Below, one piece after another: positions 1 through 64,000 of a stretch of 64,000 nt of DNA (the stretch's first letter is position 1; every line of letters starts with the position of its first letter). The position numbers and the translations under genes were made by a program. Origin of the DNA: a virus (taxonomy: Duplodnaviria; Caudoviricetes); the IMG/VR virus record IMGVR_UViG_3300011448_000001, positions 23,099 through 87,098 of that record; one strand, given 5' to 3'. The notes under the pieces were generated by a model that searched no databases, was not told where the DNA came from, and saw nothing but the letters and a program-made list of their open reading frames with translations.

Positions 1-1219
1 ATGTATACAATTCTGCATCATTATAAGACCAACCACACTCTCTTAAATCATTAGGATTGTCTATATTTAATCCAAAAGTAGCAATTGCTGTTTTAGATCC
101 AACAAAATATCTTATTATCAATGTTCTTGTATACCATTTTTCTGGACAATTTTTATTTTGTGTTCCGTACGCATATACATTTACTTTCTATGAATCCGTA
201 GAAATCTGTTTTCCAGAAGAAGTAAACGTAAATCCGTCTTTAGATATTATTCCACCACTATATGTAGAATAATTCATTATACAAGAATGATTGTTGTTTT
301 TCGTATCATACCAATTTGCACGAGCCTCTATCTAAATACAATATATTTGTTTTAGTTGTTCTTCTGAAATATTGTTTATATAATCTTTAAATTTGATTGC
401 TGTTGTTTCGTTTCCAGATTCTCTATTATCACCACCATACTGTATAAATATATTTTCGTTGTTTCCAGGCTGATCAAATCCTACATAATTTTCATATGTA
501 ACATCGTCGTTATTATATAATTTATATCCTATTCTAGTGGCTGTATCAAGATCAATTCCGTCGTTTTCTTCCCACGTATATTTAATGATCATGTCATCAA
601 ATTCTGATAGGAATATGGAACTTCCGTCTATCTAAATAACACGTAATGTTATTTTTTTACCAGATTCGTTTTGTGTAAATATTACATCAAAATATCTTTC
701 TTCTCCTATATTGTTTTCAGATGCATTTACATAAATACCACCATCAGAATTAGTTATCTATATCCAACTTGGTAATTGATTGTGTGTATATTGTATAAAA
801 CTCCAATCATTATTATCTATCTTTTTAGAACATATTTTAATTTCACTACTATTATCATTTACAACATTATCGATTATAGTAGTAGTATTTTCTCCTATAT
901 ATCCAAACCAATCTGTTTCTCCGTCACCAACAGAATCATAACCACGATAAAAAGCAAATTCATAGTTTTCTGAAGGAGTTGGTTCTTCTGATTTAATAAA
1001 ATGAATGTCTTCGTATAAAATACATTCATTGTCTAGATAAGAAGATCTTCCTGTAGATTCTACGCTATATGTAAGATTTATAATACCATTTATAGAATTA
1101 GAATCTAAAGAATTAATAAAAGATTTTGTAAATACTTCGTTTGAACTATTAGAATATGAACCTCCCCCTGTTGTGATTATATTAGCTAAATCACGCTTTG
1201 TTGCTATTAGTTTGTTCAT
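1..1219 (-). CDS. Tail/structural protein with BACON-like segment; TAG=Gln readthrough; runs off the window edge
   Basis: Track ORFs 758-1219 and 332-592 share one frame joined by TAGs (758, 632, 332, 188). No TAA/TGA in frame down to base 1. Segment VNASENNIGEERYFDVIFTQNESGKKITLRVI(Q) resembles a BACON domain C-terminus. Confidence 0.7.
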
Positions 1220-2642
1220 ATTTATTTACCCTTTCCTTAAGTTCTTCTATTTCGGTTTCTAATTTCTTAATATATAAAATCATTAAAGACTGATAATCTA
1301 CAGATTTAATACCATCTGTTGTATTAACAAGATTGTTAAGACCAGCACATTCAACAGTTTGTGCTATTACTCCATATTTCTTAACATCTTCTCCATTAAA
1401 CATAAACGATACAAGGTTTATATTATCAACCTTATCAAGATCTTCTTTAGAAATAGAATTTATGTTATGTTTAAGATTAATATCAGAAGAAGCGTAGAAT
1501 GTTTTTGCGCTTACTTCATAATCAGAACTAATCGGACTAAGAGTATTTCCACTAAGAGACCAATATGTATCTACTGTACTACCACTACCGCCTTCTATTG
1601 TAATGTTGCCAGAACCAATTAAAGATTGACCGTTTATTGTTTTTAAATCATTAGCCTTAACGTATTCGCTTAAATCTATATCTGGTGCAGTAATAAGAAG
1701 ATCTCCAGTTCCTATTAAAGATTGTCCGTTTATAGTTTTTATCTGTTGATGTGATGTAAGATATTTATTATCACATTCTGTCTTAGTATAATAGTTTGAT
1801 AAATCTACTGTAGGAGCACTAATAGTAATATTACCAGATCCAGTTATTGACTATCCATTTATAGTTTTAAACGTTGGGAAATTAGTAATATCGTTTGTTG
1901 TGTGGGTATGTGAAATATCTGCTTTTTGATTCAGCAAATTATTTGTTTCAGTTTTAGTATAATAATTCTGCAATGTTTGTCCAAGCTATGTATTTGTAAC
2001 ATAGTTTTCAAGACCAAGTTCTGCTTTCTATGTTCCTATAATTTCCCATTGATTATTCTAGAGAAGATATTCTGTATAAATATTATTATTATGTGGATCA
2101 ACAGAAGGAACTAAATAAATAACATTTGGTTTTGCATTACTCTTATCCGGAAGTTCAGTAACAATTTCCATGGTTACTGCAGTCGTAGTAATTGCTTCAA
2201 TTCTATTATTTATCGTATTAAATTCATTATTAACCTCTTGTTTAAAGTTATTAATAGTAGAATCTATTTCACTAATACGTTTATTTATATTAGTAATTGC
2301 GTTTTGTACAGCAGTTAATCCTATTTTTAGATTAGCAATATCACCTTCATTTACAGTAACTCTATTTTCAAGATTTCCTAAACTTATTTTAAGATTAGCA
2401 ATATCTGTTTCGTTATCTGTTATTCTAATTTCATGATTTGCTGTAATTGTTTTAAGATCGTTTATGTCGCTCTTAATTTCTTTTAACATATATATACCGT
2501 GTGTATATATATCTTTATTGTTTGGTTCTACGATAAATGCTATATCGCAACCACATATCAAACCTTCAGATACTTCGTTTTTAAAATCTGCTTCAGTTTT
2601 AGATAATATAAATCTTTGTTTGTGTATAATATTATGATTCAT
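1191..2642 (-). CDS. Tail fibre/spike protein with C-terminal intramolecular chaperone (peptidase S74-like), 483 aa with TAG=Gln
   Basis: ORFs 2058-2642 and 1191-1403 are in frame. Coiled-coil N-terminus, three KTINGQS(I/L)xGxG repeats, and SSDINLKHNI...YGVIAQ...VDY motif followed by a terminal coiled coil. Confidence 0.8.
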
Positions 2643-2862
2643 ATCCTATATATTTCCAATTTATTATATCCTGTGTTAATGACACAACGAGGTCAATTAT
2701 TGCGTTAGCATCTAATATATCTCCAGTGTTATATCCGTTATTAGGATCACCATTTATTATATGGTTTGTTTGTGTATTATTTTTAGTGTTTGTACCAAAC
2801 TGTATTGAATCTCTACAACAGTTGTTACAACACTCACAATTGTTATTATTACAATTTGTCAT
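2632..2862 (-). CDS. Small Cys/Asn-rich hypothetical protein
   Basis: ATG start, TAA stop overlapping the next start; N-terminus MTNCNNNNCECCNNCC. Confidence 0.6.
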   Translation of the reverse strand: MTNCNNNNCECCNNCCRDSIQFGTNTKNNTQTNHIINGDPNNGYNTGDILDANAIIDLVVSLTQDIINWKYIGYES

Positions 2863-3003
2863 ATTTAATTAAGTTTAATTTACACTTATATAGTGTCGGA
2901 AACTCAACGTTACAAAGTTAGAAAGATTTTTAACGAGGTTTCGGATAAATCTATTTTTGTGTAAATGTTGTTAGATTCAATAAGTTTTGAAAATAACAAT
3001 ATA

Positions 3004-3474
3004 TTATGTAAAATGTTCCCAGTCTATTTCAACTTTTTTACCAACTATATCAGAAACCCATCTACGAAACACCATACCTTCATATCCATCAGGATCATTT
3101 ATTATTTTATATGCAGCTAATATACACTACATTTCATTAGATAAAGGATCTGGATATAAATCAGCATAATACATATTAGCAAGATATGTAGCATCTCCTA
3201 TAAATGAATCTGGAACGTTAAAACCGTATTGTATTAATTCTGTTTTTATTTGATTCGGTTCCCAACAATGAGTTACTCCATTTGCATTAATCATCATCTT
3301 ACTAGCATGTGTAGCAAGTTCGTTTGTAAAATGATGACCATGTTTTTTAAGATATTCTTTATATCCTTTTATACATTCCATTGTTTTTTGTATATACTCA
3401 TACGCATCTTTTATAGGAACTTGTTTTTTGTCAACATTATTTGTGTTTTTTCTTACTATAATATATTCTTTCAT
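3004..3474 (-). CDS. Hypothetical protein (HGxHF-motif family), TAG=Gln
   Basis: Track ORF 3127-3474 ends at TAG and continues CILAAYKIINDPDGYEGMVFRRW... to TAA at 3004. Confidence 0.75.
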
Positions 3475-3974
3475 GCTATACGTGTATCTATTTTATTAAT
3501 AAATTTTTCCATCATGGCTTGCTGCTATTTCATTAACATAGAAATATCATCTATAGATTTTTCTATTTTTCCAAATCTTTGTTCATTTTCTTGTTTCTCT
3601 TTGAACACAGGATTTAATTCAGAAAGTAATGATGGTGCTTTATCTATAATTTTATGTGCTTTTTCTGCAGAAGAAAGTATTTGTTCAGCATTTGCTTTTT
3701 GTACTTCTACTTCGTTTACAAGACCAGACTTTTCTGTAGAAAGAACTAAATTCCCAGCATATGTGACAGAAAGACCTTCTGGAATGGTATATATAGCTGT
3801 TTTACCAAAAGCATCTATCGTAACATCAACAACCATTTCTGTTTTACCTGTTTTCTGATTTATATCTAGTCTAGGAAATGATACCTAAGTAACCTTACCT
3901 TGTGTAAGTTCAAGTTCTTGTGTATCTAAAATATATACCGGATAATTTTGTTTTATTTCTTTAAATAGTAACAT
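3471..3974 (-). CDS. Hypothetical protein, TAG=Gln
   Basis: ATG at 3974 (MLLFKEIKQNYPVY); in-frame TAGs; ends at TGA 3471 overlapping the next ATG (ATGA). Confidence 0.75.
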
Positions 3975-4011
3975 ATCTTTTGTTTTTTAAGTTAATGATA
4001 TAGTATTAAAT

Positions 4012-4043
4012 AGAGGTGCAGAGTATTTTTACTCCACACCTTT
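4012..4043 (-). terminator. Possible intrinsic terminator hairpin
   Basis: Intergenic AGGTG..GAGTA-TTTT-TACTC..CACCT inverted repeat. Confidence 0.4.
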
Positions 4044-4050
4044 ATTTATT

Positions 4051-4464
4051 TTAAGCAGCCTAAGCTGGGATTGAAACTGTTAAAGAACTATTAATAGCGT
4101 AACAATTGGATTTACCGCAAATAATTTTAATAAGACCCTGTGTAGATCCTACCTGATTGATTGTTACAGAAGCAGGCAAAGTTGTTCTACCCTAAAAAGC
4201 AATCATAAATCTTTCTGTGATTACTTGAGTAGTAGCTTTACAACCATAACCAGGAGTTACGATAGTAATAGTAGCCACAACAGGAACAAATACTGTAGTA
4301 CCATTAAGTACCGGTGTTTCATTTCTATATGTTACTGTTGCTGATGGCTGATTAGAAGAAGTAGCACAAATTGTGCGACATAACTTCTCCTTAAAAGTAG
4401 CTAATACAGAAACCTGATTAGCTACTGGAGCGGCGGCTAAGCCTACCGGTGATAAAATAACCAT
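4051..4464 (-). CDS. Hypothetical protein, TAG=Gln
   Basis: Track ORF 4192-4464 reads through TAG (MIAF-Q-GRTTLP) to TAA at 4051. Confidence 0.75.
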
Positions 4465-4492
4465 AATTAAACAATTTAATTAATTAATATGA

Positions 4493-5371
4493 TCAAAGTC
4501 CACAACCGCAGTTGTTGTTACATCCGCAGCAGTTATTACAACCACCAAGACGATTCAGTAACAGATTGTTTTGACGCTCCTGAGAAAGCTCAAACTTCAA
4601 ATCCTGAATCTTACGCTGATTCTCATCATTCCAGTGATTATTCAAAGTATCAATTACACGCTGAGTATTAGCGTTACCAGCATTTATGATATCACAAGTC
4701 TGACGCTATGTCTCATAAGAAGAAGTAGCAAATCCTTGAGTAATTGCCTGACCAAGATCACGCTGACCATTACGGAGTTCTCCAGTCTACTGGCACATCT
4801 GCAGAGCCATAGCACTACGGAAGTCACATATGTTCTGACGTATGTTGCAGCAGCATTCCTGTAATTTAGAAATAATATTGCAATCACCGAGATTAGCAGC
4901 ATTAATTACACGCTCTGCTGAGAAACCTACCTGTCCAGCAACCTGCTGAATAGCAGCCTGAACATCACAGCAACACTTCTGGAGAGTATTGAAATCTACG
5001 TTAAGATTCTGTGCCAACTGACTAATAGCAAACGCATTACCCTGTACAGCCTGCTTAATACAATCAGCATTCTGATTATCCTGTAACTATGTACGGATAG
5101 CATTTAACTGAGCCTGAGTTTCGATACCCTGAGTAGCTACACCGGCACCCATGCCGTTACCACCTCCCCAACCGAAACCACCATTGCGGAACAGAGCCAT
5201 AAACATCATATAAGCAAACGGATTATTCATCCAGTTGTTCATACCACCATTCATCATTGCAGCCATAGGTCCCCAACCATCATGATTGTTATTTGCCAAA
5301 ATTGCTGCTGTTAACGCAGTATCGTTATTGTTACGATCGCAACAATAAATTTTTTCAATTGTGTTGTCCAC
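4493..5371 (-). CDS. Gly/Asn/Gln- and Cys-rich (CCC motif) protein, 292 aa with TAG=Gln
   Basis: ORFs 5087-5371 and 4787-5017 are in frame. Readthrough gives AIRT-Q-LQDNQ, MCQ-Q-TGELR and YET-Q-RQTCDII, ending GGCNNCCGCNNNCGCGL-TGA. Confidence 0.85.
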
Positions 5372-5412
5372 AATTATAAAATTTTTAGTTAAGTTTTTGT
5401 TAATTAATTTTT

Positions 5413-8400
5413 TTAATTTTTAGAAACAATGTTTTTTAAGTCGTTGATTGTTTCTTTTAATTCTTTTATTTGTTTTTTAAGATTGATAATCTCTAATATA
5501 AATAAGTTGTTATAGTTCACAGAATACATTTCTTCTTCTGATCCTCTAACAATATTTGGTAATCCTAATTCTAGGACATCTTGTGCAATAACACCATAAT
5601 CAGTGTTGTTATCACCTATATAATTAAATTGTTTATAATTTATATTATTTATCTATTTTAAAGAATCATCATCAATATCTGTAATGTTTTCTTTTGCTCG
5701 TCTGTCAGAAGAAATCTACATTGATTTACTTGAGTATAACGAACCAGTAGGCATAAAATATAAATTACCTGCTGTCTTTATGTGGGCATTAGTCTAACTA
5801 TCTAAAACAATATCGTCGGTTGCATCTAAGTTAATTATATTAGAAGAAAGAGAAATTCGATTATTATTATTTGTACCAGTACTAATCTCTATATCATAAA
5901 TACTATTCCACTAACTAGCATTTATATAAGTATCTAAATTAGATCCGTTTAAAAACTCAATCTCGTTATTACCGATGTTTACATGAGTAGAAGAACTATC
6001 TCCCACAGTAAGATCATTACTAGCGGTAATACTTTGTGTAGATATTTTATTATTATTAAAAATAGATCCGCCGATAGTAGCTGTAGTAGCTTTTAAATTA
6101 TATAAAGTAGTACTTGTTCCTAAAATAATTTCTGGTGCACCATAAGATGCTTTTACTCTAATTGTACCTATAACATTTACATCATATTTATTAATTACAA
6201 CAGAACCGTTTGAGATAGCACTTCCAATATTTATAATATTATTAGTAGTTCCAGAACTAGGTGATTCTCCAAAAGACACGTCCCCTTTTATATTAAGACC
6301 ACCATTTGGTACTGTTAACACAGAAGACAAGTCGTTTAATTTGATTTTATCTTCTTTAGGCATTAATCCATCGAATTCATTAGTTGCTGTTGTAATAGTA
6401 GTAACAACTGCTCCTAAACCCATCATGTCCGTGTTTAAACCAAATGATAATGTATTATTTAACATTGAATAACTAAGATGTGGTGCGACATATTGACCTG
6501 TACCATTAAGTAATTGAAGATTTGGGGACGCGTTACTAATATTAGTAGTAGGTAATTTGGGCATAAGACCGTTAGCAGAGGTGCTTACTAAACTGTAAGT
6601 TGTGTTAGTAGGAATAACCCACGTACCATCTCCTCTTAAGAAACTTGTTTGTTTTCCTGCTGCAGGAGCTGGAACAAGACCTGCTTTACCTGCATTTGAT
6701 GCGGTTGCTGCAGTCATGTTAGAATATGTAGTATTATTATCTGTCCAAGGTACGTAAACATAAGCATTACCACCAGAATCAACTTGAACTTTATAATTCT
6801 TTCCAGAATTAGTATATCCTACTTTTATACCTCCAAGTGCACTGTTTGTTGCTATAGGAAGTATATAATTAGCTAATCCGTCCAATTTAACTTTATCTTC
6901 TTTAGACATTAATCCATTAGAATCTGATGATGCTATATCTCTTGAAGCAGCACCTAAAGCAGTTAATGCAGCAGCAGCTGTAGTAGCACCAGTACCTCCA
7001 TGAGCGATAGAAAGTGTTCCTGTTATGCCAGGAGTTACATTTGCAGAACCATTAAAACTAGCAGCGGTAGTAGAACCGAGATTAGTTTGAATTCTTCTTG
7101 ATGTCTATAAAGTAGTAGCAGTAGTAGCATTACCACTCAAAGCTGCTTTAATGGTAGCAGGTAATTTAAGATTAACAGCAGCAGAACCATTAACGCTTGT
7201 AGTAACAGCAGTACCAGTACCATCTGAATTTACAATACCTATATTACGAGCAGTTCCCCAATTAGCAGTAGTGATGTTCGCTGTTCCATCAAACGCTGTT
7301 CCGTTAATTGTTCTAGCTGTAGCAAGCTTAGTAGCAGTACCAACAGCAACAGTATCTAATGTTGATACACTACCATCAGCCATTAAGAACTAAGATGCTG
7401 TGCCTCCTGATTTAATAAAACTATTAGCTGTAATTGCTTTAGAAAATGTTTTTGTACCACTAATAGTTTGAGTACTATTTAATGTTACATAATTTGCTAA
7501 ACTCTAATGTGCAGTAAGAGGAGTGATACTTGTTCCATTAATAGTAATAGTATTGCCTGAAATCTTTGTATTTCCATCATGTAATACCTTACGCCAAGGT
7601 CTCCAAGTAGTGCTGTTTGCCGTACGGATAAGCAAGTTTGTGTCAGTTTGGCTGCTTTGATAAGGCATTGCCAGCTGAGAACGAAAGTTACCGCCCGAAA
7701 AAGATCCAATGTTTATCACTGAATAATATTTTTCATAGCCGTTTATCAGCTCCTCATTCTCAACACTAATAACCTACGGATTAAGATTAGTATTGTTTAC
7801 GGTTTCAATAGTCTTATTAGACCAAGATACATAATTACCTTTTGCTTGATATTTATTATCTGATTCTGTTTTTGTATAAGCGTCTGTTATACTATAACCA
7901 GATAAAGTAGTAGGTTTAGAAGTTATAGAAGCAAATGTATGAGAATGATTAGTAGTTGTAGCTAATGAAACATTACCACTACCATCCAATGTAGCAGAAC
8001 CAGTTACAGAACCAGTAAGAGATAAAGTTCTTGGTGTAGCCCACTTAGAAGCAGTACTAGCATTACCAGAAAGACTACCTGTAATAGTAGAACCCGAAAT
8101 AGTTACAGAACTATTCTAAATAACTTTACCAGAAGTACCATTATATGTTGCTATTGCATTTGCTGTAGAACTAGATGGACCAGTTACAGCACCATCTATA
8201 TTTGTTTGTACTACGGTCCAATGTGCATTATTAGCAGTAGTTCCATCAGTAATACACATTATTAAATCTCCAACTTCACATTTTACTCCAGCATAAGTTC
8301 CAGACGTAATTACTTTGTAAGTCCATCCTGCGTTATGAGTAGTAGGGAGTGCTGTTACTGTACCACCAGTACCTATAGTTCCTTTAAACAACATTGCATC

Positions 8401-9681
8401 GTTAGCTGCAAGCTTGCTATCAACAGCTGCTTGTACAAATGCTGTAGTAGCTATTTGAGTAGTATTAGTTCCAGCAGCAGCAGTAGGTGCCTTAGGAGTA
8501 CCTGTAAATGTTGGATTAGTAAACATGGTTGTTTTAGATTCGTTTGTTACATTTCCTAAACCAACCTATGCTTTAGTAACTTTATGTGGATTAGCTACAT
8601 TAGCTATATGAGTATCGAGATTTGTCTAAGCATCAGTACCTGCTTTTTTAGCGTCTGCTATGGCAGCAGCCTATGCAGTAGAAACTGGTTTATTTGCATC
8701 AGTTGTATTATCAACATTATCAAGTCCTATATTAGCTTTAGTAATATTTATATTACCTGTTCTATAAGTAGATTCGCTACTACCTTTAACACCAGTTACT
8801 GTATTCTTTTGAGCACCTGTAGCAATTCCAGCAAGTTTATCTTTTTCAGCTTTAGTATAATCACTTGTACTTAATCCTGGAGTTGTTCCATCTGCTAAAG
8901 TATTTGGAATTGTAACTGTTCTTGTTGTCTAACTTGTTACATGTCCATTAGTATTAGTAGCAACTTGTGATATACTAAAAGTATCTCCAAAGGATGGAGT
9001 CTAATCAGCTGTTTCTATACCAGTAGTTGCAGTAAAGGTTGGATGAGTATATTTATTTGCTCCAGATGTTATACTATCAAGTTTAGTTTTATCTGCAGCA
9101 GACATAAGTCCCGCAGCAGTTGTAGTAGCAGCAGAATAAGTAGTATCTTTAGCTGTTATAGTTAATTTATCATTAGTAGCATCCGGAGTAAGAGTAATAT
9201 TACTTCCTGCTACAAATTCAACAATATCTGTTTTTGTATCAGCAGCAATAGTAGTAGTTCCTACTTTTATGTTAGAGAATGAGTTTTGATTAACTTCTGC
9301 ACCTGTTGCTATTCCTGCTAATTTATTTTTTTCAGTTGTTGTATAATCGTTAGTAGATAATACTTTTCCTGTTACTTTATCTACTTTATTGTCTAACGCT
9401 GTTTGTGTTGCGGTAGATATTGGTTTATTAATATCAGAAGTATTATCTACATTTCCTAATCCAACTTGTGATTTGGTTACTCCGTGTGGATTAGATTTAT
9501 TATTTGTATGTGTTGTTAAATTTGCTTGTACTGCGTCAGAATTGCAATCGTAATAAACATCATCAGACCATATTTTTTTCTATGTTTTAAGAAAAACAAT
9601 ATCATCTTTTTTTGCGGTCCCAGCAGCAACTTTCTAATCAAATGCAGTTTTATTAAGTTCGCTTTTTACAAATTTTACCAT
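5413..9681 (-). CDS. Long tail fibre (about 1422 aa) with C-terminal S74-like chaperone, TAG=Gln
   Basis: Six track ORFs (5911, 7105, 7504, 7774, 8116 and the upstream region) fall in one frame. Thr/Ala/Gly-rich fibre repeats (NPHxVTKxQVGLGNV; GLMSxxDKxKL). C-terminal SSDRRAKENI...YGVIAQ...VNY. TAA at 5413. Confidence 0.85.
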
Positions 9682-9736
9682 TTTTATTAATTATTAAAAA
9701 ATACATTAAAGCTGCTAAGATGCAACTTGTTGTTTA

Positions 9737-10909
9737 TTATGCGAGTACGTTCCAAGTAAGACAAGTATCTGTATATGCTTTTGCACTTGCAAGAGTGTTT
9801 GCATCACCAGTTACTCTAGCGGTTTCTTCTGTCTTAATTGCTGTCGCAATATTATTAATGTTTGTCTAAACGTTTGTTCCTGCAATTGCTACGGCAGTTC
9901 CAGATGCAGCAACAGCAGTACTTGAAATATTAGAAGCTGTTTTAGCTATAGTGGTAGCAGAAATTTTACCATTTGTTTCTGTAACAGAAGTTACAATTGT
10001 GTTTGCATTACCAATTGTAGCAACATCTAATGCGTTTACTGCACTATTAATAGCGCTCTGTACTCCAGATAATTTAATTCCATCTGTACCTACAGTTAAA
10101 AATGATTCAGAGGTGGAATCTTTTTTTACAGAAATAACACCATCTATAACTTGTAAACCATCTGCATATTCTGATTCAAGAATAAAATCAGACATATCTA
10201 TAGTAACTACATTTTCTGTTCCATCAGTAAGAATGTATGTATATATAAGAGACTGTCCGTTTCTTACAACACTTTTAAGAGTAGAGTCCTTATATACAGG
10301 GATTGATCCTATAACAGCACCACTCTTACCTATAATGTCATACTGCTCTTTTACATTTGCTGCAAGACCAGTAGTTTTCTTAGTAACAGAAAGATTAGCT
10401 AAAATACCACTTGCGCTCTGTGTTAATATTTTATCTGTGCTATTAATAGATAAACCAACGCCGTTTGTTGTATCGAGAACAACAGCCTGATTTGGTTTAA
10501 TATTTACTTTTGCTGTAGTTCCGTCTGTAGTTTCTGTTATAACTAAAGATTTATCAGCAGCAGATAAATGTTGTTTTGTTGCAGTTGTTTCAAGTGTAGA
10601 AATACGATCTGTATTATTATCTACCTGTGAAAATTTTTCTTTTGACATTAAACCATCAGTAGTTGCACTAGCTTTTATAAGTGTAATTACTGTAGTTTTA
10701 CCATCTTTGTGTGTAAAAGTTATTTTATTAGGAGAAGTATATGTTACGCTTAAAACTGCTCCGTTTAATATTTCTGCCTAAGTAGAATCAAGTCCATATT
10801 CTACTCCGTTTACAATTATAATTTTTCGGTCTGTTGCAAAAAATATACCGTCTTCGTATGTTTTTGCGTCATATTTACTATACAGACCTCTAATAAAAGA
10901 TACGTTCAT
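9737..10909 (-). CDS. Tail fibre-like structural protein (390 aa), TAG=Gln
   Basis: ATG at 10909 is in frame with track ORF 9866-10648; contains ATTDGLMSKE fibre motif; TAA at 9737. Confidence 0.75.
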
Positions 10910-10926
10910 GTTTTAATTTTTATTTT

Positions 10927-11556
10927 TTATTTCCACGTAAGTTGTGTTTCTATTTTATGTATATTATTAGTAACAACCGAGTTTGCTATTGGATAATTAG
11001 AACTTTCGTTTAATTCTAAATCTACATCTAAATTATCATGTATATAATCCCAGATACTCTAAAAATCTTTATTTAATCCGTCTGGATCTATATATGGTTG
11101 CCAAGTACCTACTTTTTCCCATTTACCAACACCATCAGTTATTACCCAAATATATTCATCAAATATGTTTGATTGTGGAGGATCTTCTTCAGTATCTGTT
11201 TCTGGTTTATGGGGAGTTAAAAACATTTTATTTTTAAGTTCCTCCGCCGGTTCTTCTGGAAGTTCGTTTACAACAATCGCTATTCTTTCGTCTAAATCAA
11301 ACGATATTATAGCGTCTTTGGTACCATCTTCTTTGATATAGTTATCTATTTTAATACCATGACCAGCGTTTGCTTGAGTTAAAATGTTTTGTTTTTTATC
11401 AAGTTCTATATAATTAGACTTGGCAGTTAGTATATCTACATCCTATAATAATTCTGTTCTAGCAGATTGTTCTTTTTCAAGCATTATCAATCTTGGTTGC
11501 TACCAAATATTTTTACGACTACGCGCCTTTGTTTCTATTAATTGATTAGCTATCAT
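10927..11556 (-). CDS. Hypothetical structural protein (209 aa), TAG=Gln
   Basis: Checked codon by codon: only TAG interruptions. Motif NIFDEYIWV...WEKVGT echoes NIYTEYLL...WEIIGT in the 1191-2642 gene. Confidence 0.75.
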
Positions 11557-11558
11557 TG

Positions 11559-11948
11559 TTAAATATATTTTTTCCAATCTATGTTTATATCTTTAGATTT
11601 TGTATAATTTAGCCAATCCTAAAATGCGTGGCCCTCATAACTATTATTGTTTTTAGAATAAATAACAGCATAATTTATACATTGATCTTCAGATTCAAAT
11701 ATAGAATTGAAGTTTGCATAAGCTATGTTTGCAACATAAAATATATCATATAATGTAGAATTATTTAATAAAGACACAGCTTTATTATTATCTAACAACC
11801 ACTTATCTATTTTTTCTAATGTAATTATATTATTAGTAATAATAGTAGACAATGCAAAATTTACAAGTTTTTCTGTAAAATGTAAACCATGCTATTTTAT
11901 GTATTCTTTTTTATATTGCTTGTCTTTATATGATTTTAGTACATACAT
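11559..11948 (-). CDS. Hypothetical protein (HGxHF family, paralog of 3004-3474), TAG=Gln
   Basis: MYVLKSYKDKQYKKEYIK-Q-HGLHFTEKL...YEGHAF-Q-DWLNY; TAA at 11559. Confidence 0.75.
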
Positions 11949-11982
11949 AACTAATTAGTTTATTAATGTATAATAATAAAAA

Positions 11983-12004
11983 GAGGGCTCCGTTTGGAGT
12001 CCTC
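11983..12004 (-). terminator. Intrinsic terminator after dUTPase
   Basis: GAGGGCTCC-GTTT-GGAGTCCTC hairpin followed by a T-run on the minus strand. Confidence 0.65.
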
Positions 12005-12014
12005 AAAATATTTA

Positions 12015-12533
12015 TTAATCTTTTATAATATTTTCTGAATCGTTAGAAGTAGCATCGATTACTTCGTCTGATTTATCGGTTATTTCTACTTTAGCAGTAT
12101 CTGTAGATCCGTAACCACCTTCACCACGATCTGATTCTGAGAGTTCTGTACACTCAATAATATCAATATCTGTAATACAAGGTGTAATTACTAATTGTGC
12201 AAATTTATCACCTGGTTTATATATTGCAGGAACTACATCTGTAGTAGATCTCATCTTAAACATAATTTCACCACGATAACCACAATCAATTACGCCAACT
12301 GCATTAGTAGTTGATAAAGACTTCTTTGATATACTAGAACGAGGAAACAGTAATCCAACATAACCTTCTGGTATTTCTACAGCAAGATCGGTGTGATATA
12401 CTAAAATTACTTGACCACATTCGTTAAGTTCGGTTGTTACTTCTGTACAAACAAGATCAAGTCCTGCGTCTGTCTTATGAGCGCGTGTAGGCGTTACAGC
12501 CAATTCCTTAAGTTTCTTAAATTTTAATTCCAT
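12015..12533 (-). CDS. dut: Trimeric dUTPase
   Basis: Motifs AGLDL, PRSS, VIDCGYRGEI, FAQLV, RGEGGYGST. Confidence 0.95.
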   Translation of the reverse strand: MELKFKKLKELAVTPTRAHKTDAGLDLVCTEVTTELNECGQVILVYHTDLAVEIPEGYVGLLFPRSSISKKSLSTTNAVGVIDCGYRGEIMFKMRSTTDVVPAIYKPGDKFAQLVITPCITDIDIIECTELSESDRGEGGYGSTDTAKVEITDKSDEVIDATSNDSENIIKD

Positions 12534-12623
12534 GTTTTAATTTTATCAAAAAAGAAATATTGTTTATATTAAATTACTTTTTAGTAACGAACCCTTAGTG
12601 TTTTTCGTCTAAGGGGAAATAAT

Positions 12624-12670
12624 GTAGACTTTCTGGAATCGAACCAGATAAACCACCGCTGGAAGTCTTA
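12624..12670 (-). ncRNA. Anticodon-less mini-tRNA-like element A
   Basis: AGACTT/AAGTCT acceptor-like stem, 14-nt linker CCAGCGGTGGTTTA, T-arm TCTGG-TTCGATT-CCAGA. Confidence 0.55.
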
Positions 12671-12763
12671 CCTGTGTTATGTACAATTAATTTAATAAGA
12701 GTTTTTGATAAACAAAATCAAGTTATAATTTTTATGAGAAAAAAATAAATTTTTTAAAGGTCG

Positions 12764-12835
12764 TACCCCCAGTACGATTCGAACGCACACTAAAGGGGTT
12801 AGAGCCCTCTGTGCTAACCATTACACCATGGGGGA
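12764..12835 (-). tRNA. Amber suppressor tRNA (anticodon CUA), presumed Gln
   Basis: Full cloverleaf: acceptor CCCCCA/TGGGGG, D-arm GTGT/GCAC, anticodon arm GAGGG-CTCTAAC-CCCTT (CTA at 12800-12802), T-arm GTGCG-TTCGAAT-CGTAC. CCA is not encoded. Confidence 0.92.
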
Positions 12836-12836
12836 G

Positions 12837-12889
12837 TATGTTGTGGAGGAGTCGAACCTCCTGTTTGATCAAAGACCGTCATACAACAT
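12837..12889 (-). ncRNA. Anticodon-less mini-tRNA-like element B
   Basis: Perfect 7-bp acceptor-like stem ATGTTGT/ACAACAT, 21-nt linker, T-arm GGAGG-TTCGACT-CCTCC; ends 1 nt before the suppressor tRNA. Confidence 0.65.
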
Positions 12890-12902
12890 TGAACTGTATT
12901 AA

Positions 12903-13250
12903 TTACTTCTTACGAGTAATCCAATTCCAAAATCTCTTATACCAAGGAAGCTTGATTTCTTTTTTCTCTGTCACACTATTGATCAGATCCTTAGCAGAGT
13001 TACTTAATTTATCAACAATTTCACAAAAATCATCAATTAACGTACTACATTCCTCAATTGCATATCCTGCAATCTCTGCACACATTGCTTCAAATTCATC
13101 CTGTGTCATAATACCAGGATCAATAAGATGTTTCTTAATCTTAGAAAATGCAAGAATTGTATATACGTCCTGAGGATTAGAAACCATACTTAAATCAATA
13201 GTATATGTTGACTTCTTATTTATTTTCTTTGTTGTATTTTTCTTATTCAT
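12903..13250 (-). CDS. Hypothetical protein
   Basis: Intact 115-aa ORF in the late operon; basic C-terminus KLPWYKRFWNWITRKK. Confidence 0.7.
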   Translation of the reverse strand: MNKKNTTKKINKKSTYTIDLSMVSNPQDVYTILAFSKIKKHLIDPGIMTQDEFEAMCAEIAGYAIEECSTLIDDFCEIVDKLSNSAKDLINSVTEKKEIKLPWYKRFWNWITRKK

Positions 13251-13274
13251 TTTTATATATTTTAAAAGATTATA

Positions 13275-13694
13275 TTAATTATCATAAGAAGGAGTTGCTA
13301 TTGAGGATTCGCAAGAATCCATACCAATACTGTTAGAAAATCCATCAAGAACAGCATCTTTTTGTTCATTACCACTATTAATATTAGCTTTTTTTGCTGC
13401 CTCAAGAGCACGTTTCTGTACTTCTTCATTATATGCTTCAAGATTCTCTTTCCATTCTGGACATGTTACAACAACGACATCGTGTGAAAATGCTTTTTCA
13501 TAGAATGTAATAACAAGATCTCCAGCTTTACATATATATTCGTGTTGATCATCACCCATTCCAGTAATTATTTTAGTGTCTGTATCAAGTAACAATATTG
13601 ATCTAATGGCTTCTCTCTGAGAAATCGTTGGAACCACTTTTCCGTTCTCATCAATATTTACACATCCACAATTATTAATGTATAATGTATTCAT
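13275..13694 (-). CDS. Hypothetical protein
   Basis: Intact 139-aa ORF, translationally coupled to the upstream gene. Confidence 0.7.
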   Translation of the reverse strand: MNTLYINNCGCVNIDENGKVVPTISQREAIRSILLLDTDTKIITGMGDDQHEYICKAGDLVITFYEKAFSHDVVVVTCPEWKENLEAYNEEVQKRALEAAKKANINSGNEQKDAVLDGFSNSIGMDSCESSIATPSYDN

Positions 13695-13903
13695 ACTTTA
13701 TATTTTAATCGTTTGTTTTCTTTATATCTTTTCTTTAATTTAAACTTAAATAATTTATTAATTAGTATATCATGAGTATCTGTTTCATCCTTCATTATGT
13801 CTTTTATGAATTTAAACTAATACTAACATATCTATTTTACTAATTCTCTATCTTCGTTTAAATCTTTACTTGTTTGTTTTACTAATTGTTCAAAATCTGT
13901 CAT
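13691..13903 (-). CDS. Small basic protein, possibly HU/IHF-like; 3 in-frame TAG
   Basis: MTDFEQLVKQTSKDLNEDRELVK-Q-IC-Q-Y-Q-FKFIKDIMK...KLFKFKLKKRYK; fills the gap exactly with ATGA overlaps. Confidence 0.6.
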
Positions 13904-14298
13904 TTAATTACAGCTACAATATCGTAAGGTACTACTAATTGAGAATCTTTCACAAGATCAAAATACTTACCTGCTCCGTTACGATAAACAATAGTATCAC
14001 CAATGTTTATTTCAAACGGTTTATAATCACCAACAACTGTTCTATATTCATATGGAACTTTAATAACAATACCTTTTCTAAAATCAGAATCTACTTCTTT
14101 AGTTTCTGTAACAACGTCTTTATAATCTTTGATTTCCATACCGTCCTCAACAGTATCGTTTGTATCTATAGGACGGGAAATTTCTTTATTTACTTTATCT
14201 AGCTCCAGCGGTTTTACCAGAAAAGCACGTATAAAATTATACTTAATATTCTCTGATACGCTTTCCGCGAGCTTAGTCTGATCTACTGTATTTTCCAT
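13900..14298 (-). CDS. GroES/Cpn10-like co-chaperonin
   Basis: FLVKPLE...KGIVIKVP...INIGDTIVY...SQLVVPYDIVAVI parallels the GroES strand pattern. Confidence 0.65.
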   Translation of the reverse strand: MENTVDQTKLAESVSENIKYNFIRAFLVKPLELDKVNKEISRPIDTNDTVEDGMEIKDYKDVVTETKEVDSDFRKGIVIKVPYEYRTVVGDYKPFEINIGDTIVYRNGAGKYFDLVKDSQLVVPYDIVAVIK

Positions 14299-14705
14299 TA
14301 TTTCTTTAATGCTTTAAGATGATTTAATACTTTAATAAGATTTGAAAGAACTGTTTCTTTCTCTACTTTCATACAAGCTGGCTGATTCTTCATTGTATTA
14401 GGAAGCTCTGCAAGTTCTGTATTGTATATTGAAAGAAGAGCATCGATCTCATCAAATACGTTTACAAAAGCTGTTGATTCTTTTTCATCAATCGGCTTAA
14501 CAAATCCATCTTTAATAAGATTATTTACAGCATCTACTGAAATCTTATATTCAGCACTATAAGCAGACCAAGAATCTATTTTGTTATCAGCATGTTTCTC
14601 AGATGCGTACTTAATTTCATATGCTGTATTATCTTCATTGAGTGTCATAATATCACCCTTTTCCATTACGAAAAATGGAACAATAACTTCTATTTTCTTT
14701 GCCAT
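14298..14705 (-). CDS. Hypothetical protein; first gene of the leftward late operon
   Basis: Intact 135-aa ORF. Confidence 0.75.
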   Translation of the reverse strand: MAKKIEVIVPFFVMEKGDIMTLNEDNTAYEIKYASEKHADNKIDSWSAYSAEYKISVDAVNNLIKDGFVKPIDEKESTAFVNVFDEIDALLSIYNTELAELPNTMKNQPACMKVEKETVLSNLIKVLNHLKALKK

Positions 14706-14732
14706 TTTTATAAAAAGTTTAAATGTTTCTGT

Positions 14733-14817
14733 AGACGTAACGTAAATTTTTATTTTTTGGTTGCAATTATAAAAAATTTTTTATTTTATGCAACTTTTTT
14801 GATTTTCTTACGTTACG
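14733..14817. promoter_or_regulatory. Divergent pair of ECF-type promoters (TGCAAC-N16/17-CGTTA)
   Basis: Plus strand: TGCAAC 14789-94, 16 nt, CGTTA 14811-15. Minus strand: TGCAAC 14765-60, 17 nt, CGTTA 14742-38. Both extend to TTACGTTACG. Confidence 0.65.
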
Positions 14818-14884
14818 CCATAAAGAGGAGGGGGATTATAGGGGGAGGAAATATGACAATCATTAATATTAATAATAACTAGTT

Positions 14885-15289
14885 ATGAATAATAAAGTAA
14901 TAGATATATATACTTAGCCTATATTTAAACCTACTAATTTAGTAGTGTGTAAGAATATAAGTATAGAAGAACTAAGAAAGAAGTATGTATATATGTCAGA
15001 AGACAGAGAATTAGAAGATAATTCTGAGTATCCTGCTATGGTATATAGAGTATATGATAAAAAGACAGAATTAGCTACTAATTTAGTAGTACTAAACACT
15101 AAACTAATAAAATCTGAGCAAACAGTAGATAAATTAGCAAATATAGAAATAGTTAGTCATGAAGCATATCATGTAGCATATAATATTTTAGAATATTGTA
15201 ATATACCATTAAATGAATATACAGATGAAGTAGTTGCATATTTAGTAGGATGGATTAGTAAATGTATATATAAAACCTGGAAGAAATGA
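14885..15289 (+). CDS. HExxH (zincin-like) putative metallopeptidase; TAG=Gln near the N-terminus
   Basis: ATG at 14885 is in frame with track ORF 14945 via TAG; SHEAYHVA...EVVAYLVGWI. Confidence 0.65.
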
Positions 15290-15894
15290 TATTAGGAACA
15301 CATAATAGTTTAAGTTACGCTAAACCCACTAAATGGTGGATGAAATTTATTAATTTTACATCTAAATGTCAAGAATTAACAATAGAAGAACAATGGGAAT
15401 GTGGAGTAAAATACTTTGATTTTAGATTATCTCCAAATAATTTAAATAAAGCTAGACACGGTCTTGTAGAATATGATGTAAACATAGATAAAGAACTTAC
15501 TTTTCTAAACAATATGGCTAAAGAATATGATGAAAAAATATATGTAGCTATAAATTTAGAAGGAAGTGAAGATACTGCGATAGCTAAATACTTGTTTGAA
15601 GATATAATCGCCGATTATACTAAAAAATATAAGTATTTGACTATATGTGGAGGATTTTGTAAGAATCCTTGGCATCAAATAGTAAAGATAGATAACCCAC
15701 AAAAAGTAGAATTATATTGGGAATTTCTTAATTGGACAAGTGATGCGTGTTCGTTTAAAGAAAAAGTTAAAATGCTGATTACTAACATATTACATTTTTC
15801 TCCTAAGTATTGGGCAAAGAAAAACAATAATAAATGGAAGTCTACAGAATTAGCAGATAACACAATATTAGTATTAGATTTTGTAAATTTATGA
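15286..15894 (+). CDS. PI-PLC X-domain-like phosphodiesterase
   Basis: ILGTHNSLSY...QELTIEEQWECGVKYFDFRL matches the PI-PLC catalytic N-terminal signature. Confidence 0.8.
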   Translation: MILGTHNSLSYAKPTKWWMKFINFTSKCQELTIEEQWECGVKYFDFRLSPNNLNKARHGLVEYDVNIDKELTFLNNMAKEYDEKIYVAINLEGSEDTAIAKYLFEDIIADYTKKYKYLTICGGFCKNPWHQIVKIDNPQKVELYWEFLNWTSDACSFKEKVKMLITNILHFSPKYWAKKNNNKWKSTELADNTILVLDFVNL

Positions 15895-16361
15895 TAAACA
15901 TTAATGATGGAGAGAAAAATCTAATTCTATATTATGCAGATTATATATCATTATAGCATGAAAATATACCTGTTACAGATTCTTGTAAGTACTTTTTTAT
16001 AAAAGGATCACCATATAATATAGAATATATAGTAACACACGACATAGAAGTAGATTTTGATAATAAATATGTGAGAGAAGCATATAATAATTTACGAATG
16101 TTAAGTAACTGTTTTACTAAAAATGCTGCTGCTAAATTCTTATCAGATTTATGTGAAATACAAGCATGTGGAGTAGTTGATGCGGAACGTATGATATAGT
16201 ATATATATCAATATGACAGAGATTTAAAGCATAAAGCATTTAAAAAATATAATAAATATATAAAATCTAAAAAATATACACATATAGTATCAGACGAAGA
16301 TGGAAATAAAATAGAAAAAGAATGTACAAAATATATAGCACACGCTGAAAAATTGCGTTAA
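15891..16361 (+). CDS. Hypothetical protein (156 aa), TAG=Gln
   Basis: ATGA overlap with the upstream gene; two in-frame TAGs; TAA at 16359. Confidence 0.7.
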
Positions 16362-16445
16362 AGATGAACGTTTCTTAAACTGCTTAAATAAATTAAAGAA
16401 AGCTTAGAAATTCATACTAAAAAATATTAAAGATTATACATTATT

Positions 16446-16676
16446 ATGACAGGTAAAGAAATATAGAACTTAGTTATACTTGAAATAGTATCTACTAATC
16501 CAGACTACCCACATGATCCTATAGTATCTGATGAATCTGCAAGAAATGAGATATTTAAACGATATAAAGAAGGATTGTCTTGGGAAGAAGTATTTGAACC
16601 AATACAAAACATAGAGCATAGAAACAGATATATAGATTTATTTAATAAAATAGATGAAGAAGGATTAACGTTATGA
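16446..16676 (+). CDS. Hypothetical protein, TAG=Gln
   Basis: MTGKEI-Q-NLVILEIV...; TGA overlaps the next ATG. Confidence 0.6.
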
Positions 16677-17332
16677 AAATAATAGAGAACAATATCATTC
16701 CTTTTAAAGGATTTGCAGCAATTAATTTATTTGGAGTACTATTTACTAGAAAAGGAGTAAAAATAAACGATACATTATTAAATCATGAGTCTATTCATAC
16801 AGCACAAATGAAAGAATTATTATATGTACCGTTCTACTTATTGTACGGTTTAGAATATGTTTATAAACTATTTAAGCATAAATTTAATACGAACAAAGCA
16901 TATCGCAATATATCGTTTGAGAAAGAAGCATACGATAATCAATATAATCCTATATACTTAAAGATACGTAAACATTATGCTCAATGGTGTAAAAACGATA
17001 TAAATATAAAGAAATAGGATTGGAATAATTATATAAAATATATTATTACTAGTAAACACGCAACATTAACTTTAGTAATAGATAAAGAAGATGAAAAATT
17101 TAAGTGTCCTTCTTATTTTTATAGTTTGTATGTTGACGATAATGAACGAAACAAAGGATATGCTGATGAAATATTAAACGTTGGAGAATTATTAGCACAA
17201 CAATATTCTAGTAAAGTATTTGTACAGATTGATGATAATATAAAATCATGGGCAATTGATTGGTATAAACGTAGAGGATATGTTGAAACAACAGTAGAAG
17301 ATAATAAAAACTGGTTAGTAAAAAAATTTTAA
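16673..17332 (+). CDS. HExxH peptidase-like domain joined through TAG (17015-17) to a GNAT-like acetyltransferase domain
   Basis: NHESIHTAQMKE in the first half. The frame stays open after the TAG into YSLYVDDNERNKGYADEIL...AIDWYKRRGY (GNAT motifs A/B). Confidence 0.65.
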
Positions 17333-17383
17333 TTTTTTTTTATTTTTTTTGTTATGTATACAGAAACACGAAATAGTATTAGT

Positions 17384-17431
17384 GAACCCCCGGGGTATAC
17401 TAGGCGAGGGAAGGTACCCCCGGCAAAGTTC
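17384..17431. other. GC-rich inverted repeat at the late/early junction
   Basis: CCGGGGTATAC (17390-400) / GTACCCCCGG (17414-23), just after a long T-tract in an AT-rich genome. Confidence 0.55.
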
Positions 17432-17914
17432 CTGAGTAAATATAAAAGTGAAAAATCAAACAGTGTGGCGTGACAATTAAAATCACACACTGCGTGTGTT
17501 ATGTTGGGGCAAGCATTTGCTTGCCTCTCTTTATGTTTGTACTTCTTCGTCAGTCCTCTAACACACGTAACTGTTATAATTGCTCGCAATAGTGCACAAA
17601 TCCTTAAATTTAAAAGTATGCTTACACAATTCCAAGTAATTAGTTTAGCTGCGCAGTATATCTGCGAATAAGTTTATTGACGCTTTTGAAGAATGGCTTT
17701 CCTTACCTGCTATAAGTAGCGGTGACATAGATTTTCCAGATGACGAAAGTGGTTGTTCTGATGATGTCAATATTCCTTGGTAAACAGAACGACAGACTTT
17801 GCCTGCCTTCTGATAATCAAGTCATGTAAGATTGTTCTTTTTAGGAAGTCCTCTAACATACATTACTATTCTGATAATTCGCAATATTGCAATAACCCTT
17901 TAATATTTACTAAA

Positions 17915-18106
17915 ATGACACAACCGTATTATTTCCTTAGCATGCGCACAAGTGGCGCGTTTGAAGTTAAATTAATTAGCTGTAAAACAATTACTGCTGA
18001 ACAAGCAAAACAGTGGTATGAGTATTACAGTAAAAGTGTAGCTGGTGATGTACGCATCGTAGTAGCTACTGAAATCGGAATGTCTCTTGGTTTATACAAA
18101 TTCTAA
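17915..18106 (+). CDS. Small early hypothetical protein
   Basis: ATG at 17915 lies downstream of the motif copy at 17848, so it is a more likely start than the track GTG at 17777. Confidence 0.55.
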   Translation: MTQPYYFLSMRTSGAFEVKLISCKTITAEQAKQWYEYYSKSVAGDVRIVVATEIGMSLGLYKF

Positions 18107-18166
18107 ATTTAGTACAGCCTTAATGGCTGTACTTTTAAATGTTTATTCACTTTAAAACATAAATAT

Positions 18167-18355
18167 ATGAAAAAATTACAATTTGCTTCATTCGCTGTAT
18201 TATTTATAGCACTTGCGTGTTTTGTTACAGCATCGTTATTCACAGGTATTATATTTGATGTTCTCATGTGGGCATGGAATATTCTCGGAATGTTAGGCAT
18301 GATTGGCATCCTTATCACTGCGCATCAAGAATATCGTGATATGCTTAAGCATTAA
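18167..18355 (+). CDS. Small membrane protein (2 TM)
   Basis: Two hydrophobic stretches; followed by hairpin GAGGGC-TTTT-GCCCTT. Confidence 0.6.
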   Translation: MKKLQFASFAVLFIALACFVTASLFTGIIFDVLMWAWNILGMLGMIGILITAHQEYRDMLKH

Positions 18356-18550
18356 GTGGAGAGGGCTTTTGCCCTTTCCTTTCTAACACACATTTTAAGC
18401 GTTCTAAACGCATAGAATAACAAGATCTTATAAGATATATACAATCTAGGATTGACTACAACAGAAGGCCTTAAAACAGCATTTACGCTGGTCCTCTAAC
18501 ACACTCTAACTCCTCGTACATAGCGCAATAGTGCAAAAATAACATAAATT

Positions 18551-18775
18551 ATGCTAAAAATGAAAGAAACAGTAGACAAAATTATTAATCTCATAAAAGA
18601 TAATAATTATGGGACTTGTGGCATCTTTGATACCGTTGTACCAAACGGAGATATAAAAGAAAGAGTCTTCAACGAAAACGGTGTTATGGTATATGTTTGT
18701 AAAGACTGGAAGTATATTGAAATCAAAGGATTGTCTGGTATAGATTTTAATAGAGTAAAAGACGAGACATTCTAA
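18551..18775 (+). CDS. Small early hypothetical protein
   Basis: Follows the motif copy at 18491. Confidence 0.6.
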   Translation: MLKMKETVDKIINLIKDNNYGTCGIFDTVVPNGDIKERVFNENGVMVYVCKDWKYIEIKGLSGIDFNRVKDETF

Positions 18776-18821
18776 CACCAGAGTAAACTTTAATTATTCT
18801 AAGGGTTTTTATATTGCACTA

Positions 18822-18853
18822 GAAGGGCTACGCAGAAATGCGTATGCTCTTTT
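18822..18853 (+). terminator. Intrinsic terminator
   Basis: GAAGGGC-TACGCA-GAAA-TGCGTA-TGCTCTT followed by a T-run. Confidence 0.6.
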
Positions 18854-19138
18854 TTAGTAATACTCAAAAGTCACAAAAGAATAATAGGGTCTAGACTTTT
18901 ATAGTCTATTTAGGCAAGTCCTCTAACACACGTTAACGACCTTTTAGGAAGTCCTCTAACATACCATAACTTCTCTTAACAATCGCAGACATAGCGAAGA
19001 GACTATGGTTGTGATTATAGTTGAGGAAGATAATTTCACATTATCATTTTTCCACAACTATTTTCGTTTTCTCTTCACGGCTACATATTAATATATAGCC
19101 AAACAAACAAAAATTATAAACCCCCAAAACAAAACAAC

Positions 19139-19870
19139 ATGGAACAGATTATCAATGCTGCAGCCCTTGGTACATACATCACCACAGGAGCCGCATTAGG
19201 CAAAGGCACTTACAAAGATGCCAACAATCAAGATGTAAATTATAAGTTTGTAAAACTAGACGTACGTGACCAACGAGCGCCAAACGCACAACACCGTGCA
19301 ATGATGCTCTTCTGCTCGTCTTCCGATGAGATTGAAACTCTCTATGAAATGCTCAAAGAGCATATCAAACACGACGAAACAGGAAACGTACTCAAGGACC
19401 GCAGCGGATGCGCACTGGTTGATTGGCGTGACATACGGCTAAATCACAAAGAGCTATACCAAGAGCTCGTAGATGAAGGCTGGACACGCTGGGAAGGTAT
19501 GCGCGTAGAAAATGTGCCTCTGCAGAAAGGAAACTGTTATCGCAACGACCGTCAAGGAAACATTATGAAGGACAAATACGGCAACCAAATTACCGCAAGC
19601 TCCATCAATATCCTAACTATGGTCAACTACATAGCCATGACAGAGAACGGACCAAAGACCTACTACATGGCTGGTTGGGACCCTGACTCTCAGCGCAATC
19701 AGATGGAGCAGAGATTCTACCGCAACCCCTGCGTACAGGAAACTGCAATTCACGACGAACTGCCACCTGCACAACCAGCAACATCAGCACAGATTCCACC
19801 AACCGCAGGAACCACAACACCGCCAATTCCAGCATCAGCGAACAAAGAAAACATTGACGATGAGTACTAA
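19139..19870 (+). CDS. Hypothetical protein (243 aa) with Pro/Thr linker and acidic tail
   Basis: Intact ORF; followed by an 11-bp hairpin AGGGCTTGTAC/GTACAAGCCCT (19876-19905). Confidence 0.8.
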   Translation: MEQIINAAALGTYITTGAALGKGTYKDANNQDVNYKFVKLDVRDQRAPNAQHRAMMLFCSSSDEIETLYEMLKEHIKHDETGNVLKDRSGCALVDWRDIRLNHKELYQELVDEGWTRWEGMRVENVPLQKGNCYRNDRQGNIMKDKYGNQITASSINILTMVNYIAMTENGPKTYYMAGWDPDSQRNQMEQRFYRNPCVQETAIHDELPPAQPATSAQIPPTAGTTTPPIPASANKENIDDEY

Positions 19871-19994
19871 AAGACAGGGCTTGTACGCAAAAATGTACAA
19901 GCCCTTACCGAAACGAAACGTCATTTAGGATAATTACCATCTAGACATCTATCCTAAACAAAACAATAGTTATCAAAACAAAAACATTATCAAA

Positions 19995-20522
19995 ATGCAG
20001 AAAAAATGGATTGAAGAGCAAATAACGTTCATGAAACCTAATGCTCAAGACATCGTCAAATTTGCTCCATTAATTGATGAACTTATCGACAAAGTTAATA
20101 TTAATAACACATATCGAAAAGCAGAAAAAAACGGAATAAATAAAGACGACGTAGAAATTGTGCGTACAAAAGAAGCAATATCACTACTTCAAGGTGAAAA
20201 TCATCATATAGATGAAAAATATATACTTGATACACTTATTGAACTCGGCTTCGTTGGTACTGGAATTATTGATTTACTTCCAGAAGGTTATCCTTATAAA
20301 AATGGCAAAATTGTCACAATAGAGATAACAGATGCAGGACAAATACAACTAAAGATACAAGTCATAAAAGTAATAAAATCGTTTATTAAAGATTCGTCTT
20401 TAAAAGAAATAAACGATTTGTTACAAAACATGCCTGCAAAAATAACAAACGTTAAAAAAGACGAAGCAGAAGATTTCATACGACATTTAAAAGACGCAGG
20501 AGCAGAAGCACATATCTGTTAA
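19995..20522 (+). CDS. Protein with C-terminal ribosomal bL12 (L7/L12) CTD-like domain
   Basis: KIQVIKVIKSF...SLKEINDLLQNMPAKITNVKKDEAEDFIRHLKDAGAEAHI parallels bL12 KIxVIKxVR..GLKEAKDLVE.AP..KE.VSKEEAE..K..LEEAGA.V. Confidence 0.75.
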   Translation: MQKKWIEEQITFMKPNAQDIVKFAPLIDELIDKVNINNTYRKAEKNGINKDDVEIVRTKEAISLLQGENHHIDEKYILDTLIELGFVGTGIIDLLPEGYPYKNGKIVTIEITDAGQIQLKIQVIKVIKSFIKDSSLKEINDLLQNMPAKITNVKKDEAEDFIRHLKDAGAEAHIC

Positions 20523-20541
20523 CGATTAAAAAATTAAACAA

Positions 20542-20973
20542 ATGGAAAATAGAGATTTCATAGTTGTAATAGACGAAACAGAAGAATTACAACACAGATA
20601 CGCAAGAAAAAGTCTAATGATTGTGTTAGACGAATATCTTCCACGCACAATAAAAGAAGAACAAAAAGAGATAATAAACAATCTTCCAATAAGAATACAA
20701 GGATTATCAAAAAACGAAACAAGAACCCTAATAAAAGGTTTACGTAAAATAAAAGTTTCAACATCAATATATAATCCGGAAACAAAAAGTTGGGAAACCG
20801 AAAACAATAATAATTTGTTTAACTATAACGAAAACGACAAACAACAAATATTAATAGACACGGTAAAAACACTTATTAAAATAATAAATCATATGCCAAC
20901 AAATATTGCAGACTATTCATCTAAAGAACAAGATGTACTTGATACTTTTTTAGAATGTACAAAACAAAATTAA
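20542..20973 (+). CDS. Protein with N-terminal divergent bL12-CTD/ClpS-like domain
   Basis: DFIVVID...KEIINNLPIRIQGLSKNETRTLIKGLRKI resembles the same fold pattern. Confidence 0.5.
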   Translation: MENRDFIVVIDETEELQHRYARKSLMIVLDEYLPRTIKEEQKEIINNLPIRIQGLSKNETRTLIKGLRKIKVSTSIYNPETKSWETENNNNLFNYNENDKQQILIDTVKTLIKIINHMPTNIADYSSKEQDVLDTFLECTKQN

Positions 20974-21008
20974 ATTATAAGGGGGAGCTTGGACTCTCCC
21001 CCTTAAAA

Positions 21009-21077
21009 ACTCAGCCAAGAAGAGTATAAAATAGTCACTGATGAGACTTGGACGAAACACAAATGTGTCTGACGTGA
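21009..21077 (+). ncRNA. Hammerhead-like ribozyme (type I variant)
   Basis: GTCA-CTGATGA-G..C-GAAA-CAC(AAAT)GTG-TC-TGAC: intact core, stems I and III, GUC cleavage triplet; stem II reduced to 1 bp. Confidence 0.6.
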
Positions 21078-21226
21078 ATAGCCATATTTTTTATGATTAT
21101 TTGTTTTTATTCATTCAAGGTTAGATTGTAGCATTGAATTGTAGTAAAATTCGTGAGAACTGTAGCTACATTATTTGGATTCGAAGACTCAAATGTAACC
21201 GTTCGTGAGAATAGTTACATTTATTT

Positions 21227-21310
21227 GCCTTTATGGCGGAATTGGTAGACGCGAGGGACTTAAAATCCCTTGTCCAGTTGGACGTGCAGGTTCGACTCCT
21301 GTTAGAGGCA
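21227..21310 (+). tRNA. trnL: tRNA-Leu(TAA)
   Basis: GCCTTTA/TAGAGGC acceptor, GGCGGAATTGGTAGACGC D-arm, AGGGA-CTTAAAA-TCCCT, long variable arm, GCAGG-TTCGACT-CCTGT. Confidence 0.93.
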
Positions 21311-21644
21311 CAACTTGTTGAATTGTCGTAATTTTAAATTGTATTGACTGAAAAGTATACATACTTTCAGTAAACAGTGGCTTCGGATGAAAGACCGTGG
21401 CATTTTCTTTATGCATTTTTTGTGAAGGGGTTTTTCGGTTTTCTTTAATCTTAAAGAAAATGGAAATAACTCTGACTGATATTAAAAAACTCAATAACAT
21501 CCCAAGACGTTGAGGGCACCGGTTTCTTGTTTGTAGCACAGATTATCTACCTATATAGATTACATTAGATGTAAAAGCTATAATAAACAAGTTTTAGGTG
21601 TAAAACGCGAGTTAATTAACATTATAAACAAAAACATTATCAAA

Positions 21645-22052
21645 ATGAGAAAAAGAACATTTTGGCTATCGTACATAATAGCCATGTTTGTTGTCATTAT
21701 GACAATGACTAAATGTACACCAGCATTAGCAGCTAATAAGCCGCCATGCAAAATAGACACATGTTTGGTTAATACAGAAAGTATACAAGCTTTCTATATA
21801 AAGACCAATCAGTCTACTGGAAAAGAAAATCGTTTCATGATCTACAGCGATGCAGATCAAGGAATAGATGATCTAATTCCAATTGCTTCAAGTGTTTATG
21901 AATACATTATGACATGTCATGCTACAAAAGTAGCACCACATCTCGGAATTGTGTTCAAAAACAACATACCGTCAAGAGTAATAAAATACAGAAAGATGGG
22001 CTGCAAACCACAAAAATTACCTGGAAAATTAATAATTTATAAAAAGAAATAA
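21645..22052 (+). CDS. Hypothetical secreted/membrane-anchored protein
   Basis: N-terminal signal-like hydrophobic segment. Confidence 0.65.
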   Translation: MRKRTFWLSYIIAMFVVIMTMTKCTPALAANKPPCKIDTCLVNTESIQAFYIKTNQSTGKENRFMIYSDADQGIDDLIPIASSVYEYIMTCHATKVAPHLGIVFKNNIPSRVIKYRKMGCKPQKLPGKLIIYKKK

Positions 22053-22054
22053 CT

Positions 22055-22294
22055 ATGAAAAAGGTAATTTTAACAACAACAAGGTTAATAATGTTCATAT
22101 TGTCAACCTGTGGAATAGCTTGTGGTGTTGTAACATCAATAATACTAATCATAAAAAGATTAGTTAGTGGTATTCCTTTTGACGAAAAAGAGATGATTGT
22201 ACTTTTCTTTACTTTATGTATTATATCTATATGGTATAACTACATAAAACTGTTCGACAAATACAAAGAATTAAAGGATGGAAAAAATAATTAA
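22055..22294 (+). CDS. Small 2-TM membrane protein
   Basis: Two hydrophobic helices; operon-coupled. Confidence 0.6.
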   Translation: MKKVILTTTRLIMFILSTCGIACGVVTSIILIIKRLVSGIPFDEKEMIVLFFTLCIISIWYNYIKLFDKYKELKDGKNN

Positions 22295-22472
22295 AGATTT
22301 AATGGACATATTAAATGCTGTCCAAAACAAAAGTAAATCTGAATTGCAATTTCATCCTTTATCTGTTTGTGGTTCAGGTACGAAATCAATTTACTCGGTA
22401 TCCATTCAAAATGGATATTGGGTAATTTATTCGTATAAAGAAAAGAAACAATACATAAGAAAAGTAGACTAA
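22278..22472 (+). CDS. Hypothetical protein
   Basis: Short ORF overlapping its neighbours in a tight operon. Confidence 0.55.
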   Translation: MEKIIKDLMDILNAVQNKSKSELQFHPLSVCGSGTKSIYSVSIQNGYWVIYSYKEKKQYIRKVD

Positions 22473-22473
22473 C

Positions 22474-22713
22474 ATGAAAGAAGCTATTAAAATCAAACCC
22501 AAAAGAGACTTTAATAAGTCATCTAAAGGTATTCCAGAAATAGCAAAAAAAGAGAATTATAGTATATTCTTCAAACACGATGGATGTACAATGACTCTCT
22601 TTTGCGGCTTAAGTATGGTAAATGCAAATATCCGGAAGTCCGCTCTGGAACGCATGTATAATGATTGGTGCGGACATTTTATAGTAACTAAAGGTAAAGC
22701 AAGACAAAAATGA
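22474..22713 (+). CDS. Hypothetical protein
   Basis: Short coupled ORF. Confidence 0.55.
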   Translation: MKEAIKIKPKRDFNKSSKGIPEIAKKENYSIFFKHDGCTMTLFCGLSMVNANIRKSALERMYNDWCGHFIVTKGKARQK

Positions 22714-23099
22714 ATATCATAATTAGAAAAAGAGGCAAAACTCTAAATAAAACCGTAGTTCAAAGAGCTGTTGAAAAAACAGCATTACTATTCCAAATAC
22801 TAATATCTTTGGAATCAAAAAAGAACACTACTGTTTACACATATCAATCTTTTAACGAAGATTTACAAATGTGTTATGTTAGATATTCTACATTTTGCTC
22901 CAAGCATATAGAAAGAGAAAACAACAAATATGAAACAGTAGTTAATCTATTATTCCAATTGCTTGTTAAACAAAGTTTAAGGCCTCTTATAGTAGAAAAG
23001 ATAAATATCTCTCTTGAAGCATCAAAACTTATAAAAGAAATGAATCTTTCTAAAAGCTTAAAACCTGAAGTGATTTATAGAATAATTTATAATGTTTAA
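22710..23099 (+). CDS. Hypothetical protein
   Basis: ATGA-coupled 129-aa ORF. Confidence 0.6.
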   Translation: MNIIIRKRGKTLNKTVVQRAVEKTALLFQILISLESKKNTTVYTYQSFNEDLQMCYVRYSTFCSKHIERENNKYETVVNLLFQLLVKQSLRPLIVEKINISLEASKLIKEMNLSKSLKPEVIYRIIYNV

Positions 23100-23583
23100 T
23101 TTAAAAAATTTATCAAAAATGAAAAAATCAATTTTTCTATTGTTGATGTCTTTTATAATGATGGCATCGACATCGTGTGAAAACCATCAAACTGCGTATG
23201 ACAACGGGTGGACTGAAGAAGATTCTGCCGTAGTACAAAACCTTATTGCTCAACAAACATCTCCTACGTTTGAGACAGCAGATGAGATTATTATGTTCCA
23301 AAACGACAGTAAAAATGTCGATGAGGAAAAAGTAATCTTTTACAGCATGAGCCCTCAAATGATAGATAGAGTAGCAAAAGTAGCATTTGCTAAAACAGAC
23401 ACAAAATTTATAACAATACACGATATTGTGTCTGAATATATTGCTAACTTTGATGTATACTCCAATTTAGTTGATCGGGGAGAAAAGAAACCTGATCCAG
23501 GAATAGCTGTAGGAATACCACACGAACATCAGCAAGACACAAAAGACACAACGTCAACACAGATTACAAACCTAATTAAATAA
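23092..23583 (+). CDS. Putative lipoprotein
   Basis: MKKSIFLLLMSFIMMASTS-C-ENH lipoprotein signal (likely start at the second Met). Confidence 0.7.
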   Translation: MFNLKNLSKMKKSIFLLLMSFIMMASTSCENHQTAYDNGWTEEDSAVVQNLIAQQTSPTFETADEIIMFQNDSKNVDEEKVIFYSMSPQMIDRVAKVAFAKTDTKFITIHDIVSEYIANFDVYSNLVDRGEKKPDPGIAVGIPHEHQQDTKDTTSTQITNLIK

Positions 23584-23590
23584 ACGCAAC

Positions 23591-24058
23591 ATGAAAGGAA
23601 TAGTAATTCTGTGTAACACAAAGAAAGAGCTTACAGACAAGCTTATCTGTTCAATTGGTGAAACAATTGGAAAGAACATTAAACCTGATTCTTTTACTAT
23701 TTCAGTACTATCTGAAGTAGAGGTAATAAATACAATCGCTAACGGTGGAATGTATTATAACCCACAACTTATAAAGAGTCAGAACGAACTGGAAACTTCA
23801 GTAGAATTTATTATAAGTTCTACAAAACCAGAAACTTCTCAGTTTGAAGAGAGAATCAACGGAATCTTCAGCAACATTTTGATCCGTGGAGAAAAAGGTT
23901 TAACAAAAGAACAAGAACGTTTTGTTGAAGCTTTAAAAGTAATCATAAAACACTACGAAGATGGTGATTATGTATTACTTGCAAAGAGCAGACTTCTTGA
24001 CAAAATGGATGTTCTCAAACGTATTTATGGTGTATTTAAAGCATACAATTATGTCTAG
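23591..24058 (+). CDS. Hypothetical protein (ends in TAG)
   Basis: 155-aa ORF; a TAA follows 10 codons after the TAG. Confidence 0.7.
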   Translation: MKGIVILCNTKKELTDKLICSIGETIGKNIKPDSFTISVLSEVEVINTIANGGMYYNPQLIKSQNELETSVEFIISSTKPETSQFEERINGIFSNILIRGEKGLTKEQERFVEALKVIIKHYEDGDYVLLAKSRLLDKMDVLKRIYGVFKAYNYV

Positions 24059-24135
24059 AACATACAAAGAAGTAAAACCTTACGCTAAATCTCACAGAAG
24101 AAGCGTAACTCCTTATAAACGAACAAAATATCAAT

Positions 24136-24408
24136 ATGAAGAAGACGAAGATTAACTGTTTTTCGTTTGATACAATAGAAACTTTCAATAATGGAAACAA
24201 AATTGAAAAAATAGTTAAAACTCATAAATACCCTACAGCAAGAGAAGCGACAAAGGCACGAAATGCTTTTATTGCCCACACCCGCTGTAGGGATGGAGCA
24301 AAAAACAAAACTATAACGTATCAAACGTTTGATTACAAAACAGAAAAACTAAAAAAGGTAACAGTATCTATACCTAAATATAAAGTAGGTACACTCGAGA
24401 ACAATTAA
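24136..24408 (+). CDS. Hypothetical basic protein
   Basis: 90-aa ORF. Confidence 0.55.
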   Translation: MKKTKINCFSFDTIETFNNGNKIEKIVKTHKYPTAREATKARNAFIAHTRCRDGAKNKTITYQTFDYKTEKLKKVTVSIPKYKVGTLENN

Positions 24409-24436
24409 CATTTTTAACCAATTAAATCAATTAATT

Positions 24437-24937
24437 ATGGGAAAGAACAAAAACGCCGCACAGGCACCAGTAGAGAACAAGACAGCAGTAGAGAACAAGC
24501 CAGCAACAGGTACACAGGCACCTGAGACAGACATCGAGGCACAGATCAAGGAGAAGAACTCCCTTAACGCAGAGTATTTCAACGAGGCAGCAGAGGCAAT
24601 TGCCAAAGAGCGCAAGGATACTGCAGTTGCAGAGGCTAAACAGCTTCTTGCTCGTGCAGAGTTTACTAACGCAGCAGCATTACTTGGACTCCGCTTACAG
24701 AGAGCTCGTGAAAAAGCTGTTAAAGCGTTCCTCAACAGTTCAAAAGAACTTCTTGAGGAAGCAAAGGCTGGTAAACTTACCAAGATCGAGACAGACAAGA
24801 AGTTTGACGAACTAATTGGTGAGAAGGACAAAGCGCTTACAGAAGCACGTGGTAATTACAACGATGCTATGCGTGAGCTTAAGCGTAACTTCAACCGCTG
24901 GGAGTGTTGGAGCTGGGAAATCAACTGGGGGTTCTAA
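24437..24937 (+). CDS. Coiled-coil hypothetical protein
   Basis: Ala/Glu/Lys-rich heptads; higher-GC codon usage typical of highly expressed genes in this window. Confidence 0.8.
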   Translation: MGKNKNAAQAPVENKTAVENKPATGTQAPETDIEAQIKEKNSLNAEYFNEAAEAIAKERKDTAVAEAKQLLARAEFTNAAALLGLRLQRAREKAVKAFLNSSKELLEEAKAGKLTKIETDKKFDELIGEKDKALTEARGNYNDAMRELKRNFNRWECWSWEINWGF

Positions 24938-25429
24938 GATTTTCGTCAGTACATCATGTACAAAATCAGAAGGGAGAATCCTAGATAAGAACCTTTGAGT
25001 CAATGTCTAAAATGTACGAGGGAAGGGAATATGTGCATACATAGCTGATGCATAGTTGAGAAATTGAACTACATTTTCTATGAATTAACATAGAGTTATA
25101 CGAGCCACCGAGCCATTATAACGGACACCTCCATACCGAAAACACGGTATAGAAAAATATGTATTCGGGTCAACCTATGGTAAATCGAGTCATTGAACCT
25201 TATTATATCTCTAAAAGAGCTCTATAATTATTTACTAATATCAAGAATACTAATAATGCCGACAAGAGCCTTTGAGTCACGTCACTAGCATTTGTACAAA
25301 TTTACGTTCTAAGCACTTTTTATTATGCAGCAGTATAAACTGTAAACATGTATAGTAAAAGTGTCTTAGAACGCTTATAAAGTACTTTATATCGAATGTT
25401 TACATTTGACCCTGTAAGCATTCACAAAA

Positions 25430-25730
25430 AAAGGATCGCTTGAGTGTGATGTAAATATGCAAGACGAGGGTTCGACTCCCTCTAGCTCCACAAAACCAAT
25501 CAAAAAGGCAAGAATCAAAACTCTAAAAATAGGCACCTACTAGGAGACAGCCCACTTGGTGTAGAGAAGCACATTTTGATTGGTTCTATATAAGGGGCTA
25601 TATGGCATTTGATTGCATAGGAGATAAACACGAGATCAACATAAAAACAAACGACAATAGTAATATTGTTGACTATACTTGCGTAGCGTAAGTAAATGTC
25701 TGAGGTAGCTGTACCAATAACCGAAAACAG
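25430..25730 (+). ncRNA. ssrA: Circularly permuted (two-piece) tmRNA; outer boundaries approximate
   Basis: The 3' module TATGCAA-GAC-GAGGG-TTCGACT-CCCTC-TAGCTCC-A (25456-90) precedes the 5' module GGGGCTA-TATGGCATTTGA-TTGCATA (25594-619). G3-U70 pair. Tag ORF 25647-25691. Confidence 0.85.
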
Positions 25731-25733
25731 CAA

Positions 25734-25787
25734 GGAGAGATTGGATAAGGTAACACTTAAAGAGTTCGAATCTCTTTCTCTCCTCCG
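25734..25787 (+). ncRNA. Anticodon-less mini-tRNA-like element C
   Basis: GGAGAGA/TCTCTCC 7-bp acceptor-like stem, 19-nt linker, AAGAG-TTCGAAT-CTCTT T-arm, 3' TCCG. Confidence 0.65.
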
Positions 25788-25821
25788 TTAACTTAATACA
25801 AATTATCAAAATTTAAACAAC

Positions 25822-26172
25822 ATGAAAAGATTAGAACAAAAAGATCTGATGCACATAAAAGGTGGATACAGAGAACAGATACGAATAATTGTATCTGAGT
25901 GTGAGCCACTTAACCGTGCTTTACTGTTGACAAGAATGAAAAACAACTTCATCAGTATGCTTTATGACGTATCAATAAAACCATACGTCATGCAAAAAGA
26001 CAAATTAAACACAATTTGCTGCTTTATAAACCAGTTTAATTGTGATTGTGTCGAAAATGAAGATGCATATTCTTTCTATCGCTATTTGATAGCACCTGTA
26101 TATGACACTATGTCTACTATGAATAAAGAAATCTTAAACGAAATTGGTAATATTATACTAAAAAATGGATAA
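25822..26172 (+). CDS. Hypothetical protein
   Basis: 116-aa ORF. Confidence 0.65.
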   Translation: MKRLEQKDLMHIKGGYREQIRIIVSECEPLNRALLLTRMKNNFISMLYDVSIKPYVMQKDKLNTICCFINQFNCDCVENEDAYSFYRYLIAPVYDTMSTMNKEILNEIGNIILKNG

Positions 26173-26638
26173 GATTTCAGAGTTTCCAATCGAAACAGGA
26201 ACATATGTTGCTGTTAGTAAAGGCATAATTGCATTATGCAAGATTATCGGATTATATCCGATGTTAGAGATAAAAGAGGTATTAAATATAACAAAATTCT
26301 TTGACTTGTTAGAACCAAAAACTAACATTTCAGACAAAGAATTAAAAAATTCATTATCTTTAGACAGAGAAAATTGGATGTTCTTTAACCTCAAGTGTTT
26401 AACAAGTACAGACGGATTGAAAGCAAGTGCCTTCTATCGTGAATGTGAAATAAACTATGACGAAAGTCTAGATTTGTTTAAAATGTACTGTCGTCTTATA
26501 AGAGATGGTATAAGTGGACTCAAAATGATAGATATTATTAGAGTACGAACAAACTGCACACGAGACGAAGCATTAAAACTAGTAAATCACTTTGACGAAA
26601 AAGTATATGCATACAGAAGAAGTGGGCCGGTGTTGTAA
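26165..26638 (+). CDS. Hypothetical protein
   Basis: 157-aa coupled ORF. Confidence 0.65.
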   Translation: MDKISEFPIETGTYVAVSKGIIALCKIIGLYPMLEIKEVLNITKFFDLLEPKTNISDKELKNSLSLDRENWMFFNLKCLTSTDGLKASAFYRECEINYDESLDLFKMYCRLIRDGISGLKMIDIIRVRTNCTRDEALKLVNHFDEKVYAYRRSGPVL

Positions 26639-26966
26639 CCAAACACTTACACCAATATGTATTATATTTGGAGTAAAGATTTATAAATGTAGTAATCCAG
26701 AAAAACTTTATGAATGGTTAAATTGGACCAATAGTAAAATATTTTGGAGATTACAAGAATTTATCGATGCTCCAGATGTAACTCGTATACAAACAATATA
26801 CACGATGACTACAGATGTTTTAATAAGAATATCTTGTAGTATGTTAACAACAAAAGTTAATCTAACAAGAGAAACTATGGCAGAATTATTAAATGCGGTA
26901 TCGTGGACATATTATCACCGTGTAAGAGAAATATACGAAAAAACACAAGCAGAATTACCGTTTTAA
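26592..26966 (+). CDS. Hypothetical protein (start uncertain)
   Basis: ORF ending ELPF. Confidence 0.55.
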   Translation: MTKKYMHTEEVGRCCNQTLTPICIIFGVKIYKCSNPEKLYEWLNWTNSKIFWRLQEFIDAPDVTRIQTIYTMTTDVLIRISCSMLTTKVNLTRETMAELLNAVSWTYYHRVREIYEKTQAELPF

Positions 26967-27017
26967 GAGCTAGCATCTCATACGTCAGTGACAGACTAAT
27001 AACTGCTATAAAATGAT

Positions 27018-27575
27018 ATGGAAAATCGAAAAAATATAACGCAAGAAGAGATTGACCTTATCAAAAGAGCACAAAGCGGAAGCATTTCTGCATTTAACCA
27101 GATATTTTATAAATACAAATATTTTGTAGAATCTATTCTCTTATCATATATAAAAGATAAAGATGAAGCGCGAGATATCACAAATATTGTATTTTGTAAA
27201 ATATACGATAAACTACCAAAATTCAAAGAATACAACTCGTTTGGTGGTTGGTTAAGAATCTTAACAAAAAATACTGCTATAGATTATCTACGTACAGTAA
27301 AAGTAAATTTCACAAGTATAGATGACGAAGAGTCTGATATTCAATTAGAAACAGGTGAATCTGAAGAAGATTTGGCCAATCTTCTAACGTTTGATTACGT
27401 AAGAGACATTATATCTAAAATGGATTCAACAAAACGTCAAATCTTTACAATGTATTATGTAGATCATCACACAATTAGTAGTATATCTAAGCGTTTATTG
27501 GTACCTGAAGGAACTATTAAGTCTCTTCTATATAGGTTCCGTAAACAAGTTTTTAAACATTTAAAGTTAAACTGA
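27018..27575 (+). CDS. ECF-type RNA polymerase sigma-70 family factor
   Basis: Region 2 (AFNQIF...DEARDITNIVF...FGGWLRILTKNTAIDYLR) and region 4 HTH (TISSISKRLLVPEGTIKSLLYR). Confidence 0.92.
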   Translation: MENRKNITQEEIDLIKRAQSGSISAFNQIFYKYKYFVESILLSYIKDKDEARDITNIVFCKIYDKLPKFKEYNSFGGWLRILTKNTAIDYLRTVKVNFTSIDDEESDIQLETGESEEDLANLLTFDYVRDIISKMDSTKRQIFTMYYVDHHTISSISKRLLVPEGTIKSLLYRFRKQVFKHLKLN

Positions 27576-27576
27576 T

Positions 27577-27942
27577 ATGCAAACATTCTCATTACTGTGT
27601 CTAGGAATCGTGACAATAGTTTTGATTGCTCGCATGAGTAAATCTAATAAACTATTCTGGACACTCGTATTAAGTATGTTAGCAGGTTTTATGGGAGGTA
27701 CAATTGCATCTAATGCAAAAGTACAAAACAAAAAGGTTGTGAAAGTGATACAATCACCACAAATGACTACTACACAAACAACACTTTTTACCATTACTGA
27801 AAACGAACCAACAACCGTAAAAAGTAATGATAAAAAAGTAACCGTTACGTGTGAAAAAAAAGTATCATTAGTAACAACCGATTCTCATAAAATAGAAGCT
27901 AACAAGTTTAGAGATCAAGTAATACCGTTTGACACATCATGA
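27577..27942 (+). CDS. Membrane protein directly after the sigma factor
   Basis: Two N-terminal TM segments and a Thr-rich tail. Confidence 0.65.
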   Translation: MQTFSLLCLGIVTIVLIARMSKSNKLFWTLVLSMLAGFMGGTIASNAKVQNKKVVKVIQSPQMTTTQTTLFTITENEPTTVKSNDKKVTVTCEKKVSLVTTDSHKIEANKFRDQVIPFDTS

Positions 27943-28035
27943 ACAAACAATACATCTATTGTTCAACGATATCAAATCGCAAATCTTGAGAAAAATTATC
28001 AAAATTTAATTTAACCATTTAAAATCAATTTAATT

Positions 28036-29508
28036 ATGGGAAAGAATAAGAAGACAACAACTGCAAAGAATAATGCAACACAAACTCAGCAGAAACCTGT
28101 TGAGAATAAAGTAGATAACAAGCAGGAGACACCAGAGGTACCTATAGCAGAAGCTCAGGTGATTGATCACAACCCAATGGTATCTGGTATGATTAACGAA
28201 GCAATGGTAGCTCCTCCATCTGGAAAGTCGTTGTCACCAGATGCAGCAGCAATGCTTGCGTATACTATGCAACGCAAATTCTTTGACGATCCTAAGTCAA
28301 GAGACCGTTATCCGCAAACGTTCTTGGACAACATGTCAGCGGTACAAGACGGTCTGATAGTAGGAACTATTATTCAGGAGGTTGTAACAACAAACAGCCC
28401 ACTGTCTCTAATCATTCGTAAGGGATCTTACAACCAGCTTCGTGCAATTGCATCAGATTATGGTGTGAAACTGCCAGAAGTTAACAAGCTTGCACTTCCT
28501 ACTAAGGAAGAGCTTAAGGCTATGGAAGCTTTTGGTATTACACAGACAGATGACGGTCAACTTAAAATTCCATTTACACCAGAAGATGTAGATGATAACA
28601 CAAAGAAGCAGATCGCTCACGAAGAGAAAATCCGCAAAACAGAGGTTGAAATGGATCCTAAGAAGATCACAACCGACGAACAAGCAGCAGCAGCTCTTGA
28701 GAAGATTTATGCAAATCGAAACATCAAAGGCGGTATTCATGTAGTATTACTTAATGCAATTCATTTCGTAAAAGAATATCGTTTTGCTGAGGCTGAACGT
28801 AAGAACGATCAGAACATGTGTTGCGCTCTTGAGTCACGCACAATCAACGATTGGCTTGTAGATACTATTAGTATCAAAGAACCACTGTTGATCCTTAAGA
28901 ACGTAACTGCAGCTATGTGTAGAGCCGTTGAAAAGACAGAAGCACCTATAAGTGCATTCTTGTCATTCCGTAGTGCTATCACAAAGGATGGCGTATGCCC
29001 ATTGTCTGATACAGAAATTGCAGCAATGGTTAAGGCACTTATCTCTTGGTATGTTGAGTTTATGTGTGCAGAGTACAATTCTCAGCTTACTTCTTCTAAG
29101 AAGATGACTCAGAAGACAAAAGAGACCGTTCAGGAAGCTCTTGAGACTCTTAAGGAGGTTAAGAAGAACCTGACAGAATTCGATACAGAAACTATCGAAA
29201 AGATGCCAGATCCAACCACAGCAGAATCTGATGCAAACACAAAGATGTTGTATTACTTCACAAGATCTCAGTATTTTGCAAAGGATTGCTCCGGCAAGAA
29301 GAGTCCTGAGACATACTTCACAAACCTTAAGTACAATGTGTGGAATAAGATTGCAGAAATTGCGAACATGTTCCTTACAGAATCCAACCAGATTGAGGAT
29401 ATGGGAGATCAGAATATCCTTGACCTGGAAATAGCCAATCAGGAAAATAACGACGAACCTGGTAACGAAGGTACGAAAGAAGATACAGGAGAGACAAAAA
29501 AAAACTAA
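28036..29508 (+). CDS. Hypothetical protein (490 aa)
   Basis: Long intact ORF, no recognised motif. Confidence 0.85.
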   Translation: MGKNKKTTTAKNNATQTQQKPVENKVDNKQETPEVPIAEAQVIDHNPMVSGMINEAMVAPPSGKSLSPDAAAMLAYTMQRKFFDDPKSRDRYPQTFLDNMSAVQDGLIVGTIIQEVVTTNSPLSLIIRKGSYNQLRAIASDYGVKLPEVNKLALPTKEELKAMEAFGITQTDDGQLKIPFTPEDVDDNTKKQIAHEEKIRKTEVEMDPKKITTDEQAAAALEKIYANRNIKGGIHVVLLNAIHFVKEYRFAEAERKNDQNMCCALESRTINDWLVDTISIKEPLLILKNVTAAMCRAVEKTEAPISAFLSFRSAITKDGVCPLSDTEIAAMVKALISWYVEFMCAEYNSQLTSSKKMTQKTKETVQEALETLKEVKKNLTEFDTETIEKMPDPTTAESDANTKMLYYFTRSQYFAKDCSGKKSPETYFTNLKYNVWNKIAEIANMFLTESNQIEDMGDQNILDLEIANQENNDEPGNEGTKEDTGETKKN

Positions 29509-29688
29509 TGACGGGTACTTCTCGTGCCTTAGAGAAGATAACTGCCCATTTAAAGGCAACCCACACGTCTTTTACGAAACCAAAATCTGTAATAGTACAA
29601 TTCGTCAGAAATGTATCTTCTATGACCCAAAAAGTCCTAGGAGTACAGAAAATAGAGTACGTAGGAGATAATTAAAATCATTATCAAA

Positions 29689-30078
29689 ATGAAAACACTA
29701 AAAACAATAATGTGTGCTGCGTTATTAACATTCGGATGGATTGTTGGTACACATGACGACACATCATTAAAAGCAGAAGATCCACCAGACTTTAATTTTA
29801 CGATACCTGTAGATTTTCAGGCATCGTTTCTGAAAAAGACTGTGGAAAGTCTTACTAAAGAACTTGAAAGTAATGCACGGGTCGATACCGTGATAGTAAA
29901 CAAAACAAAACACGTGAAGGTTAAGGTACCTTATCGTGTAGTAGAACGTGACACTTCGTATGTGCCCGTTGTACTCATTATAACACCTGGGAATCGTAAA
30001 GAGCATATCCCTGATAGCATACCAACGCTACCAAAACACGATAGTTGCTCTCATGACAGTATAGATACGTCTATATGA
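29689..30078 (+). CDS. Hypothetical secreted protein
   Basis: Signal-peptide-like N-terminus. Confidence 0.7.
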   Translation: MKTLKTIMCAALLTFGWIVGTHDDTSLKAEDPPDFNFTIPVDFQASFLKKTVESLTKELESNARVDTVIVNKTKHVKVKVPYRVVERDTSYVPVVLIITPGNRKEHIPDSIPTLPKHDSCSHDSIDTSI

Positions 30079-30079
30079 G

Positions 30080-32060
30080 GCTAAGGAGGTTAGGATGGAG
30101 ATGTATTTAAAAGCTTTGCGCTTTATACATTCTCCTGCCTAGCTGCCATGTCATTTGAGTGCGTTAAGAGAGTCTCATTAGCTCAGGCACGAAAAAATAT
30201 CAAAACTTGATCCAAGAATATGTTAGCTTACCATGTAAGTGAGATACACAAAAGGTAGGATGGAAGACATTGAAATGTGAAAAATTTTAATGTATTAGGG
30301 ATAGCGTTTGTATTTCAACCCTAACATTTAGTATATGAGAACCGTCTGGCGATATACTATCTAAGAAAAACGCGTAAGTCTTCAGAAGAAGCAAAATGAA
30401 ACCGTATCGGAAATCTATATAATGAGGTATAAGTATAGAAGAACGAAACACGAGTTGCAAATCATCATATTCCATACATGATGATATACCTTAAATCGCT
30501 TATGTAGTGTTCCACAGCTCCAAACTGTGTAAGAAGGCAGAAAATACCTAAAAGTAATAGATAAAGAACAGAGACTGTAAGAATCTACTTACAGCTATAT
30601 CGTAAATATAGTACTTAAACTTAATCCTTGCCGTTAGATTCGGCACAACTCAGTTGAATGGGTGGCAGTGATCAGGTATAGTGTATGTTGAAAATGTTGC
30701 TCACTATTATGAAATAAGTGACCGCCAGCCCTTGGTCGTTCATGCGGGATATAAAAGTAGAATGACAAGATCGAGAAGGTACTCGATGTAGGACGAACCC
30801 TACAGTTTCAAAGAGTGTACTAAAACACTGATTGGAAGATAAGTAAGAGAAGATTAGCGAATCTCAAACTTTGAATTAAGAAATGGTGACTCCATGACAG
30901 TCAAAAATAAAAATATAACTAATGCATTCGAGGTATATCATTCCAGATATTACGGACCTGCTTAGTTCTCTATTATGTTGCAACTTATATGAAATACGCC
31001 TCCGAATTAGAAAGGTTGTAGTGAAATACACGATTCGTGAACTATTCGATGCCACGATGGTCGTCCTGCTATTAGAGATATAAGTATGAATATAATGACA
31101 TCATAGGAGATGGTTTTAGTAATTTTCCATTCAAAAAAATCTTAGGAGTAGTAAGCCTAAAAACCAAGTTATTAACAAAATTATATATTCGGTTCGATTT
31201 CTGTATATTCTAACGCATATTGTAGATGTGAAATATATGGTAAACCAAAAGGATATATGAGTGCCAACCGTTATGAGCAAAAGGTTGTATCAAGTAAACT
31301 AAATGACAGCAAATCTTTAGGTAAATTGAACAATGCAGCTATACTATTACACATACTCGTCCATACTGTCTCTATGGAGGAGGGTGCGGAATCTCAGTGT
31401 AAAAGCGTATGAGTAAAGCTATGTGATGTACTCGGTTAGAATCCGACTTATTCGTGCACTATAAACAAAAAAAGACCTCGAAAAGGCTACAATGGGTGTC
31501 TTGAAAAATTAGACAATTGTAAAAACTCAGTAAAGAGTAAATCCGACAAATCAATGAAACCTCTGAAGTGGAGATATTGTCGTTAATTAACGTACTCCTC
31601 ACGTTTGTACAAAAAGTAGGAAAAGTAGTTTTGATTGATTGTTCTTTTACTACAAAAATACCTTACGTCGAAATAATAAGAACAGGGGTAGCTTTGCCTA
31701 ATTCGGTATCGCAAGACCGGATAACAAAAGCAACATACTATAATCTACTCAGCACTGGAACTCTCCGCGATGCTTGGACACATCAGAGCCTTTGACGGTA
31801 GATTAGGTATACAAAATTTACACAAAAATTTATAGTAAGCTAAAGTAGTTGGTCACTTGAATGTGAAATACACAGAAACACGTTTGTAATTTTTATACTC
31901 TGACGCGCAGCCATAAGTCGTGGACGACGAGTACAAAAAACGAGCTCTCATAAGCACGCTTGAACGTAATTGTATTAGATAACAACGAAAGAATAGCAAC
32001 GACAACAAACAAACCCAATATGGCGTCGGGGAACGGCCTTACTGTTCCCCGCATTTTAAT
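30080..32060 (+). ncRNA. Candidate large structured non-coding RNA region (about 2 kb)
   Basis: No credible gene; at least a dozen stem-loops; closed by a 10-bp GC-rich hairpin at 32027-32051. Confidence 0.45.
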
Positions 32061-32105
32061 AACTTTCGTGGTGAATCAATCGCGAAATCAAAAAGGAAAA
32101 TTATT

Positions 32106-32717
32106 ATGACAGAAGTAAATGTAAAAATCCAGGAAAAGAGCCGCAAAGTAATTGCAGCATACGGTCAGGTATTCGGCCATCAGTTATTCACTGTACGTCA
32201 GTGTAATGTAGATAACAAGTATTATGACAAGAAGAACAATGCTGCAGATACAGGTATGCTCGTTCCACATCGCCCGATTCGTCGATACAAAACTCAGCGA
32301 ATCGATGTAACATCTTTACGGCTTCGTAAGGATATTGATGGTACTCTTACCATTGTAATTAACGAGTCACTTAAAGACGATAATGGCAACAGCCTTGAGA
32401 TTATCCGTCCTATCGAGATGCCTAAGTTCAACGTAGAACCTACTACAGAGAACATTCAGAAGGCTATTGAGGCTAATACAAGCGGTTCTGGTGAGCCATT
32501 GTATTTCAGTGACATTAACAAGCTTACTGAAGCTGTTAACCGCGCAAACACAAACGAGATGTTACGGGCTAAGAATCTCCTGGAGGACATCGAAGGACAG
32601 ATTCGCTGCATAGAACAGACAATTGAGAAGGATACTCGATATGCTATTGAGTATCGTAAGGCTCTCGGCGAGACTGACGATGTTACAATTAACACAACCG
32701 TTAAAGTTGAGGTATAA
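32106..32717 (+). CDS. Hypothetical protein (203 aa)
   Basis: Intact ORF with a C-terminal coiled coil. Confidence 0.8.
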   Translation: MTEVNVKIQEKSRKVIAAYGQVFGHQLFTVRQCNVDNKYYDKKNNAADTGMLVPHRPIRRYKTQRIDVTSLRLRKDIDGTLTIVINESLKDDNGNSLEIIRPIEMPKFNVEPTTENIQKAIEANTSGSGEPLYFSDINKLTEAVNRANTNEMLRAKNLLEDIEGQIRCIEQTIEKDTRYAIEYRKALGETDDVTINTTVKVEV

Positions 32718-32719
32718 TT

Positions 32720-33295
32720 ATGGCAAATCGTCTGACACAAGCAGACGCATTGATTGTAAGATATTTGCTTGAAGACCCACTAATAAGGAGTGTTCTTGTA
32801 GATAACTCTAAAAAAGAAGTATTCAAACGCATCGATATAAATACAGACGGTTCAATCACGCTAGGGAAGACCTCCATTAAGTGGTGGAATCGACTGCTTA
32901 ACGATGAAAAGAATATTTCTTTCAATGAGTTTGCTTTAAAAGTCACCGATAAAATATCGGGACAGAAAAACAACACAAATGAGAAATTACTTAATGGGTT
33001 ACTTGAGGTTATTGCCAAAAAAGGTATAAAAAATCAGGATTATTCATATGTAATCGATCAGTTGTTAATAGCAGCAAAGTTCGGAATGGACGGTCCGCTT
33101 AAATGTAAATGTATGGATCTTAATAATAATGACAGAGACCCTGTAGAAAATAATAAAGGTCCACGCATTCGCAAAGCAAACTTACAAGGTCGTTCTGAAC
33201 GAATTCCCTTGAAATTTAGTCTCAATCCTTTTGGTGAGACAATAGATATAAATGCTCGATTAGTTATTGATGAAGATGGCTATGTAGAGCAATAG
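32720..33295 (+). CDS. Hypothetical protein (ends in TAG)
   Basis: 191-aa ORF; TAG-TAC-GCA-GCA-TAA. Confidence 0.75.
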   Translation: MANRLTQADALIVRYLLEDPLIRSVLVDNSKKEVFKRIDINTDGSITLGKTSIKWWNRLLNDEKNISFNEFALKVTDKISGQKNNTNEKLLNGLLEVIAKKGIKNQDYSYVIDQLLIAAKFGMDGPLKCKCMDLNNNDRDPVENNKGPRIRKANLQGRSERIPLKFSLNPFGETIDINARLVIDEDGYVEQ

Positions 33296-33361
33296 TACGC
33301 AGCATAAGAAGATGTATAATAATGAGAAACCCTCATAACAAAAATACATCTTCTTATACAC

Positions 33362-33417
33362 ACCTCCTAATGGCAAACAATGACCTTGTTTGGTAGGTTC
33401 GATTCCTACAGGAGGAA
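33362..33417 (+). ncRNA. Mini-tRNA-like element D
   Basis: CCTCCT/AGGAGG acceptor-like stem, AATGG, hairpin CAAACAA-TGACC-TTGTTTG, T-arm GTAGG-TTCGATT-CCTAC. Confidence 0.6.
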
Positions 33418-33471
33418 CTAGGTAAACGAGTCTCAAATTCGTATGTTTAATCAATAAAAATTGTATAATAT

Positions 33472-34023
33472 ATGAATAAGAATAAGACTACATTTAAATC
33501 AAACGACATTATTAATACTCGTGATAACATTAGTAAGAAGATTTCTTCTTATTGGAAGACAATTGAGGCTACAAACCTTATGTCTAATAAAGCAGTATCT
33601 TCAGGTATGCGTAAGTATGATCTGAAGGAGTTATATAACCAGATTACGCAGCTTGCTATTCATCGAGTAAAGTCAAAGCTCTTGCTTAATGCTATTAATA
33701 GCGGAATTAAGTCATTTACATTTAACGGTATTGAGAAGACTCATTACTATAAAATTTATATGCTTAATGAACTTCAGGAGCAGAAAGTACACATGATGAT
33801 CATTCAGTCTAAGCATACTATCAACCCTTCTGCAAAGGCAAAGGCCGGAAAGAAGGGAACTGGAAAGAACGAGATATTTAGTCATGCAAAGGCTGGTTCT
33901 ATAATCAACAATCTATCTATTAAAATAGAGGCGTTAAAAGCAGATATTAAGAAGTTTAACGATGATGCTACAATTGACATTGACACAACAAATGACAATT
34001 TTAAGCTTGAAATTTCAGCATAA
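33472..34023 (+). CDS. Hypothetical protein
   Basis: 183-aa ORF. Confidence 0.8.
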   Translation: MNKNKTTFKSNDIINTRDNISKKISSYWKTIEATNLMSNKAVSSGMRKYDLKELYNQITQLAIHRVKSKLLLNAINSGIKSFTFNGIEKTHYYKIYMLNELQEQKVHMMIIQSKHTINPSAKAKAGKKGTGKNEIFSHAKAGSIINNLSIKIEALKADIKKFNDDATIDIDTTNDNFKLEISA

Positions 34024-34165
34024 AACTTCTATGGCACGTATGGTTACGGTATATTATTATATACTTTTCGATCGTTACGAAAGTGTCAACCAATAGAATT
34101 CATTTCCATCCAACGAGAGAATAATGAATCAATAAATTTTGTTTAACTTTTAAAACATAATCAAT

Positions 34166-35041
34166 ATGAAGATAATAATCATAAATAGAAGAAAGAATCA
34201 TAGACTTTACAAGATTAATCCTGTAAATAGAGTATTGAAACTTAGCAAAGGTCTTAGACACGCTATTAAGAAAAATGGTGAGAAGGTGTCAATTCCAACC
34301 GAAATTACATATTATAGTGTGATTAAGAAAGCTAAAAATTCTACTATTAAAGAAATCTATAATAACTGGGTTAAAGAAAAGAGCGGTTCACACCCTCAGC
34401 CGAAATCATACTATTTTAATAATGAGGAATATAAACTTGTTAATAAAAAAACAGTTAAGTCAAGCGTAAAAGTTAACAAGAAGATGCAATATCTTCAGAA
34501 ACTTGCTTGGTATAAGATGGAAAAGTGGGATAAGAATAATCCTACACCGATACCACCAGAGAGTATGAAACCTGCTGACAAGATAGCGCTTGTAGAACAT
34601 CACAAGAAGTTACGTCGCGACACATATTCAAGGATTTGTACAAATCTGCTAATTATATATAATAAAAAGCAGGCAAAAACATATTATCAGGTATCAATAA
34701 CAAAACAGGATCCGTCTTATCCATTTACAAAAATAGTAACAGTTTATTCTAAGAACCACGAGTCGTTGAATAAAGCTGAAACCGATTTTGTAAACAAAAC
34801 GTTAAATTATATGACAAACAAAGATAAATCTTACGATAATGACTATCGTAGAACAGATTTATATAAGATTTCGGTACAAAACGGAGTTATAACAAAACAA
34901 TTGTTAGATTTCCACACAACAAGACGACCTTCTAGATTAATGTACGAACATCAATATAAGAACTTCGTAAAGAACCTAAAGGTTCATATTGCTGGAAATA
35001 TAACAGTACCGTTTAAGTTTGAATATGCAAACGCAGCATAA
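34166..35041 (+). CDS. Lys-rich hypothetical protein
   Basis: 291-aa ORF. Confidence 0.75.
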   Translation: MKIIIINRRKNHRLYKINPVNRVLKLSKGLRHAIKKNGEKVSIPTEITYYSVIKKAKNSTIKEIYNNWVKEKSGSHPQPKSYYFNNEEYKLVNKKTVKSSVKVNKKMQYLQKLAWYKMEKWDKNNPTPIPPESMKPADKIALVEHHKKLRRDTYSRICTNLLIIYNKKQAKTYYQVSITKQDPSYPFTKIVTVYSKNHESLNKAETDFVNKTLNYMTNKDKSYDNDYRRTDLYKISVQNGVITKQLLDFHTTRRPSRLMYEHQYKNFVKNLKVHIAGNITVPFKFEYANAA

Positions 35042-35118
35042 ATTCAAACAGCTTCAATAGTTTAACATAAAACGCTTGTATAACAAGAAATATCAATTTA
35101 AATTTGATTTGAAGCACT

Positions 35119-37020
35119 ATGAAACTCAAGAATAAAAATCTACATGTATATGATGTAGAAATTTTCCCAAATTGTTTTCACATAACTTCAAAAGATACAG
35201 AAAACAATAAAATATACAAATTTGAGGTATCTTGTAGAAAATTTGAATTAGACAAAATATGTGACTATTTTAAAAGTGACGCCATTTTTGTAGGATATAA
35301 TAATCATCATTATGATGATTTATTTATAAATTACATAATGGAATATCGAGATAGTATGATTCATCTAAGCTATTGGGATATTTGTAAGTCCTTATTTAAT
35401 ATGTCACAGCTCATTATTAAAGAAAACGATGAGCCAAGTTACCTATTAAAACACTTCAAATATGCTCATTATTTTAAATCTATTGATTTACTTTCAATGT
35501 TAGCAAGTAAGAAATTACGTGTAGGATTGAAAGAAATGCAGCTTACAATGCATTATCAGAATGTATACGAATATGAAGGAGACTTTACATCGTATATTAA
35601 TGAAAATGATATAGATACTATGATTGAGTATAACATAAACGATGTACTTTCAACAGAGGAACTCCTCAACCGCTGTAAAAAGGATTTGGAAGTACGCGAA
35701 TGGATAGAGGAAGAATATGGTATTAATGCCTATTCAATGGATGGTGTAAAAATTGGAGAAACATTACTTGAAACTTTCTACATAAAAGAAACAAAAATTC
35801 CTAAGAAAGTATTAGAGTCAATGCGTTCTCCAATGGATATGATTCCTTTAAAGGATGTAATATTACCATTCATAAAATTTGAGAACCCAAAACTCAAAGA
35901 AATTTTAGAAGATATGAAATCGCGTGTTGTATCTTCTAAAGAAAGAAAAAGCTATGAGAAGCAGTTTGTGCTCTCAAATGTGGAATATTCGGTAGGTATA
36001 GGTGGAATCCATAGTCTACACAAACCGGAGATTTTCAGACCTAAAAATGATGAAATAATTGGGCATGCAGACGTAACAAGTATGTATCCTAGTTTATTAA
36101 TAAAACATCATTTACAACCAAAACATTTAGGTGAAAAATTTCGCAAGATGTATGAAAATATATACAACCAACGTGTTGATGCGAAACATAACGGGCAGAA
36201 GTTTAAAAATGAAACGTTAAAACTGACATTAAACTCTGTAACAGGTAAAATGCAACAAGAAGTAAGCTGGATGTACGACCCATTCAATGTCTTTCGTATT
36301 CGTATTAACGGTCAATTGATATTGTTGATGTTAGTTGAACGCCTATTAAATATTGACTGTAAGATAGTACAAGTCAATACTGATGGTGTAATGTACATTT
36401 GTAAAAAGTCAAATCAGAATGCAGTCCAAGATGCTATTCATGATGTCGAAAACATCACACAGCTTAATTTTGAAGTAGGATGTTATGAAGCGTTTTTTCA
36501 GTACGCAGGAAACGATTATTTTGGGATACTCGAAGGTTATGGACTATCACATGACCCAAAACTGATAGAAAAGAAAGGAATGTTTATAGATGAAACTAAA
36601 TTAGGTAAAGGGTTAGCTCCGACTATTATACCTAAAGCAGTAATGAATTATTTCATTAACAACATTCCTGTAGAACAGACAATAACTACTTGCACTGATA
36701 TACGTGAATTCTTTATAGGACAACGTGTATCAAAGGATTTTAAAGTTGAATACAAAGACAAACGTATACAACGAATAAATAGATTCTATGCAAGTACTAA
36801 TGGAGCATATCTATATAAATATAAAGAAAACAATGACGGTACAAGACAGTATTTTAATATGCTGACTAAATCTGGTGTAACAATTATGAATAAGTTAGAT
36901 AACTTAGACATAAAAAATAAAAATATAAATTACCGGTATTATATATCGGAGGCAAATAAAATTATAACAGAATTACGTACCGTTCAACTTGATCTATTTA
37001 ATCAATTCGGTAACCTTTGA
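35119..37020 (+). CDS. polB: Family B DNA polymerase with 3'-5' exonuclease
   Basis: Exo YDVEIF, GYNNHHYD, YNINDV; pol ADVTSMYPS, KLTLNSVTGK, VNTDG. Confidence 0.93.
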   Translation: MKLKNKNLHVYDVEIFPNCFHITSKDTENNKIYKFEVSCRKFELDKICDYFKSDAIFVGYNNHHYDDLFINYIMEYRDSMIHLSYWDICKSLFNMSQLIIKENDEPSYLLKHFKYAHYFKSIDLLSMLASKKLRVGLKEMQLTMHYQNVYEYEGDFTSYINENDIDTMIEYNINDVLSTEELLNRCKKDLEVREWIEEEYGINAYSMDGVKIGETLLETFYIKETKIPKKVLESMRSPMDMIPLKDVILPFIKFENPKLKEILEDMKSRVVSSKERKSYEKQFVLSNVEYSVGIGGIHSLHKPEIFRPKNDEIIGHADVTSMYPSLLIKHHLQPKHLGEKFRKMYENIYNQRVDAKHNGQKFKNETLKLTLNSVTGKMQQEVSWMYDPFNVFRIRINGQLILLMLVERLLNIDCKIVQVNTDGVMYICKKSNQNAVQDAIHDVENITQLNFEVGCYEAFFQYAGNDYFGILEGYGLSHDPKLIEKKGMFIDETKLGKGLAPTIIPKAVMNYFINNIPVEQTITTCTDIREFFIGQRVSKDFKVEYKDKRIQRINRFYASTNGAYLYKYKENNDGTRQYFNMLTKSGVTIMNKLDNLDIKNKNINYRYYISEANKIITELRTVQLDLFNQFGNL

Positions 37021-37029
37021 GTATAAGAA

Positions 37030-37590
37030 ATGATAATAGAAGTAAACACCAAGCTCTTCGGAGCTGCAGAAAAAATCAATTCAAATCAATTATTATTCCT
37101 AAGTTTGCTATTGGATAGAAATCAGAAAAGTAATCAAGACGTCCGCATGTTAGTCAGCCAAATGCAAGACGACGAAATAGCATACTTACTTGAACAGAAT
37201 CTCGTAGAGTCAATAGAGAGACCTCATGGAATACATTATTTACCGACCGAAAAGCTTAAAGACTTTATCAAACCTGATAAAGATTACTTCGATCTGTTTT
37301 TTAATATGTATCCTGTATATGTAACACGACCAGACGGTACAAAGTCATACTTACGAACCAACGTAAATAAGTGCAAAGTAATGTACAAAAATATAGTCAA
37401 TAATAGCGAACTAATGGCAATTCATATAAATGATTGTTTAAAATTTGAAATAGAAAAAAAGACTAAAGTTGGTAAAATAGGTTACATGAAAACTATGTGG
37501 CGATGGTTAGTAGATCATACATGGGAAGAATCTGAACAAGAGATGTTAGATAACCAACAAACAGATGCATATGGACAAGATATCATATAA
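37030..37590 (+). CDS. Hypothetical replication protein upstream of the helicase
   Basis: Position between polB and dnaB; function not recognised. Confidence 0.6.
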   Translation: MIIEVNTKLFGAAEKINSNQLLFLSLLLDRNQKSNQDVRMLVSQMQDDEIAYLLEQNLVESIERPHGIHYLPTEKLKDFIKPDKDYFDLFFNMYPVYVTRPDGTKSYLRTNVNKCKVMYKNIVNNSELMAIHINDCLKFEIEKKTKVGKIGYMKTMWRWLVDHTWEESEQEMLDNQQTDAYGQDII

Positions 37591-38500
37591 TCTAAGCATA
37601 CGTCCAATGTCTGTTGTAGTAGATGAAGCAATAACATATATAGAAGGTAGAAAAACTAAAAATATAACTTCATTAACTACACGTTGGAATAAGTTTAACA
37701 ATGTGTGTATGGGTGGTATTGAACCAAATACTATATACACAATATCTGGAATTTCTGGTAGTGGTAAAAGTTCCTTTGCGAACCTAATCACATCAGATAT
37801 AATTGATTTGAATAAAAAAGAACAAATAGTTATACTTGTGTTCTCATTAGAAATGGTTGGATTTAGGCAAATTGGAAGAACGTTATCAAATAAGCTCAAG
37901 ATTACGACTTCTGATTTGTATAGTGCGAATAGCGACCTCGATGACAGTACTCTGAAAAAAGTTATCGATGTTTCCAATCAGCTGAGAGATTACCCTATCT
38001 ACTTTGTAGATACACCAGGAACTCCAGCACAAGTAGAAGCTACAATAAGGAGTTTTTATGACGAGTTTGTAAAAAATAAAAAATGTCACTTTGTTATATT
38101 TTACGATCATACTCTTTTAACAAAGAAAATTGGTAGTACAATAGACACTGTGTCAGAACTTGAAAACGCTTTTATTGGGATAAAAAAATTGCCTAAAACT
38201 AGCATAATTCAAATATCTCAATTAAATCGTAATATAGAAGCTCCAGAACGTATAAACAATCCATCATCGCATTATCCAATGCGTAGTGACTTGTCTTCAT
38301 CAGATGCTATGTTTCAAGCAAGCGATTATGTATTCGTCATACACAGACCAGAACTATTACAAATAATGGAATATGGTCCAAATCGTTTACCTACAAAAAA
38401 CAAGATTTATATGCATCTATTAAAAAATAGAGATGCTGGAAAACCTTGTATCCTAGAATTTGAGAATGACTTAGCACATAATAACTTCATAGAGACATAA
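37565..38500 (+). CDS. dnaB: DnaB-like replicative helicase (RecA-fold domain)
   Basis: SGISGSGKSS Walker A, FSLEM, IFYDH, ISQLNR, DLSSSDAMFQASD. Confidence 0.88.
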   Translation: MHMDKISYNLSIRPMSVVVDEAITYIEGRKTKNITSLTTRWNKFNNVCMGGIEPNTIYTISGISGSGKSSFANLITSDIIDLNKKEQIVILVFSLEMVGFRQIGRTLSNKLKITTSDLYSANSDLDDSTLKKVIDVSNQLRDYPIYFVDTPGTPAQVEATIRSFYDEFVKNKKCHFVIFYDHTLLTKKIGSTIDTVSELENAFIGIKKLPKTSIIQISQLNRNIEAPERINNPSSHYPMRSDLSSSDAMFQASDYVFVIHRPELLQIMEYGPNRLPTKNKIYMHLLKNRDAGKPCILEFENDLAHNNFIET

Positions 38501-38532
38501 TCTGTGAAGATATAATAGAAAGGCTGACAATT

Positions 38533-38985
38533 ATGAAGACATACATTTTTAAGAGTACAACAAACAATACAAGTAATAATCCTACAAAGAGCAATAGTGC
38601 ACAGAACATCATGAATAAGGAGCTTGCTGAGAAGATTCTTAACTTTGCACCTTATTTAAACAAGAATACACCTAAGAAGGAAAAGAAAACAATTGAAATT
38701 CCTATTACATTTGATTTCTATGGAAAGACTACTATTCCAAGCTTCTTTAATAAGCATACAATGTCATTTGACGAGGCTTGCAAGATTATTCTTGGTTATA
38801 AGAATAACATGATTGAGAAGGATATTTACGACTTTGAGCTTCCGGATGGAACTCCGGTACGAATCTTTGATGATGAGATTCAGATTGGTTACGATCTGTT
38901 TGATCTCAACAATCTCTTTTACGAGGCAACTGAGCCTAAGAAGAAGCAGATTATCATCGATCTCGCAATTAAAATAAAGAAATAA
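38533..38985 (+). CDS. Hypothetical protein
   Basis: 150-aa ORF. Confidence 0.7.
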   Translation: MKTYIFKSTTNNTSNNPTKSNSAQNIMNKELAEKILNFAPYLNKNTPKKEKKTIEIPITFDFYGKTTIPSFFNKHTMSFDEACKIILGYKNNMIEKDIYDFELPDGTPVRIFDDEIQIGYDLFDLNNLFYEATEPKKKQIIIDLAIKIKK

Positions 38986-39011
38986 ACCAACAAATAATAG
39001 ACGTATAACGC

Positions 39012-39752
39012 ATGGAAGGTTTTATACTACCGACAAGCAAAATACCAGCGGTTTCTGTAAACCCAAAATTTCTAATACTGTACGGTCGACCTAAAGCAGG
39101 AAAGACTTCTGCAGTAGCACAATTAGAAAATAACCTAATCATAGACCTTGAAGGAGGATCTACATTTATAGATGCTATGGCTGTACAAGCCAGAAACATT
39201 AACGATCTCGGAAACATTGCTCAAGCAATTAGGCAAAAAAATGAAGAGGTTGGAAAAAGCTTTTATACTCACATAACAATAGATAACGCAACTCGTTTAG
39301 AAGAAATGTGCTTAGATTATGCAAAAATTCTTTATAAGAAAACACCATTAGGCAAAAAATATGATGGTGATGATATAAGAACACTTCCAAACGGTTCTGG
39401 TTATTTATACTTAAGACAAGCTGTTAGAAAAGTAATAGATATGTTTAAAGAACTATGTGATGAATTTATTCTAATTGGACATGTAAAAGATGTACAAATA
39501 GAACAAAATGGACAAGAACTGTCAGAAATGGCAATAGATCTTGTAGGAAAGCTTGGAGGAATAATATGTGGAGAATCCGATGCTGTTGGATATATTTACC
39601 GAAAAGGAAATGAAACTCATATAAGTTTCAAAGGTGGAGATGGAACTATTAAAGAAGCTCGTGCACCACACCTTAGAGGTCAAGATATCATAATAGCAAC
39701 AGGAAATGAAGATGGTACAATAACAACACATTGGGATAAAATATATAAGTAA
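39012..39752 (+). CDS. AAA/RecA-like ATPase (Sak4-like recombination protein)
   Basis: ILYGRPKAGKTS, IIDLEGG, ITIDNAT, ILIGH. Confidence 0.8.
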   Translation: MEGFILPTSKIPAVSVNPKFLILYGRPKAGKTSAVAQLENNLIIDLEGGSTFIDAMAVQARNINDLGNIAQAIRQKNEEVGKSFYTHITIDNATRLEEMCLDYAKILYKKTPLGKKYDGDDIRTLPNGSGYLYLRQAVRKVIDMFKELCDEFILIGHVKDVQIEQNGQELSEMAIDLVGKLGGIICGESDAVGYIYRKGNETHISFKGGDGTIKEARAPHLRGQDIIIATGNEDGTITTHWDKIYK

Positions 39753-39961
39753 TGAACAAAGAGTTAGAATTTTTAAAAGAGCTACAAGCCACTTTACAAA
39801 AAGCAAAAGAAATAAATGATGAATATAATGAGTATGTTTTTGATAATAAAATCAACGATACTACTGCATTTGAGAATACAGCAGATATAGATAAAATATT
39901 AACTTCTATTGAAAACCGTATATCTATCATTACTAAATCTATTGACAAAAATAAAGACTAA
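39752..39961 (+). CDS. Small coiled-coil hypothetical protein
   Basis: Coupled ORF. Confidence 0.55.
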   Translation: MNKELEFLKELQATLQKAKEINDEYNEYVFDNKINDTTAFENTADIDKILTSIENRISIITKSIDKNKD

Positions 39962-39978
39962 AACTAACAAACAGAACT

Positions 39979-40575
39979 ATGTATAATACAAAAAACGCTA
40001 TAAATAATAATGAGGAGTTTAATTCCTCATATATGCCAGTCGGTATAAATGAAAATATAACACTTAAGGAAATCACTGCCGAGAAATCTCCAACAGGTAA
40101 AGATTTCCTTCGTATAACATTCGAGAACGAGCAAGGACAAACTGCAGAGTTCACAGAATGGAAAAACGAAAAGAATCAGTGGATCACTACTGATGAAGAA
40201 CTTCAGAAACGTGATAATGCACAATTTGGTAAGATTTTATTACTGTTTGATTGTTTCTTTGAAACACGACCAGAAGTAGAACTTAACAGTTTTGCAGAAA
40301 TGATTAACTGGGTTAAGAACACTCTTACTCCATTTATTTCATTAAAGAAACCATTGCGTTTAAAAGTAATATATGACAATAAAGGATTCACACGAGTGTC
40401 TCCTAATGGAATATATGTAGAACCAATGAGCGTTAATCCATCGCAGATTAAATTATTCAAGAAAGATGCTCTTGAACGAATCGTAAAGGCTGATGTAGAG
40501 CCTAAAAACGACCCGCTTGCTGTAACAAGCACTCCGGTTACTGCAACAGATAACGCAAACGATTTACCTTTCTAA
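39979..40575 (+). CDS. Putative single-stranded DNA-binding protein
   Basis: Follows the Sak4-like gene and ends NDLPF, an SSB-type acidic tip. Confidence 0.6.
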   Translation: MYNTKNAINNNEEFNSSYMPVGINENITLKEITAEKSPTGKDFLRITFENEQGQTAEFTEWKNEKNQWITTDEELQKRDNAQFGKILLLFDCFFETRPEVELNSFAEMINWVKNTLTPFISLKKPLRLKVIYDNKGFTRVSPNGIYVEPMSVNPSQIKLFKKDALERIVKADVEPKNDPLAVTSTPVTATDNANDLPF

Positions 40576-40637
40576 CAAAAAGGTAATGGTGGAACGGCTG
40601 TTCCAACAGCCCCGGGGGAGATTATTCTCCCCCTTAT

Positions 40638-40709
40638 GGTCCGTTCGTCTATCGGTTAGGACGAGAGATTTTCATTCTCTAAAGAGGAGTTCGATTCTCC
40701 TACGGACTA
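40638..40709 (+). tRNA. trnE: tRNA-Glu(TTC)
   Basis: GGTCCGT/ACGGACT acceptor, CGTC-TATCGGTTAG-GACG D-arm, AGAGA-TTTTCAT-TCTCT, AGGAG-TTCGATT-CTCCT. Confidence 0.92.
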
Positions 40710-40715
40710 CTAACG

Positions 40716-41693
40716 ATGCTTAATTTATTAAGATTTATGTACAGTACAGAAAATGCAATTACATTAAGTCTTAATGACATACGTCAAACTTTGAGTGATT
40801 ATGATATTTATGCATATTATATGGGTAAGTTCCAGGTAGGAAAGCTATATAATAGTCCTCTTAGAAATACAGATAAAAATCCAAGTTTTGCTATTTTTCC
40901 AGCAAGAAGTGGAGATCTTTTGTTTAAAGATCATGGTTCAGGTCAGTCAGGAAATATTATAACGTTTATAAAACTTATGGAAAATACAAATAGTATTGAA
41001 AAAGTTACAAGAACGTTATTAAGAATACGAAAATACGTAAATCCGTCCAATATTGCTACTAATCACTATAATACATATAATCATACGAAAATAGGTATAG
41101 TACGTCAAGATTGGACGGATATAGATATAAATTATTGGTCTAAGTTCGGAATAAGCTTAGATACATTACGTTTATATGATGTATTTAGTATAAAATACTA
41201 TTTACAAAATGATGTTGTACGAGGAATATATAACGACAAAAGCCCAATGTATGCTTATAAAGTAGGAGATAAATTTAAAATATATCGACCTTTAGCAAGC
41301 AAATATACAAAATGGCGTACTAATTTAAGTAATGACGATATCCAGGGTCTAAAACAATTAGATACCATGAAAGATATTCTTATAATTACTAAATCTTTAA
41401 AAGATGTAATGGTACTTCACGAAATGGGTTATGCAGCAATATCTCCAAGTAGTGAAACAACATTTATTCCTACTGAAATATTACCTTTTATAACTAAAGA
41501 TTTTAAAGATGTTTATATCTTATTCGATAGGGATAAAACAGGTATGGAACGAGCAAGAAAGTTTAGTAAAAAATATAAATTTAAAGCTTTCTTTGTTAAT
41601 AAGAAATTTAAAGCTAAAGATATATCTGATGCCGTAATGTTAAACGGATTTGATGTAATAAAAAAATGGATAGACAACACTTTAAAGAAATAA
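40716..41693 (+). CDS. DNA primase (Toprim)
   Basis: SPLR..DKNPSF, FKDHG, IITKSLKDVM, ILFDRDKTG, KDISD. Confidence 0.85.
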   Translation: MLNLLRFMYSTENAITLSLNDIRQTLSDYDIYAYYMGKFQVGKLYNSPLRNTDKNPSFAIFPARSGDLLFKDHGSGQSGNIITFIKLMENTNSIEKVTRTLLRIRKYVNPSNIATNHYNTYNHTKIGIVRQDWTDIDINYWSKFGISLDTLRLYDVFSIKYYLQNDVVRGIYNDKSPMYAYKVGDKFKIYRPLASKYTKWRTNLSNDDIQGLKQLDTMKDILIITKSLKDVMVLHEMGYAAISPSSETTFIPTEILPFITKDFKDVYILFDRDKTGMERARKFSKKYKFKAFFVNKKFKAKDISDAVMLNGFDVIKKWIDNTLKK

Positions 41694-41778
41694 ACCAAAG
41701 AAATGGATTTGCCATTTTAACTTTTGATTTTACTCTATCTGTGAAGACAAAGAGTAGAGAACCTAATCTTAATTTCAT

Positions 41779-42177
41779 ATGAAGTTAAGTAGCAGTAAAG
41801 GAAGAGTTAGAAATGCGACTAAAGTCAGTAAGTATGGCATAGACTTTAAGTCTAAACTCGAATGTTATACTTATGAAGCTCTTACACAAGCTGGTATCAG
41901 CGTAAAGTATGAGCCAAAGCATTTCACTCTTTTAAACAAGTTCGAGTACATGGGAGAGAAAATACGTCCTATAACTTATCTTCCTGATTTTATAGGAATC
42001 TATAATAAAAAGAAATTCATTGTAGAATGTAAAGGATTAATAGGAGATTCTTTTCCATTAAGATATAAACTATTTAAATATTATTTAAAACGACACAAAA
42101 GCAACCAAAAATGTTATCTTGTAAGAAACCAAAAACAAGTTAACGAAATGGTTGAAGATATAAAGAAAGCAGCATGA
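41779..42177 (+). CDS. PD-(D/E)XK endonuclease
   Basis: FKSKLE...YLPDF...IVECKG. Confidence 0.8.
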   Translation: MKLSSSKGRVRNATKVSKYGIDFKSKLECYTYEALTQAGISVKYEPKHFTLLNKFEYMGEKIRPITYLPDFIGIYNKKKFIVECKGLIGDSFPLRYKLFKYYLKRHKSNQKCYLVRNQKQVNEMVEDIKKAA

Positions 42178-42956
42178 AAAGTTTTTTAAAAGTTGGTGAT
42201 AAAGTGCTTAAGAAAGCAGATAAGTCTTTTGATTATGAATTAGTACCAGGAGTAACATATACTGCTAAAGTAGATAGATTCGAAGATGAAGTATTTTTAA
42301 CAATCGGAGCAGATTTATCTATTCCTACTAAAATATATTCAACAAAAAAAGACGATAGATTTAAAGATCGTGTAATATCTCGATTTAATAAATCAGAGAA
42401 AGGATTTACAGGTGTTATGCTTACTGGAGTAAAAGGATCTGGTAAGACAATGACTTGTAAATGTATCGCTACAGAAGCAAAATTACCAATTATAAAAATA
42501 GGTGACGATTTTTATCGTGGATACCTAAATAAGTTGTTTGAAATGCTTGGAGATACATCAACATGTATTTTGTTTGATGAAATAGATAAGTACACAAACA
42601 TACTTAACGGAAACGAACTGTTATCATTACTTGACGGTATAAACACAGTAGGAAAACACTTAATTATATTCACAGCTAATGAAACAAATTGTTTAAACGA
42701 GAATCTTATGAACCGTTGTTCTCGTATTCGTTATTGGAAGAAATTTAATGAATTAGATAAAGAAACAATAACTCTTATTATAAAAGATTATATTAACGAC
42801 GCTACTAAAGTAGATGATGTTGTTAATTTTATTATTGATAATTTTGAGTGTAAATCGTTTGATAATATTGTATCTTTTTCTGAAGAAATAAATGAATATC
42901 CAAACGATGATTTAATGGAGTTGTTTAATGACATGAATTTATATAAAATTAAATAA
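42174..42956 (+). CDS. AAA+ ATPase
   Basis: GVKGSGKT Walker A, ILFDEIDK Walker B, FTANE, RCSR. Confidence 0.85.
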   Translation: MKSFLKVGDKVLKKADKSFDYELVPGVTYTAKVDRFEDEVFLTIGADLSIPTKIYSTKKDDRFKDRVISRFNKSEKGFTGVMLTGVKGSGKTMTCKCIATEAKLPIIKIGDDFYRGYLNKLFEMLGDTSTCILFDEIDKYTNILNGNELLSLLDGINTVGKHLIIFTANETNCLNENLMNRCSRIRYWKKFNELDKETITLIIKDYINDATKVDDVVNFIIDNFECKSFDNIVSFSEEINEYPNDDLMELFNDMNLYKIK

Positions 42957-43943
42957 ATGAATATAACAATACCATATTACGAGGATAACACAAGAATATC
43001 CAATAGTGCAATAGGGTGGTTCTTAAAACATGGACCACTCTATTTGTATAAAAAACTATCTGGATTAATACCAGACGAAAAGAATAGTACTCTTGAACGT
43101 GGAACCATGATTCATGAATACCTTTTACAGCCAGAAATATTCGATACTCATTATACATTATGGAGTAAAGCAAAACCTGCTTCAGAACAACAGAGAACCT
43201 TTTGTCAAGCCATAGTAGAGAGTACCGAGATAGAGCCAAATAAAGCCGTTTTAGAGGCATATAAGAAGGCTTATAGCACAGCTGGAAAGACAGAAGATAA
43301 AATACTGTCAGAAAGCTTAAAATTAGCATTTAAATTAAGAGATTATATAGCTTTTATCAAAGAAAATAAGAAAACGATAATTACAGATTATGATATGTAT
43401 ATGCTTCAAAAAATAAAAGAAAATATAAAAAAGCATGAAGCCGCAAAAAATATCATTACTACAGTAGGAAAACATGATAATGTAGAAACATTTCATGAAT
43501 TTCATATAAATTGGCAATGGGAAAACGTAAATTGTAAATCGTTACTTGATATAATACAGTTTGATTATGATAAAAAAGTATGTACAATATCAGACTTGAA
43601 AACCACATCAAAATTGTATAAATTTGAGGAAAGCATTAAAACATATGATTACTTAAGACAATTATGTTATTATAAGTTGGCTGCAGAATGGTATATAGAA
43701 AACGAATTAAAGCAAGAACCATTATATTGGGACTTTAACTTTAATATAGTTGCTATAGATACGCAAACTGATTTCTCAGTAAGAGTTTTTAATATACCGT
43801 GGCGTTTTATACATACACGAAGTGATTGTATTTGGAACTCTTTAGGAAAAATTAGTTGGCATATTGAAAATAATTTATGGGAACACAGTAAAGAGTACTA
43901 TTTAAATAATGGTATAGAAACTCTAAATTTAGAAGATGAGTAA
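42957..43943 (+). CDS. PD-(D/E)XK exonuclease (RecE/DUF3799-like)
   Basis: ISNSAI, GTMIHEYLL, CKSLLD, ISDLKTT, YLRQL. Confidence 0.8.
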   Translation: MNITIPYYEDNTRISNSAIGWFLKHGPLYLYKKLSGLIPDEKNSTLERGTMIHEYLLQPEIFDTHYTLWSKAKPASEQQRTFCQAIVESTEIEPNKAVLEAYKKAYSTAGKTEDKILSESLKLAFKLRDYIAFIKENKKTIITDYDMYMLQKIKENIKKHEAAKNIITTVGKHDNVETFHEFHINWQWENVNCKSLLDIIQFDYDKKVCTISDLKTTSKLYKFEESIKTYDYLRQLCYYKLAAEWYIENELKQEPLYWDFNFNIVAIDTQTDFSVRVFNIPWRFIHTRSDCIWNSLGKISWHIENNLWEHSKEYYLNNGIETLNLEDE

Positions 43944-44439
43944 ACTTGCAAAAATATTAATACCTTTAATCGCGGACAAAACAACAAAAAATGATTATAC
44001 CGAAGATGCAGGTTTTATAGATTTGTATACATTCGATATGGACAAATATAAAAACTATAAAGGGATTTATTTAATGTTTAAGTCAAATATAAGTACAGAT
44101 GCGTCAAAAACACGAAGTATTAATTTGAGTAGACAACCAGGAATTATTTCAGTGCATACTAAAATAATAAACGGGAATCCTTTTATAATTTATAGTTTCG
44201 CTAAATCAGAATTAGTAAAAAAAATAACTGATTCTAATATATGTACGTTAGATTCAAATAGTTTAAAGACAATATTAAAGTTTTGGGGTATCGACGATAA
44301 ATTCGTAGATTATATATTGTCTAACTGTGGATGTCTAACGTACAATAGAGAAAAGATAATTCCAGAAACAGATACGCAAAAAACATTAGTTGAATATTTA
44401 CACGAAGGTATTACATACAATAAAAGGGAGGCAGCCTAA
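43936..44439 (+). CDS. Hypothetical protein; last gene of the replication block
   Basis: 167-aa ORF. Confidence 0.7.
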   Translation: MSKLAKILIPLIADKTTKNDYTEDAGFIDLYTFDMDKYKNYKGIYLMFKSNISTDASKTRSINLSRQPGIISVHTKIINGNPFIIYSFAKSELVKKITDSNICTLDSNSLKTILKFWGIDDKFVDYILSNCGCLTYNREKIIPETDTQKTLVEYLHEGITYNKREAA

Positions 44440-44470
44440 TATAGGTTGTCTCCCTTATTTTTTTGTTTTA
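44424..44470. terminator. Bidirectional intrinsic terminator between convergent blocks
   Basis: AAGGGAGGCAGCCTA/TAGGTTGTCTCCCTT stem flanked by A- and T-runs. Confidence 0.8.
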
Positions 44471-44514
44471 TATATAGAATAAGAATAATCTAGGCAAATT
44501 AAAAATAATTTTAA

Positions 44515-47500
44515 TTATATATTTCTTCTAGATCTTCTTTCTTCAGCTCTATCTTTTCTTTCTTGTATACGTTCTTGCATCCTTTCTTTTCTTTCCTATA
44601 TTCTTTCGTATCTTTCTCTTAATCCTGGATGTTTTATATATTTTAATTCTTGTTTAGCTTCTTCTGTTTTTAATATATGATTACCAGTAATAGTAAATAA
44701 ATATTTATACTAATTTTGATAGAAAACATCAGTCTATGATGCTCCGTTTGGTGCAAAAGTAGAATGAAGATTCTTGAGAGGGCTTATTAAATATGCTAAA
44801 TTTTTAACCTAAATAGATTCTCCTCTATAAGCACCCTGTTTAACTATTTCACTACCATCTACTGCGAATGAGAATAAATCTGGATTTATTGCATAAGCAG
44901 CATTCTACATTAATCCTGCAGCACCTTGCCCAAATGTTTCAGCACCAGAAGATATAGCAATAGCAGTTTTTACTAAGTCATATACAGCATATGGTGACAT
45001 TTCATCCATAGTACCACCAATTAAACGTGTTTGCAATAAATTAGTAGTATATCTATACTCTCCGTTTTGTATCCAAGCATTTGGAGAGAAATCTATTATA
45101 TTAGAACTTCTTTCTCCTGTTGAAGTAACAAATCCAGATGGTGCAGGTTTGGCTTCTGTTTCCATTTTTAAAGAATTATGTGCTTCTACACAAGCCATTA
45201 TTTGACCATATAAGAATGCAGCATCTATTATAGTTTTACATATTGCATTTCTTGATACAGAATTCATTATATCAAGTTTTTTCCACTAAAAAGTAAATAA
45301 ATAATACGCATTGTGTAATATTCTTAAACAAAATCTTGCTACTTCATAAAGAATCTAATCATTATATTCTCCAGTAGCAACATTAAAAGATATATTTTTA
45401 CGGAACTAAGGATTATCGCTAAGCATATCATCAACTCTTTCAGCAATATATTTTATACTTTTCCTAAACACATTACCTTTAAGTTTATAATTTTCTTTTT
45501 CTTTTACATTATATAAAGTATAATCATCTCCATGAGTGGTCCACTGTTGAATTGTTTGTAACATCCAATTACGTATAGAAAATATCCATTTTCCCCACCA
45601 TTGTGTTTGAAAATAAGGAGTATCGTTTTCTGGTTGCATACCATTATATAATGCTGATCTTAATTGTGTTTTGGTATATATACGTGTTGCCTTATCGTCA
45701 GTTAAATATTTTTCATATTCTGGTTTTATATATAACTTTCCGTTTTTAAAACCGTATGCATCCCACATTGTTTTTTTACACAACAAATGTGCTTTTCTTG
45801 CAGAAATACCACTAAATCCACTATTTTTAAACGCAGCAACTAATTCGTGTCTTGTATAAAATCCAGGTTTTACATATGGACCGGTATATAATCTACTTCC
45901 GTTATAAAATGCTCTTAACACTAACGCTGTGTTTACATAATCAAACGCAGAAAATGAATCCATTAACCAGTTTGTAGGATTTACATAATGAGATAATTTA
46001 CCGTGATTTAACATACTAATTCTATCTCTAAACGAATGTTTCATACTGTTTAACTACATTAATGCAACAAGTTTAGATGTGGGAACTGGAGTACCGCAAC
46101 TTCTAAATATCTATGTAAGTTCATATGGATTTAATACGTCAGCTATAGCAGCAAAGAAATCTCTTGGTCCATTATATTTCATTAAAAGAGACTGTCTGAA
46201 AAATTTAAAGAAAGAATCAAGTCCACCAGTTATTGCTGCTGTAAAATTAAATCCAAGCATTCTTAACTACAGCATAGTTTTAATTCTTATAGTCATTTTC
46301 TATGCTCCGACAGAGTTTAATTTGCTTTTTTTAGCAGACAAGCTCTCAGATTCACTTGTATCGTTTACTCTTTCAAACATATGAGTTTTCATCATATTAT
46401 TAAATGCTTCCCAAGAATTTACACTATTATTTGCATAAATACGATCAACAGTCTATTCTCTATTTTTAGGAGCTAAAGCATTCTATAATAAAGAAAGCTA
46501 TGGTAACACTTGTGTTTTTTCTTTAAATAAATTAGCCATATCAGCAAATGCAAGTACTGCTTCTGTAATGTGTGATGTTATAGAAGAAGGATCATCAAGT
46601 TTTCTTAAAAATCTTATTGGAACATGATACATGTTTGTTCCATCTGCATTCTTTACATCGCTCTATAAACGTATATATTCATAATCGTTTTGTTGCATAC
46701 CAAATGCAGCATTCATCAAATAGTTCCATGTTTTACCTCGTGATTTAGAGTTTAATAAATTACAACGAGAAAGAATAGACATTGTATTTCCTTCTATTTG
46801 CGGTAAGAAATATTGATATTGACCAGAATTTGGTTGAACTATAGCTAAAGATTGTTTCATTACATTTATAAGTTTATCATAAAGAGCTTTTTGTTCGTTA
46901 TTTTCAGCCATTTTATAATAATCTTTGTTTTCATAATATTCTTTCTTTGGCTATACTCCATTAGGATCAGAATGATCATATTCTGAATTATAATATTCAC
47001 CATAAGATTCTGAAAATCTACTTCCTATTGGAATATAATCAACCGTTTTTCTTTTTGTACCGTCGTTAGAAATAAATTCCTATTCTGATGGTTCCATCTA
47101 TGAGAAAACACCAATTAATACGTCTGGTTCATATTGTTTATTACCATTTTCGTCGTAATATTCACGAGTATATCTAAATAAATGTTCATCCAACCAGTTT
47201 ATTATTTGTGTTTGTGTTTTACCTTCAAAACTAATCGGAACTCCGTTAGCATCAGTTAAATTATGTATAAATCCTGTCTATAATGCTTCTTCTACATATT
47301 TTTTCTATACATATTCATATGCAGTCATAGGAATTCTGGTCTTAGATGTATCTCCAGAATAGTATCTTTCTCCAGTAAGTTTATCTATAAGAATATATCG
47401 TGTTACTCTATCTGGACCAACTTCCTTTTCAATGTATAAAGTTGGAGAAGTTTTATATTTCTATGTAAACATCTTAAAGAAACTATCTCCTTCTTCTATA

Positions 47501-50500
47501 GAAACATTTCTTGTTTTTACACCTCTATTTATAATTTCATCTCTGTTTCTAGCATCAATAAAGAACTAAGGATTGTTTATGAATTTTGATAAATCTCTAG
47601 TAAATGCATCATAAGTATGCATACTACTTTTAAGTGCTGACTAAAAATAACTTGCTTTTATAGCTTCGTTTTTTAAACTATCGTCATCACTATATTCTTT
47701 ATATCTAGTAAATCTACCAAAAGTTTGATCAAAATAATCTGGATCTATCTGTCTTCTTGTGTTATATTTATAAAATTCTTGTAATTTTAAGTTAACATGT
47801 ATCTACATATTACGTTCTTCCTAAGATCCAGGCTATATTGGATGATTAAGACTTTGTATATATTCATTCTATGCTGTTGCAATAATTCTATTAATTTCTT
47901 TATCGAATTTCTATCTATCTATACTTTTATTAGTTTTTTCACCAATAAAATTCTACCAAGCTTGTATTTCAAGAGCACATTTTACATCTTCGTCTGATTT
48001 TAATTCTCCTTCTTCTGTATATGGATTAGATAATTCTTCTAATTTAGTTTTCCAACTATCAAGAGATATTTTATCAGAAGGTTCTAATTCTTCTGGTTTA
48101 GCAAAACCGTTTTTATCTGTACATTTATCAAGATAATAATTTATATTAGACTATATACGATTATATCTAGTAAGTGTTTTTAATGATAAGCCGTGTCCTT
48201 TAGAAGCATAAATATTATAATTACCATATTCATCAGTACTTCCATCATACGGAATAGATAAACGTTCTTTATAGTACTCTAACGTATATCGTTTATTAGC
48301 ATGTTTACATTCCCATTCTTCAATTTTAAGTAACCATTCTACATACGGAGGTTGCACAGGTTTTCCTTCTTCATCGTATTCCCATTCTTCGTTTTCAGCA
48401 GGATATTGACTTCCAGATCTGATAACAACACCGGCATCGTTTTCATAATAGAAAAATCCATATTTGTTTTCAAATTCTTCTTTAAGTCTGTCCATAAATT
48501 CACACCTATCGATATTATACTAACCATAATTTATAGGTCTTACAAAATTTCCAGTAGGATTACCAAGTCTATCATATTCCATAAATACCTTTTCCCAACT
48601 TCCAGGTCTCCAAGAATTTCCTAAAGGTTTTGCTTCTTTATACAAATTCATGACGTCGTTCTATATTTCTATAGACTGTTTATTTGCTCTATAATTAGCT
48701 TCTTGTATAACCTAGAAAGCAAGTTTTATAACCGGATTCTCAGAATAAGAATAATTACTAAACCATTTAGAGATATTAGAAATATCAGAATGTACAGCGT
48801 TTTTATGTAACCAATCTTTAGCGTTTTCTTTTACTTTTTCTTTTCGTGTAGTATTATCTATTGTATACCACTTATCAACAAGATCGTCTATGATTTTATC
48901 AGTAACCTATAATAATGCAGATCTCCAATAAGCAATAGCCTAATCTATACTAATCTACAAATCATAAGATCTGTCTCTTAGATCTTTATCAGACCAATGA
49001 TTATTACTATGATTTAATCTAGCATCACCAATTAATTTGTGTATTTCTTGTAAATAAGACAACGCATTATCCCACAAATCAAATAATTGTTTATCGGTTA
49101 TTCCTTTAAATGTTCCATCTGGTTGTATTATATCATCAAAAAATCCTAAAATAGTACCTTTTCTTTCCTCTCTGGTTTGATTAATACTTCCCAATCTATC
49201 TTGAGCAAACATTAAACCAATTCTTAAAGATTCTTTATCGTGTTTAGTTTTTAGATCTTGATAATTTTCATAGATTTTATCCTATATTCTTTGTTGACTT
49301 TTTGTTTTCTTTTGTACATTGTTATACTTATTATACATTTTAGAAAACAATTTTAACATATCATAAGACAATTGCTCTTCTAAATCATTAAAATGTTTTA
49401 TAGAATAAGCATGTTTTATATTATAGATCTATTGACCAGGAAGATTATATTTAATATCTTTTTTAGATTTATCAGATAAATATATCTATACTTGTTCTGA
49501 AGTAATAAGTTCAGCTAAATCTTTAAGTTTTATATTTTTGTTTATATTAACAAAACTTGCAGCAATCTTTCTACCTATTTCTTTGAATTTAGTAATAATC
49601 CAAGATAAGAACTATGTTTCGATTTTACGTTCTTCTTTAGTAAGAGTATCATAGCGTTTCTTTACTATTTTAGTAAGTGTTTGTGTTACAATTTCATTAT
49701 CTATATCTTCTTTAGAAAAACCTTTATAACGTTTTTGTATATCTTTTACCAAAGATTTATAATTCTTTAAAGCATCTTTTAAAAGATTATTAAAAGCCAT
49801 AGTGTTATCATACTACATAGAAGTAATTAACGGGTGTAAAAACTCTTCTATTGCAATTTCAGCAGTAACTCTACCTTCGATTAAGTATATAGTACCATCT
49901 TTTACAAATGAATTTGCTTCAGCGTTTATATGTTCTTCGGTAACCCATTTATCAAAGAATTCGTTTTGTTGTACCCACTCTATATTAATTTCTGGAAACA
50001 CATCTTTTAGATAATTTAAATATGTTCCTATAACTTCTTTATCTTTTTTAGATGTTTTTTCAGAGAAACCTTCACCTACATATTGTAAAACAAATGGTTG
50101 TATATTATCATTTTTCCATTTATTTAATAAACGTACTCTATAACCATTAGATTTAGCAGCTTCAAATATACTATTTATTTTATCTTCAGAGTCTTCAGTA
50201 GTCCATACACCGTTGCTATGTCTAGTAGCTAACTATGACATCTATGATATAACGTCTTCATTTATTTCTCCTAAACTGTGATATATATTATCATCTTTAG
50301 TAGAAAATGCACCTTCATTATATAATGCTGATTTTATCTGATTTGGATTAAACGCTATATATATAGTAGCAGGAACCACTTTAGCAGAACCAGCATCCTT
50401 TAAATTTTTAATTATAACACCATCGTAATCTTCAGTTTTTGCCAAATTTGCCAACTGTCTAATAGACCAATAATCTTTATTTGGACCATACGGAATTTCA

Positions 50501-51111
50501 TCATAACCATGACCATTTGCGTCAACAATTAAAGGATTTTTTATAGTTTCAAATAACACCATAGATTTATTTTGTTGGGTTTCTATAATTTCTTCGTAGT
50601 GATCCCTCATCTAATCTAATACATTATGAGAAACTTCAGATTCGTCATAAATCATATCGGGCGGAGTTATATAATCTCTTATATCGTTCATATAAGAATC
50701 TGCAATAGATTTTACATCTGTTGTAAATATAGATAATCTGTCATCTGATTCATTTATATCATATGTATCAAAATCAAAATTGGTTCCGTGATATACAATC
50801 AACGGTTCTTCGTTCTAATCTACAACTTTAGATACATTAGTTTTATCATCAGATATCCAATCGCCAAACCAATTCCTAAAGCTCTTTGAATACACTTTAG
50901 ACTTTTCCTATATAGCTTTAGCTCTATCGCCATTTAGACCGTCTAATAATGCTTTAAATAGCTTAGAATCGGCCCCGTTAGGGGCCTTATCTAAACCATA
51001 ACCATTATTCTCGGCTATAACATAATATGCAGCATTTTCACTACTAAGTATCTCAGTATATTCCTACAGAAGAGCTGCAACTTCTAGATTTTTAAAATTT
51101 ATACAATTCAT
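44515..51111 (-). CDS. Giant virion cargo (polyvalent) protein, about 2198 aa with TAG=Gln; N-terminal ART-PolyVal-like domain
   Basis: Nine track fragments share one frame. ATG at 51111 overlaps the upstream TAA; TAA at 44515. SKVVD-Q-NEEPLIVYHGT...YDGVIIKN...IAFNPNQIKSA. Junctions spot-checked only. Confidence 0.8.
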
Positions 51112-54100
51112 TATTCACAATCTTTTTTACGTTGTTCTCCAAGCTTATCGAGTTCACTAATAGTAGATTGCATATTATTAGCTGCATCTTTTTCTGAGAA
51201 CTTCTTGTTAGCTTTATCTATTATTTCTTGACGTTCTATGTCATTTTCTCCAAACTTTTTAGTCTTTCCGGTAATTCTTTGTATTACAACACGTCTATTG
51301 CCAGATCTCATTGCTATATATTCATGACCTCCGTGTTCTACCACAACAGCATCTCCGTTCTACCACTTATAATTAGCTATAATCTTATTTCTATCAGCAG
51401 TACCTTTTTCTATAAATACTTCTTTACCGTCTTTATTAAATATATGTATACCAGTACTATCTTCTTTTACTTCATATGTTTGTTTAGTTTTACCTTTCGG
51501 AGTATAAGTTACAGATGTTTTTAACTGATTCTGTTTTGGTGTTTCTGTAGTAATTGTAGGTTGTTGAGCAGAATTAACTAAATTATTAAATTCTTTTTCG
51601 AATACAACGTTAGAAGGTATGTTTTCACTAGCAAACATACTTGCCATTTCTTCATTAGAATATGCGTTTAAATTTTGTCCGATCCCGGAATACGCAACTA
51701 AGAATTGTTTATCTGTATTCTGTCTAGCAAATTCATACAATTTGTGTATTTGTTCTTTTATTTGTTCAGGAGTTCTAGATGGATGAGTTTGTTTAGTTAA
51801 ATCTTTTGTAATTATTGCATAAGATTGGCCTTGTGGTCCTTCTGCTTGTCCATATATAGCACCAAACTTACTTCTAGCTGTTAACGCTGCACCTTTACCG
51901 TGTCTGCCTTGAGTATTAGACCCAAATACAAATACTTGATTGGGTTTAAGACTTTCTATTTTACCTGTATATACCTATCTTGTATTTGATTGATTTGTCT
52001 ATTGTTTCTGAACAGCAGATTTACCAAAAGTCTTTTCAAACACTTCACGTATAGCATTAAAAGCAGCTTTCTTCTTAGCATCTCCTACATATTGTTCTCT
52101 AGATATCCATTTACCATCTTTAAGTACTTGATAGTTCTATATATCTCTACTACCAATACCAGCAAAACGCTCAGTTAAAGTAGGTGTCTCTTCAGCTACA
52201 AAAGAATTAGTATCGTAATCGTATTTATACCATTTTTCTGTGTTAATATCCCATACATGTGTAGGTTTCTACATAGATTTAGCAGCAGTTATAGCATTAT
52301 TTGTACCACCTTTAACAGAATTACCAGATATTGTAGCTACTGCAAATATAGCATCGGCATTAGTAACCTAATAATAATTTCTTGCCTATAGATTATCTTG
52401 TACATTATCATTAAGAGGTCTTCCTATCAATTTAGACATTTCTTGTCTTGCATATTCCATCTGTTCTTCTGTTAATGAAGATGCTTTTACTCCTTGTTTT
52501 TCGAGATTTGAAGAAAGTTTAATGTTTTTAGAATCTCTATAATGGAATATATTAGTAATACCAAACTTTCTAGCATACATATCCCACGCTGTATCAGCAC
52601 CATATGCGCCACCACTAGTCATAGTATAAGCGTTTGGGTTATTTTCTGTATTAGAAACAGTCTGTTGTTCAGAATAAGCTTCTTTACTCTTAGATTGTAC
52701 TACACGAGGTTCGTCCGTTTGTTGTTGACCAGTCTAAATATTCTATTTATTAATTGTATCAGAAAGGGCTCTATCGGAAAGAGTATCTTTAACTTCTCTT
52801 TCATGTGCTTTTTCAGATGCAAATTTATAATCAATGTGTGCTTGTTCAATAGAAGTTTCATTATTAAATATTCTATTTGCTATTGCTCCATAAAAAGTAT
52901 CTAATTGTTCTAAATCGTAATTATATTCGGAATCGTGAGAATTAGATAATCTTAAGAATTCCTATAAATATCTAAATGCGTTATCAAAATTATATTGTGT
53001 ATAACCATTAACGTTATTAAATTTAAAATCAAACGATGTTCCATATTCATATATAATACCTTCTCTATCACTATATCCTTTCTTTGGCATTAATAAATAT
53101 ACATTAGTAAAAGGAATGTTTTTATATAAATTAAGAGATTGTACAGGATCTATATATTTATTTCCTTTTACTATAGTAATATAAGGAGCGGTTAATTCTT
53201 TATCCTAACTCATTAATACTAATGGAGACTACGGATCTTTTGGATTTTTAATAAATATAAATCTGTCTTGATCTTTATTATTTTCATCTTTATATGTCAT
53301 CTATGTTCTTTGTACATAATTATAGTCAGTATAATTATTTTGTACAATTTCATCAAGATTTAACATATCGTTTATATCATGATTATTTGATAATACATTA
53401 TATATATAATCAGCAAAACTACCGCGTTCATTAACTACACTATTTGCTAATTCTCCACGAACAAACGAAGGTGGTAAATATTTAAGTAATGTACCCATTT
53501 TATTACTTTCTCCAGAAGTTAAAAACGCATATACAACAAGCTATCTTGAGAATTTTTGAGTTTCGGGATCGTTTAATAAATCTTCCCATGAGTCTATTAA
53601 TGGGTTTTCTTCTATTGCACCACCGTCAAGCTTACGTATGGTTTTAACAAATCTTGGATATTCTACTTCATTATTTTTAGTTATCTTATCGTAATCCGTA
53701 ACAGTAGTTACCAATGAATTTATTATACCGTTGTTTATAAGATGCTTAAACCTATCATTTACCTATATTAAATATTTTAATCTGTCTAATTTAACAGCCA
53801 TCGATTTTGGACCAACAAACAAACCTCTTATATCTATATCGTTTTGTTCAGCATATTCAGTAATAAATTTAGATTTAATCTATGTTATTGCAGATTGACT
53901 CAATGATTTTAAGAATTTAGATGTATTTTCTTCTTCATCATCATTTATAAGTATATCAGAAAAATGTATTATTGCATTTACAAAATTTTTGTTTCCGTTA
54001 AATGTTTGGTTTGATAATACATTTAGTGGTTCAAGTATTCCATTAATTGTTTTATTTTCTATCCAACTTCCTTGTATAAGATTATTTAAAGACTTCATAT

Positions 54101-57100
54101 CCCAAATTGGGTTTTCATCTATTATTCTTTTACCGTAAGATGTTTCATGGTGGAACATACGTAAATACTAATCGAGATATCTTTGTATTTCTATAAATGT
54201 TTTACCTTGTTTGCGTGTATCAATTTTAGTATATTTAACGAGATTGCTTAATGCATCACTATATGGTTTAATAGCATAAAACGCATATAATACTTCTTCT
54301 TGATTTGGTTTTTCTCCGTGTTCTATTTTATTAAATACGTTTAATACGCAATATGTACCATATCTAACCTAATAAGAATCCCCAGTTTCGTCTTTATGCC
54401 ATACTTTTCTTCCAAGCTCTTGTTTTATCTTTGCAATAGATAATTCTTTTCCAATTACTTGATTAGCAGCTTCAAGAACAACAGCATCTCTCTTATGTTT
54501 CTCTTTTCTACTCTTAGTATATTTACTAGAGAAATTATTATTAGCTTCTGCCATAGCTTTAATTACTGGCTATATACAGAACCATAATGCACTTTCTCCA
54601 TATCCAGATCTAATCAATAAGTTTATTAAATTATAAGTATACGGATTAACATTTAATTTAGAAACCCAAGGGTCTTTTACAATGTCTACGTGTGCATTAA
54701 TAAAAGCAGAAATCCAAGAAGATATTGCGTTTCCATCCATGTCAATAGACATATCAAGACGACCAATTCTAGTATATTTACACATTTCTCTTTTTGGATT
54801 AAAACTAACACCAAACAAATATGTTAAAATATTACTTGTTACATTCAACGCAAACGGACCAATACCAGTTTTACCAGTAATATAATCATTACGTCTTGTA
54901 ACTTGCTCGTGCAATGCTCCAAAATTATATGGCATATCTTGATTTGTTTCTTCGCTTGGAAGTTTATTTGCTATATTTTTTGCAAGTTCTGTATCATTAT
55001 CGATAGATTTATATAAAGAATTCATCGAATTCTCATAATCTTTTAACAACGACATCATACAAGATAACATTTCGTTCTAATGATACTCTTGTGTACCTTC
55101 TTCAAAATCTTTTTTAATCCAATATGAACCATCTTTGTTCTTTTTAAGCTTATAATTAAACGAAGCTAAATAAAGGTGATCAATATCGAAATCTGAACCA
55201 GTAATCTTAGTAAATTCTTGTGGTAATATAATAGTAGATTTAATGGCAGGAACTACATCTACAAATCTAAGAGCGTGTATAGAAGATTGTGCCTGTGTAG
55301 GAATACGATATCCTATTGTGGTTGCTTTAGACTTAGGACCAATTATTCCATTATCTATCAAGAACTATCTTTGTTCTTCCCAAGATAAACCAGGAGGTAA
55401 TATATCTTCAAAATAATCTATACTTATTACAGCATCCATTGAACCATCTTCATTTATCATCTAAAGTTTTTGTCCGTTATAATATTTTGATTCTTTGTCT
55501 CCCTCTATTTTACCTTCTCCGTCTTCATTTTCTATAGCAAATACAGAACGCTATACAAAAGAATTACCTGGTGTTATGATATCTATGATATCTTTATTGG
55601 CTGAAGAAATAATAATACTTTCTATCCAAGAAGCACTCGTAGTTGCTGCAAGAGGAGCAGCTTGTTTTCCTCCAATAGTTTCTATAGCTTCTATAATAGA
55701 TCTGTTTGCATTTCTTGATGTAAGCTATTCTTTAAGATAATCAGAAACTTTAGAAGAACTTAACTAATAAGTATAATCTATAGTACCATCTTCTTTTTTA
55801 TATTCTATTTTATCATAGAATCGGTTTTTAAATTTTTCTGTTCCTAATTTTGATAATTCAATTATATGATGCATTATCTTATCACGAAGCTATTCTCCTG
55901 TTATATTTTTGTCACCAAGTTTATAATTATCTCGGTAAAGCCTAAGATTCTACAATACGATCTTTATCATCTGTGTACCTATAGCAATGTTATGTTCTTC
56001 TTCTGGATCTGTATTAAGCTGTCTTCTTAAAAAATCATAACTTTGTTCATATTTATTAAATGGTTTTTCTATTTCATTACCATTATATTCAACAGCACCT
56101 TGCGATCCAATTTTAACAGCAGAAGTCATAAAAAGCATATCTACTTTTTCGTTCTTCATTTTGTCGTATATTCCTTTCATTTTACCAGTAGCAATACAAT
56201 CAAATAATGGAAATAAAGCAAATTTGTTATAATAAGGAACAGCAACACTACTATAGTGTGTCATATCGTTTTCATCAACCCAATTCTACCTTCTCATACC
56301 ATAAGCAGTATATTTAGTAGTAACCATTGTTGTTGCTTCAAATATCTTCTTATATGCTTCGTATTGTTTAATCCAAGGATTTGTTTTATCTTTCAACACT
56401 TTAAATGCTTGTCTTACTTCTTCTGTATATGCTCCACGTTTACGTAAAAGATTAGCACACATTTTTTCAGTAATATATGCAGCACCATCTGCAACATTTA
56501 TATCTCCATCATATGCTTTAGCAAATTCTTCTGCAAGATGTTCTGCTTTTTCTTTTACTTCTTTTTTAAGAGATGCTCTTATTTCATCTAAGCTTAATGT
56601 ATATGCATCATTCCATATTTTAGAAAGTTTAGATTTATATAATTCTAAATCTTCAGAATCAAGATTATTTTCGTTTTCACCATCTTTTTTATGTTCAGAT
56701 ATTACATCTTTTTGTATTTCGTTTCCATATGCTTCTCTTAATTGTCCATTTAAGAATAATTCTTTCACTCTATGATATATATCTGCTTTACTACTAGTAA
56801 TATAATCATCACACTCAGCACAAATATAAGTTTCTCCTATTCCTGGCATAAATTTACGGTTATCGTCACCAGTAGAAACCATGCCACCAATACGCTTTTG
56901 TTTGTCACCAGTACTATCTTTTATATTACCATTTTTATCATATTTTACTTTAAACATACCAGGATGCCCAGAAAACACTCTTTCACATTCTTCAGAAGAT
57001 ATAATAGATCTATTAGTAACATCACCAAGAATTGTCTCTATTGCAATGTTATTTAATAATTTAGGATCTACTTTTGCATCACCAAATTTCTTTTGATATG

Positions 57101-60100
57101 CATCAATTATAGCATTTATTTGCTGTTGATTGAGATGTTTATTTATATAAGCATCTCCTTTTTTATCTATAAGACCAAGTTTAATTGCTTTTTTTAACGC
57201 TAAATCGTTTTGTATATGTAAAGTTGCCGCCATTATTTCTCTTTGTTCTTCTATACTTTTATTAAAGAAATTTTCATAGGCAATATTTAGCATTTTATTT
57301 GAATTCTCTTCGTTAGTTTCTTTTTCGTTTATCTTATTTAAGTTTTTAATACTTAAATGTATCTAACCGTCACTTCCTATTGTGGGAACTAAAAGTTTAG
57401 TTAAACTTAAGAACCTAGTACCATTTGGGTTTTTACCAGTATGATAATTCTATATTTTTTGTGTTTCTTCTAATTTAGGTCTTCCTGTCTTAGTATATCC
57501 GTGAATTTCTTTATAACCTAAATCCTCCATACACTACTGTATAGCAAGTACTTCGCATTTAGCATATTCTATAAACTAATCAAGAACTTCATTTGCTGGT
57601 TTAATATAATGATTCCAGTTTCCATTTTTATCTATATATTGTCTTATTTCTGGTAAATTACGTACTTTGTGAGATAAAATTTCATTACCTAATTCATCTT
57701 TTGTTTTAACATCATAGAACGTAAGTCCTGGAATTTTAATATTAGAATCACCTTCAAATTGTAAGAATGTCCAAGTACCTTTATCAGCAAGAGTGGGAAA
57801 TACCATTGCACCAGATTGTAACATTGTCATTTTTGCTACATAATCATCAACCTCAGGTTCAGATTTAAATTCTGTTCCTACATCTCCAGGCATGTCTGTT
57901 CTAAATCCTATATATGTACCAAGATTAAATCTAACAGTAGAAGAATTATTAATTGCTTTAAGTATTATACTACCAGACATACCGGTTTCGTCTTTTATGT
58001 TAGTATAATTAAAATTCATTAAAGTAGATACAAATTCTCCTTTATCGCTTGTTCCTACAGCTTTGTTTAATTGGTTTGTAATATGAGAAATAGTATGATT
58101 TTGTGATACACCATATAATTTTTTACCATCAAGACCTAAAGACATCGCTTGAGTAGTAATACTATTATATTTACCTTGCCAGTTTCCAAGATCTTTTACA
58201 AAACCTATTTCTTTATATCCTTTTTCTACGTTGTCTTGATTTATTGTTTTATCATTATTTATAAAACCACTTAAACACTGTATAAAAGGATTAAACGTAG
58301 CAAGATCTGACTATTTAAACCAACTGTTTATAGCATCTTTTCCGTTTTCTCCATACTGTGTAAATAACTTATAGTCAAGAACATCTTTAGATATCATTAT
58401 ACCAACACCATTAAGTAATTGTATAATTTTATCTTTTATTCTTTCTACGTCTTCACTATTATCAAAATTATACGTTTCTCCATCTATTTTTACATCTACA
58501 CCACTAATTTTTCCTATATTATTACTAATTTCTAATAAAGTGTCTATTATATGCTGTAAATTTTTTAAACCGTTTTCTTTAAACTATAATTTACCATTAT
58601 CATCTTTTCTATCACTAAATATATCAACAACACCGTTTAATAAGTTTTGGTTCCAATTAGACGGTATAAGAATCTGATCTTGTATAAACTATGATCTTAT
58701 CAAGGATGTGGATTTATTTCCATTTCTATCTGTTTCTGATTTAACAATATAAAAACCTATTCTTTGACTTTTTATAGCATTAAATATCTATGTAATAAAT
58801 GCTTCATTATCAAAATTTATTCCTGTTAATTTACCGTTTTCATCAAAAGTATATTGATTTGTATAAATATTATAAAATTTTTCAAATACTTTATAATACA
58901 TAGGATTTTTATGAGCTTTTTTCTCAAGTTCATCATATAGTTCCTATACACTATCAACATGTCCTAAATCATTTACTATAATATTAAACACTTCATTTAT
59001 TGGCATAAATTTAGGAACAATAAATCTAGATTTTGTAGCTATAGTAAATGGAGCATTTCCTTCTTCATCTAAGAATAATGGATTTTTAGCTTTATCTTTT
59101 TCTGATTGTTTTTCATAATACGAACGATCATAATCAGGATCTTTTTCATGATACATTATAGTAGAGAAGAATAGTTTTACTTTCTTAGAAACACTATCAA
59201 GTTTACTAAATTCAAAAGAAGATCTATCAAATTTATCAATATTAGAAAGCATAGCTCTTGTTTCATCAGTAACTGGCTCTTCGTTTAAATCATCTTTTTC
59301 TTCTTTAAATTTACCATCATACGATGTAAGTATATTTTGAATTGATTCTGATATATATGGAATAAGTATATTAAACTTTTCATATACTTCTTGTTGTTCT
59401 ATATTTACTTTAGTCTTTAAATTTCCGTCTTTATCAATATAATCAACACCTTTACGTGCAACATCTACTGTTTTGCTTTCAAATATTTCTTTAAACACAC
59501 CTGAAGTAAAATCATCTTCACTTTCCATATTTTGCTATATAATAGCGTTGGTATATGGATCTTGCAATAATAAACTTGGAGTAATACGATTAACAACTAA
59601 TTTACTTGCATCAAAGCTATAATCTTCTATACCAGATCTCATAAGAATTATAGTTGCAATTGCTTCAGCAACTTCTCTAAGATCAGAAGAATTTGTTATG
59701 TTGTCAAATTCCATTGTATTACCAGTTTCTCTGTTTTTAACTTGATAATACAACACATCTCCAAACTTTTCTTTAAATCGTTTCTTTTTATCTTCTGTTA
59801 TTTCTTTGTTAGCATATTCACCTTTACGTGTACCTCTAAATACGGATAACATTTTAATACCTGTAATTAAACCGTATTTATACATGATACCAAAGTTTTT
59901 TGTCATAAATTTAAACCATGCCCCGATTTTACTCCAAACACCACCTTTGTTTTTATAATAATTTCTGTTATTTATATAACCGACAAATTCATCACAAAGA
60001 CCTTCCGCTACATCACGTTCAGATAACCCATATCCATATTCTTTTCTATATGCTTCATAAAAAGACTCTCTTGTTTTATTTGGTACAATAAGTTCTAATA

Positions 60101-63100
60101 TTTTATGAAATGATTCATGAAACATCGCATCGTCTGGAGCGAATTTTGACATTTTTATCACTTCTATACCACATGCGGCCAAAACGTTTTTGTCGTGATA
60201 TTGACTTAAATATTCATTATCTTCTTTACTAAATTCAACATTTCCATTCTTACCAAGCACTTTATCAAAATATTCTTTAATTTTTTGTTCAAAAGATACT
60301 ACTTCTTCTTCTGTTCTAAGTACAGATTCACCTTGTTCAGAAGTCATAGTAAGACCTTTTCCTCCGTATAAGTTCTTAAGCGCTTTAAGTTTTGATTTCT
60401 TTTTATCTATTTGTTTAGATTGTTCTTTTATTTGTTCTATTTCTGATTGTTCTTTATCAACAAGAACAACATCGTCCACGTTTAGTTCACAAAATGATAA
60501 TTCTTTTGCGTCGGTACATATTATTTCATTTCTAAGTAAATAACCAAACAAAGTTGTACCAGAAACAGTTCCTTTGTTTTTGTGAGTAAAATCCTCTCTT
60601 TCTATTTTTATACCTATAGGAAGCATTATTTCTTTAATGTCAGAATTCTAAAATTTTTGTCTAAGTTCAGACATTAAGCTTGAATTCCAACTATAGAAGA
60701 ATTGATTCACCATGTTTCCCTATATCTAGAAATGCATAGTAGATAATCTATAAGCTAACTAACTTATTCCAGATTGTGACGTAGTATCATAAGTTACCTA
60801 ATTTTCACCGTTTCCAACGACTATTTGATTTTCTCCAATATATATAGAATTACCAAGAGAATTAAAAATACTTAATTGTTTTTCAGAATCATTTCTTATA
60901 TATAATACCATTTTAAGCATATCAATTAACGCATTGTTGCTAAAATCATTAGTACGTAATCCTTTAGAAACAAGCGCTAATACGTTTGCCAACTATGTTC
61001 CTATTTCTTCTCCAAACTGTTTTGTACCAAGAAATATCTTTAAGTATTTTTGTGTTGTTTTTTCTGTTTTTCCAGTATCCCAATTAAATATAATGTCTCC
61101 ACTTTGTGGTATTAATTTCTATTTATCGTATAAATCATCAAACTACCAAGGAGAAGTAGATAAACCGTTTCCTGTAACGATATCATATCTGTTTCTTTGT
61201 CCTTTTTGATATGGCTAAGATACTTTAAGAATACCAAATCTTGTTTTTTCACACATTGGAAATGCGTATAACTTATCTTTAATCTATTCTTTAGTTAAAG
61301 ATCCCCAGTTTTCATCAGAAGTAAATAGTTTTTTATTAAACCTACTAAATACAAAATCAAATACGCTATTTTGTGAACCATATTGATAATAAACAGATCC
61401 TGTGTTTCTAAAAACCTTAAATTTTATTTCTACATTTGGATGAGTTTCTTTATATTTAAGCATCTATTTTACCTTGTTTATAAAAGGTCTTATAGATTCA
61501 TTATATTCTTCTGATCCTTGTATCTAAGATTCTTCAAACGGTATTGTAAAATCACAATGAACATGTTTTATATTTAATGCAACTCTTCCGTTTTTATCCA
61601 AAACAAGTTCAAACTTTCCGTTTTCTATAAGATCTGTATAATTTGAAACATTTACCCAGTCTGCTGCTTTTTTTCTATTTCCTTCGTGATTTTTAGAAAA
61701 ATTTCTAGATAAATGTACAGAAGTAGTAATAGTATATTCTGCTTTTCTAGTAGTATTTATTGCATTTATTTCTTGTATACTTAAATTTTGATCTACAGTA
61801 GCATTAAAACGATCATTAAACATTTGCACAAATTCGTTTCCTATGTTTATTTTTGATATTATACTTTGTACAAAAGGATCGTTTTGATCATATTTATTTA
61901 ATTCGTTTTGTGCATTATTTAAAAATTCTTTATAATAAATATTTAATAACGTACTATACCATTTCTACAACTATTGATCGTCTATAATATCATCTAATAC
62001 ATGTATGTTTCCAGCAACATCACGAGACATAAAAGATTCGCTTATGTTGTCTAATTTATTAGATATATGTTGTAATACAGACTCATTTGGATTTAATGTT
62101 TTTATGTCAGTTATCCACCATTTTAAGAAAGATCCTACTTTATATTTAACGTTATTATTACTTTTTCCATATGTTTTATACAGATTTTCCATAGTAGATG
62201 CAACAAGTTGCTATTCTTTAGATATATCTATTGTTTTAGCAACATTGTGATGTAATATTTCATCTATTACTCTTTGTGCATCAAATACTTTATTACATAT
62301 ATAATCAAGTAATTTATATTCGTTTGATGTTATGTTTCCTACAAATGAGAATTGTGATAATGCAGTATCTAAGTCATGGCACGAATCATTAAGTCTCCCA
62401 ACAAGCATGTTTCCATATTGTTCATCTTCAGAAAATTCAAAATAATTAAAACTATCGTTTACAGTTTCATTTGGTTGTTTTAAATTTTCTAATTTATTAA
62501 GTAATTCATCGTATTTAGAACTTATGTCTTTTAGTTTTGCATTTAATCTTATAAAATCTTCGTTCGCTTCTATTGCACTATCTAATTTTTGATAAGACTC
62601 TTCTACAAATTTAATATCTTCGTTTAACTAATCAGATAATTCATTATATCTATTTACAAAGTCATTTACTTTCTATATAAGTTGTTCTCTTTGCTTATTT
62701 ATTCCGTCTGCATTAAAATCATGATAACTTGTAGAATTTAATATACCAGGATCAACACTTATAGATTTTTCAAGATTTAACACATGATCTTTTATACTAA
62801 ATTGTACAGGAAGTAATCTTATTTGTTTTATTTTTACTCCAAACGTGTTAGTAAGTACATCGAATACAGCTTTATTATTAAGATAATTTCTTTCTTTGTT
62901 TGTAACAGGACTATGTTTACCCAGCATGTCTAAATTTTTAGTAACAGGAAGATAAGACTATACTACATCCCAAACATATACATTTCCGTTAGTATCAGTC
63001 ATTAATACATCTGCTTGGCATGTAATTTTATTTCCTTGAGCATCTGTACCATATAACATCTAAGATGTATCTATTAACTATAAATTATTATCTTGTATAA

Positions 63101-64000
63101 ATTTTTTTATATTGTTTAATTTATCTATATAAGTTTTTAATTTATCTTCTGATACCTATAAATCAAATGGAAGGACTCCTGTAGATAAATAAGAAACTAT
63201 ACTATGTCTTATATCTTTTGCATATCTAAGATCTGAATTTTCGATAAATATTTCTTTTGCAACAGCCTCTTCAATACTGTCAACATTACGATATTTAGAA
63301 TATTTAGTAAGATCTTTATTTAATTCAGCACTTAATCCGTTTAAGTATTCATCAAATAATTTTTGATCTTTTTTTGCTTCTTTTATTTCATATATCGTAT
63401 TTAAATATTTTTCTTGCCCGAATTGATTTCTTATCTAAGACCATGCAAGATTAGAATACATAACTATTTTATCATCTTCTTGTACAAACGTATGCCAAAA
63501 ACTTGATATTTCTGGTATTATTTTCTTGTTTGATTCGTGTAATAAATCTTTTAAGTCTTTTGTTATAGTAGATTCTGGTTGTGGTTCTTTAGAAATTCCA
63601 TATGATATTACTTCTTCAGCACTACTTACGTTTTCTAATGGGTATTTTACTCTTTGTCTTATATATAGCTATTTAAGAGCATTCATCATAGATTTAGCTG
63701 AAAAATCATCTCCCATTACATCTTTAATATCATCGACTAATTCCTAGAAAGTATATATTCCAACCTAAGCTGCCTTCATTAAATTTATAGCAATGTTTGC
63801 CATAACTTTTAATGTACCTAAAGTAAAATCTATATGAAGATTTTCACGATATTTTTTATTAAGTTTTTTCTTTCGAGAATTCCAACGACGTTTTGCAGCT
63901 TCTTTCCTCAATCTTCTTACTCTAGGTTTGGCCTCCCTTTTTTCAGATTTTGTTTTTTCTCCTGAAAAAATTGCTATATATTTTTTGTTGTTTTTTTTTT
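51111..64000 (-). CDS. Giant virion RNA polymerase polyprotein (over 4290 aa, start beyond the window), TAG=Gln
   Basis: Eighteen track fragments share one frame. GYRIPTQ...GSDFDIDHL (DFDID at 55179-93) is the crAss-type RNAP catalytic motif. Junctions I checked contain only TAG. Confidence 0.88.

What the first reader, a model, noticed from the sequence alone, without database searches (positions are those of the whole stretch)
12624..12889. Family of anticodon-less mini-tRNAs; two bracket the amber suppressor tRNA
Seen: elements A (12624-70) and B (12837-89) each have a 6-7 bp acceptor-like stem stacked on a canonical 5-bp T-stem with a TTCGANT loop. A 14-21 nt linker with a D-loop-like GG replaces the D-stem and anticodon arm. 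B ends 1 nt before position 1 of the suppressor tRNA; A lies about 95 nt downstream of it. Two more copies (C, D) occur elsewhere with different sequences but the same architecture, which argues for structural selection rather than decay of one tRNA. Established: acceptor plus T-arm is the minimal RNase P/RNase Z substrate and resembles the tmRNA tRNA-like domain. Inference: these may be processing punctuation that releases functional RNAs (here timing the suppressor), decoys for tRNA-targeting defences, or mimics for SmpB, RelA or synthetases. This is my best candidate for an undescribed system.
Basis: partly seen in the sequence, partly recalled or inferred. Interest (0 to 1): 0.85.

Follow-up and report, generated by a model that had tools for sequence, protein, structure and literature searches.

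The report
Anticodon-less mini-tRNAs punctuating a crAss-like phage
This gut crAss-like phage carries small RNA folds that keep only the top half of a tRNA. They sit between genes, directly before its stop-codon-reading tRNA and just after its tmRNA, and most likely serve as cutting marks for the host's tRNA-trimming enzymes, though no cutting has been shown.

Summary
Elements A (12626-12668, -) and B (12838-12889, -) fold as an acceptor stem stacked on a perfect T-arm with a canonical T-loop and no anticodon arm. So do C (25734-25783, +) and D (33363-33415, +). Four such folds occur against 0.29 expected from shuffles. I add two degenerate cloverleaf relatives, E (35051-35115) and F (34032-34088). 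All six are intergenic and point the same way as their neighbouring genes.

Related Suoliviridae phages support selection on structure. The slot just 5' of the suppressor tRNA holds comparable elements whose stems differ completely but still pair: 8 of 12 pairs are compensatory in one subclass. The slots of B and D hold a full tRNA in some relatives and a mini-tRNA in others. The slot after the permuted tmRNA (C) holds a graded series of 59-80 nt tRNA-like elements, down to the 50-nt C.

So these are tRNA-derived, but only their top half is maintained. The best reading is host RNase P/Z punctuation, like plant-mitochondrial t-elements. Cleavage itself is untested, and no RNA data were available. 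A has no homologue and could be a recent remnant.

No paper describing this was found. This scan already noted the same kind of element in another crAss-like genome (e1-5914885). Verdict: a new variant of a known kind.

The parts
12838..12889 (-). Mini-tRNA B: 7-bp acceptor stem, 21-nt linker with a 4-bp hairpin, 5-bp T-stem with loop TTCGACT. It is followed by the tail AC (12837-12836) and then position 1 of the suppressor tRNA. It starts 13 nt after the stop codon of ORF 12903-13250.
   Evidence: Positional homologues in L013, L086, L089/L092, L170, L191, L210, L186, L200, L084, L085/L188, L215 and L095.
12763..12835 (-). Amber suppressor tRNA (anticodon CTA) of tRNA-Gln type, with a U1-U72 mismatch, discriminator A and no encoded CCA.
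   Evidence: ARAGORN; Rfam tRNA model 56.8 bits.
12626..12668 (-). Mini-tRNA A: 6-bp acceptor stem, 14-nt linker, 5-bp T-stem with loop TTCGATT, A at position -1, 3' tail ACAT. It lies about 93 nt after the suppressor tRNA and about 90 nt before the dUTPase start codon.
   Evidence: No homologue found.
25734..25783 (+). Mini-tRNA C: 7-bp acceptor stem, 19-nt linker with a 4-bp hairpin, 5-bp T-stem with loop TTCGAAT. It lies 42 nt after the tmRNA tag stop codon and 38 nt before ORF 25822.
   Evidence: The same slot is occupied by tRNA-like elements of 59-80 nt in cr60_1, cr7_1, cr10_1 and Bohxovirus.
25434..25691 (+). Circularly permuted (two-piece) tmRNA gene. It has a T-arm at 25466-25482, a G3:U70 acceptor pair and the tag DNSNIVDYTCVA*.
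   Evidence: Rfam tmRNA_permuted 37.9 bits, E 6.7e-6, below the gathering score of 47. ARAGORN tmRNA*. Homologous tags occur in relatives whose GenBank records annotate SsrA.
33363..33415 (+). Mini-tRNA D: 6-bp acceptor stem, 5-nt spacer, a 7-bp hairpin with a 5-nt loop, 5-bp T-stem with loop TTCGATT. It lies between ORF 32720-33295 and ORF 33472-34023.
   Evidence: (z-score -3.1). In the same slot Dulem virus 42 has tRNA-Thr(TGT) and Bohxovirus has a mini-tRNA.
34032..34088 (+). Element F: a compact 57-nt cloverleaf with a 4-nt 'anticodon' loop, the variant T-loop ATCGTTA and the 3' tail ACCA. It starts 8 nt after the stop codon of ORF 33472-34023.
   Evidence: Bohxovirus has a 57-nt element in the same junction.
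35051..35115 (+). Element E: a 65-nt AT-rich cloverleaf with a 3-nt 'anticodon' loop and the degenerate T-loop TTTAAAT. It starts 9 nt after the stop codon of ORF 34166-35041 and ends 3 nt before the ATG of ORF 35119-37020.
   Evidence: Bohxovirus has two tRNA-Ser genes at the syntenic junction.

Best explanation
A-D, together with E and F, are tRNA-derived elements that have lost a usable anticodon arm. Selection has kept the part of a tRNA that processing enzymes recognise: an 11-12 bp acceptor/T-stem stack, a T-loop, a discriminator A and a following C.

They lie in the spacers of polycistronic phage transcripts. I infer that they act there as cis signals for host tRNA-end enzymes. RNase P would cut at their 5' edge. 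RNase Z or exonucleases, followed by the CCA-adding enzyme, would act at their 3' edge. This would separate neighbouring cistrons and release adjacent functional RNAs.

B would detach the suppressor tRNA precursor from the upstream mRNA. RNase P cleavage at tRNA position +1 would leave B with an A-C 3' end. C would define the 3' end of the tmRNA coding piece. D, E and F would separate mRNAs.

Shown here: the folds, their enrichment, their intergenic co-oriented placement, compensatory evolution in homologous slots, and exchange with full tRNAs. Inferred: transcription through the elements, cleavage by RNase P/Z, and any effect on the timing of suppressor maturation.
For: 1. Enrichment: 4 elements against 0.29 expected. 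All six lie in non-coding spacers of a roughly 84% coding window and are co-oriented with both neighbours.

2. Pairing: 221 of 223 stem positions pair in 19 elements from the window and relatives. The stack is 11-12 bp, the length RNase P and RNase Z measure on tRNA, which is established knowledge from minihelix substrates.

3. B slot: 9 of 89 distinct tRNA leaders have an acceptor stem plus a 7-nt-loop arm ending 3 nt or less before the tRNA, against 1.2 in shuffles. In the subclass with loop AGCGTTA, 100% of cells pair and 8 of 12 pairs show changes on both sides in only 4 sequences; slid controls give 0-1. L013 has a mini-tRNA right after the stop codon of the homologous ORF, with entirely different but paired stems and a shared linker motif.

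4. C slot: five phages with the homologous permuted tmRNA all have a tRNA-like element after the tag. Sizes run from an 80-nt near-tRNA to the 50-nt C. Acceptor stem and T-arm are always intact while the middle varies. Bohxovirus shares six of seven acceptor pairs with C, offset by one position, but has a fully different paired T-stem.

5. D slot: a full tRNA-Thr in Dulem virus 42, a mini-tRNA in Bohxovirus, and nothing in four others. A full tRNA-Gly sits 6 nt before the suppressor in L014. Whatever works in these slots is something a tRNA also provides.

6. Ends: the position -1 base is A in 6 of 6 window elements, and the 3' tail is A-C in most. This is the same trailer as the phage's real tRNAs and its tmRNA.

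7. Context: there is no terminator between the upstream ORF, B, the tRNA, A and the dUTPase gene. The phage record has no CCA-adding enzyme or RNA ligase of its own, which points to host enzymes.

8. Precedent: t-elements carrying the same T-arm motif direct RNase P/Z cleavage of mitochondrial mRNAs (PMC1920247).
Against: No RNA evidence of any kind exists. No RNA run holds this phage, so neither transcription through the elements nor a single cleavage is shown.

A has no homologue and could be a recent deletion remnant.

E has a degenerate T-loop, as expected from decay.

In the L086 subgroup the acceptor helix abuts tRNA position 1 with at most two free bases. This could hinder RNase P as easily as help it.

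Other recoded phages place pseudoknots or plain hairpins in the same leader position. The common requirement there may therefore be 'a stable structure' and not 'a tRNA-like substrate'.

Homology of the minis within a slot is positional. Independent replacement cannot be excluded.
Confidence: 0.5

Rival explanations
1. They are neutral wreckage. Phage tRNA genes come and go in these spacers, and A-F are dead tRNA genes with internal deletions and no function of their own.
For: Full tRNAs occupy the B, D and E slots in some relatives. Middle regions vary freely. E has a decayed T-loop. A has no homologue. Four relatives have nothing in the D slot.
Against: Neutral decay should hit stems as often as the middle, yet 221 of 223 stem positions pair. 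Stems in the same slot differ by compensatory double changes. The position -1 A and the A-C tail are kept. Enrichment is confined to co-oriented intergenic sites.
Confidence: 0.15
2. They are structural caps or leader modules, not cleavage signals. A tRNA-like fold retained at the 3' end of the upstream RNA, or at the 5' side of the suppressor precursor, would protect it from exonucleases. Alternatively it would control folding and the rate of RNase P maturation of the suppressor, and so the timing of the code switch.
For: B, E, F and the L013 element start 8-13 nt after an upstream stop codon. Other phages put pseudoknots or hairpins 4-6 nt before the suppressor tRNA, and this phage puts a GC hairpin 4 nt before its tRNA-Glu. 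In the L086 group the helix abuts tRNA position 1.
Against: A plain hairpin would do for protection. It does not explain retention of a canonical T-loop, a 12-bp stack and a tRNA-type trailer, nor replacement by full tRNAs.
Confidence: 0.17
3. They are decoys or sponges for proteins that grasp the tRNA top half. Candidates are defence nucleases or nucleotidyltransferases that attack acceptor ends, the CCA-adding enzyme, EF-Tu, SmpB or a synthetase.
For: Only the general fit holds: the acceptor end and T-arm are what such proteins bind. Defences that attack tRNA acceptor tails exist (PMC12851939, listed). The phage has a tmRNA of its own.
Against: No element has the G3:U70 pair or a helix-2 link needed for a tmRNA-like domain. 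The fixed positions at cistron junctions and next to the tRNA and tmRNA are not needed for a decoy. There is only one copy per slot and no sign of high-copy expression.
Confidence: 0.08

Closest known systems
t-elements of plant mitochondria (Hanic-Joyce 1990; Forner et al. 2007, PMC1920247)
   Same: Both are tRNA-like folds with an acceptor stem, a T-arm carrying the conserved T-loop motif and a non-canonical rest. Both lie next to coding regions in long transcripts. t-elements have termini that coincide with mRNA ends made by RNase P and RNase Z, and they receive non-encoded C residues at the 3' end.
   Different: These are in a phage of Bacteroidales, not an organelle. They are much smaller (43-57 nt). 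One class is dedicated to the 5' side of a suppressor tRNA and one to the 3' side of a tmRNA. Cleavage has not been shown here.
tRNA punctuation of animal mitochondrial transcripts, and RNase P-only separation of bacterial polycistronic tRNA operons (PMC2190699)
   Same: tRNA-shaped units between cistrons are what the processing enzymes recognise. Full tRNAs occupy the same slots in related phages.
   Different: Here the units cannot decode, because they have no anticodon loop. Only the processing-relevant half is kept.
mascRNA / MALAT1 and MEN-beta 3'-end tRNA-like structures (from my own knowledge)
   Same: A tRNA-like fold with a poor anticodon arm sits downstream of a functional non-coding RNA. 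RNase P cleavage at its 5' side makes the 3' end of that RNA, which is the proposed relation of C to the tmRNA coding piece.
   Different: Those are eukaryotic nuclear RNAs, unrelated in sequence, and they retain a full cloverleaf.
tRNA-like domain of tmRNA
   Same: Both have an acceptor stem plus T-arm without an anticodon arm. The same phage encodes a real permuted tmRNA.
   Different: A-F lack the G3:U70 alanine identity pair, lack the helix that links to a coding region, and are closed by a short local linker.
Theta (minimal HDV-like) ribozymes next to phage tRNAs (Kienbeck et al. 2024, PMC10879173)
   Same: Both are small RNA devices that mature tRNAs, often suppressor tRNAs, in recoded gut phages.
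   Different: [quoted passage not shown] B is a tRNA mimic at the 5' end and has no ribozyme fold. Rfam finds no ribozyme at A or B.

Membership tests
Canonical tRNA | Cloverleaf with a D-arm and a 5-bp anticodon stem carrying a 7-nt anticodon loop | tested here: not met
   ARAGORN calls only three tRNAs and the tmRNA. Rfam's tRNA model gives no hit at A-D even at E up to 10. The linkers are 14-24 nt with 3-7 bp hairpins, and no predicted loop has the 7 nt of an anticodon loop (predicted loops 3-6 nt).
t-element-like tRNA processing signal | Acceptor stem coaxial with a T-arm that carries the conserved T-loop motif, in a non-canonical cloverleaf | tested here: met
   All stem positions of A-F pair; the stack is 11-12 bp. 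The loop is TTCGANT in A-D, while E and F carry variant loops.
t-element-like tRNA processing signal | Located in transcribed spacers, in the sense orientation, next to the ends of functional RNAs | tested here: inconclusive
   All six are intergenic and co-oriented with flanking genes, and no terminator lies in the A/B region. Transcription itself could not be tested, as no RNA run was available.
t-element-like tRNA processing signal | Element borders coincide with RNA termini made by RNase P and RNase Z | not testable with these tools
   This needs RACE, small-RNA sequencing or in vitro cleavage. No RNA data exist for this phage.
t-element-like tRNA processing signal | Evolutionary maintenance of the fold, not of the sequence | tested here: met
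   B-slot subclass: 8 of 12 pairs are compensatory and 100% of cells pair. C and D slots: the T-stems differ at most positions, on both strands, yet all five pairs are kept, between the window and Bohxovirus. This was not testable for A.
tmRNA tRNA-like domain | G3:U70 pair in the acceptor stem, with the acceptor and T-arm joined to a long helix leading to a tag reading frame | tested here: not met
   None of A-F has G3:U70, and all are closed locally. The true tmRNA at 25434-25691 does have it.
HDV-like / theta ribozyme | Nested double pseudoknot with P1, P2, P3 and a catalytic C, with the cleavage site at its 5' end abutting a tRNA 3' end | tested here: not met
   No Rfam ribozyme hit at 12400-13100. 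The fold of B is a three-way junction. B lies 5' of the tRNA, not 3' (for the definition).

The most novel reading that the evidence does not exclude
Suoliviridae crAss-like phages run a lineage-wide RNA-processing grammar built from anticodon-less tRNA top halves. Host RNase P/Z cut the phage's long transcripts at these marks. A dedicated leader class, with either a canonical or a swapped-pair T-loop, abuts the amber suppressor tRNA. This leader sets when and how efficiently the suppressor matures, and so gates the switch to the TAG-as-Gln late-gene code. A second class forms the 3' end of the phage's two-piece tmRNA.
Probability: 0.2. Interest if true: 0.75.

Novelty: new variant of a known kind. 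Interest (0 to 1): 0.6.

Why it matters
How crAss-like phages, the commonest viruses of the human gut, process their long transcripts is unknown. So is how they time the switch to a recoded genetic code. Suppose tRNA top halves are their punctuation marks, with one class controlling release of the suppressor tRNA. Three things would follow.

- It would carry the tRNA-punctuation and t-element principle from organelles to a bacterial virus.
- It would explain 'pseudo-tRNA' calls and odd tmRNA boundaries in phage annotations.
- It would give a simple handle for testing the code-switch mechanism: mutate the leader element.

It would also supply compact natural RNase P/Z substrates of 43-57 nt for Bacteroidales.

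Tried and rejected
**RNA evidence.** No RNA holder was listed for the stretch. Contigs of four wastewater DNA runs laid on 12400-13300 gave one identical 151-nt contig over B and otherwise only conserved fragments, so they say nothing about variation.

**Homologues of A.** Nothing like A lies upstream of dUTPase in 80 related loci. A linker-based pattern scan of metagenome contigs gave only one unrelated GC-rich coding match.

**Homologues of C through the downstream ORF.** None were found. The tmRNA itself served instead.

**Known RNA families.** Rfam at a permissive threshold gives nothing for A or B beyond weak partial matches to other families, including a T-arm-sized tmRNA hit on B.

**The AATACAG motif.** I considered the AATACAG just upstream of B as a promoter, or as the start of a ribozyme as in relatives. 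It is not enriched in this genome: 15 and 14 sites against about 9.6 expected per strand, mostly inside genes. B's flank has no HDV-like topology.

**Theta ribozyme reading.** The pseudoknots seen in relatives lack P3 and are not matched by Rfam.

**Phage-encoded enzymes.** No CCA-adding enzyme or RNA ligase was detected in the 86%-complete record.

**Promoter and terminator scan.** The sigma-70 and terminator scan of 12000-13400 gave nothing useful on the minus strand.

**Alignment and models.** MAFFT could not align the 5' strands of B with its analogues. The pair table was therefore built from coordinates in a script, and formal pair counting was done only on the well-aligned AGCGTTA subclass. 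No covariance model was built.

Full report
**What the window is.** It is 64 kb of an 87-kb crAss-like phage record. Its nearest named relatives are Suoliviridae, subfamily Oafivirinae: Bohxovirus, cr130_1 and cr273_1. It encodes an amber suppressor tRNA(CTA) at 12763-12835 on the minus strand, tRNA-Leu and tRNA-Glu. ARAGORN also calls a permuted tmRNA, and there is a RAGATH-1 hammerhead ribozyme.

**Checking the observation.** Read on the minus strand, B is exactly as described.
- It has a 7-bp acceptor stem and a 21-nt linker.
- It has a perfect 5-bp T-stem with a canonical T-loop stacked directly on the 3' acceptor strand.
- Two bases (A, C) follow, and then position 1 of the suppressor tRNA.

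A has a 6-bp acceptor stem, a 14-nt linker and a perfect T-arm, about 93 nt 3' of the tRNA. C (25734-25783) and D (33363-33415) have the same build.

A descriptor scan finds four such elements in the window. Dinucleotide shuffles give a mean of 0.29 and never more than two. The rest of the genome holds none. The minimum-free-energy fold of each is the proposed three-way structure. Each linker forms a small central hairpin, so the linkers are not simply loops. Stem sequences are unrelated (9-55% identity) while the T-loops are nearly identical. Neither ARAGORN nor Rfam's tRNA model recognises them.

A looser look found two more relatives. E (35051-35115) is a 65-nt cloverleaf whose 'anticodon' loop has 3 nt and whose T-loop is degenerate. 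F (34032-34088) is a 57-nt cloverleaf with a 4-nt 'anticodon' loop, the variant T-loop ATCGTTA and an encoded ACCA tail. All six lie in spacers of a window that is about 84% coding, and all are co-oriented with both neighbouring genes.

**The slot of B in other phages.** The ORF upstream of B ends in a conserved PWYKRFWNW motif, which let me fetch the same junction from related IMG/VR phages.
- L013 has a mini-tRNA beginning 8 nt after the homologous stop codon. Its acceptor and T-stems differ completely from B but pair, and its linker shares a motif with B.
- L086, L089/L092, L170, L191 and L210 have a canonical-T-loop mini-tRNA whose 3' strand runs up to the suppressor tRNA.
- L186, L200 and L217 have the same build with loop ATCGTTC.
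- L084, L085/L188, L215/L216 and L095/L096/L218/L219 have it with an invariant loop AGCGTTA and a conserved linker.

In that last subclass all cells pair. Eight of 12 pairs show changes on both sides among only four sequences, and controls with slid partners give 0-1. Acceptor plus T-stem add up to 12 bp whether split 7+5 or 6+6.

Across 89 distinct leaders of tRNAs of this type, nine have an acceptor stem plus a 7-nt-loop arm ending within 3 nt of the tRNA. Shuffled leaders give 1.2.

L014 has a genuine tRNA-Gly 6 nt before the suppressor. Another clade (L101, L112, L171) has a roughly 110-nt tRNA-like element there that ARAGORN does not call.

**The slot of C.** The 885-nt non-coding region before ORF 25822 contains a circularly permuted tmRNA. 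Rfam tmRNA_permuted scores 37.9 bits at E 6.7e-6, which is below the curated cut-off of 47. The acceptor stem has G3:U70. Relatives have homologous genes with related tags ending in DYT-x-(V/L)A, and GenBank annotates SsrA in cr60_1, cr7_1 and cr10_1. So the tmRNA is real and already on record.

In all four relatives where the region is intact, a tRNA-like element follows the tag:
- an 80-nt near-tRNA in cr60_1;
- a 59-nt D-armless form in cr7_1 (ARAGORN nt there);
- a 63-nt form with a cut-down anticodon arm in cr10_1;
- a 71-nt form with an unstructured middle in Bohxovirus.

Dulem virus 42 has only a fragment resembling a tRNA 5' half. The window has the 50-nt C. Acceptor stem and T-arm are intact in each of these, and the middle is what varies. 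Bohxovirus shares six of seven acceptor pairs with C, offset by one position, but has a completely different paired T-stem. ARAGORN's tmRNA calls run into these elements, which explains the odd 3' boundaries in the records.

**The slots of D, E and F.**
- D: upstream of the homologues of ORF 33472-34023, Dulem virus 42 has a full tRNA-Thr(TGT). Bohxovirus has a mini-tRNA with different paired stems. Four other phages have neither.
- F: at the next junction, Bohxovirus has a 57-nt element where the window has F.
- E: before the conserved 633-aa gene (56% identity), Bohxovirus has two tRNA-Ser genes where the window has E.

Bohxovirus as a whole carries five uncalled tRNA-like elements, all on the gene-sense strand (the fifth, the D-slot mini).

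**What this means.** Full tRNAs do occur there, so the elements are almost certainly tRNA-derived. Three observations show that the top half is maintained by selection while the decoding half is dispensable:
- near-perfect pairing, 221 of 223 positions;
- compensatory replacement of whole stems within a slot;
- a conserved A before the 5' strand (6 of 6 in the window) and a discriminator-A plus C trailer, identical to that of the phage's real tRNAs and tmRNA.

The top half is what bacterial RNase P, RNase Z and the CCA-adding enzyme recognise. That rests on established work with minihelix substrates, cited from my own knowledge. A full tRNA can fill the same slots, which says the slot needs something every tRNA has.

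I therefore favour punctuation. The marks would let host enzymes cut the polycistronic transcript, free the suppressor precursor from the upstream mRNA, and form the 3' end of the tmRNA coding piece. The closest described parallel is the plant-mitochondrial t-element, whose ends coincide with RNase P/Z-made mRNA termini and which acquires non-encoded C residues (PMC1920247).

**What remains open.**
- No RNA data exist for this phage. Transcription, cleavage and the stability of the minis are all inferred.
- A has no homologue and may be recent wreckage.
- Many other recoded phages place an H-type pseudoknot or hairpin 4-6 nt before the suppressor tRNA, and this phage puts a GC hairpin 4 nt before its tRNA-Glu. 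The leader position may therefore simply need a stable fold, for protection or to control RNase P access. That keeps the 'cap or timing' reading alive.
- Nothing supports a decoy or a SmpB or synthetase mimic.

**Novelty.** Full-text searches found no description of such elements in crAss-like or other phages. The theta-ribozyme paper deals with a different device on the other side of the tRNA. This scan has already reported the same kind of element, with the same reading, in another crAss-like genome (e1-5914885). I tested two of its points here, the position after the tmRNA and the exchange with real tRNAs, and both hold. I class the finding as a new variant of a known kind: tRNA-like processing signals, here miniaturised, in a phage, and tied to a suppressor tRNA and a tmRNA.

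Noticed in passing
window 25434-25691 (+): A circularly permuted two-piece tmRNA. It has G3:U70, the tag DNSNIVDYTCVA*, no encoded CCA and an intervening segment of about 100 nt. Rfam scores it 37.9 bits, below the gathering score of 47. Homologues with related tags occur in cr60_1, cr7_1, cr10_1, Bohxovirus and Dulem virus 42, and three GenBank records annotate SsrA.
   Followed up: partly
window 21008-21074 (+): A RAGATH-1 hammerhead ribozyme (69 bits, above the gathering score) lies about 150 nt upstream of tRNA-Leu(TAA). It is preceded by a GC-rich hairpin of the same type as the one 4 nt before tRNA-Glu (40610-40633).
   Followed up: no
L004, L007, L009, L010, L013, L086, L089, L092, L107, L119, L124, L127, L129, L134, L186/L217 (suppressor tRNA genes): Many relatives' suppressor tRNA(CTA) genes are interrupted right after CTCT in the anticodon loop by a long insertion. 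It looks like a group I intron, and in some an ORF starts inside it. ARAGORN then misses the tRNA.
   Followed up: no
L100, L102, L114-L118, L123, L126, L131, L132, L137, L166, L177, L189, L204, L207 (50 nt before the suppressor tRNA): A compact H-type pseudoknot with covarying stems ends 5-6 nt before position 1 of the suppressor tRNA in many recoded phages outside the window's clade. It holds the same leader position as B. Rfam has no match and its function is unknown.
   Followed up: partly
L084:1935-1995, L085:1826-1885, L089/L092:1845-1900, L215: After a conserved (A)ACAGCC start (AATACAGCC in three of the five) comes a pseudoknot with an extra GC hairpin. It has the strand order of an HDV-like ribozyme (P1, P2, P1', P4, P2') but no room for P3. 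In L084 and L087 an odd tRNA-like element sits just before it. It could be a new self-cleaving or processing motif.
   Followed up: partly
L086:1772-1830, L214, L217, L218/L095 (upstream of the suppressor region): A conserved motif of about 60 nt, beginning AGTCGGAGG and ending AACAAAGAGG before CCCAATACAG, recurs in several phages between the conserved ORF and the suppressor tRNA. It is probably another structured RNA.
   Followed up: no
L084, L085/L188, L215/L216, L095/L096/L218/L219, L186/L200/L217; window 34066-34082: A T-loop variant with the 54:58 pair apparently swapped (loops AGCGTTA and ATCGTTC/A) defines a second class of tRNA top-half mimic. In the AGCGTTA subclass it comes with a conserved linker (GTTTAGAC). 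Element F in the window has this type of loop.
   Followed up: partly
L222, L223, L224 (spacers upstream of homologues of ORF 33472-34023): Several hairpins with unrelated stems all present a CTGCGG (or CCGAGG) loop. This looks like repeated binding sites for one protein.
   Followed up: no
window 12610-12588 (-): A 7-bp hairpin (CCCTTAG, 10-nt loop, CTAAGGG) lies 15 nt after A and about 55 nt before the dUTPase start codon. It has no T-run, so it is not an obvious terminator.
   Followed up: no

Follow-up and report, generated by a model that had tools for sequence, protein, structure and literature searches.

A predicted, very small two-piece tmRNA gene in a TAG-recoded crAss-like phage

A very small two-piece (circularly permuted) tmRNA gene, conserved among related phages, has been identified in a stretch of viral DNA of 64,000 nucleotides (hereafter the window). 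Judged by sequence comparison the locus qualifies as a genuine gene, and very probably as a circularly permuted tmRNA (ssrA) gene of Bacteroidota type that is functional in the phage encoding it. The window comes from an IMG/VR virus record of 87 kb, estimated to be 86% complete, and the source phage is a TAG-recoded member of the Suoliviridae, order Crassvirales (crAss-like). The gene is a diverged new member of a catalogued but unstudied family, and is not new as a kind.

The program ARAGORN calls a permuted tmRNA ('tmRNA*') at 25401-25782; within this call the 3' tRNA domain covers 25455-25491, the 5' one 25594-25620, and the tag DNSNIVDYTCVA 25653-25691. The Rfam model RF04321 (tmRNA_permuted) aligns full length to positions 25434-25691 in a permissive scan (37.9 bits, E 8.5e-6), and the E-value is 1.4e-7 in a search of the whole record. 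Such a match is much better than chance would give. It nevertheless falls short of the RF04321 gathering score of 47, and the locus is missing from the default Rfam scan. The model derives from alpha-, beta- and cyanobacterial sequences only (PMC11915505), so the shortfall is ascribed to lineage divergence and not to a missing feature. An initial annotation, made from the letters alone, had proposed a permuted tmRNA in a crAss-like, TAG-recoded phage, and had named ARAGORN and permuted Rfam models as suitable checks. The proposal is borne out by the ARAGORN call, the RF04321 match and the genome context; the Rfam check agrees in the extent of the match but not in its score.

Within the tRNA-like domain the 3' module precedes the 5' module, as already noticed in that annotation, and ARAGORN flags the order as permuted. 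T arm and acceptor 3' end (25466-90) are followed by the intervening segment and then by the 5' half, from 25594 (Table 1). GGGGCTA occurs once in the 64-kb window, and the sole TAGCTCCA within its reach is located upstream of it; the permuted pairing is thus the sole possible pairing.

Table 1. Features of the predicted two-piece tmRNA gene and of the suppressor tRNA gene in the window
Feature	Positions	Strand	Basis or remark
Amber suppressor tRNA, anticodon CTA	12763-12835	-	ARAGORN
Candidate Bacteroidota-type -7 promoter box TACATTTG	25402-25409	+	Fits TAnnTTTG; read from the sequence, tentative guess
Acceptor piece (core)	25434-25490	+	ARAGORN 3' tRNA domain, RF04321 alignment, RNAduplex helices, covariation
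P2c strand GATC	25434-25437	+	Acceptor piece
P2b strand GTGT	25444-25447	+	Acceptor piece
P2a strand TATGCAA	25456-25462	+	Acceptor piece
T arm GAGGG-TTCGACT-CCCTC	25466-25482	+	TTCGAnT loop
Acceptor 3' strand TAGCTCC	25483-25489	+	Followed by discriminator A 25490
Intervening segment, 103 nt	25491-25593	+	Presumably removed on maturation
Coding piece	25594-25733	+	ARAGORN 5' tRNA domain, alignments A1 and A3
Acceptor 5' strand GGGGCTA	25594-25600	+	Coding piece; 7 bp with TAGCTCC
D-loop analogue TATGGCATTTGA, no D stem	25601-25612	+	ARAGORN placement
P2a strand TTGCATA	25613-25619	+	Coding piece
P2b strand ACAC	25628-25631	+	Coding piece
P2c strand GATC	25634-25637	+	Coding piece
Tag frame, resume GAC, peptide DNSNIVDYTCVA, stop TAA	25653-25691	+	ARAGORN and alignment to relatives
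Post-tag hairpin GCTGT/ACAGC	25708-25712 with 25727-25731	+	Nearest relative (L148) keeps GCAC/GTGC and the same CAATAAC loop
Anticodon-less tRNA-like element, acceptor GGAGAGA/TCTCTCC, T arm AAGAG-TTCGAAT-CTCTT	25734-25783	+	Comparison with relatives

The two halves are joined by the 7-bp acceptor stem and by the helices P2a (7 bp), P2b (4 bp) and P2c (4 bp). The acceptor stem features the alanine identity determinants G3-U70 and A73, and helix 2, formed by TATGCAA and TTGCATA, is present and covaries next to the T arm; both elements had been recognized in the initial annotation. CCA is absent from the gene, A 25490 being followed by CAA. RNAduplex recovers the helices of the acceptor piece. 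An unconstrained co-fold of both pieces recovers the acceptor stem and the T arm and misses the P2 helices, so that P2 rests on comparison and not on energy. A hairpin GAC...GTC in the acceptor piece of relatives was considered and dropped for the intermolecular P2c pairing (GGTCAAT/ATTGACT), which covaries.

Relatives were collected by an exact-pattern scan of IMG/VR, in which T arm and acceptor end were specified and three positions left free, and at least 122 sites were found. The 5' tRNA-like motif was located 20-700 nt downstream of the T arm, with no pairing requirement. Among the matches listed, 63 of 64 viral loci pair at 7 of 7 positions with the acceptor 3' strand in this unbiased setting, and six different combinations are found at acceptor positions 6-7 of the fully paired ones. 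The tmRNA family of the window spans more than 60 IMG/VR phage contigs, and includes at least about 31 distinct genes with the window's tag family.

Two alignments have been analyzed for covariation. In A3, which comprises 14 members of the window's subfamily, pairing in acceptor stem, T arm and helix 2 reaches 90% of the cells, compared with 70.5% in shuffles, and 14 of the 23 pairs change on both sides. The covariation score is 0.509 versus 0.126 in shuffles, none of 500 scoring as high, and slid controls range from 0.06 to 0.14. Acceptor stem and T arm are 100% paired in this subfamily, and four of the five T-stem pairs covary. In A2, which comprises 28 family members, the five proposed helices are 87% paired and the score is 0.274 versus 0.150 (0/500 shuffles; slid controls 0.03-0.07), a result obtained despite register errors in the alignment. 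In the two sets the acceptor stem is 98.5-100% paired, with compensatory changes, and G3-U70 is found in 14/14 and 28/28 sequences, respectively. Three P2a pairs beside the T arm are 100% paired and covary, and the inner ones are blurred by the register of a bulge in relatives. Acceptor stem and helix 2, for which the initial annotation had suggested a covariation test, thus passed it in both alignments.

In the nearest relative (L148), the sigma factor of which is 57% identical, every helix is altered in a compensatory way. The acceptor stem GGGGCTA/TAGCTCC of the window is replaced by GGGGATG/CATCTCC, P2a TTGCATA/TATGCAA by TTCGTTTA/TAAACGAA, P2b ACAC/GTGT by ATAC/GTAT, and P2c GATC/GATC by GACT/AGTC. 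Phages integrating at ssrA carry 3' fragments of the gene, as is generally known and is mentioned in PMC9004378, and the Rfam score is under the cut-off; the locus could accordingly be read as a non-functional relic, an integration-site fragment of a host tmRNA gene, or as a chance resemblance. This is extremely improbable, as compensatory change has preserved the two halves, every helix and the tag frame across dozens of related phage contigs, the gene occupies a fixed syntenic place, and the tag is unlike that of the host.

Other permuted genes came to light as well. A Bohxovirus sp. 'endotrachealis' (PV686213; L002:2361-2690) hosts a permuted tmRNA gene whose intervening segment measures only 16 nt and whose tag is GNFNVVDYTCVA; it is missed by ARAGORN, and the GenBank record has no feature there. 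A second permuted phage family shares the same T arm and features tags like GKTINVNFAPAQFRAAA, often TAG-stopped, and a further one, again with the same T arm, features tags like ANDxxYALAA (loci L040, L045, L050, L054, L071, L083, L097, L099, L109; L051, L068, L078, L082).

The intervening segment of the window is clamped by a perfect 12-bp inverted repeat (25494-505 with 25574-585), confirmed as initially described, and folds with an energy of -22.5 kcal/mol (z -2.68 versus shuffles). In relatives the segment ranges from 16 to 460 nt, is structured and not conserved in sequence, and sometimes includes extra tRNA-like genes. The 460-nt segments of L007 (850-1700), L014 and L017 hold a tRNA-like gene with about 75 nt enclosed by its anticodon stem. 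In L166 the segment holds a second T arm, ending with CCAGCTCCA.

The tag had been initially assigned to a frame spanning 25647-25691. The frame is real and ends with TAA at 25689-91, but the ACA at 25647, proposed as resume codon, did not hold up. A resume codon could be located in 28 of 29 distinct family genes; it is GGC in 19 and GAC in 9, and is followed by AA and has an A at position -4 in 28/28. The window GAC-AAT at 25653, preceded by AAAC, aligns with the GAC-AAT and GGC-AAT of close relatives, equally preceded by AAAC. Translation most likely resumes at GAC 25653, 12 codons before the stop, and the predicted tag is (A)DNSNIVDYTCVA; it would hence begin at a G, like standard tags. Codons for the conserved Asp-Tyr-Thr residues vary synonymously in the family (GAC 20 and GAT 9; TAT 25 and TAC 4; ACT 22, ACA 3 and ACC 1), which argues that the tag is read as translated sequence. 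Tag stops are TAA in 21 genes, TGA in 8 and TAG in none; the absence of TAG fits, weakly, a phage reading TAG as sense.

The exact 3' tail of the window's tag gene was found in 25 other IMG/VR contigs, most of crAss size, and sister tags end with LAA, IAA, LVA, GAA, AVA or VTA. The notion that the CVA ending serves to avoid ClpXP found no support, the ending being a family trait, shared with 25 or more related contigs. E. coli tag variants that end with -LVA are efficient degrons. Tags of host Bacteroidales (GENNYALAA, GNNEYALAA, GEKNYALAA) differ from those of the phage family, in which a D-Y-T/S core, absent from the host tags, is conserved more strongly than the C-terminal residues. One could argue from this core that a working tmRNA adds a distinct tag (…VDYTCVA vs host …NYALAA) to give its products another fate, such as degradation that is slowed or abolished, or a phage factor that recognizes them. 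We consider it rather unlikely, since most family tags end with a hydrophobic residue followed by Ala-Ala or Val-Ala, the general degron pattern, and no protease or adaptor of the phage is known to be associated with the tag.

From the tRNA-like element located downstream we infer that the coding piece ends at 25733. A second T arm (GGTTCGAnTCC) is found downstream of the tag in 30/30 aligned relatives, and a simple search detects an acceptor-like stem, differing in sequence, in 26 of them, mostly 28-49 nt past the tag stop. ARAGORN accepts 8 of these 26 trailing elements as tRNAs, several with aberrant anticodon loops, and rejects the other 18. The trailing element is probably a processing mark, which sets the 3' end of the coding piece. 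Pseudoknots PK1-PK4 are typical of tmRNA, although not universal. The resume codon follows P2c after only 15 nt, and the tRNA-like element follows the stop after 42 nt, which include one hairpin. These spacers seem to leave no room for the usual four pseudoknots, and the predicted tmRNA is minimal, about 200 nt in size. A candidate post-tag pseudoknot (GGTA/TACC with GCTG/CAGC) was dropped because its loops would be zero-length.

An RNA apparently stripped of pseudoknots might also act as a decoy, which binds host SmpB or occupies stalled ribosomes and thereby blocks host trans-translation instead of rescuing ribosomes. No SmpB gene was found in the 86%-complete phage record, and such a role has been proposed for the molecule of mycobacteriophage DS6A, which consists of the tRNA-like domain (TLD) only; a tmRNA-inhibiting, TLD-only phage molecule is described in PMC4131195 and PMC11915505. 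A decoy would not need a conserved tag frame, however, and the frame is conserved as coding, with synonymous changes, an A at -4 that never varies, and a stop left intact in 29/29 distinct genes; we regard this role as improbable.

A working tmRNA remains the preferred reading, and its production can be outlined as follows. The locus would be transcribed on the plus strand along with the TAG-free, presumably early gene block, and the precursor would fold so as to extrude the 103-nt intervening hairpin. Host RNase P would cleave 5' of G25594, the 3' end past A25490 would be trimmed and CCA added, and cleavage by RNase P at the tRNA-like element at 25734 would free the coding piece. The expected products are two RNAs held together by base pairing, one of up to about 77 nt and the other of about 140 nt. 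Host AlaRS would charge the RNA, and EF-Tu and SmpB of the host, the latter presumably needed as the phage record has none, would deliver it to stalled ribosomes. Resumption at GAC 25653 would add Ala-DNSNIVDYTCVA and halt at TAA. The likely benefit would be extra ribosome rescue while infection yields many truncated or read-through messages, the latter possibly originating from suppression of TAG stops. According to the accessible text of PMC6207430, ribosomes are rescued at unassigned UAG codons in E. coli that has been recoded. A link between tmRNA and TAG recoding is attractive, and is suggested by co-occurrence at the phage-family level only.

Boxes similar to the candidate -7 box of Table 1 are found upstream of the gene in cr60_1 (TAGGTTTG) and in the relative L007 (TATCTTTG), and are unclear in Bohxovirus-like relatives; the motif has six fixed bases and is common by chance. 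No sigma-70 promoter or terminator was detected on the plus strand in a scan of the 24900-26000 interval. The sequence CTTAGAACGC, found at 25365-25374 in the window, recurs 60-130 nt upstream of the acceptor piece in relatives (L002, L146 and others), often doubled. Its recurrence suggests a connection between the tmRNA unit and a structured RNA region that precedes it (24982-25382).

The assignment of the phage agrees with its DNA polymerase, which shows 62% identity to its counterparts in cr272_1 and cr273_1 and 56% to a Bohxovirus polymerase; these phages are all Suoliviridae. Giant minus-strand ORFs, corresponding to late genes, are found at 1-12000 and 44500-64000. Long frames on this strand require that TAG is read as an amino acid, 63 in-frame TAGs being found within 4266 codons and 48 within 2198 codons. 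The plus-strand block hosting the tmRNA has zero in-frame TAGs. The window, cr60_1 and cr273_1 agree in the order tmRNA, small ORFs, sigma factor, and sigma-factor homologues adjoin the tmRNA in 46 of the loci collected. A megablast search of GenBank phages with 12 kb around the tmRNA locus gave zero matches, and no close relative was found by searching with the window's sigma factor.

The T-arm/acceptor pattern, 27 nt long, was also searched for in bacterial genomes, each species being represented by one. Matches are mostly from Bacteroidota (about 68 of 80 among the matches listed), and the tRNA-like domain of the phage tmRNA is assigned by sequence to the Bacteroidota (ssrA) type. The permuted order was found in 0/108 classifiable bacterial hits, all 108 being standard one-piece genes. 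Among the matches listed, 91 viral contigs could be classified, 63 as permuted and 28 as standard. On this distribution, the permuted order looks like a change of a host-type gene that occurred inside phages. Standard one-piece tmRNAs were seen in other contigs of crAss size (L023:1842-2242, L027:9836-10136, L012). P2a of the one-piece L023 gene (CTAGTAGT/ACTGTTAG) matches that of a permuted subgroup, for example L049 (CTAGTAGT/ACTATTAG), and the common helix hints at where the permutation arose.

The one-piece tmRNA of Segatella copri (L201:5933-6329; 397 nt, tag GENNYALAA) has a near-identical T arm and acceptor end, and is akin to the phage family also for the GGC-type resume codon and the A-rich context. 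The S. copri RNA is a single molecule with pseudoknots, whereas the phage RNA, about 200 nt long, consists of two pieces and encodes a different tag. Two-piece tmRNAs of Alphaproteobacteria, of a betaproteobacterial lineage and of cyanobacteria (Rfam RF01849-51, RF04321) were reportedly described by Keiler et al. in 2000 and by Sharkady and Williams in 2004. These have the same order (3' half, intervening segment, 5' half, tag), their pieces are similarly joined by acceptor stem and helix 2, and maturation by tRNA-processing enzymes is expected for them as for the window gene. In contrast, the tRNA-like domain of the window gene is of Bacteroidota type, hosts of which use one-piece tmRNA, and its RNA seems to leave no room for pseudoknots and has a sub-cut-off Rfam score. 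The crAss-like permutation is probably of separate origin. A fuller scenario is put forward tentatively, as a possibility that we hold to be somewhat less than even: a Bacteroidota-type tmRNA would have been permuted in phages, pared to a pseudoknot-free tag-encoding RNA of about 200 nt, excised from a longer early transcript by means of tRNA-like marks, and kept because of the rescue demand arising from TAG recoding.

Marine T4-like phages (Methylophilales phage Melnitz and pelagimyophages) similarly host a permuted tmRNA, with no phage SmpB reported (PMC9004378). Their tmRNA resembles the permuted one of an alphaproteobacterial host lineage and carries a glutamine riboswitch (PMC9004378). 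The window gene, in contrast, is permuted in spite of a host type that is not, and has a tRNA-like element at its end in place of the riboswitch.

The closest known genes are those of the Suoliviridae cr60_1 (NC_055891 12121-12567) and cr273_1 (NC_055904 35492-35861), which feature the same permuted order, are equally sited upstream of the sigma-factor gene, and encode tags of the same family (GNTSYVMDYTRLAA and GNINVVDYTGLQEAA, respectively, versus DNSNIVDYTCVA). A tRNA or tRNA-like element trails them as in the window, where it is reduced to 50 nt. The window gene differs in having GAC and not GGC as resume codon, a tag one to three residues shorter with a CVA end, and different helix sequences. 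Over the window gene the closest GenBank records give only a BLAST match of about 55 nt.

Whether the form was catalogued for Crassvirales had been left open in the initial annotation. RefSeq annotates "transfer-messenger RNA, SsrA" in both cr60_1 and cr273_1, and 13 crAss phages appear as "Permuted", and one more as linear, in Table S1 of Buchholz et al. 2022 (PMC9004378). They are not discussed there, and the text treats two-piece phage tmRNA as mainly marine. A 2025 tmRNA database paper includes 79 phage sequences and places the permuted form mainly in three bacterial clades (PMC11915505). In the accessible portions of the literature on crAss-like phages tmRNA is named in methods, counts and reference lists, and no discussion of the permuted gene was found; the word is absent from a 2020 preprint on crAss genomics.

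CrAss-like phages are among the most abundant human gut viruses, and the family reassigns the TAG stop codon; a rescue RNA supplied by the phage is a plausible and testable part of their translation management. The family offers a very small natural two-piece, apparently pseudoknot-free tmRNA for structure-function work. Standard pipelines miss some members, the window gene being below the Rfam cut-off and the Bohxovirus gene uncalled, so that the trait is under-counted in viromes.

As a minor observation, a RAGATH-1 hammerhead ribozyme (21008-21074; 69.2 bits, above the gathering score) was detected in the window about 150 nt upstream of a tRNA-Leu(TAA) (21227-21311).

Follow-up and report, generated by a model that had tools for sequence, protein, structure and literature searches.

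The window analysed here, a stretch of 64,000 nt, belongs to a crAss-like phage (Crassvirales, Suoliviridae). Between the stop codon of a 129-aa ORF (29689-30078) and the ATG of a 203-aa ORF (32106) it holds an ORF-free gap of 2,027 nt (30079-32105), and this whole locus is our + strand candidate gene for a structured non-coding RNA of about 2 kb or for several RNAs in tandem. An earlier note on this DNA had described a 2-kb gap without genes, and that description holds: the only frames found were one of 62 aa on the minus strand and one of 75 aa on the + strand (a GTG frame), the longest standard-code ORFs within the gap. The flanking genes lie on the same (+) strand, in a sigma-factor/DNA-polymerase (early or replication) module, and Pfam, PHROGs and the ESM Atlas identified only the sigma factor and the DNA polymerase among the neighbouring proteins. 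For the 203-aa protein, an RNase-H-like transposase domain was rejected as too weak a match (ESM Atlas TM 0.3-0.4, model pLDDT 0.43). The tRNA genes of the window lie at 12.8, 21.2 and 40.6 kb, none of them within 8 kb of the gap (the nearest are about 9 kb off on either side). Inside the gap, neither ARAGORN nor Rfam called a tRNA or tmRNA architecture, and the T-arm-like hairpins are two isolated ones, at 30629-45 and 31433-45.

Recoding had to be checked because the window encodes a suppressor tRNA with anticodon CTA (TAG-suppressor). Reading TAG as Q, TGA as W or TAA as Q opened nothing on the + strand of the gap, which besides the 75-aa frame has no ORF of at least 60 aa under code 11 or single stop reassignments; reassignment yielded sporadic minus-strand frames only, of at most 176 aa with 4 read-through codons. 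None of the recoded or minus-strand frames recurred across 23 related loci, where position, strand and presence all varied, and the dismissal of recoding in the earlier note was borne out for all three stop codons. In deposited annotations the gap either holds no genes or is given very small or minus-strand ORFs, which vary from genome to genome. It is extremely improbable that the gap hides a coding region (through multiple stop reassignments, frameshifts or introns) or a decayed pseudogene. The suppressor tRNA, the group I introns present elsewhere in relatives and the minus-strand ORFs of 125-168 aa that some annotations place in the gap would favour such a reading; however, no single reassignment opens a + strand frame, the annotated ORFs change place, strand and presence between genomes, and substitutions in the gap preserve base pairs. 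A group I or group II intron was likewise rejected: no intron model matched in the gap, and the ORFs on either side are whole genes, the upstream one ending at a stop codon of its own and the downstream one opening with its own ATG. The same intron searches did find group I introns elsewhere in relatives (L015, 887-1142; L087, 1671-1960).

Every relative examined, that is, 12 GenBank phages from four subfamilies and about 95 IMG/VR contigs, carried an ORF-free gap of 2.0-2.5 kb at the same syntenic place. The gap measures 1,974-2,278 nt in 25 loci of Oafivirinae or Loutivirinae type, 2,456 nt in cr10_1 (Boorivirinae) and 2,053 nt in cr114_1 (Uncouvirinae), and takes up about 2% of the genome. 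Oafivirinae, Loutivirinae, Boorivirinae and Uncouvirinae share the gene order around it: sigma factor, ~120 aa, ~490 aa, ~130 aa, gap, ~200 aa, ~190 aa. Whereas the downstream proteins are 22-26% identical, the gap DNA retains collinear blocks at 70-90% nucleotide identity, which would not persist in a pseudogene while neighbouring proteins diverge so far. Searches of IMG/VR proteins with the downstream protein, as a single sequence and as a 4-sequence profile, returned already known genomes only. Further relatives were collected by DNA patterns; about 14 of the 79 matches of the first scan and most of those of the second were due to chance and were removed with R1, the covariance model of the 5' domain. 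R1, which covers that domain only, found no homologue in the phi14:2 genome (NC_021806) or in cr128_1, both Steigviridae.

At the structural level, three covariance models were built: R1 (30198-30398), R2 (30566-30772) and R3 (31354-31469). The aligned sequences show that selection maintains base pairs in the gap, both in three or more collinear domains and in additional hairpins as far as 31806. The modelled domains displayed 90-92% canonical pairing vs. 66-76% after shuffling, with a 3-fold excess of double-sided changes. For the three domains and the hairpin C1a (see below), none of 500 shuffles came up to the data in paired fraction, in double-change cells or in covariation score, and slid-partner controls were 3- to 10-fold lower. 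Alignments fitted by covariance models are biased toward the modelled structure; the unbiased counts are those from MAFFT-only alignments (A4, A6 and, for the hairpin Ca, A8). An unbiased scan of the full-length MAFFT alignment, requiring at least 4 bp with at least 3 double-change pairs, retrieved 13 helices vs. 1.0 ± 1.0 in column shuffles. RNAalifold on the plain MAFFT alignments recovered only a few helices; the helices that were counted had therefore been defined manually and from column scans. A first whole-matrix covariation scan with loose criteria was too noisy and was dropped. The covariation across orthologous regions that the earlier note had proposed as a check is strong, in three separately modelled domains and further hairpins.

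Domain A (30198..30398, + strand, model R1) is the conserved 5' core, supported by covariation. It comprises the helices H1b (30210-13/30258-61), H2 (30226-30/30236-40), H3 with a GUGAAAA loop (30267-76/30284-93), H4 (30296-300/30319-23) and H6 (30329-36/30352-59), and a pseudoknot (30304-07/30370-73). In the seed alignment A4, 85.8% of the pairs were canonical vs. 68.6% in shuffles, with 149 vs. 40.5 double-change cells (0/500 shuffles); with 48 distinct sequences, the values rose to 89.7% vs. 65.6% and 313 vs. 97 (0/500), and slid controls on these 48 sequences were 31-50% paired. The pseudoknot was 99% paired in A4, one of its pairs being found as CG in 17 sequences, GC in 5, UA in 5 and AU in 1. 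R1 matched every true family member on this strand, with scores of 122-198 bits. The core is also kept with compensatory changes in Boorivirinae and Uncouvirinae, with H4 as AUGGG/CCCAU and GUGGG/CCCAC, the pseudoknot as GUGU/ACAC vs. GCGU/ACGC, and H6 as AAUCU/AGAUU and AGGU/ACCU.

H6 presents a 15-nt loop, GAGAACCGUCUGGYG (30337..30351, + strand), which was identical in 28 of 28 seed sequences and is the most conserved element of the family. It shows small changes in Loutivirinae (GAGAACCGUAUUGG), Uncouvirinae and Boorivirinae (GAGAACCGGUUGG), and in these three subfamilies the stem around it changes compensatorily. The loop could serve to contact a partner or to form a tertiary interaction.

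Domain B2 (30566..30772, + strand, model R2), again supported by covariation, starts with two hairpins, P-a (30575-81/30588-94) and P-b (30594-600/30606-12, loop CGUAA). The former is the stem CTGTAAG/CTTACAG singled out in the earlier note, which is present in relatives with covariation. P-c (30629-33/30641-45) is a T-loop-like hairpin with the loop UUAGAUU, UUCGAUU in most relatives; it was 100% paired, with 4 of 5 pairs covarying. P-d (30648-52/30659-63) and an H-type pseudoknot (S1 30722-25/30744-47, S2 30735-41/30760-66) complete the domain. Paired fractions were 91.1% vs. 79.0% in shuffles of alignment A6 (96 vs. 31 double-change cells, 0/500) and 92.4% vs. 76.3% for 42 distinct sequences (242 vs. 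76, 0/500). This form of the domain is restricted to the Oafivirinae-type cluster, in which R2 matched 46 loci.

Past the B2 pseudoknot lie three short + strand hairpins (30770-75/30782-87, 30787-92/30799-804 and 30812-15/30826-29). The third passed the stringent helix scan (4 bp, 3 pairs with double changes). For the first two, ATCGAG/CTCGAT and TGTAGG/CCTACA of the earlier note, inspection of the alignment and the noisy first scan point to corresponding hairpins at that position in relatives.

Farther downstream, the hairpin C1a (31214..31230, + strand) has a conserved loop, (A/G)UUGUA(A/G), and compensatory changes at 4 of 5 pairs in 19 sequences from both clusters; the unbiased scan recovered it as well. 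It is followed by a conserved single-stranded block, GAGUGCCAACCG (31259..31270, + strand), also present in both clusters. Within this block, AGUGC (31260-64) tentatively pairs with GCACU (31456-60) and would close a domain of about 200 nt. The unbiased scan gave this helix 5 bp and 3 double-change pairs, and we keep the pairing tentative because long-range helices as a class showed no excess over shuffles (4 vs. 1.5).

Domain C2 (31354..31469, + strand, model R3), the third domain supported by covariation, contains the hairpin Ca (31360-65/31373-78) with the conserved loop CUGUCUC, a second T-loop-like hairpin (31433-35/31443-45, loop UUAGAAU) and a conserved block, UUCGUGCACUAUAAAC. In alignment A8, Ca was 92.7% paired vs. 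58.2% (0/500); for the whole of C2, 46 distinct sequences gave 91.4% vs. 66.8%, with 101 vs. 34.5 double-change cells (0/500). R3 matched 69 loci, always on the strand of R1 and 1,156-1,434 nt downstream of it, and C2 is common to the Oafivirinae and Loutivirinae types. R2 and R3 detected neither B2 nor C2 in Boorivirinae or Uncouvirinae.

Two more elements show covariation downstream of C2. The stringent scan retrieved a + strand helix at 31549-52/31575-78, with double changes at all four of its 4 bp. The 3' element (31741..31806, + strand) consists of a helix, 31741-48/31798-805, around a conserved UCAGCACUGGAACUCUC...CAGAGCCUUUGACGG. It is shared with Bohxovirus-type loci (BLAST, 82% identity over 51 nt) and occurs in a sub-clade only. 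There, its closing helix changes compensatorily (AAUCUAC/GUAGAUU vs. CUGUAUC/GAUACAG vs. UAGUAUC/GAUAUUA), which upholds the long-range pair TAATCTAC/GTAGATTA proposed in the earlier note. The GCAA hairpin at 31703-20 fared less well: the comparison with relatives established no conservation.

The ends of the locus carry hairpins of their own. Just past the upstream stop codon, a + strand hairpin (30097..30135) was proposed as GGAGATGTAT/ATACATTCTCC; its inner AAGC/GCTT stem (30111-14/30120-23) recurs with varied pair types in the noisy first scan, and the remainder of the stem does not. This hairpin could mark the end of the upstream transcript or the 5' leader/promoter region of the RNA. Nearby, GGTCTCATTAGCC and AAGCTnTGCGCTTA are conserved in relatives and were rejected as promoters, being unrepeated elsewhere in the window. 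At the other end, a hairpin of 10 bp, 7 of them G-C, followed by CAUUUUAAU (a T run), lies 54 nt before the next ATG (32027..32051, + strand). It is the sole + strand terminator-like site in the gap and a candidate 3' end of the RNA. The pair CGGGGAACGG/CTGTTCCCCG, taken earlier for a closing helix, is this local hairpin, with no long-range helix, and most relatives are without a canonical equivalent; a canonical terminator at the equivalent 3' place was found in a few of them only.

The pattern of pairs also speaks to the nature of the molecule. Among the modelled pairs we counted 250 G·U vs. 56 A·C (4.5-fold), which indicates a + strand RNA, and all matches of R1, R2 and R3 lie on the gene strand. 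Such a bias would be meaningless for duplex or cruciform DNA. An element acting as DNA is very improbable, whether an origin of replication, a site for packaging or a group of hairpin promoters used by the virion RNA polymerase. The gap does lie in a replication module near the DNA polymerase gene, and virion RNA polymerases of crAss-like and N4-like phages use single-stranded or hairpin templates. However, pseudoknots and dozens of distinct covarying helices are foreign to origins, and the gap showed no iterons, no tandem or direct repeats and no turn of the cumulative GC skew.

The earlier note had called the region dense in hairpins from one sequence. The comparative data support this; single-sequence folding does not, with MFE no better than shuffles for the two + strand halves of the gap (z = -1.23 and -0.19). 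The claim of hairpin density rests on the comparison because single-sequence folding is no more stable than chance, and an argument from the stems of one sequence was insufficient because its MFE z-scores are not significant. The minus strand of the first half of the gap gave z = -2.19; these folding scores were all taken to be uninformative. A 13-bp long-range pairing of the window (30481-96/30926-41) was rejected, having no counterpart above chance in relatives.

Taken together, we consider it highly probable, from sequence comparison, that 30079-32105 encodes, on the + strand, a large non-coding RNA with several domains and a high degree of structure. Its inventory includes two pseudoknots, two T-loop-like hairpins, the recurrent conserved loops GUGAAAA, CGUAA, GUUGUAA and CUGUCUC, and the invariant 15-nt loop. 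A bipartite loop motif, GARYCW-NN-GARYCW, was absent from the gap with up to 1 mismatch allowed. The earlier proposal of one very large or several tandem structured RNAs is supported by the conserved syntenic locus and by covariation spanning at least 30206-31806.

A cis-acting untranslated region, whether a very long structured 5' leader controlling the operon of the 203-aa gene or the 3' UTR of genes upstream, is improbable. Both neighbours are on the same strand, the sole terminator-like hairpin directly precedes the ribosome-binding region of the next gene, and no promoter was identified, all of which would suit a UTR. Nevertheless, no bacterial or phage leader is known to approach 2 kb. 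No riboswitch, T-box or leader family matched at E up to 1-10, the RNA sequence is far better conserved than the genes to be regulated, and the 203-aa gene keeps its own conserved ribosome-binding-like motif, AAAAAGGA, beyond the hairpin at 32027-32051. We infer that the RNA would work in trans, folding into a compact and stable particle present in large amounts, and not as an mRNA leader.

Whether the locus makes one RNA or several is a question of graded likelihood. On balance, the sequence evidence slightly favours domains that belong to one transcript of about 1.9 kb ending at 32027-32051, the alternative being 2-4 adjacent RNAs. A tandem of independent structured RNAs, each with its own transcription or all cut from one precursor, is a rather unlikely arrangement; an example would be a 5' RNA of about 600 nt (A + B), an RNA of about 250 nt around 31210-31470 and a small 3' element. 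Covariation was demonstrated for local and medium-range helices, and no conserved helix joining separate domains was found. Moreover, conservation is poor between the domains. Roughly half of the 2 kb yields poor alignments in which no pairs were demonstrated (about 30830-31200, 31470-31540, 31600-31740 and 31810-32020); it may consist of linkers, of domains specific to a lineage, or of separate units. The domains also differ in their spread, with A family-wide, B2 of Oafivirinae type, C2 in Oafivirinae and Loutivirinae, and 31741-31806 in a sub-clade. In phi14:2, two adjacent long ncRNAs offer a precedent (bioRxiv 10.1101/2020.03.07.982082). However, R1, R2 and R3 are always collinear, with order and spacing fixed in every locus (R1 to R3, 1,156-1,434 nt in about 30 loci), the gap is held at about 2.0-2.5 kb despite sequence turnover, and no internal terminator-like site is conserved within it. 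GOLLD likewise unites, in a single RNA, a universally conserved part with a variable one and a linker that is disordered (PMC12286853).

Going further, it is possible, and we say so tentatively, that a single RNA of about 1.9-2.4 kb adopts one compact tertiary fold or forms a homo-oligomeric particle, with a biochemical activity of its own in Suoliviridae infection. Such an activity could be catalysis as a ribozyme, the capture of tRNAs or ribosomes as a scaffold, or decoy action against defence. Speculatively, its most likely mode of action would be that of a scaffold or decoy that holds a host or phage macromolecule during infection; the invariant loop and the T-loop modules would do the holding, and the partner might be a tRNA, a ribosomal component or a nucleic-acid enzyme. 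By analogy with ROOL and GOLLD, it may also self-assemble.

None of the known RNA families accounted for the gap. With Rfam 15, neither the window nor six relatives gave a match in the gap at the gathering threshold, and E-value cutoffs of 10 for the window and of 1 for relatives from four subfamilies brought none in it either; the absence of ROOL, GOLLD, OLE, introns or any other family answers the Rfam check set in the earlier note, and the GOLLD and ROOL models themselves found nothing in the gap. The RNA is undescribed in the literature searched, including Yutin et al. 2021 (PMC7886860) and the 2023 Crassvirales review (PMC10136315).

At the biological level, the family-wide fixed site and a conservation above that of the neighbouring proteins make it probable that this RNA carries out an important step of infection. 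No viruses of the human and animal gut are more abundant than the crAss-like phages, whose biology has mostly been inferred from protein genes. Since no known RNA family matches, it may be the largest folded phage RNA so far. If it were a single compact RNA, it would be by far the largest structured ncRNA of bacteria and phages, rRNA aside, and a new class unrelated to GOLLD, ROOL and OLE. An unrelated class 2-3 times larger than these would provide a fresh test case for the function of ornate RNAs, and the RNA is a ready target for cryo-EM and chemical probing. In practical terms, phage annotation needs correction because several deposited genomes put spurious small ORFs on the gap, and the three covariance models together with the invariant 15-nt loop give a specific metagenome marker for Suoliviridae.

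Large ornate RNAs form a rare kind, with GOLLD, ROOL and OLE as examples, and what they do is a long-standing question; ROOL totals about 580 nt. By analogy, the closest counterparts of the gap RNA are GOLLD, ROOL and the long ncRNAs of phi14:2. ROOL and GOLLD are pseudoknot-rich phage or prophage RNAs of unknown function that recent cryo-EM showed to form RNA-only cages, and the published ROOL structure has a linker at nucleotides 414-464 (PMC12286853). GOLLD resembles the gap RNA in being phage- or prophage-encoded, very large and rich in helices and pseudoknots, with one universally conserved and one less conserved part (PMC12286853). It differs in its length (roughly 800 nt vs. a locus of ~2,000 nt), in the lack of sequence or structure homology, and in its usual place beside tRNA islands, whereas the nearest tRNA genes lie ~9 kb from the gap. 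Also, the conserved core is at the 3' end in GOLLD and at the 5' end in the gap RNA. ROOL is likewise a gut or rumen phage or prophage RNA with multiple pseudoknots and no known protein partner; it reaches a fraction of the locus length, its Rfam model does not match, and the gap is without a tRNA neighbourhood. OLE and the raiA-motif are also large ncRNAs defined by covariation; their folds are complex, and some of their conserved blocks are single-stranded. Unlike the gap RNA, they are chromosomal, occur in Bacillota and related bacteria and measure about 600 and about 200 nt, again with no Rfam match in the gap, and OLE acts in a membrane ribonucleoprotein complex.

Finally, phi14:2 provides the likeness within the Crassvirales. 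This crAss-like phage has two long intergenic regions whose transcripts exceed those of most genes from the earliest time point and persist; these RNAs (g004-g005 and g005-g006) run in gene direction and have unknown function (bioRxiv 10.1101/2020.03.07.982082). The phi14:2 record contains a 1.7-kb region whose small ORFs were withdrawn; both phages have a long ORF-free tract (~1.7 kb in phi14:2) near early genes. However, phi14:2 belongs to the family Steigviridae and lacks an R1 homologue, and its transcription was seen, whereas that of the gap RNA is predicted. No conserved structure was reported for the phi14:2 RNAs, whereas that of the gap RNA is supported by covariation.

The tract is 2,027 nt long (window 30079-32105, + strand) and lies between the stop codon of a 129-aa ORF (29689-30078) and the ATG at 32106 that opens a 203-aa ORF. 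The longest standard-code frames inside it have 62 aa (- strand) and 75 aa (+ strand). Since a tRNA with anticodon CTA is encoded in the window, we tested reassignment directly: none of TAG=Q, TGA=W, and TAA=Q opened a + strand frame, and only scattered minus-strand frames appeared, each with several read-through codons. Among 23 full-length loci, no ORF recurred in place or strand with the standard code, TAG reassigned, or TGA reassigned. Thus, a protein-coding tract was ruled out, and the earlier note was right that the region is gene-free and that recoding does not explain it. The tRNA itself (12763-12835, - strand; labelled 'Pyl' by ARAGORN) is a suppressor reading TAG. It implies TAG read-through in part of the phage, which leaves the 2-kb tract unexplained.

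G+C content (33-38%) and GC skew were unremarkable, and the cumulative GC skew showed no turn at the tract. A repeat array was also ruled out, since we found no tandem or dispersed repeats in the tract.

BLAST assigned the tract to crAss-like phages of the family Suoliviridae. The window covers positions 23099-87098 of an IMG/VR virus record that is 87,098 bp long. Among the tract's neighbours, an ECF-type sigma factor (27018-27575) and a DNA polymerase (35119-37020) were identified; the remaining neighbour proteins gave no family assignment. A syntenic gap is present in Oafivirinae (cr130_1, a Bohxovirus, cr272_1, cr7_1, and cr124_1), Loutivirinae (cr4_1, cr53_1, and cr56_1), Boorivirinae (cr10_1), and Uncouvirinae (cr114_1), all with one gene order: sigma factor, ~120 aa, ~490 aa, ~130 aa, gap, ~200 aa, and ~190 aa. 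The gap measures 2.0-2.5 kb across the four subfamilies and 1,974-2,278 nt in 25 Oafivirinae- and Loutivirinae-type loci. The downstream protein keeps only 22-26% identity among four genera; the gap DNA is collinear over its full length, with blocks at 70-90% identity, the strongest within the first 700 nt. The motif UCAAAAAGGA (window 32096-32105 and equivalents), 8-15 nt upstream of the downstream gene's ATG, is kept in most Oafivirinae-type loci and is probably the ribosome-binding region of that gene.

To collect relatives, we searched IMG/VR with a 17-mer from the best block. It retrieved 79 stretches, 67 of them true relatives in two clusters and the remainder chance matches, and a variant 15-mer added 28 further relatives.

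For domain A (30198-30398), we aligned 28 non-redundant sequences with plain MAFFT and defined the helices by column statistics. In this alignment, 85.8% of cells were paired vs. 68.6% when shuffled, cells with both pair sides changed (double-change cells) numbered 149 vs. 40.5, and controls with the pairing slid along stayed at or below 54% paired. Realignment of 48 distinct sequences with R1, the covariance model of this domain, gave 89.7% paired vs. 65.6% and 313 double-change cells vs. 97 (0/500 shuffles). The domain contains helices H1b, H2, H3 (loop GUGAAAA), and H4, whose loop GCGU (30304-07) forms a pseudoknot with ACGC (30370-73; + strand). Pairing in this pseudoknot reaches 99%, and one of its positions shows four pair types. 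The invariant loop GAGAACCGUCUGGYG (30337-51, + strand) is presented by helix H6.

R1 scored 113-136 bits in cr7_1 and the three Loutivirinae phages but 35 bits for Boorivirinae and 31 for Uncouvirinae; every match was at the gap's 5' end. Boorivirinae and Uncouvirinae, the two distant subfamilies, both retain H1b, H4, the pseudoknot, and H6 via compensatory changes. Two Steigviridae genomes (phi14:2 and cr128_1) gave no R1 match.

Domain B2 (30566-30772) holds four hairpins and an H-type pseudoknot. In a MAFFT alignment of 19 sequences (A6), 91.1% of cells were paired vs. 79.0% when shuffled, with 96 double-change cells vs. 31 (0/500 shuffles); over 42 distinct sequences, its model R2 gave 92.4% vs. 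76.3% and 242 vs. 76. One hairpin resembles a tRNA T-arm (loop UUCGAUU in most loci, UUAGAUU in the window) and is 100% paired, with 4/5 pairs covarying. In the pseudoknot, S1 is CCGC/GCGG, with variants CCGA/UCGG and CCGU/ACGG, and S2 is GUCGUUC/GAAUGAC. R2 found the domain in its present form only in the Oafivirinae-type cluster.

We also scanned the full-length MAFFT alignment for local helices without structure prediction (minimum 4 bp, 75% canonical pairs, and 3 pairs with both sides changed). The scan retrieved 13 helices vs. 1.0 +/- 1.0 in column-shuffled alignments, four of them in the 3' half (31214-30, 31360-78, 31405-55, and 31549-78). By formal count, the hairpin at 31214-30 (loop GUUGUAA) has 4/5 compensatory pairs, and that at 31360-78 (loop CUGUCUC) is paired in 92.7% vs. 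58.2%. The latter lies in domain C2 (31354-31469), which also has a second T-loop-like hairpin and the block UUCGUGCACUAUAAAC; its model R3 matches 69 loci (91.4% paired vs. 66.8%). Finally, the element at 31741-31806 has a closing helix compensatorily changed in Bohxovirus-type loci, which bears out the 31741/31798 pairing proposed from the window. Domains A and B2, the 3'-half helices, and this element thus demonstrate structure over at least 30206-31806.

Modelled pairs include 250 G·U vs. only 56 A·C, and every R1, R2, and R3 match is on the gene strand; therefore, the RNA is the + strand. The G·U asymmetry and the pseudoknots also argue against a purely DNA-level element.

The order R1, R2, R3 never varies, and wherever enough sequence is available (about 30 loci), R3 starts 1,156-1,434 nt downstream of R1. 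We found no conserved internal terminator-like site in the gap of the window and its relatives; the window's gap has one good terminator-like hairpin, at 32027-32051. Together with the constant total length, this collinearity and terminator pattern lead us to favour one long RNA. Several adjacent RNAs are a serious alternative because no conserved long-range helix joining the domains was found and the interdomain stretches align poorly.

Deposited annotations of the gap are empty or show one odd minus-strand ORF or small ORFs; for Dulem virus 42 they list a dozen ORFs of 30-100 aa. Five records place 'hypothetical protein' ORFs directly over the RNA core: NC_055875.1 20963-21148 (gp22), NC_055897.1 14441-14602 (gp096), PV686213.1 85176-85682, NC_055895.1 25398-25880 (gp52), and PP511876.1 79346-81354. 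These ORFs are small or minus-strand; they lack conservation from one genome to another and probably are spurious.

Structured RNAs are unusually abundant in the genomes of these phages. ARAGORN detected a permuted tmRNA at 25401-25782 (+ strand; tag peptide DNSNIVDYTCVA), which the Rfam search of the window did not report. In GenBank, cr7_1 and cr124_1 each have an annotated tmRNA in the syntenic position, ahead of the sigma-factor gene, so a phage-encoded two-piece tmRNA seems real and family-wide. About 150 nt downstream of a RAGATH-1 hammerhead ribozyme (21008-21074, + strand; 69 bits vs. a gathering score of 56) comes a tRNA-Leu(UAA) (21227-21311, + strand). In three relatives' loci, RAGATH-20 and RAGATH-9 RNAs (L015 534-631; L011 13704-13805; L087 196-357) and group I introns (L015 887-1142; L087 1671-1960) precede the giant-RNA locus by a few kb. 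Besides, the bipartite motif GARYCW-NN-GARYCW occurs in four exact copies within 300 nt (24989-25279, + strand), the only ones in the 64-kb window.

Rfam 15 (4,227 families, including GOLLD, ROOL, OLE, introns, riboswitches, and RAGATH motifs) gave no match to the gap of the window (E up to 10), of six relatives (gathering scores), or of four subfamily representatives (E up to 1). The check proposed in the earlier note thus left ROOL, GOLLD, OLE, RAGATH motifs, and introns all without a match in the gap. This negative is meaningful because, outside the gap, the same searches match the RAGATH-1 hammerhead, tRNAs, RAGATH-9, RAGATH-20, and group I introns in these phages. Our literature search, including Yutin et al. 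2021 and a 2023 Crassvirales review, found neither a large structured RNA nor a conserved non-coding tract described for crAss-like phages. The RNA is a new family, belonging to the large ornate phage ncRNAs.

Its pseudoknots, T-loop modules, recurrent and conserved hairpin loops, and invariant exposed 15-nt loop are hallmarks of a compact tertiary RNA. Considering these hallmarks and the precedents of ROOL, GOLLD, and phi14:2, we propose an abundant, trans-acting, structural RNA that would be made together with early or replication genes and may bind or enclose a host or phage macromolecule.

The crAss-like phage phi14:2 has two long ncRNAs that are highly and persistently transcribed (bioRxiv 10.1101/2020.03.07.982082). 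Its record (NC_021806.1) has a 1.7-kb ORF-free tract at 2905-4601, between g004 and g006, whose small ORFs were all removed in June 2020; this tract corresponds to the reported ncRNAs. They are a second precedent, without R1 homology to the Suoliviridae RNA. The best precedents are ROOL and GOLLD, phage RNAs with no function assigned that form RNA-only cages (PMC12286853). If the Suoliviridae RNA is one molecule, it is about 2.5 times as large as GOLLD.
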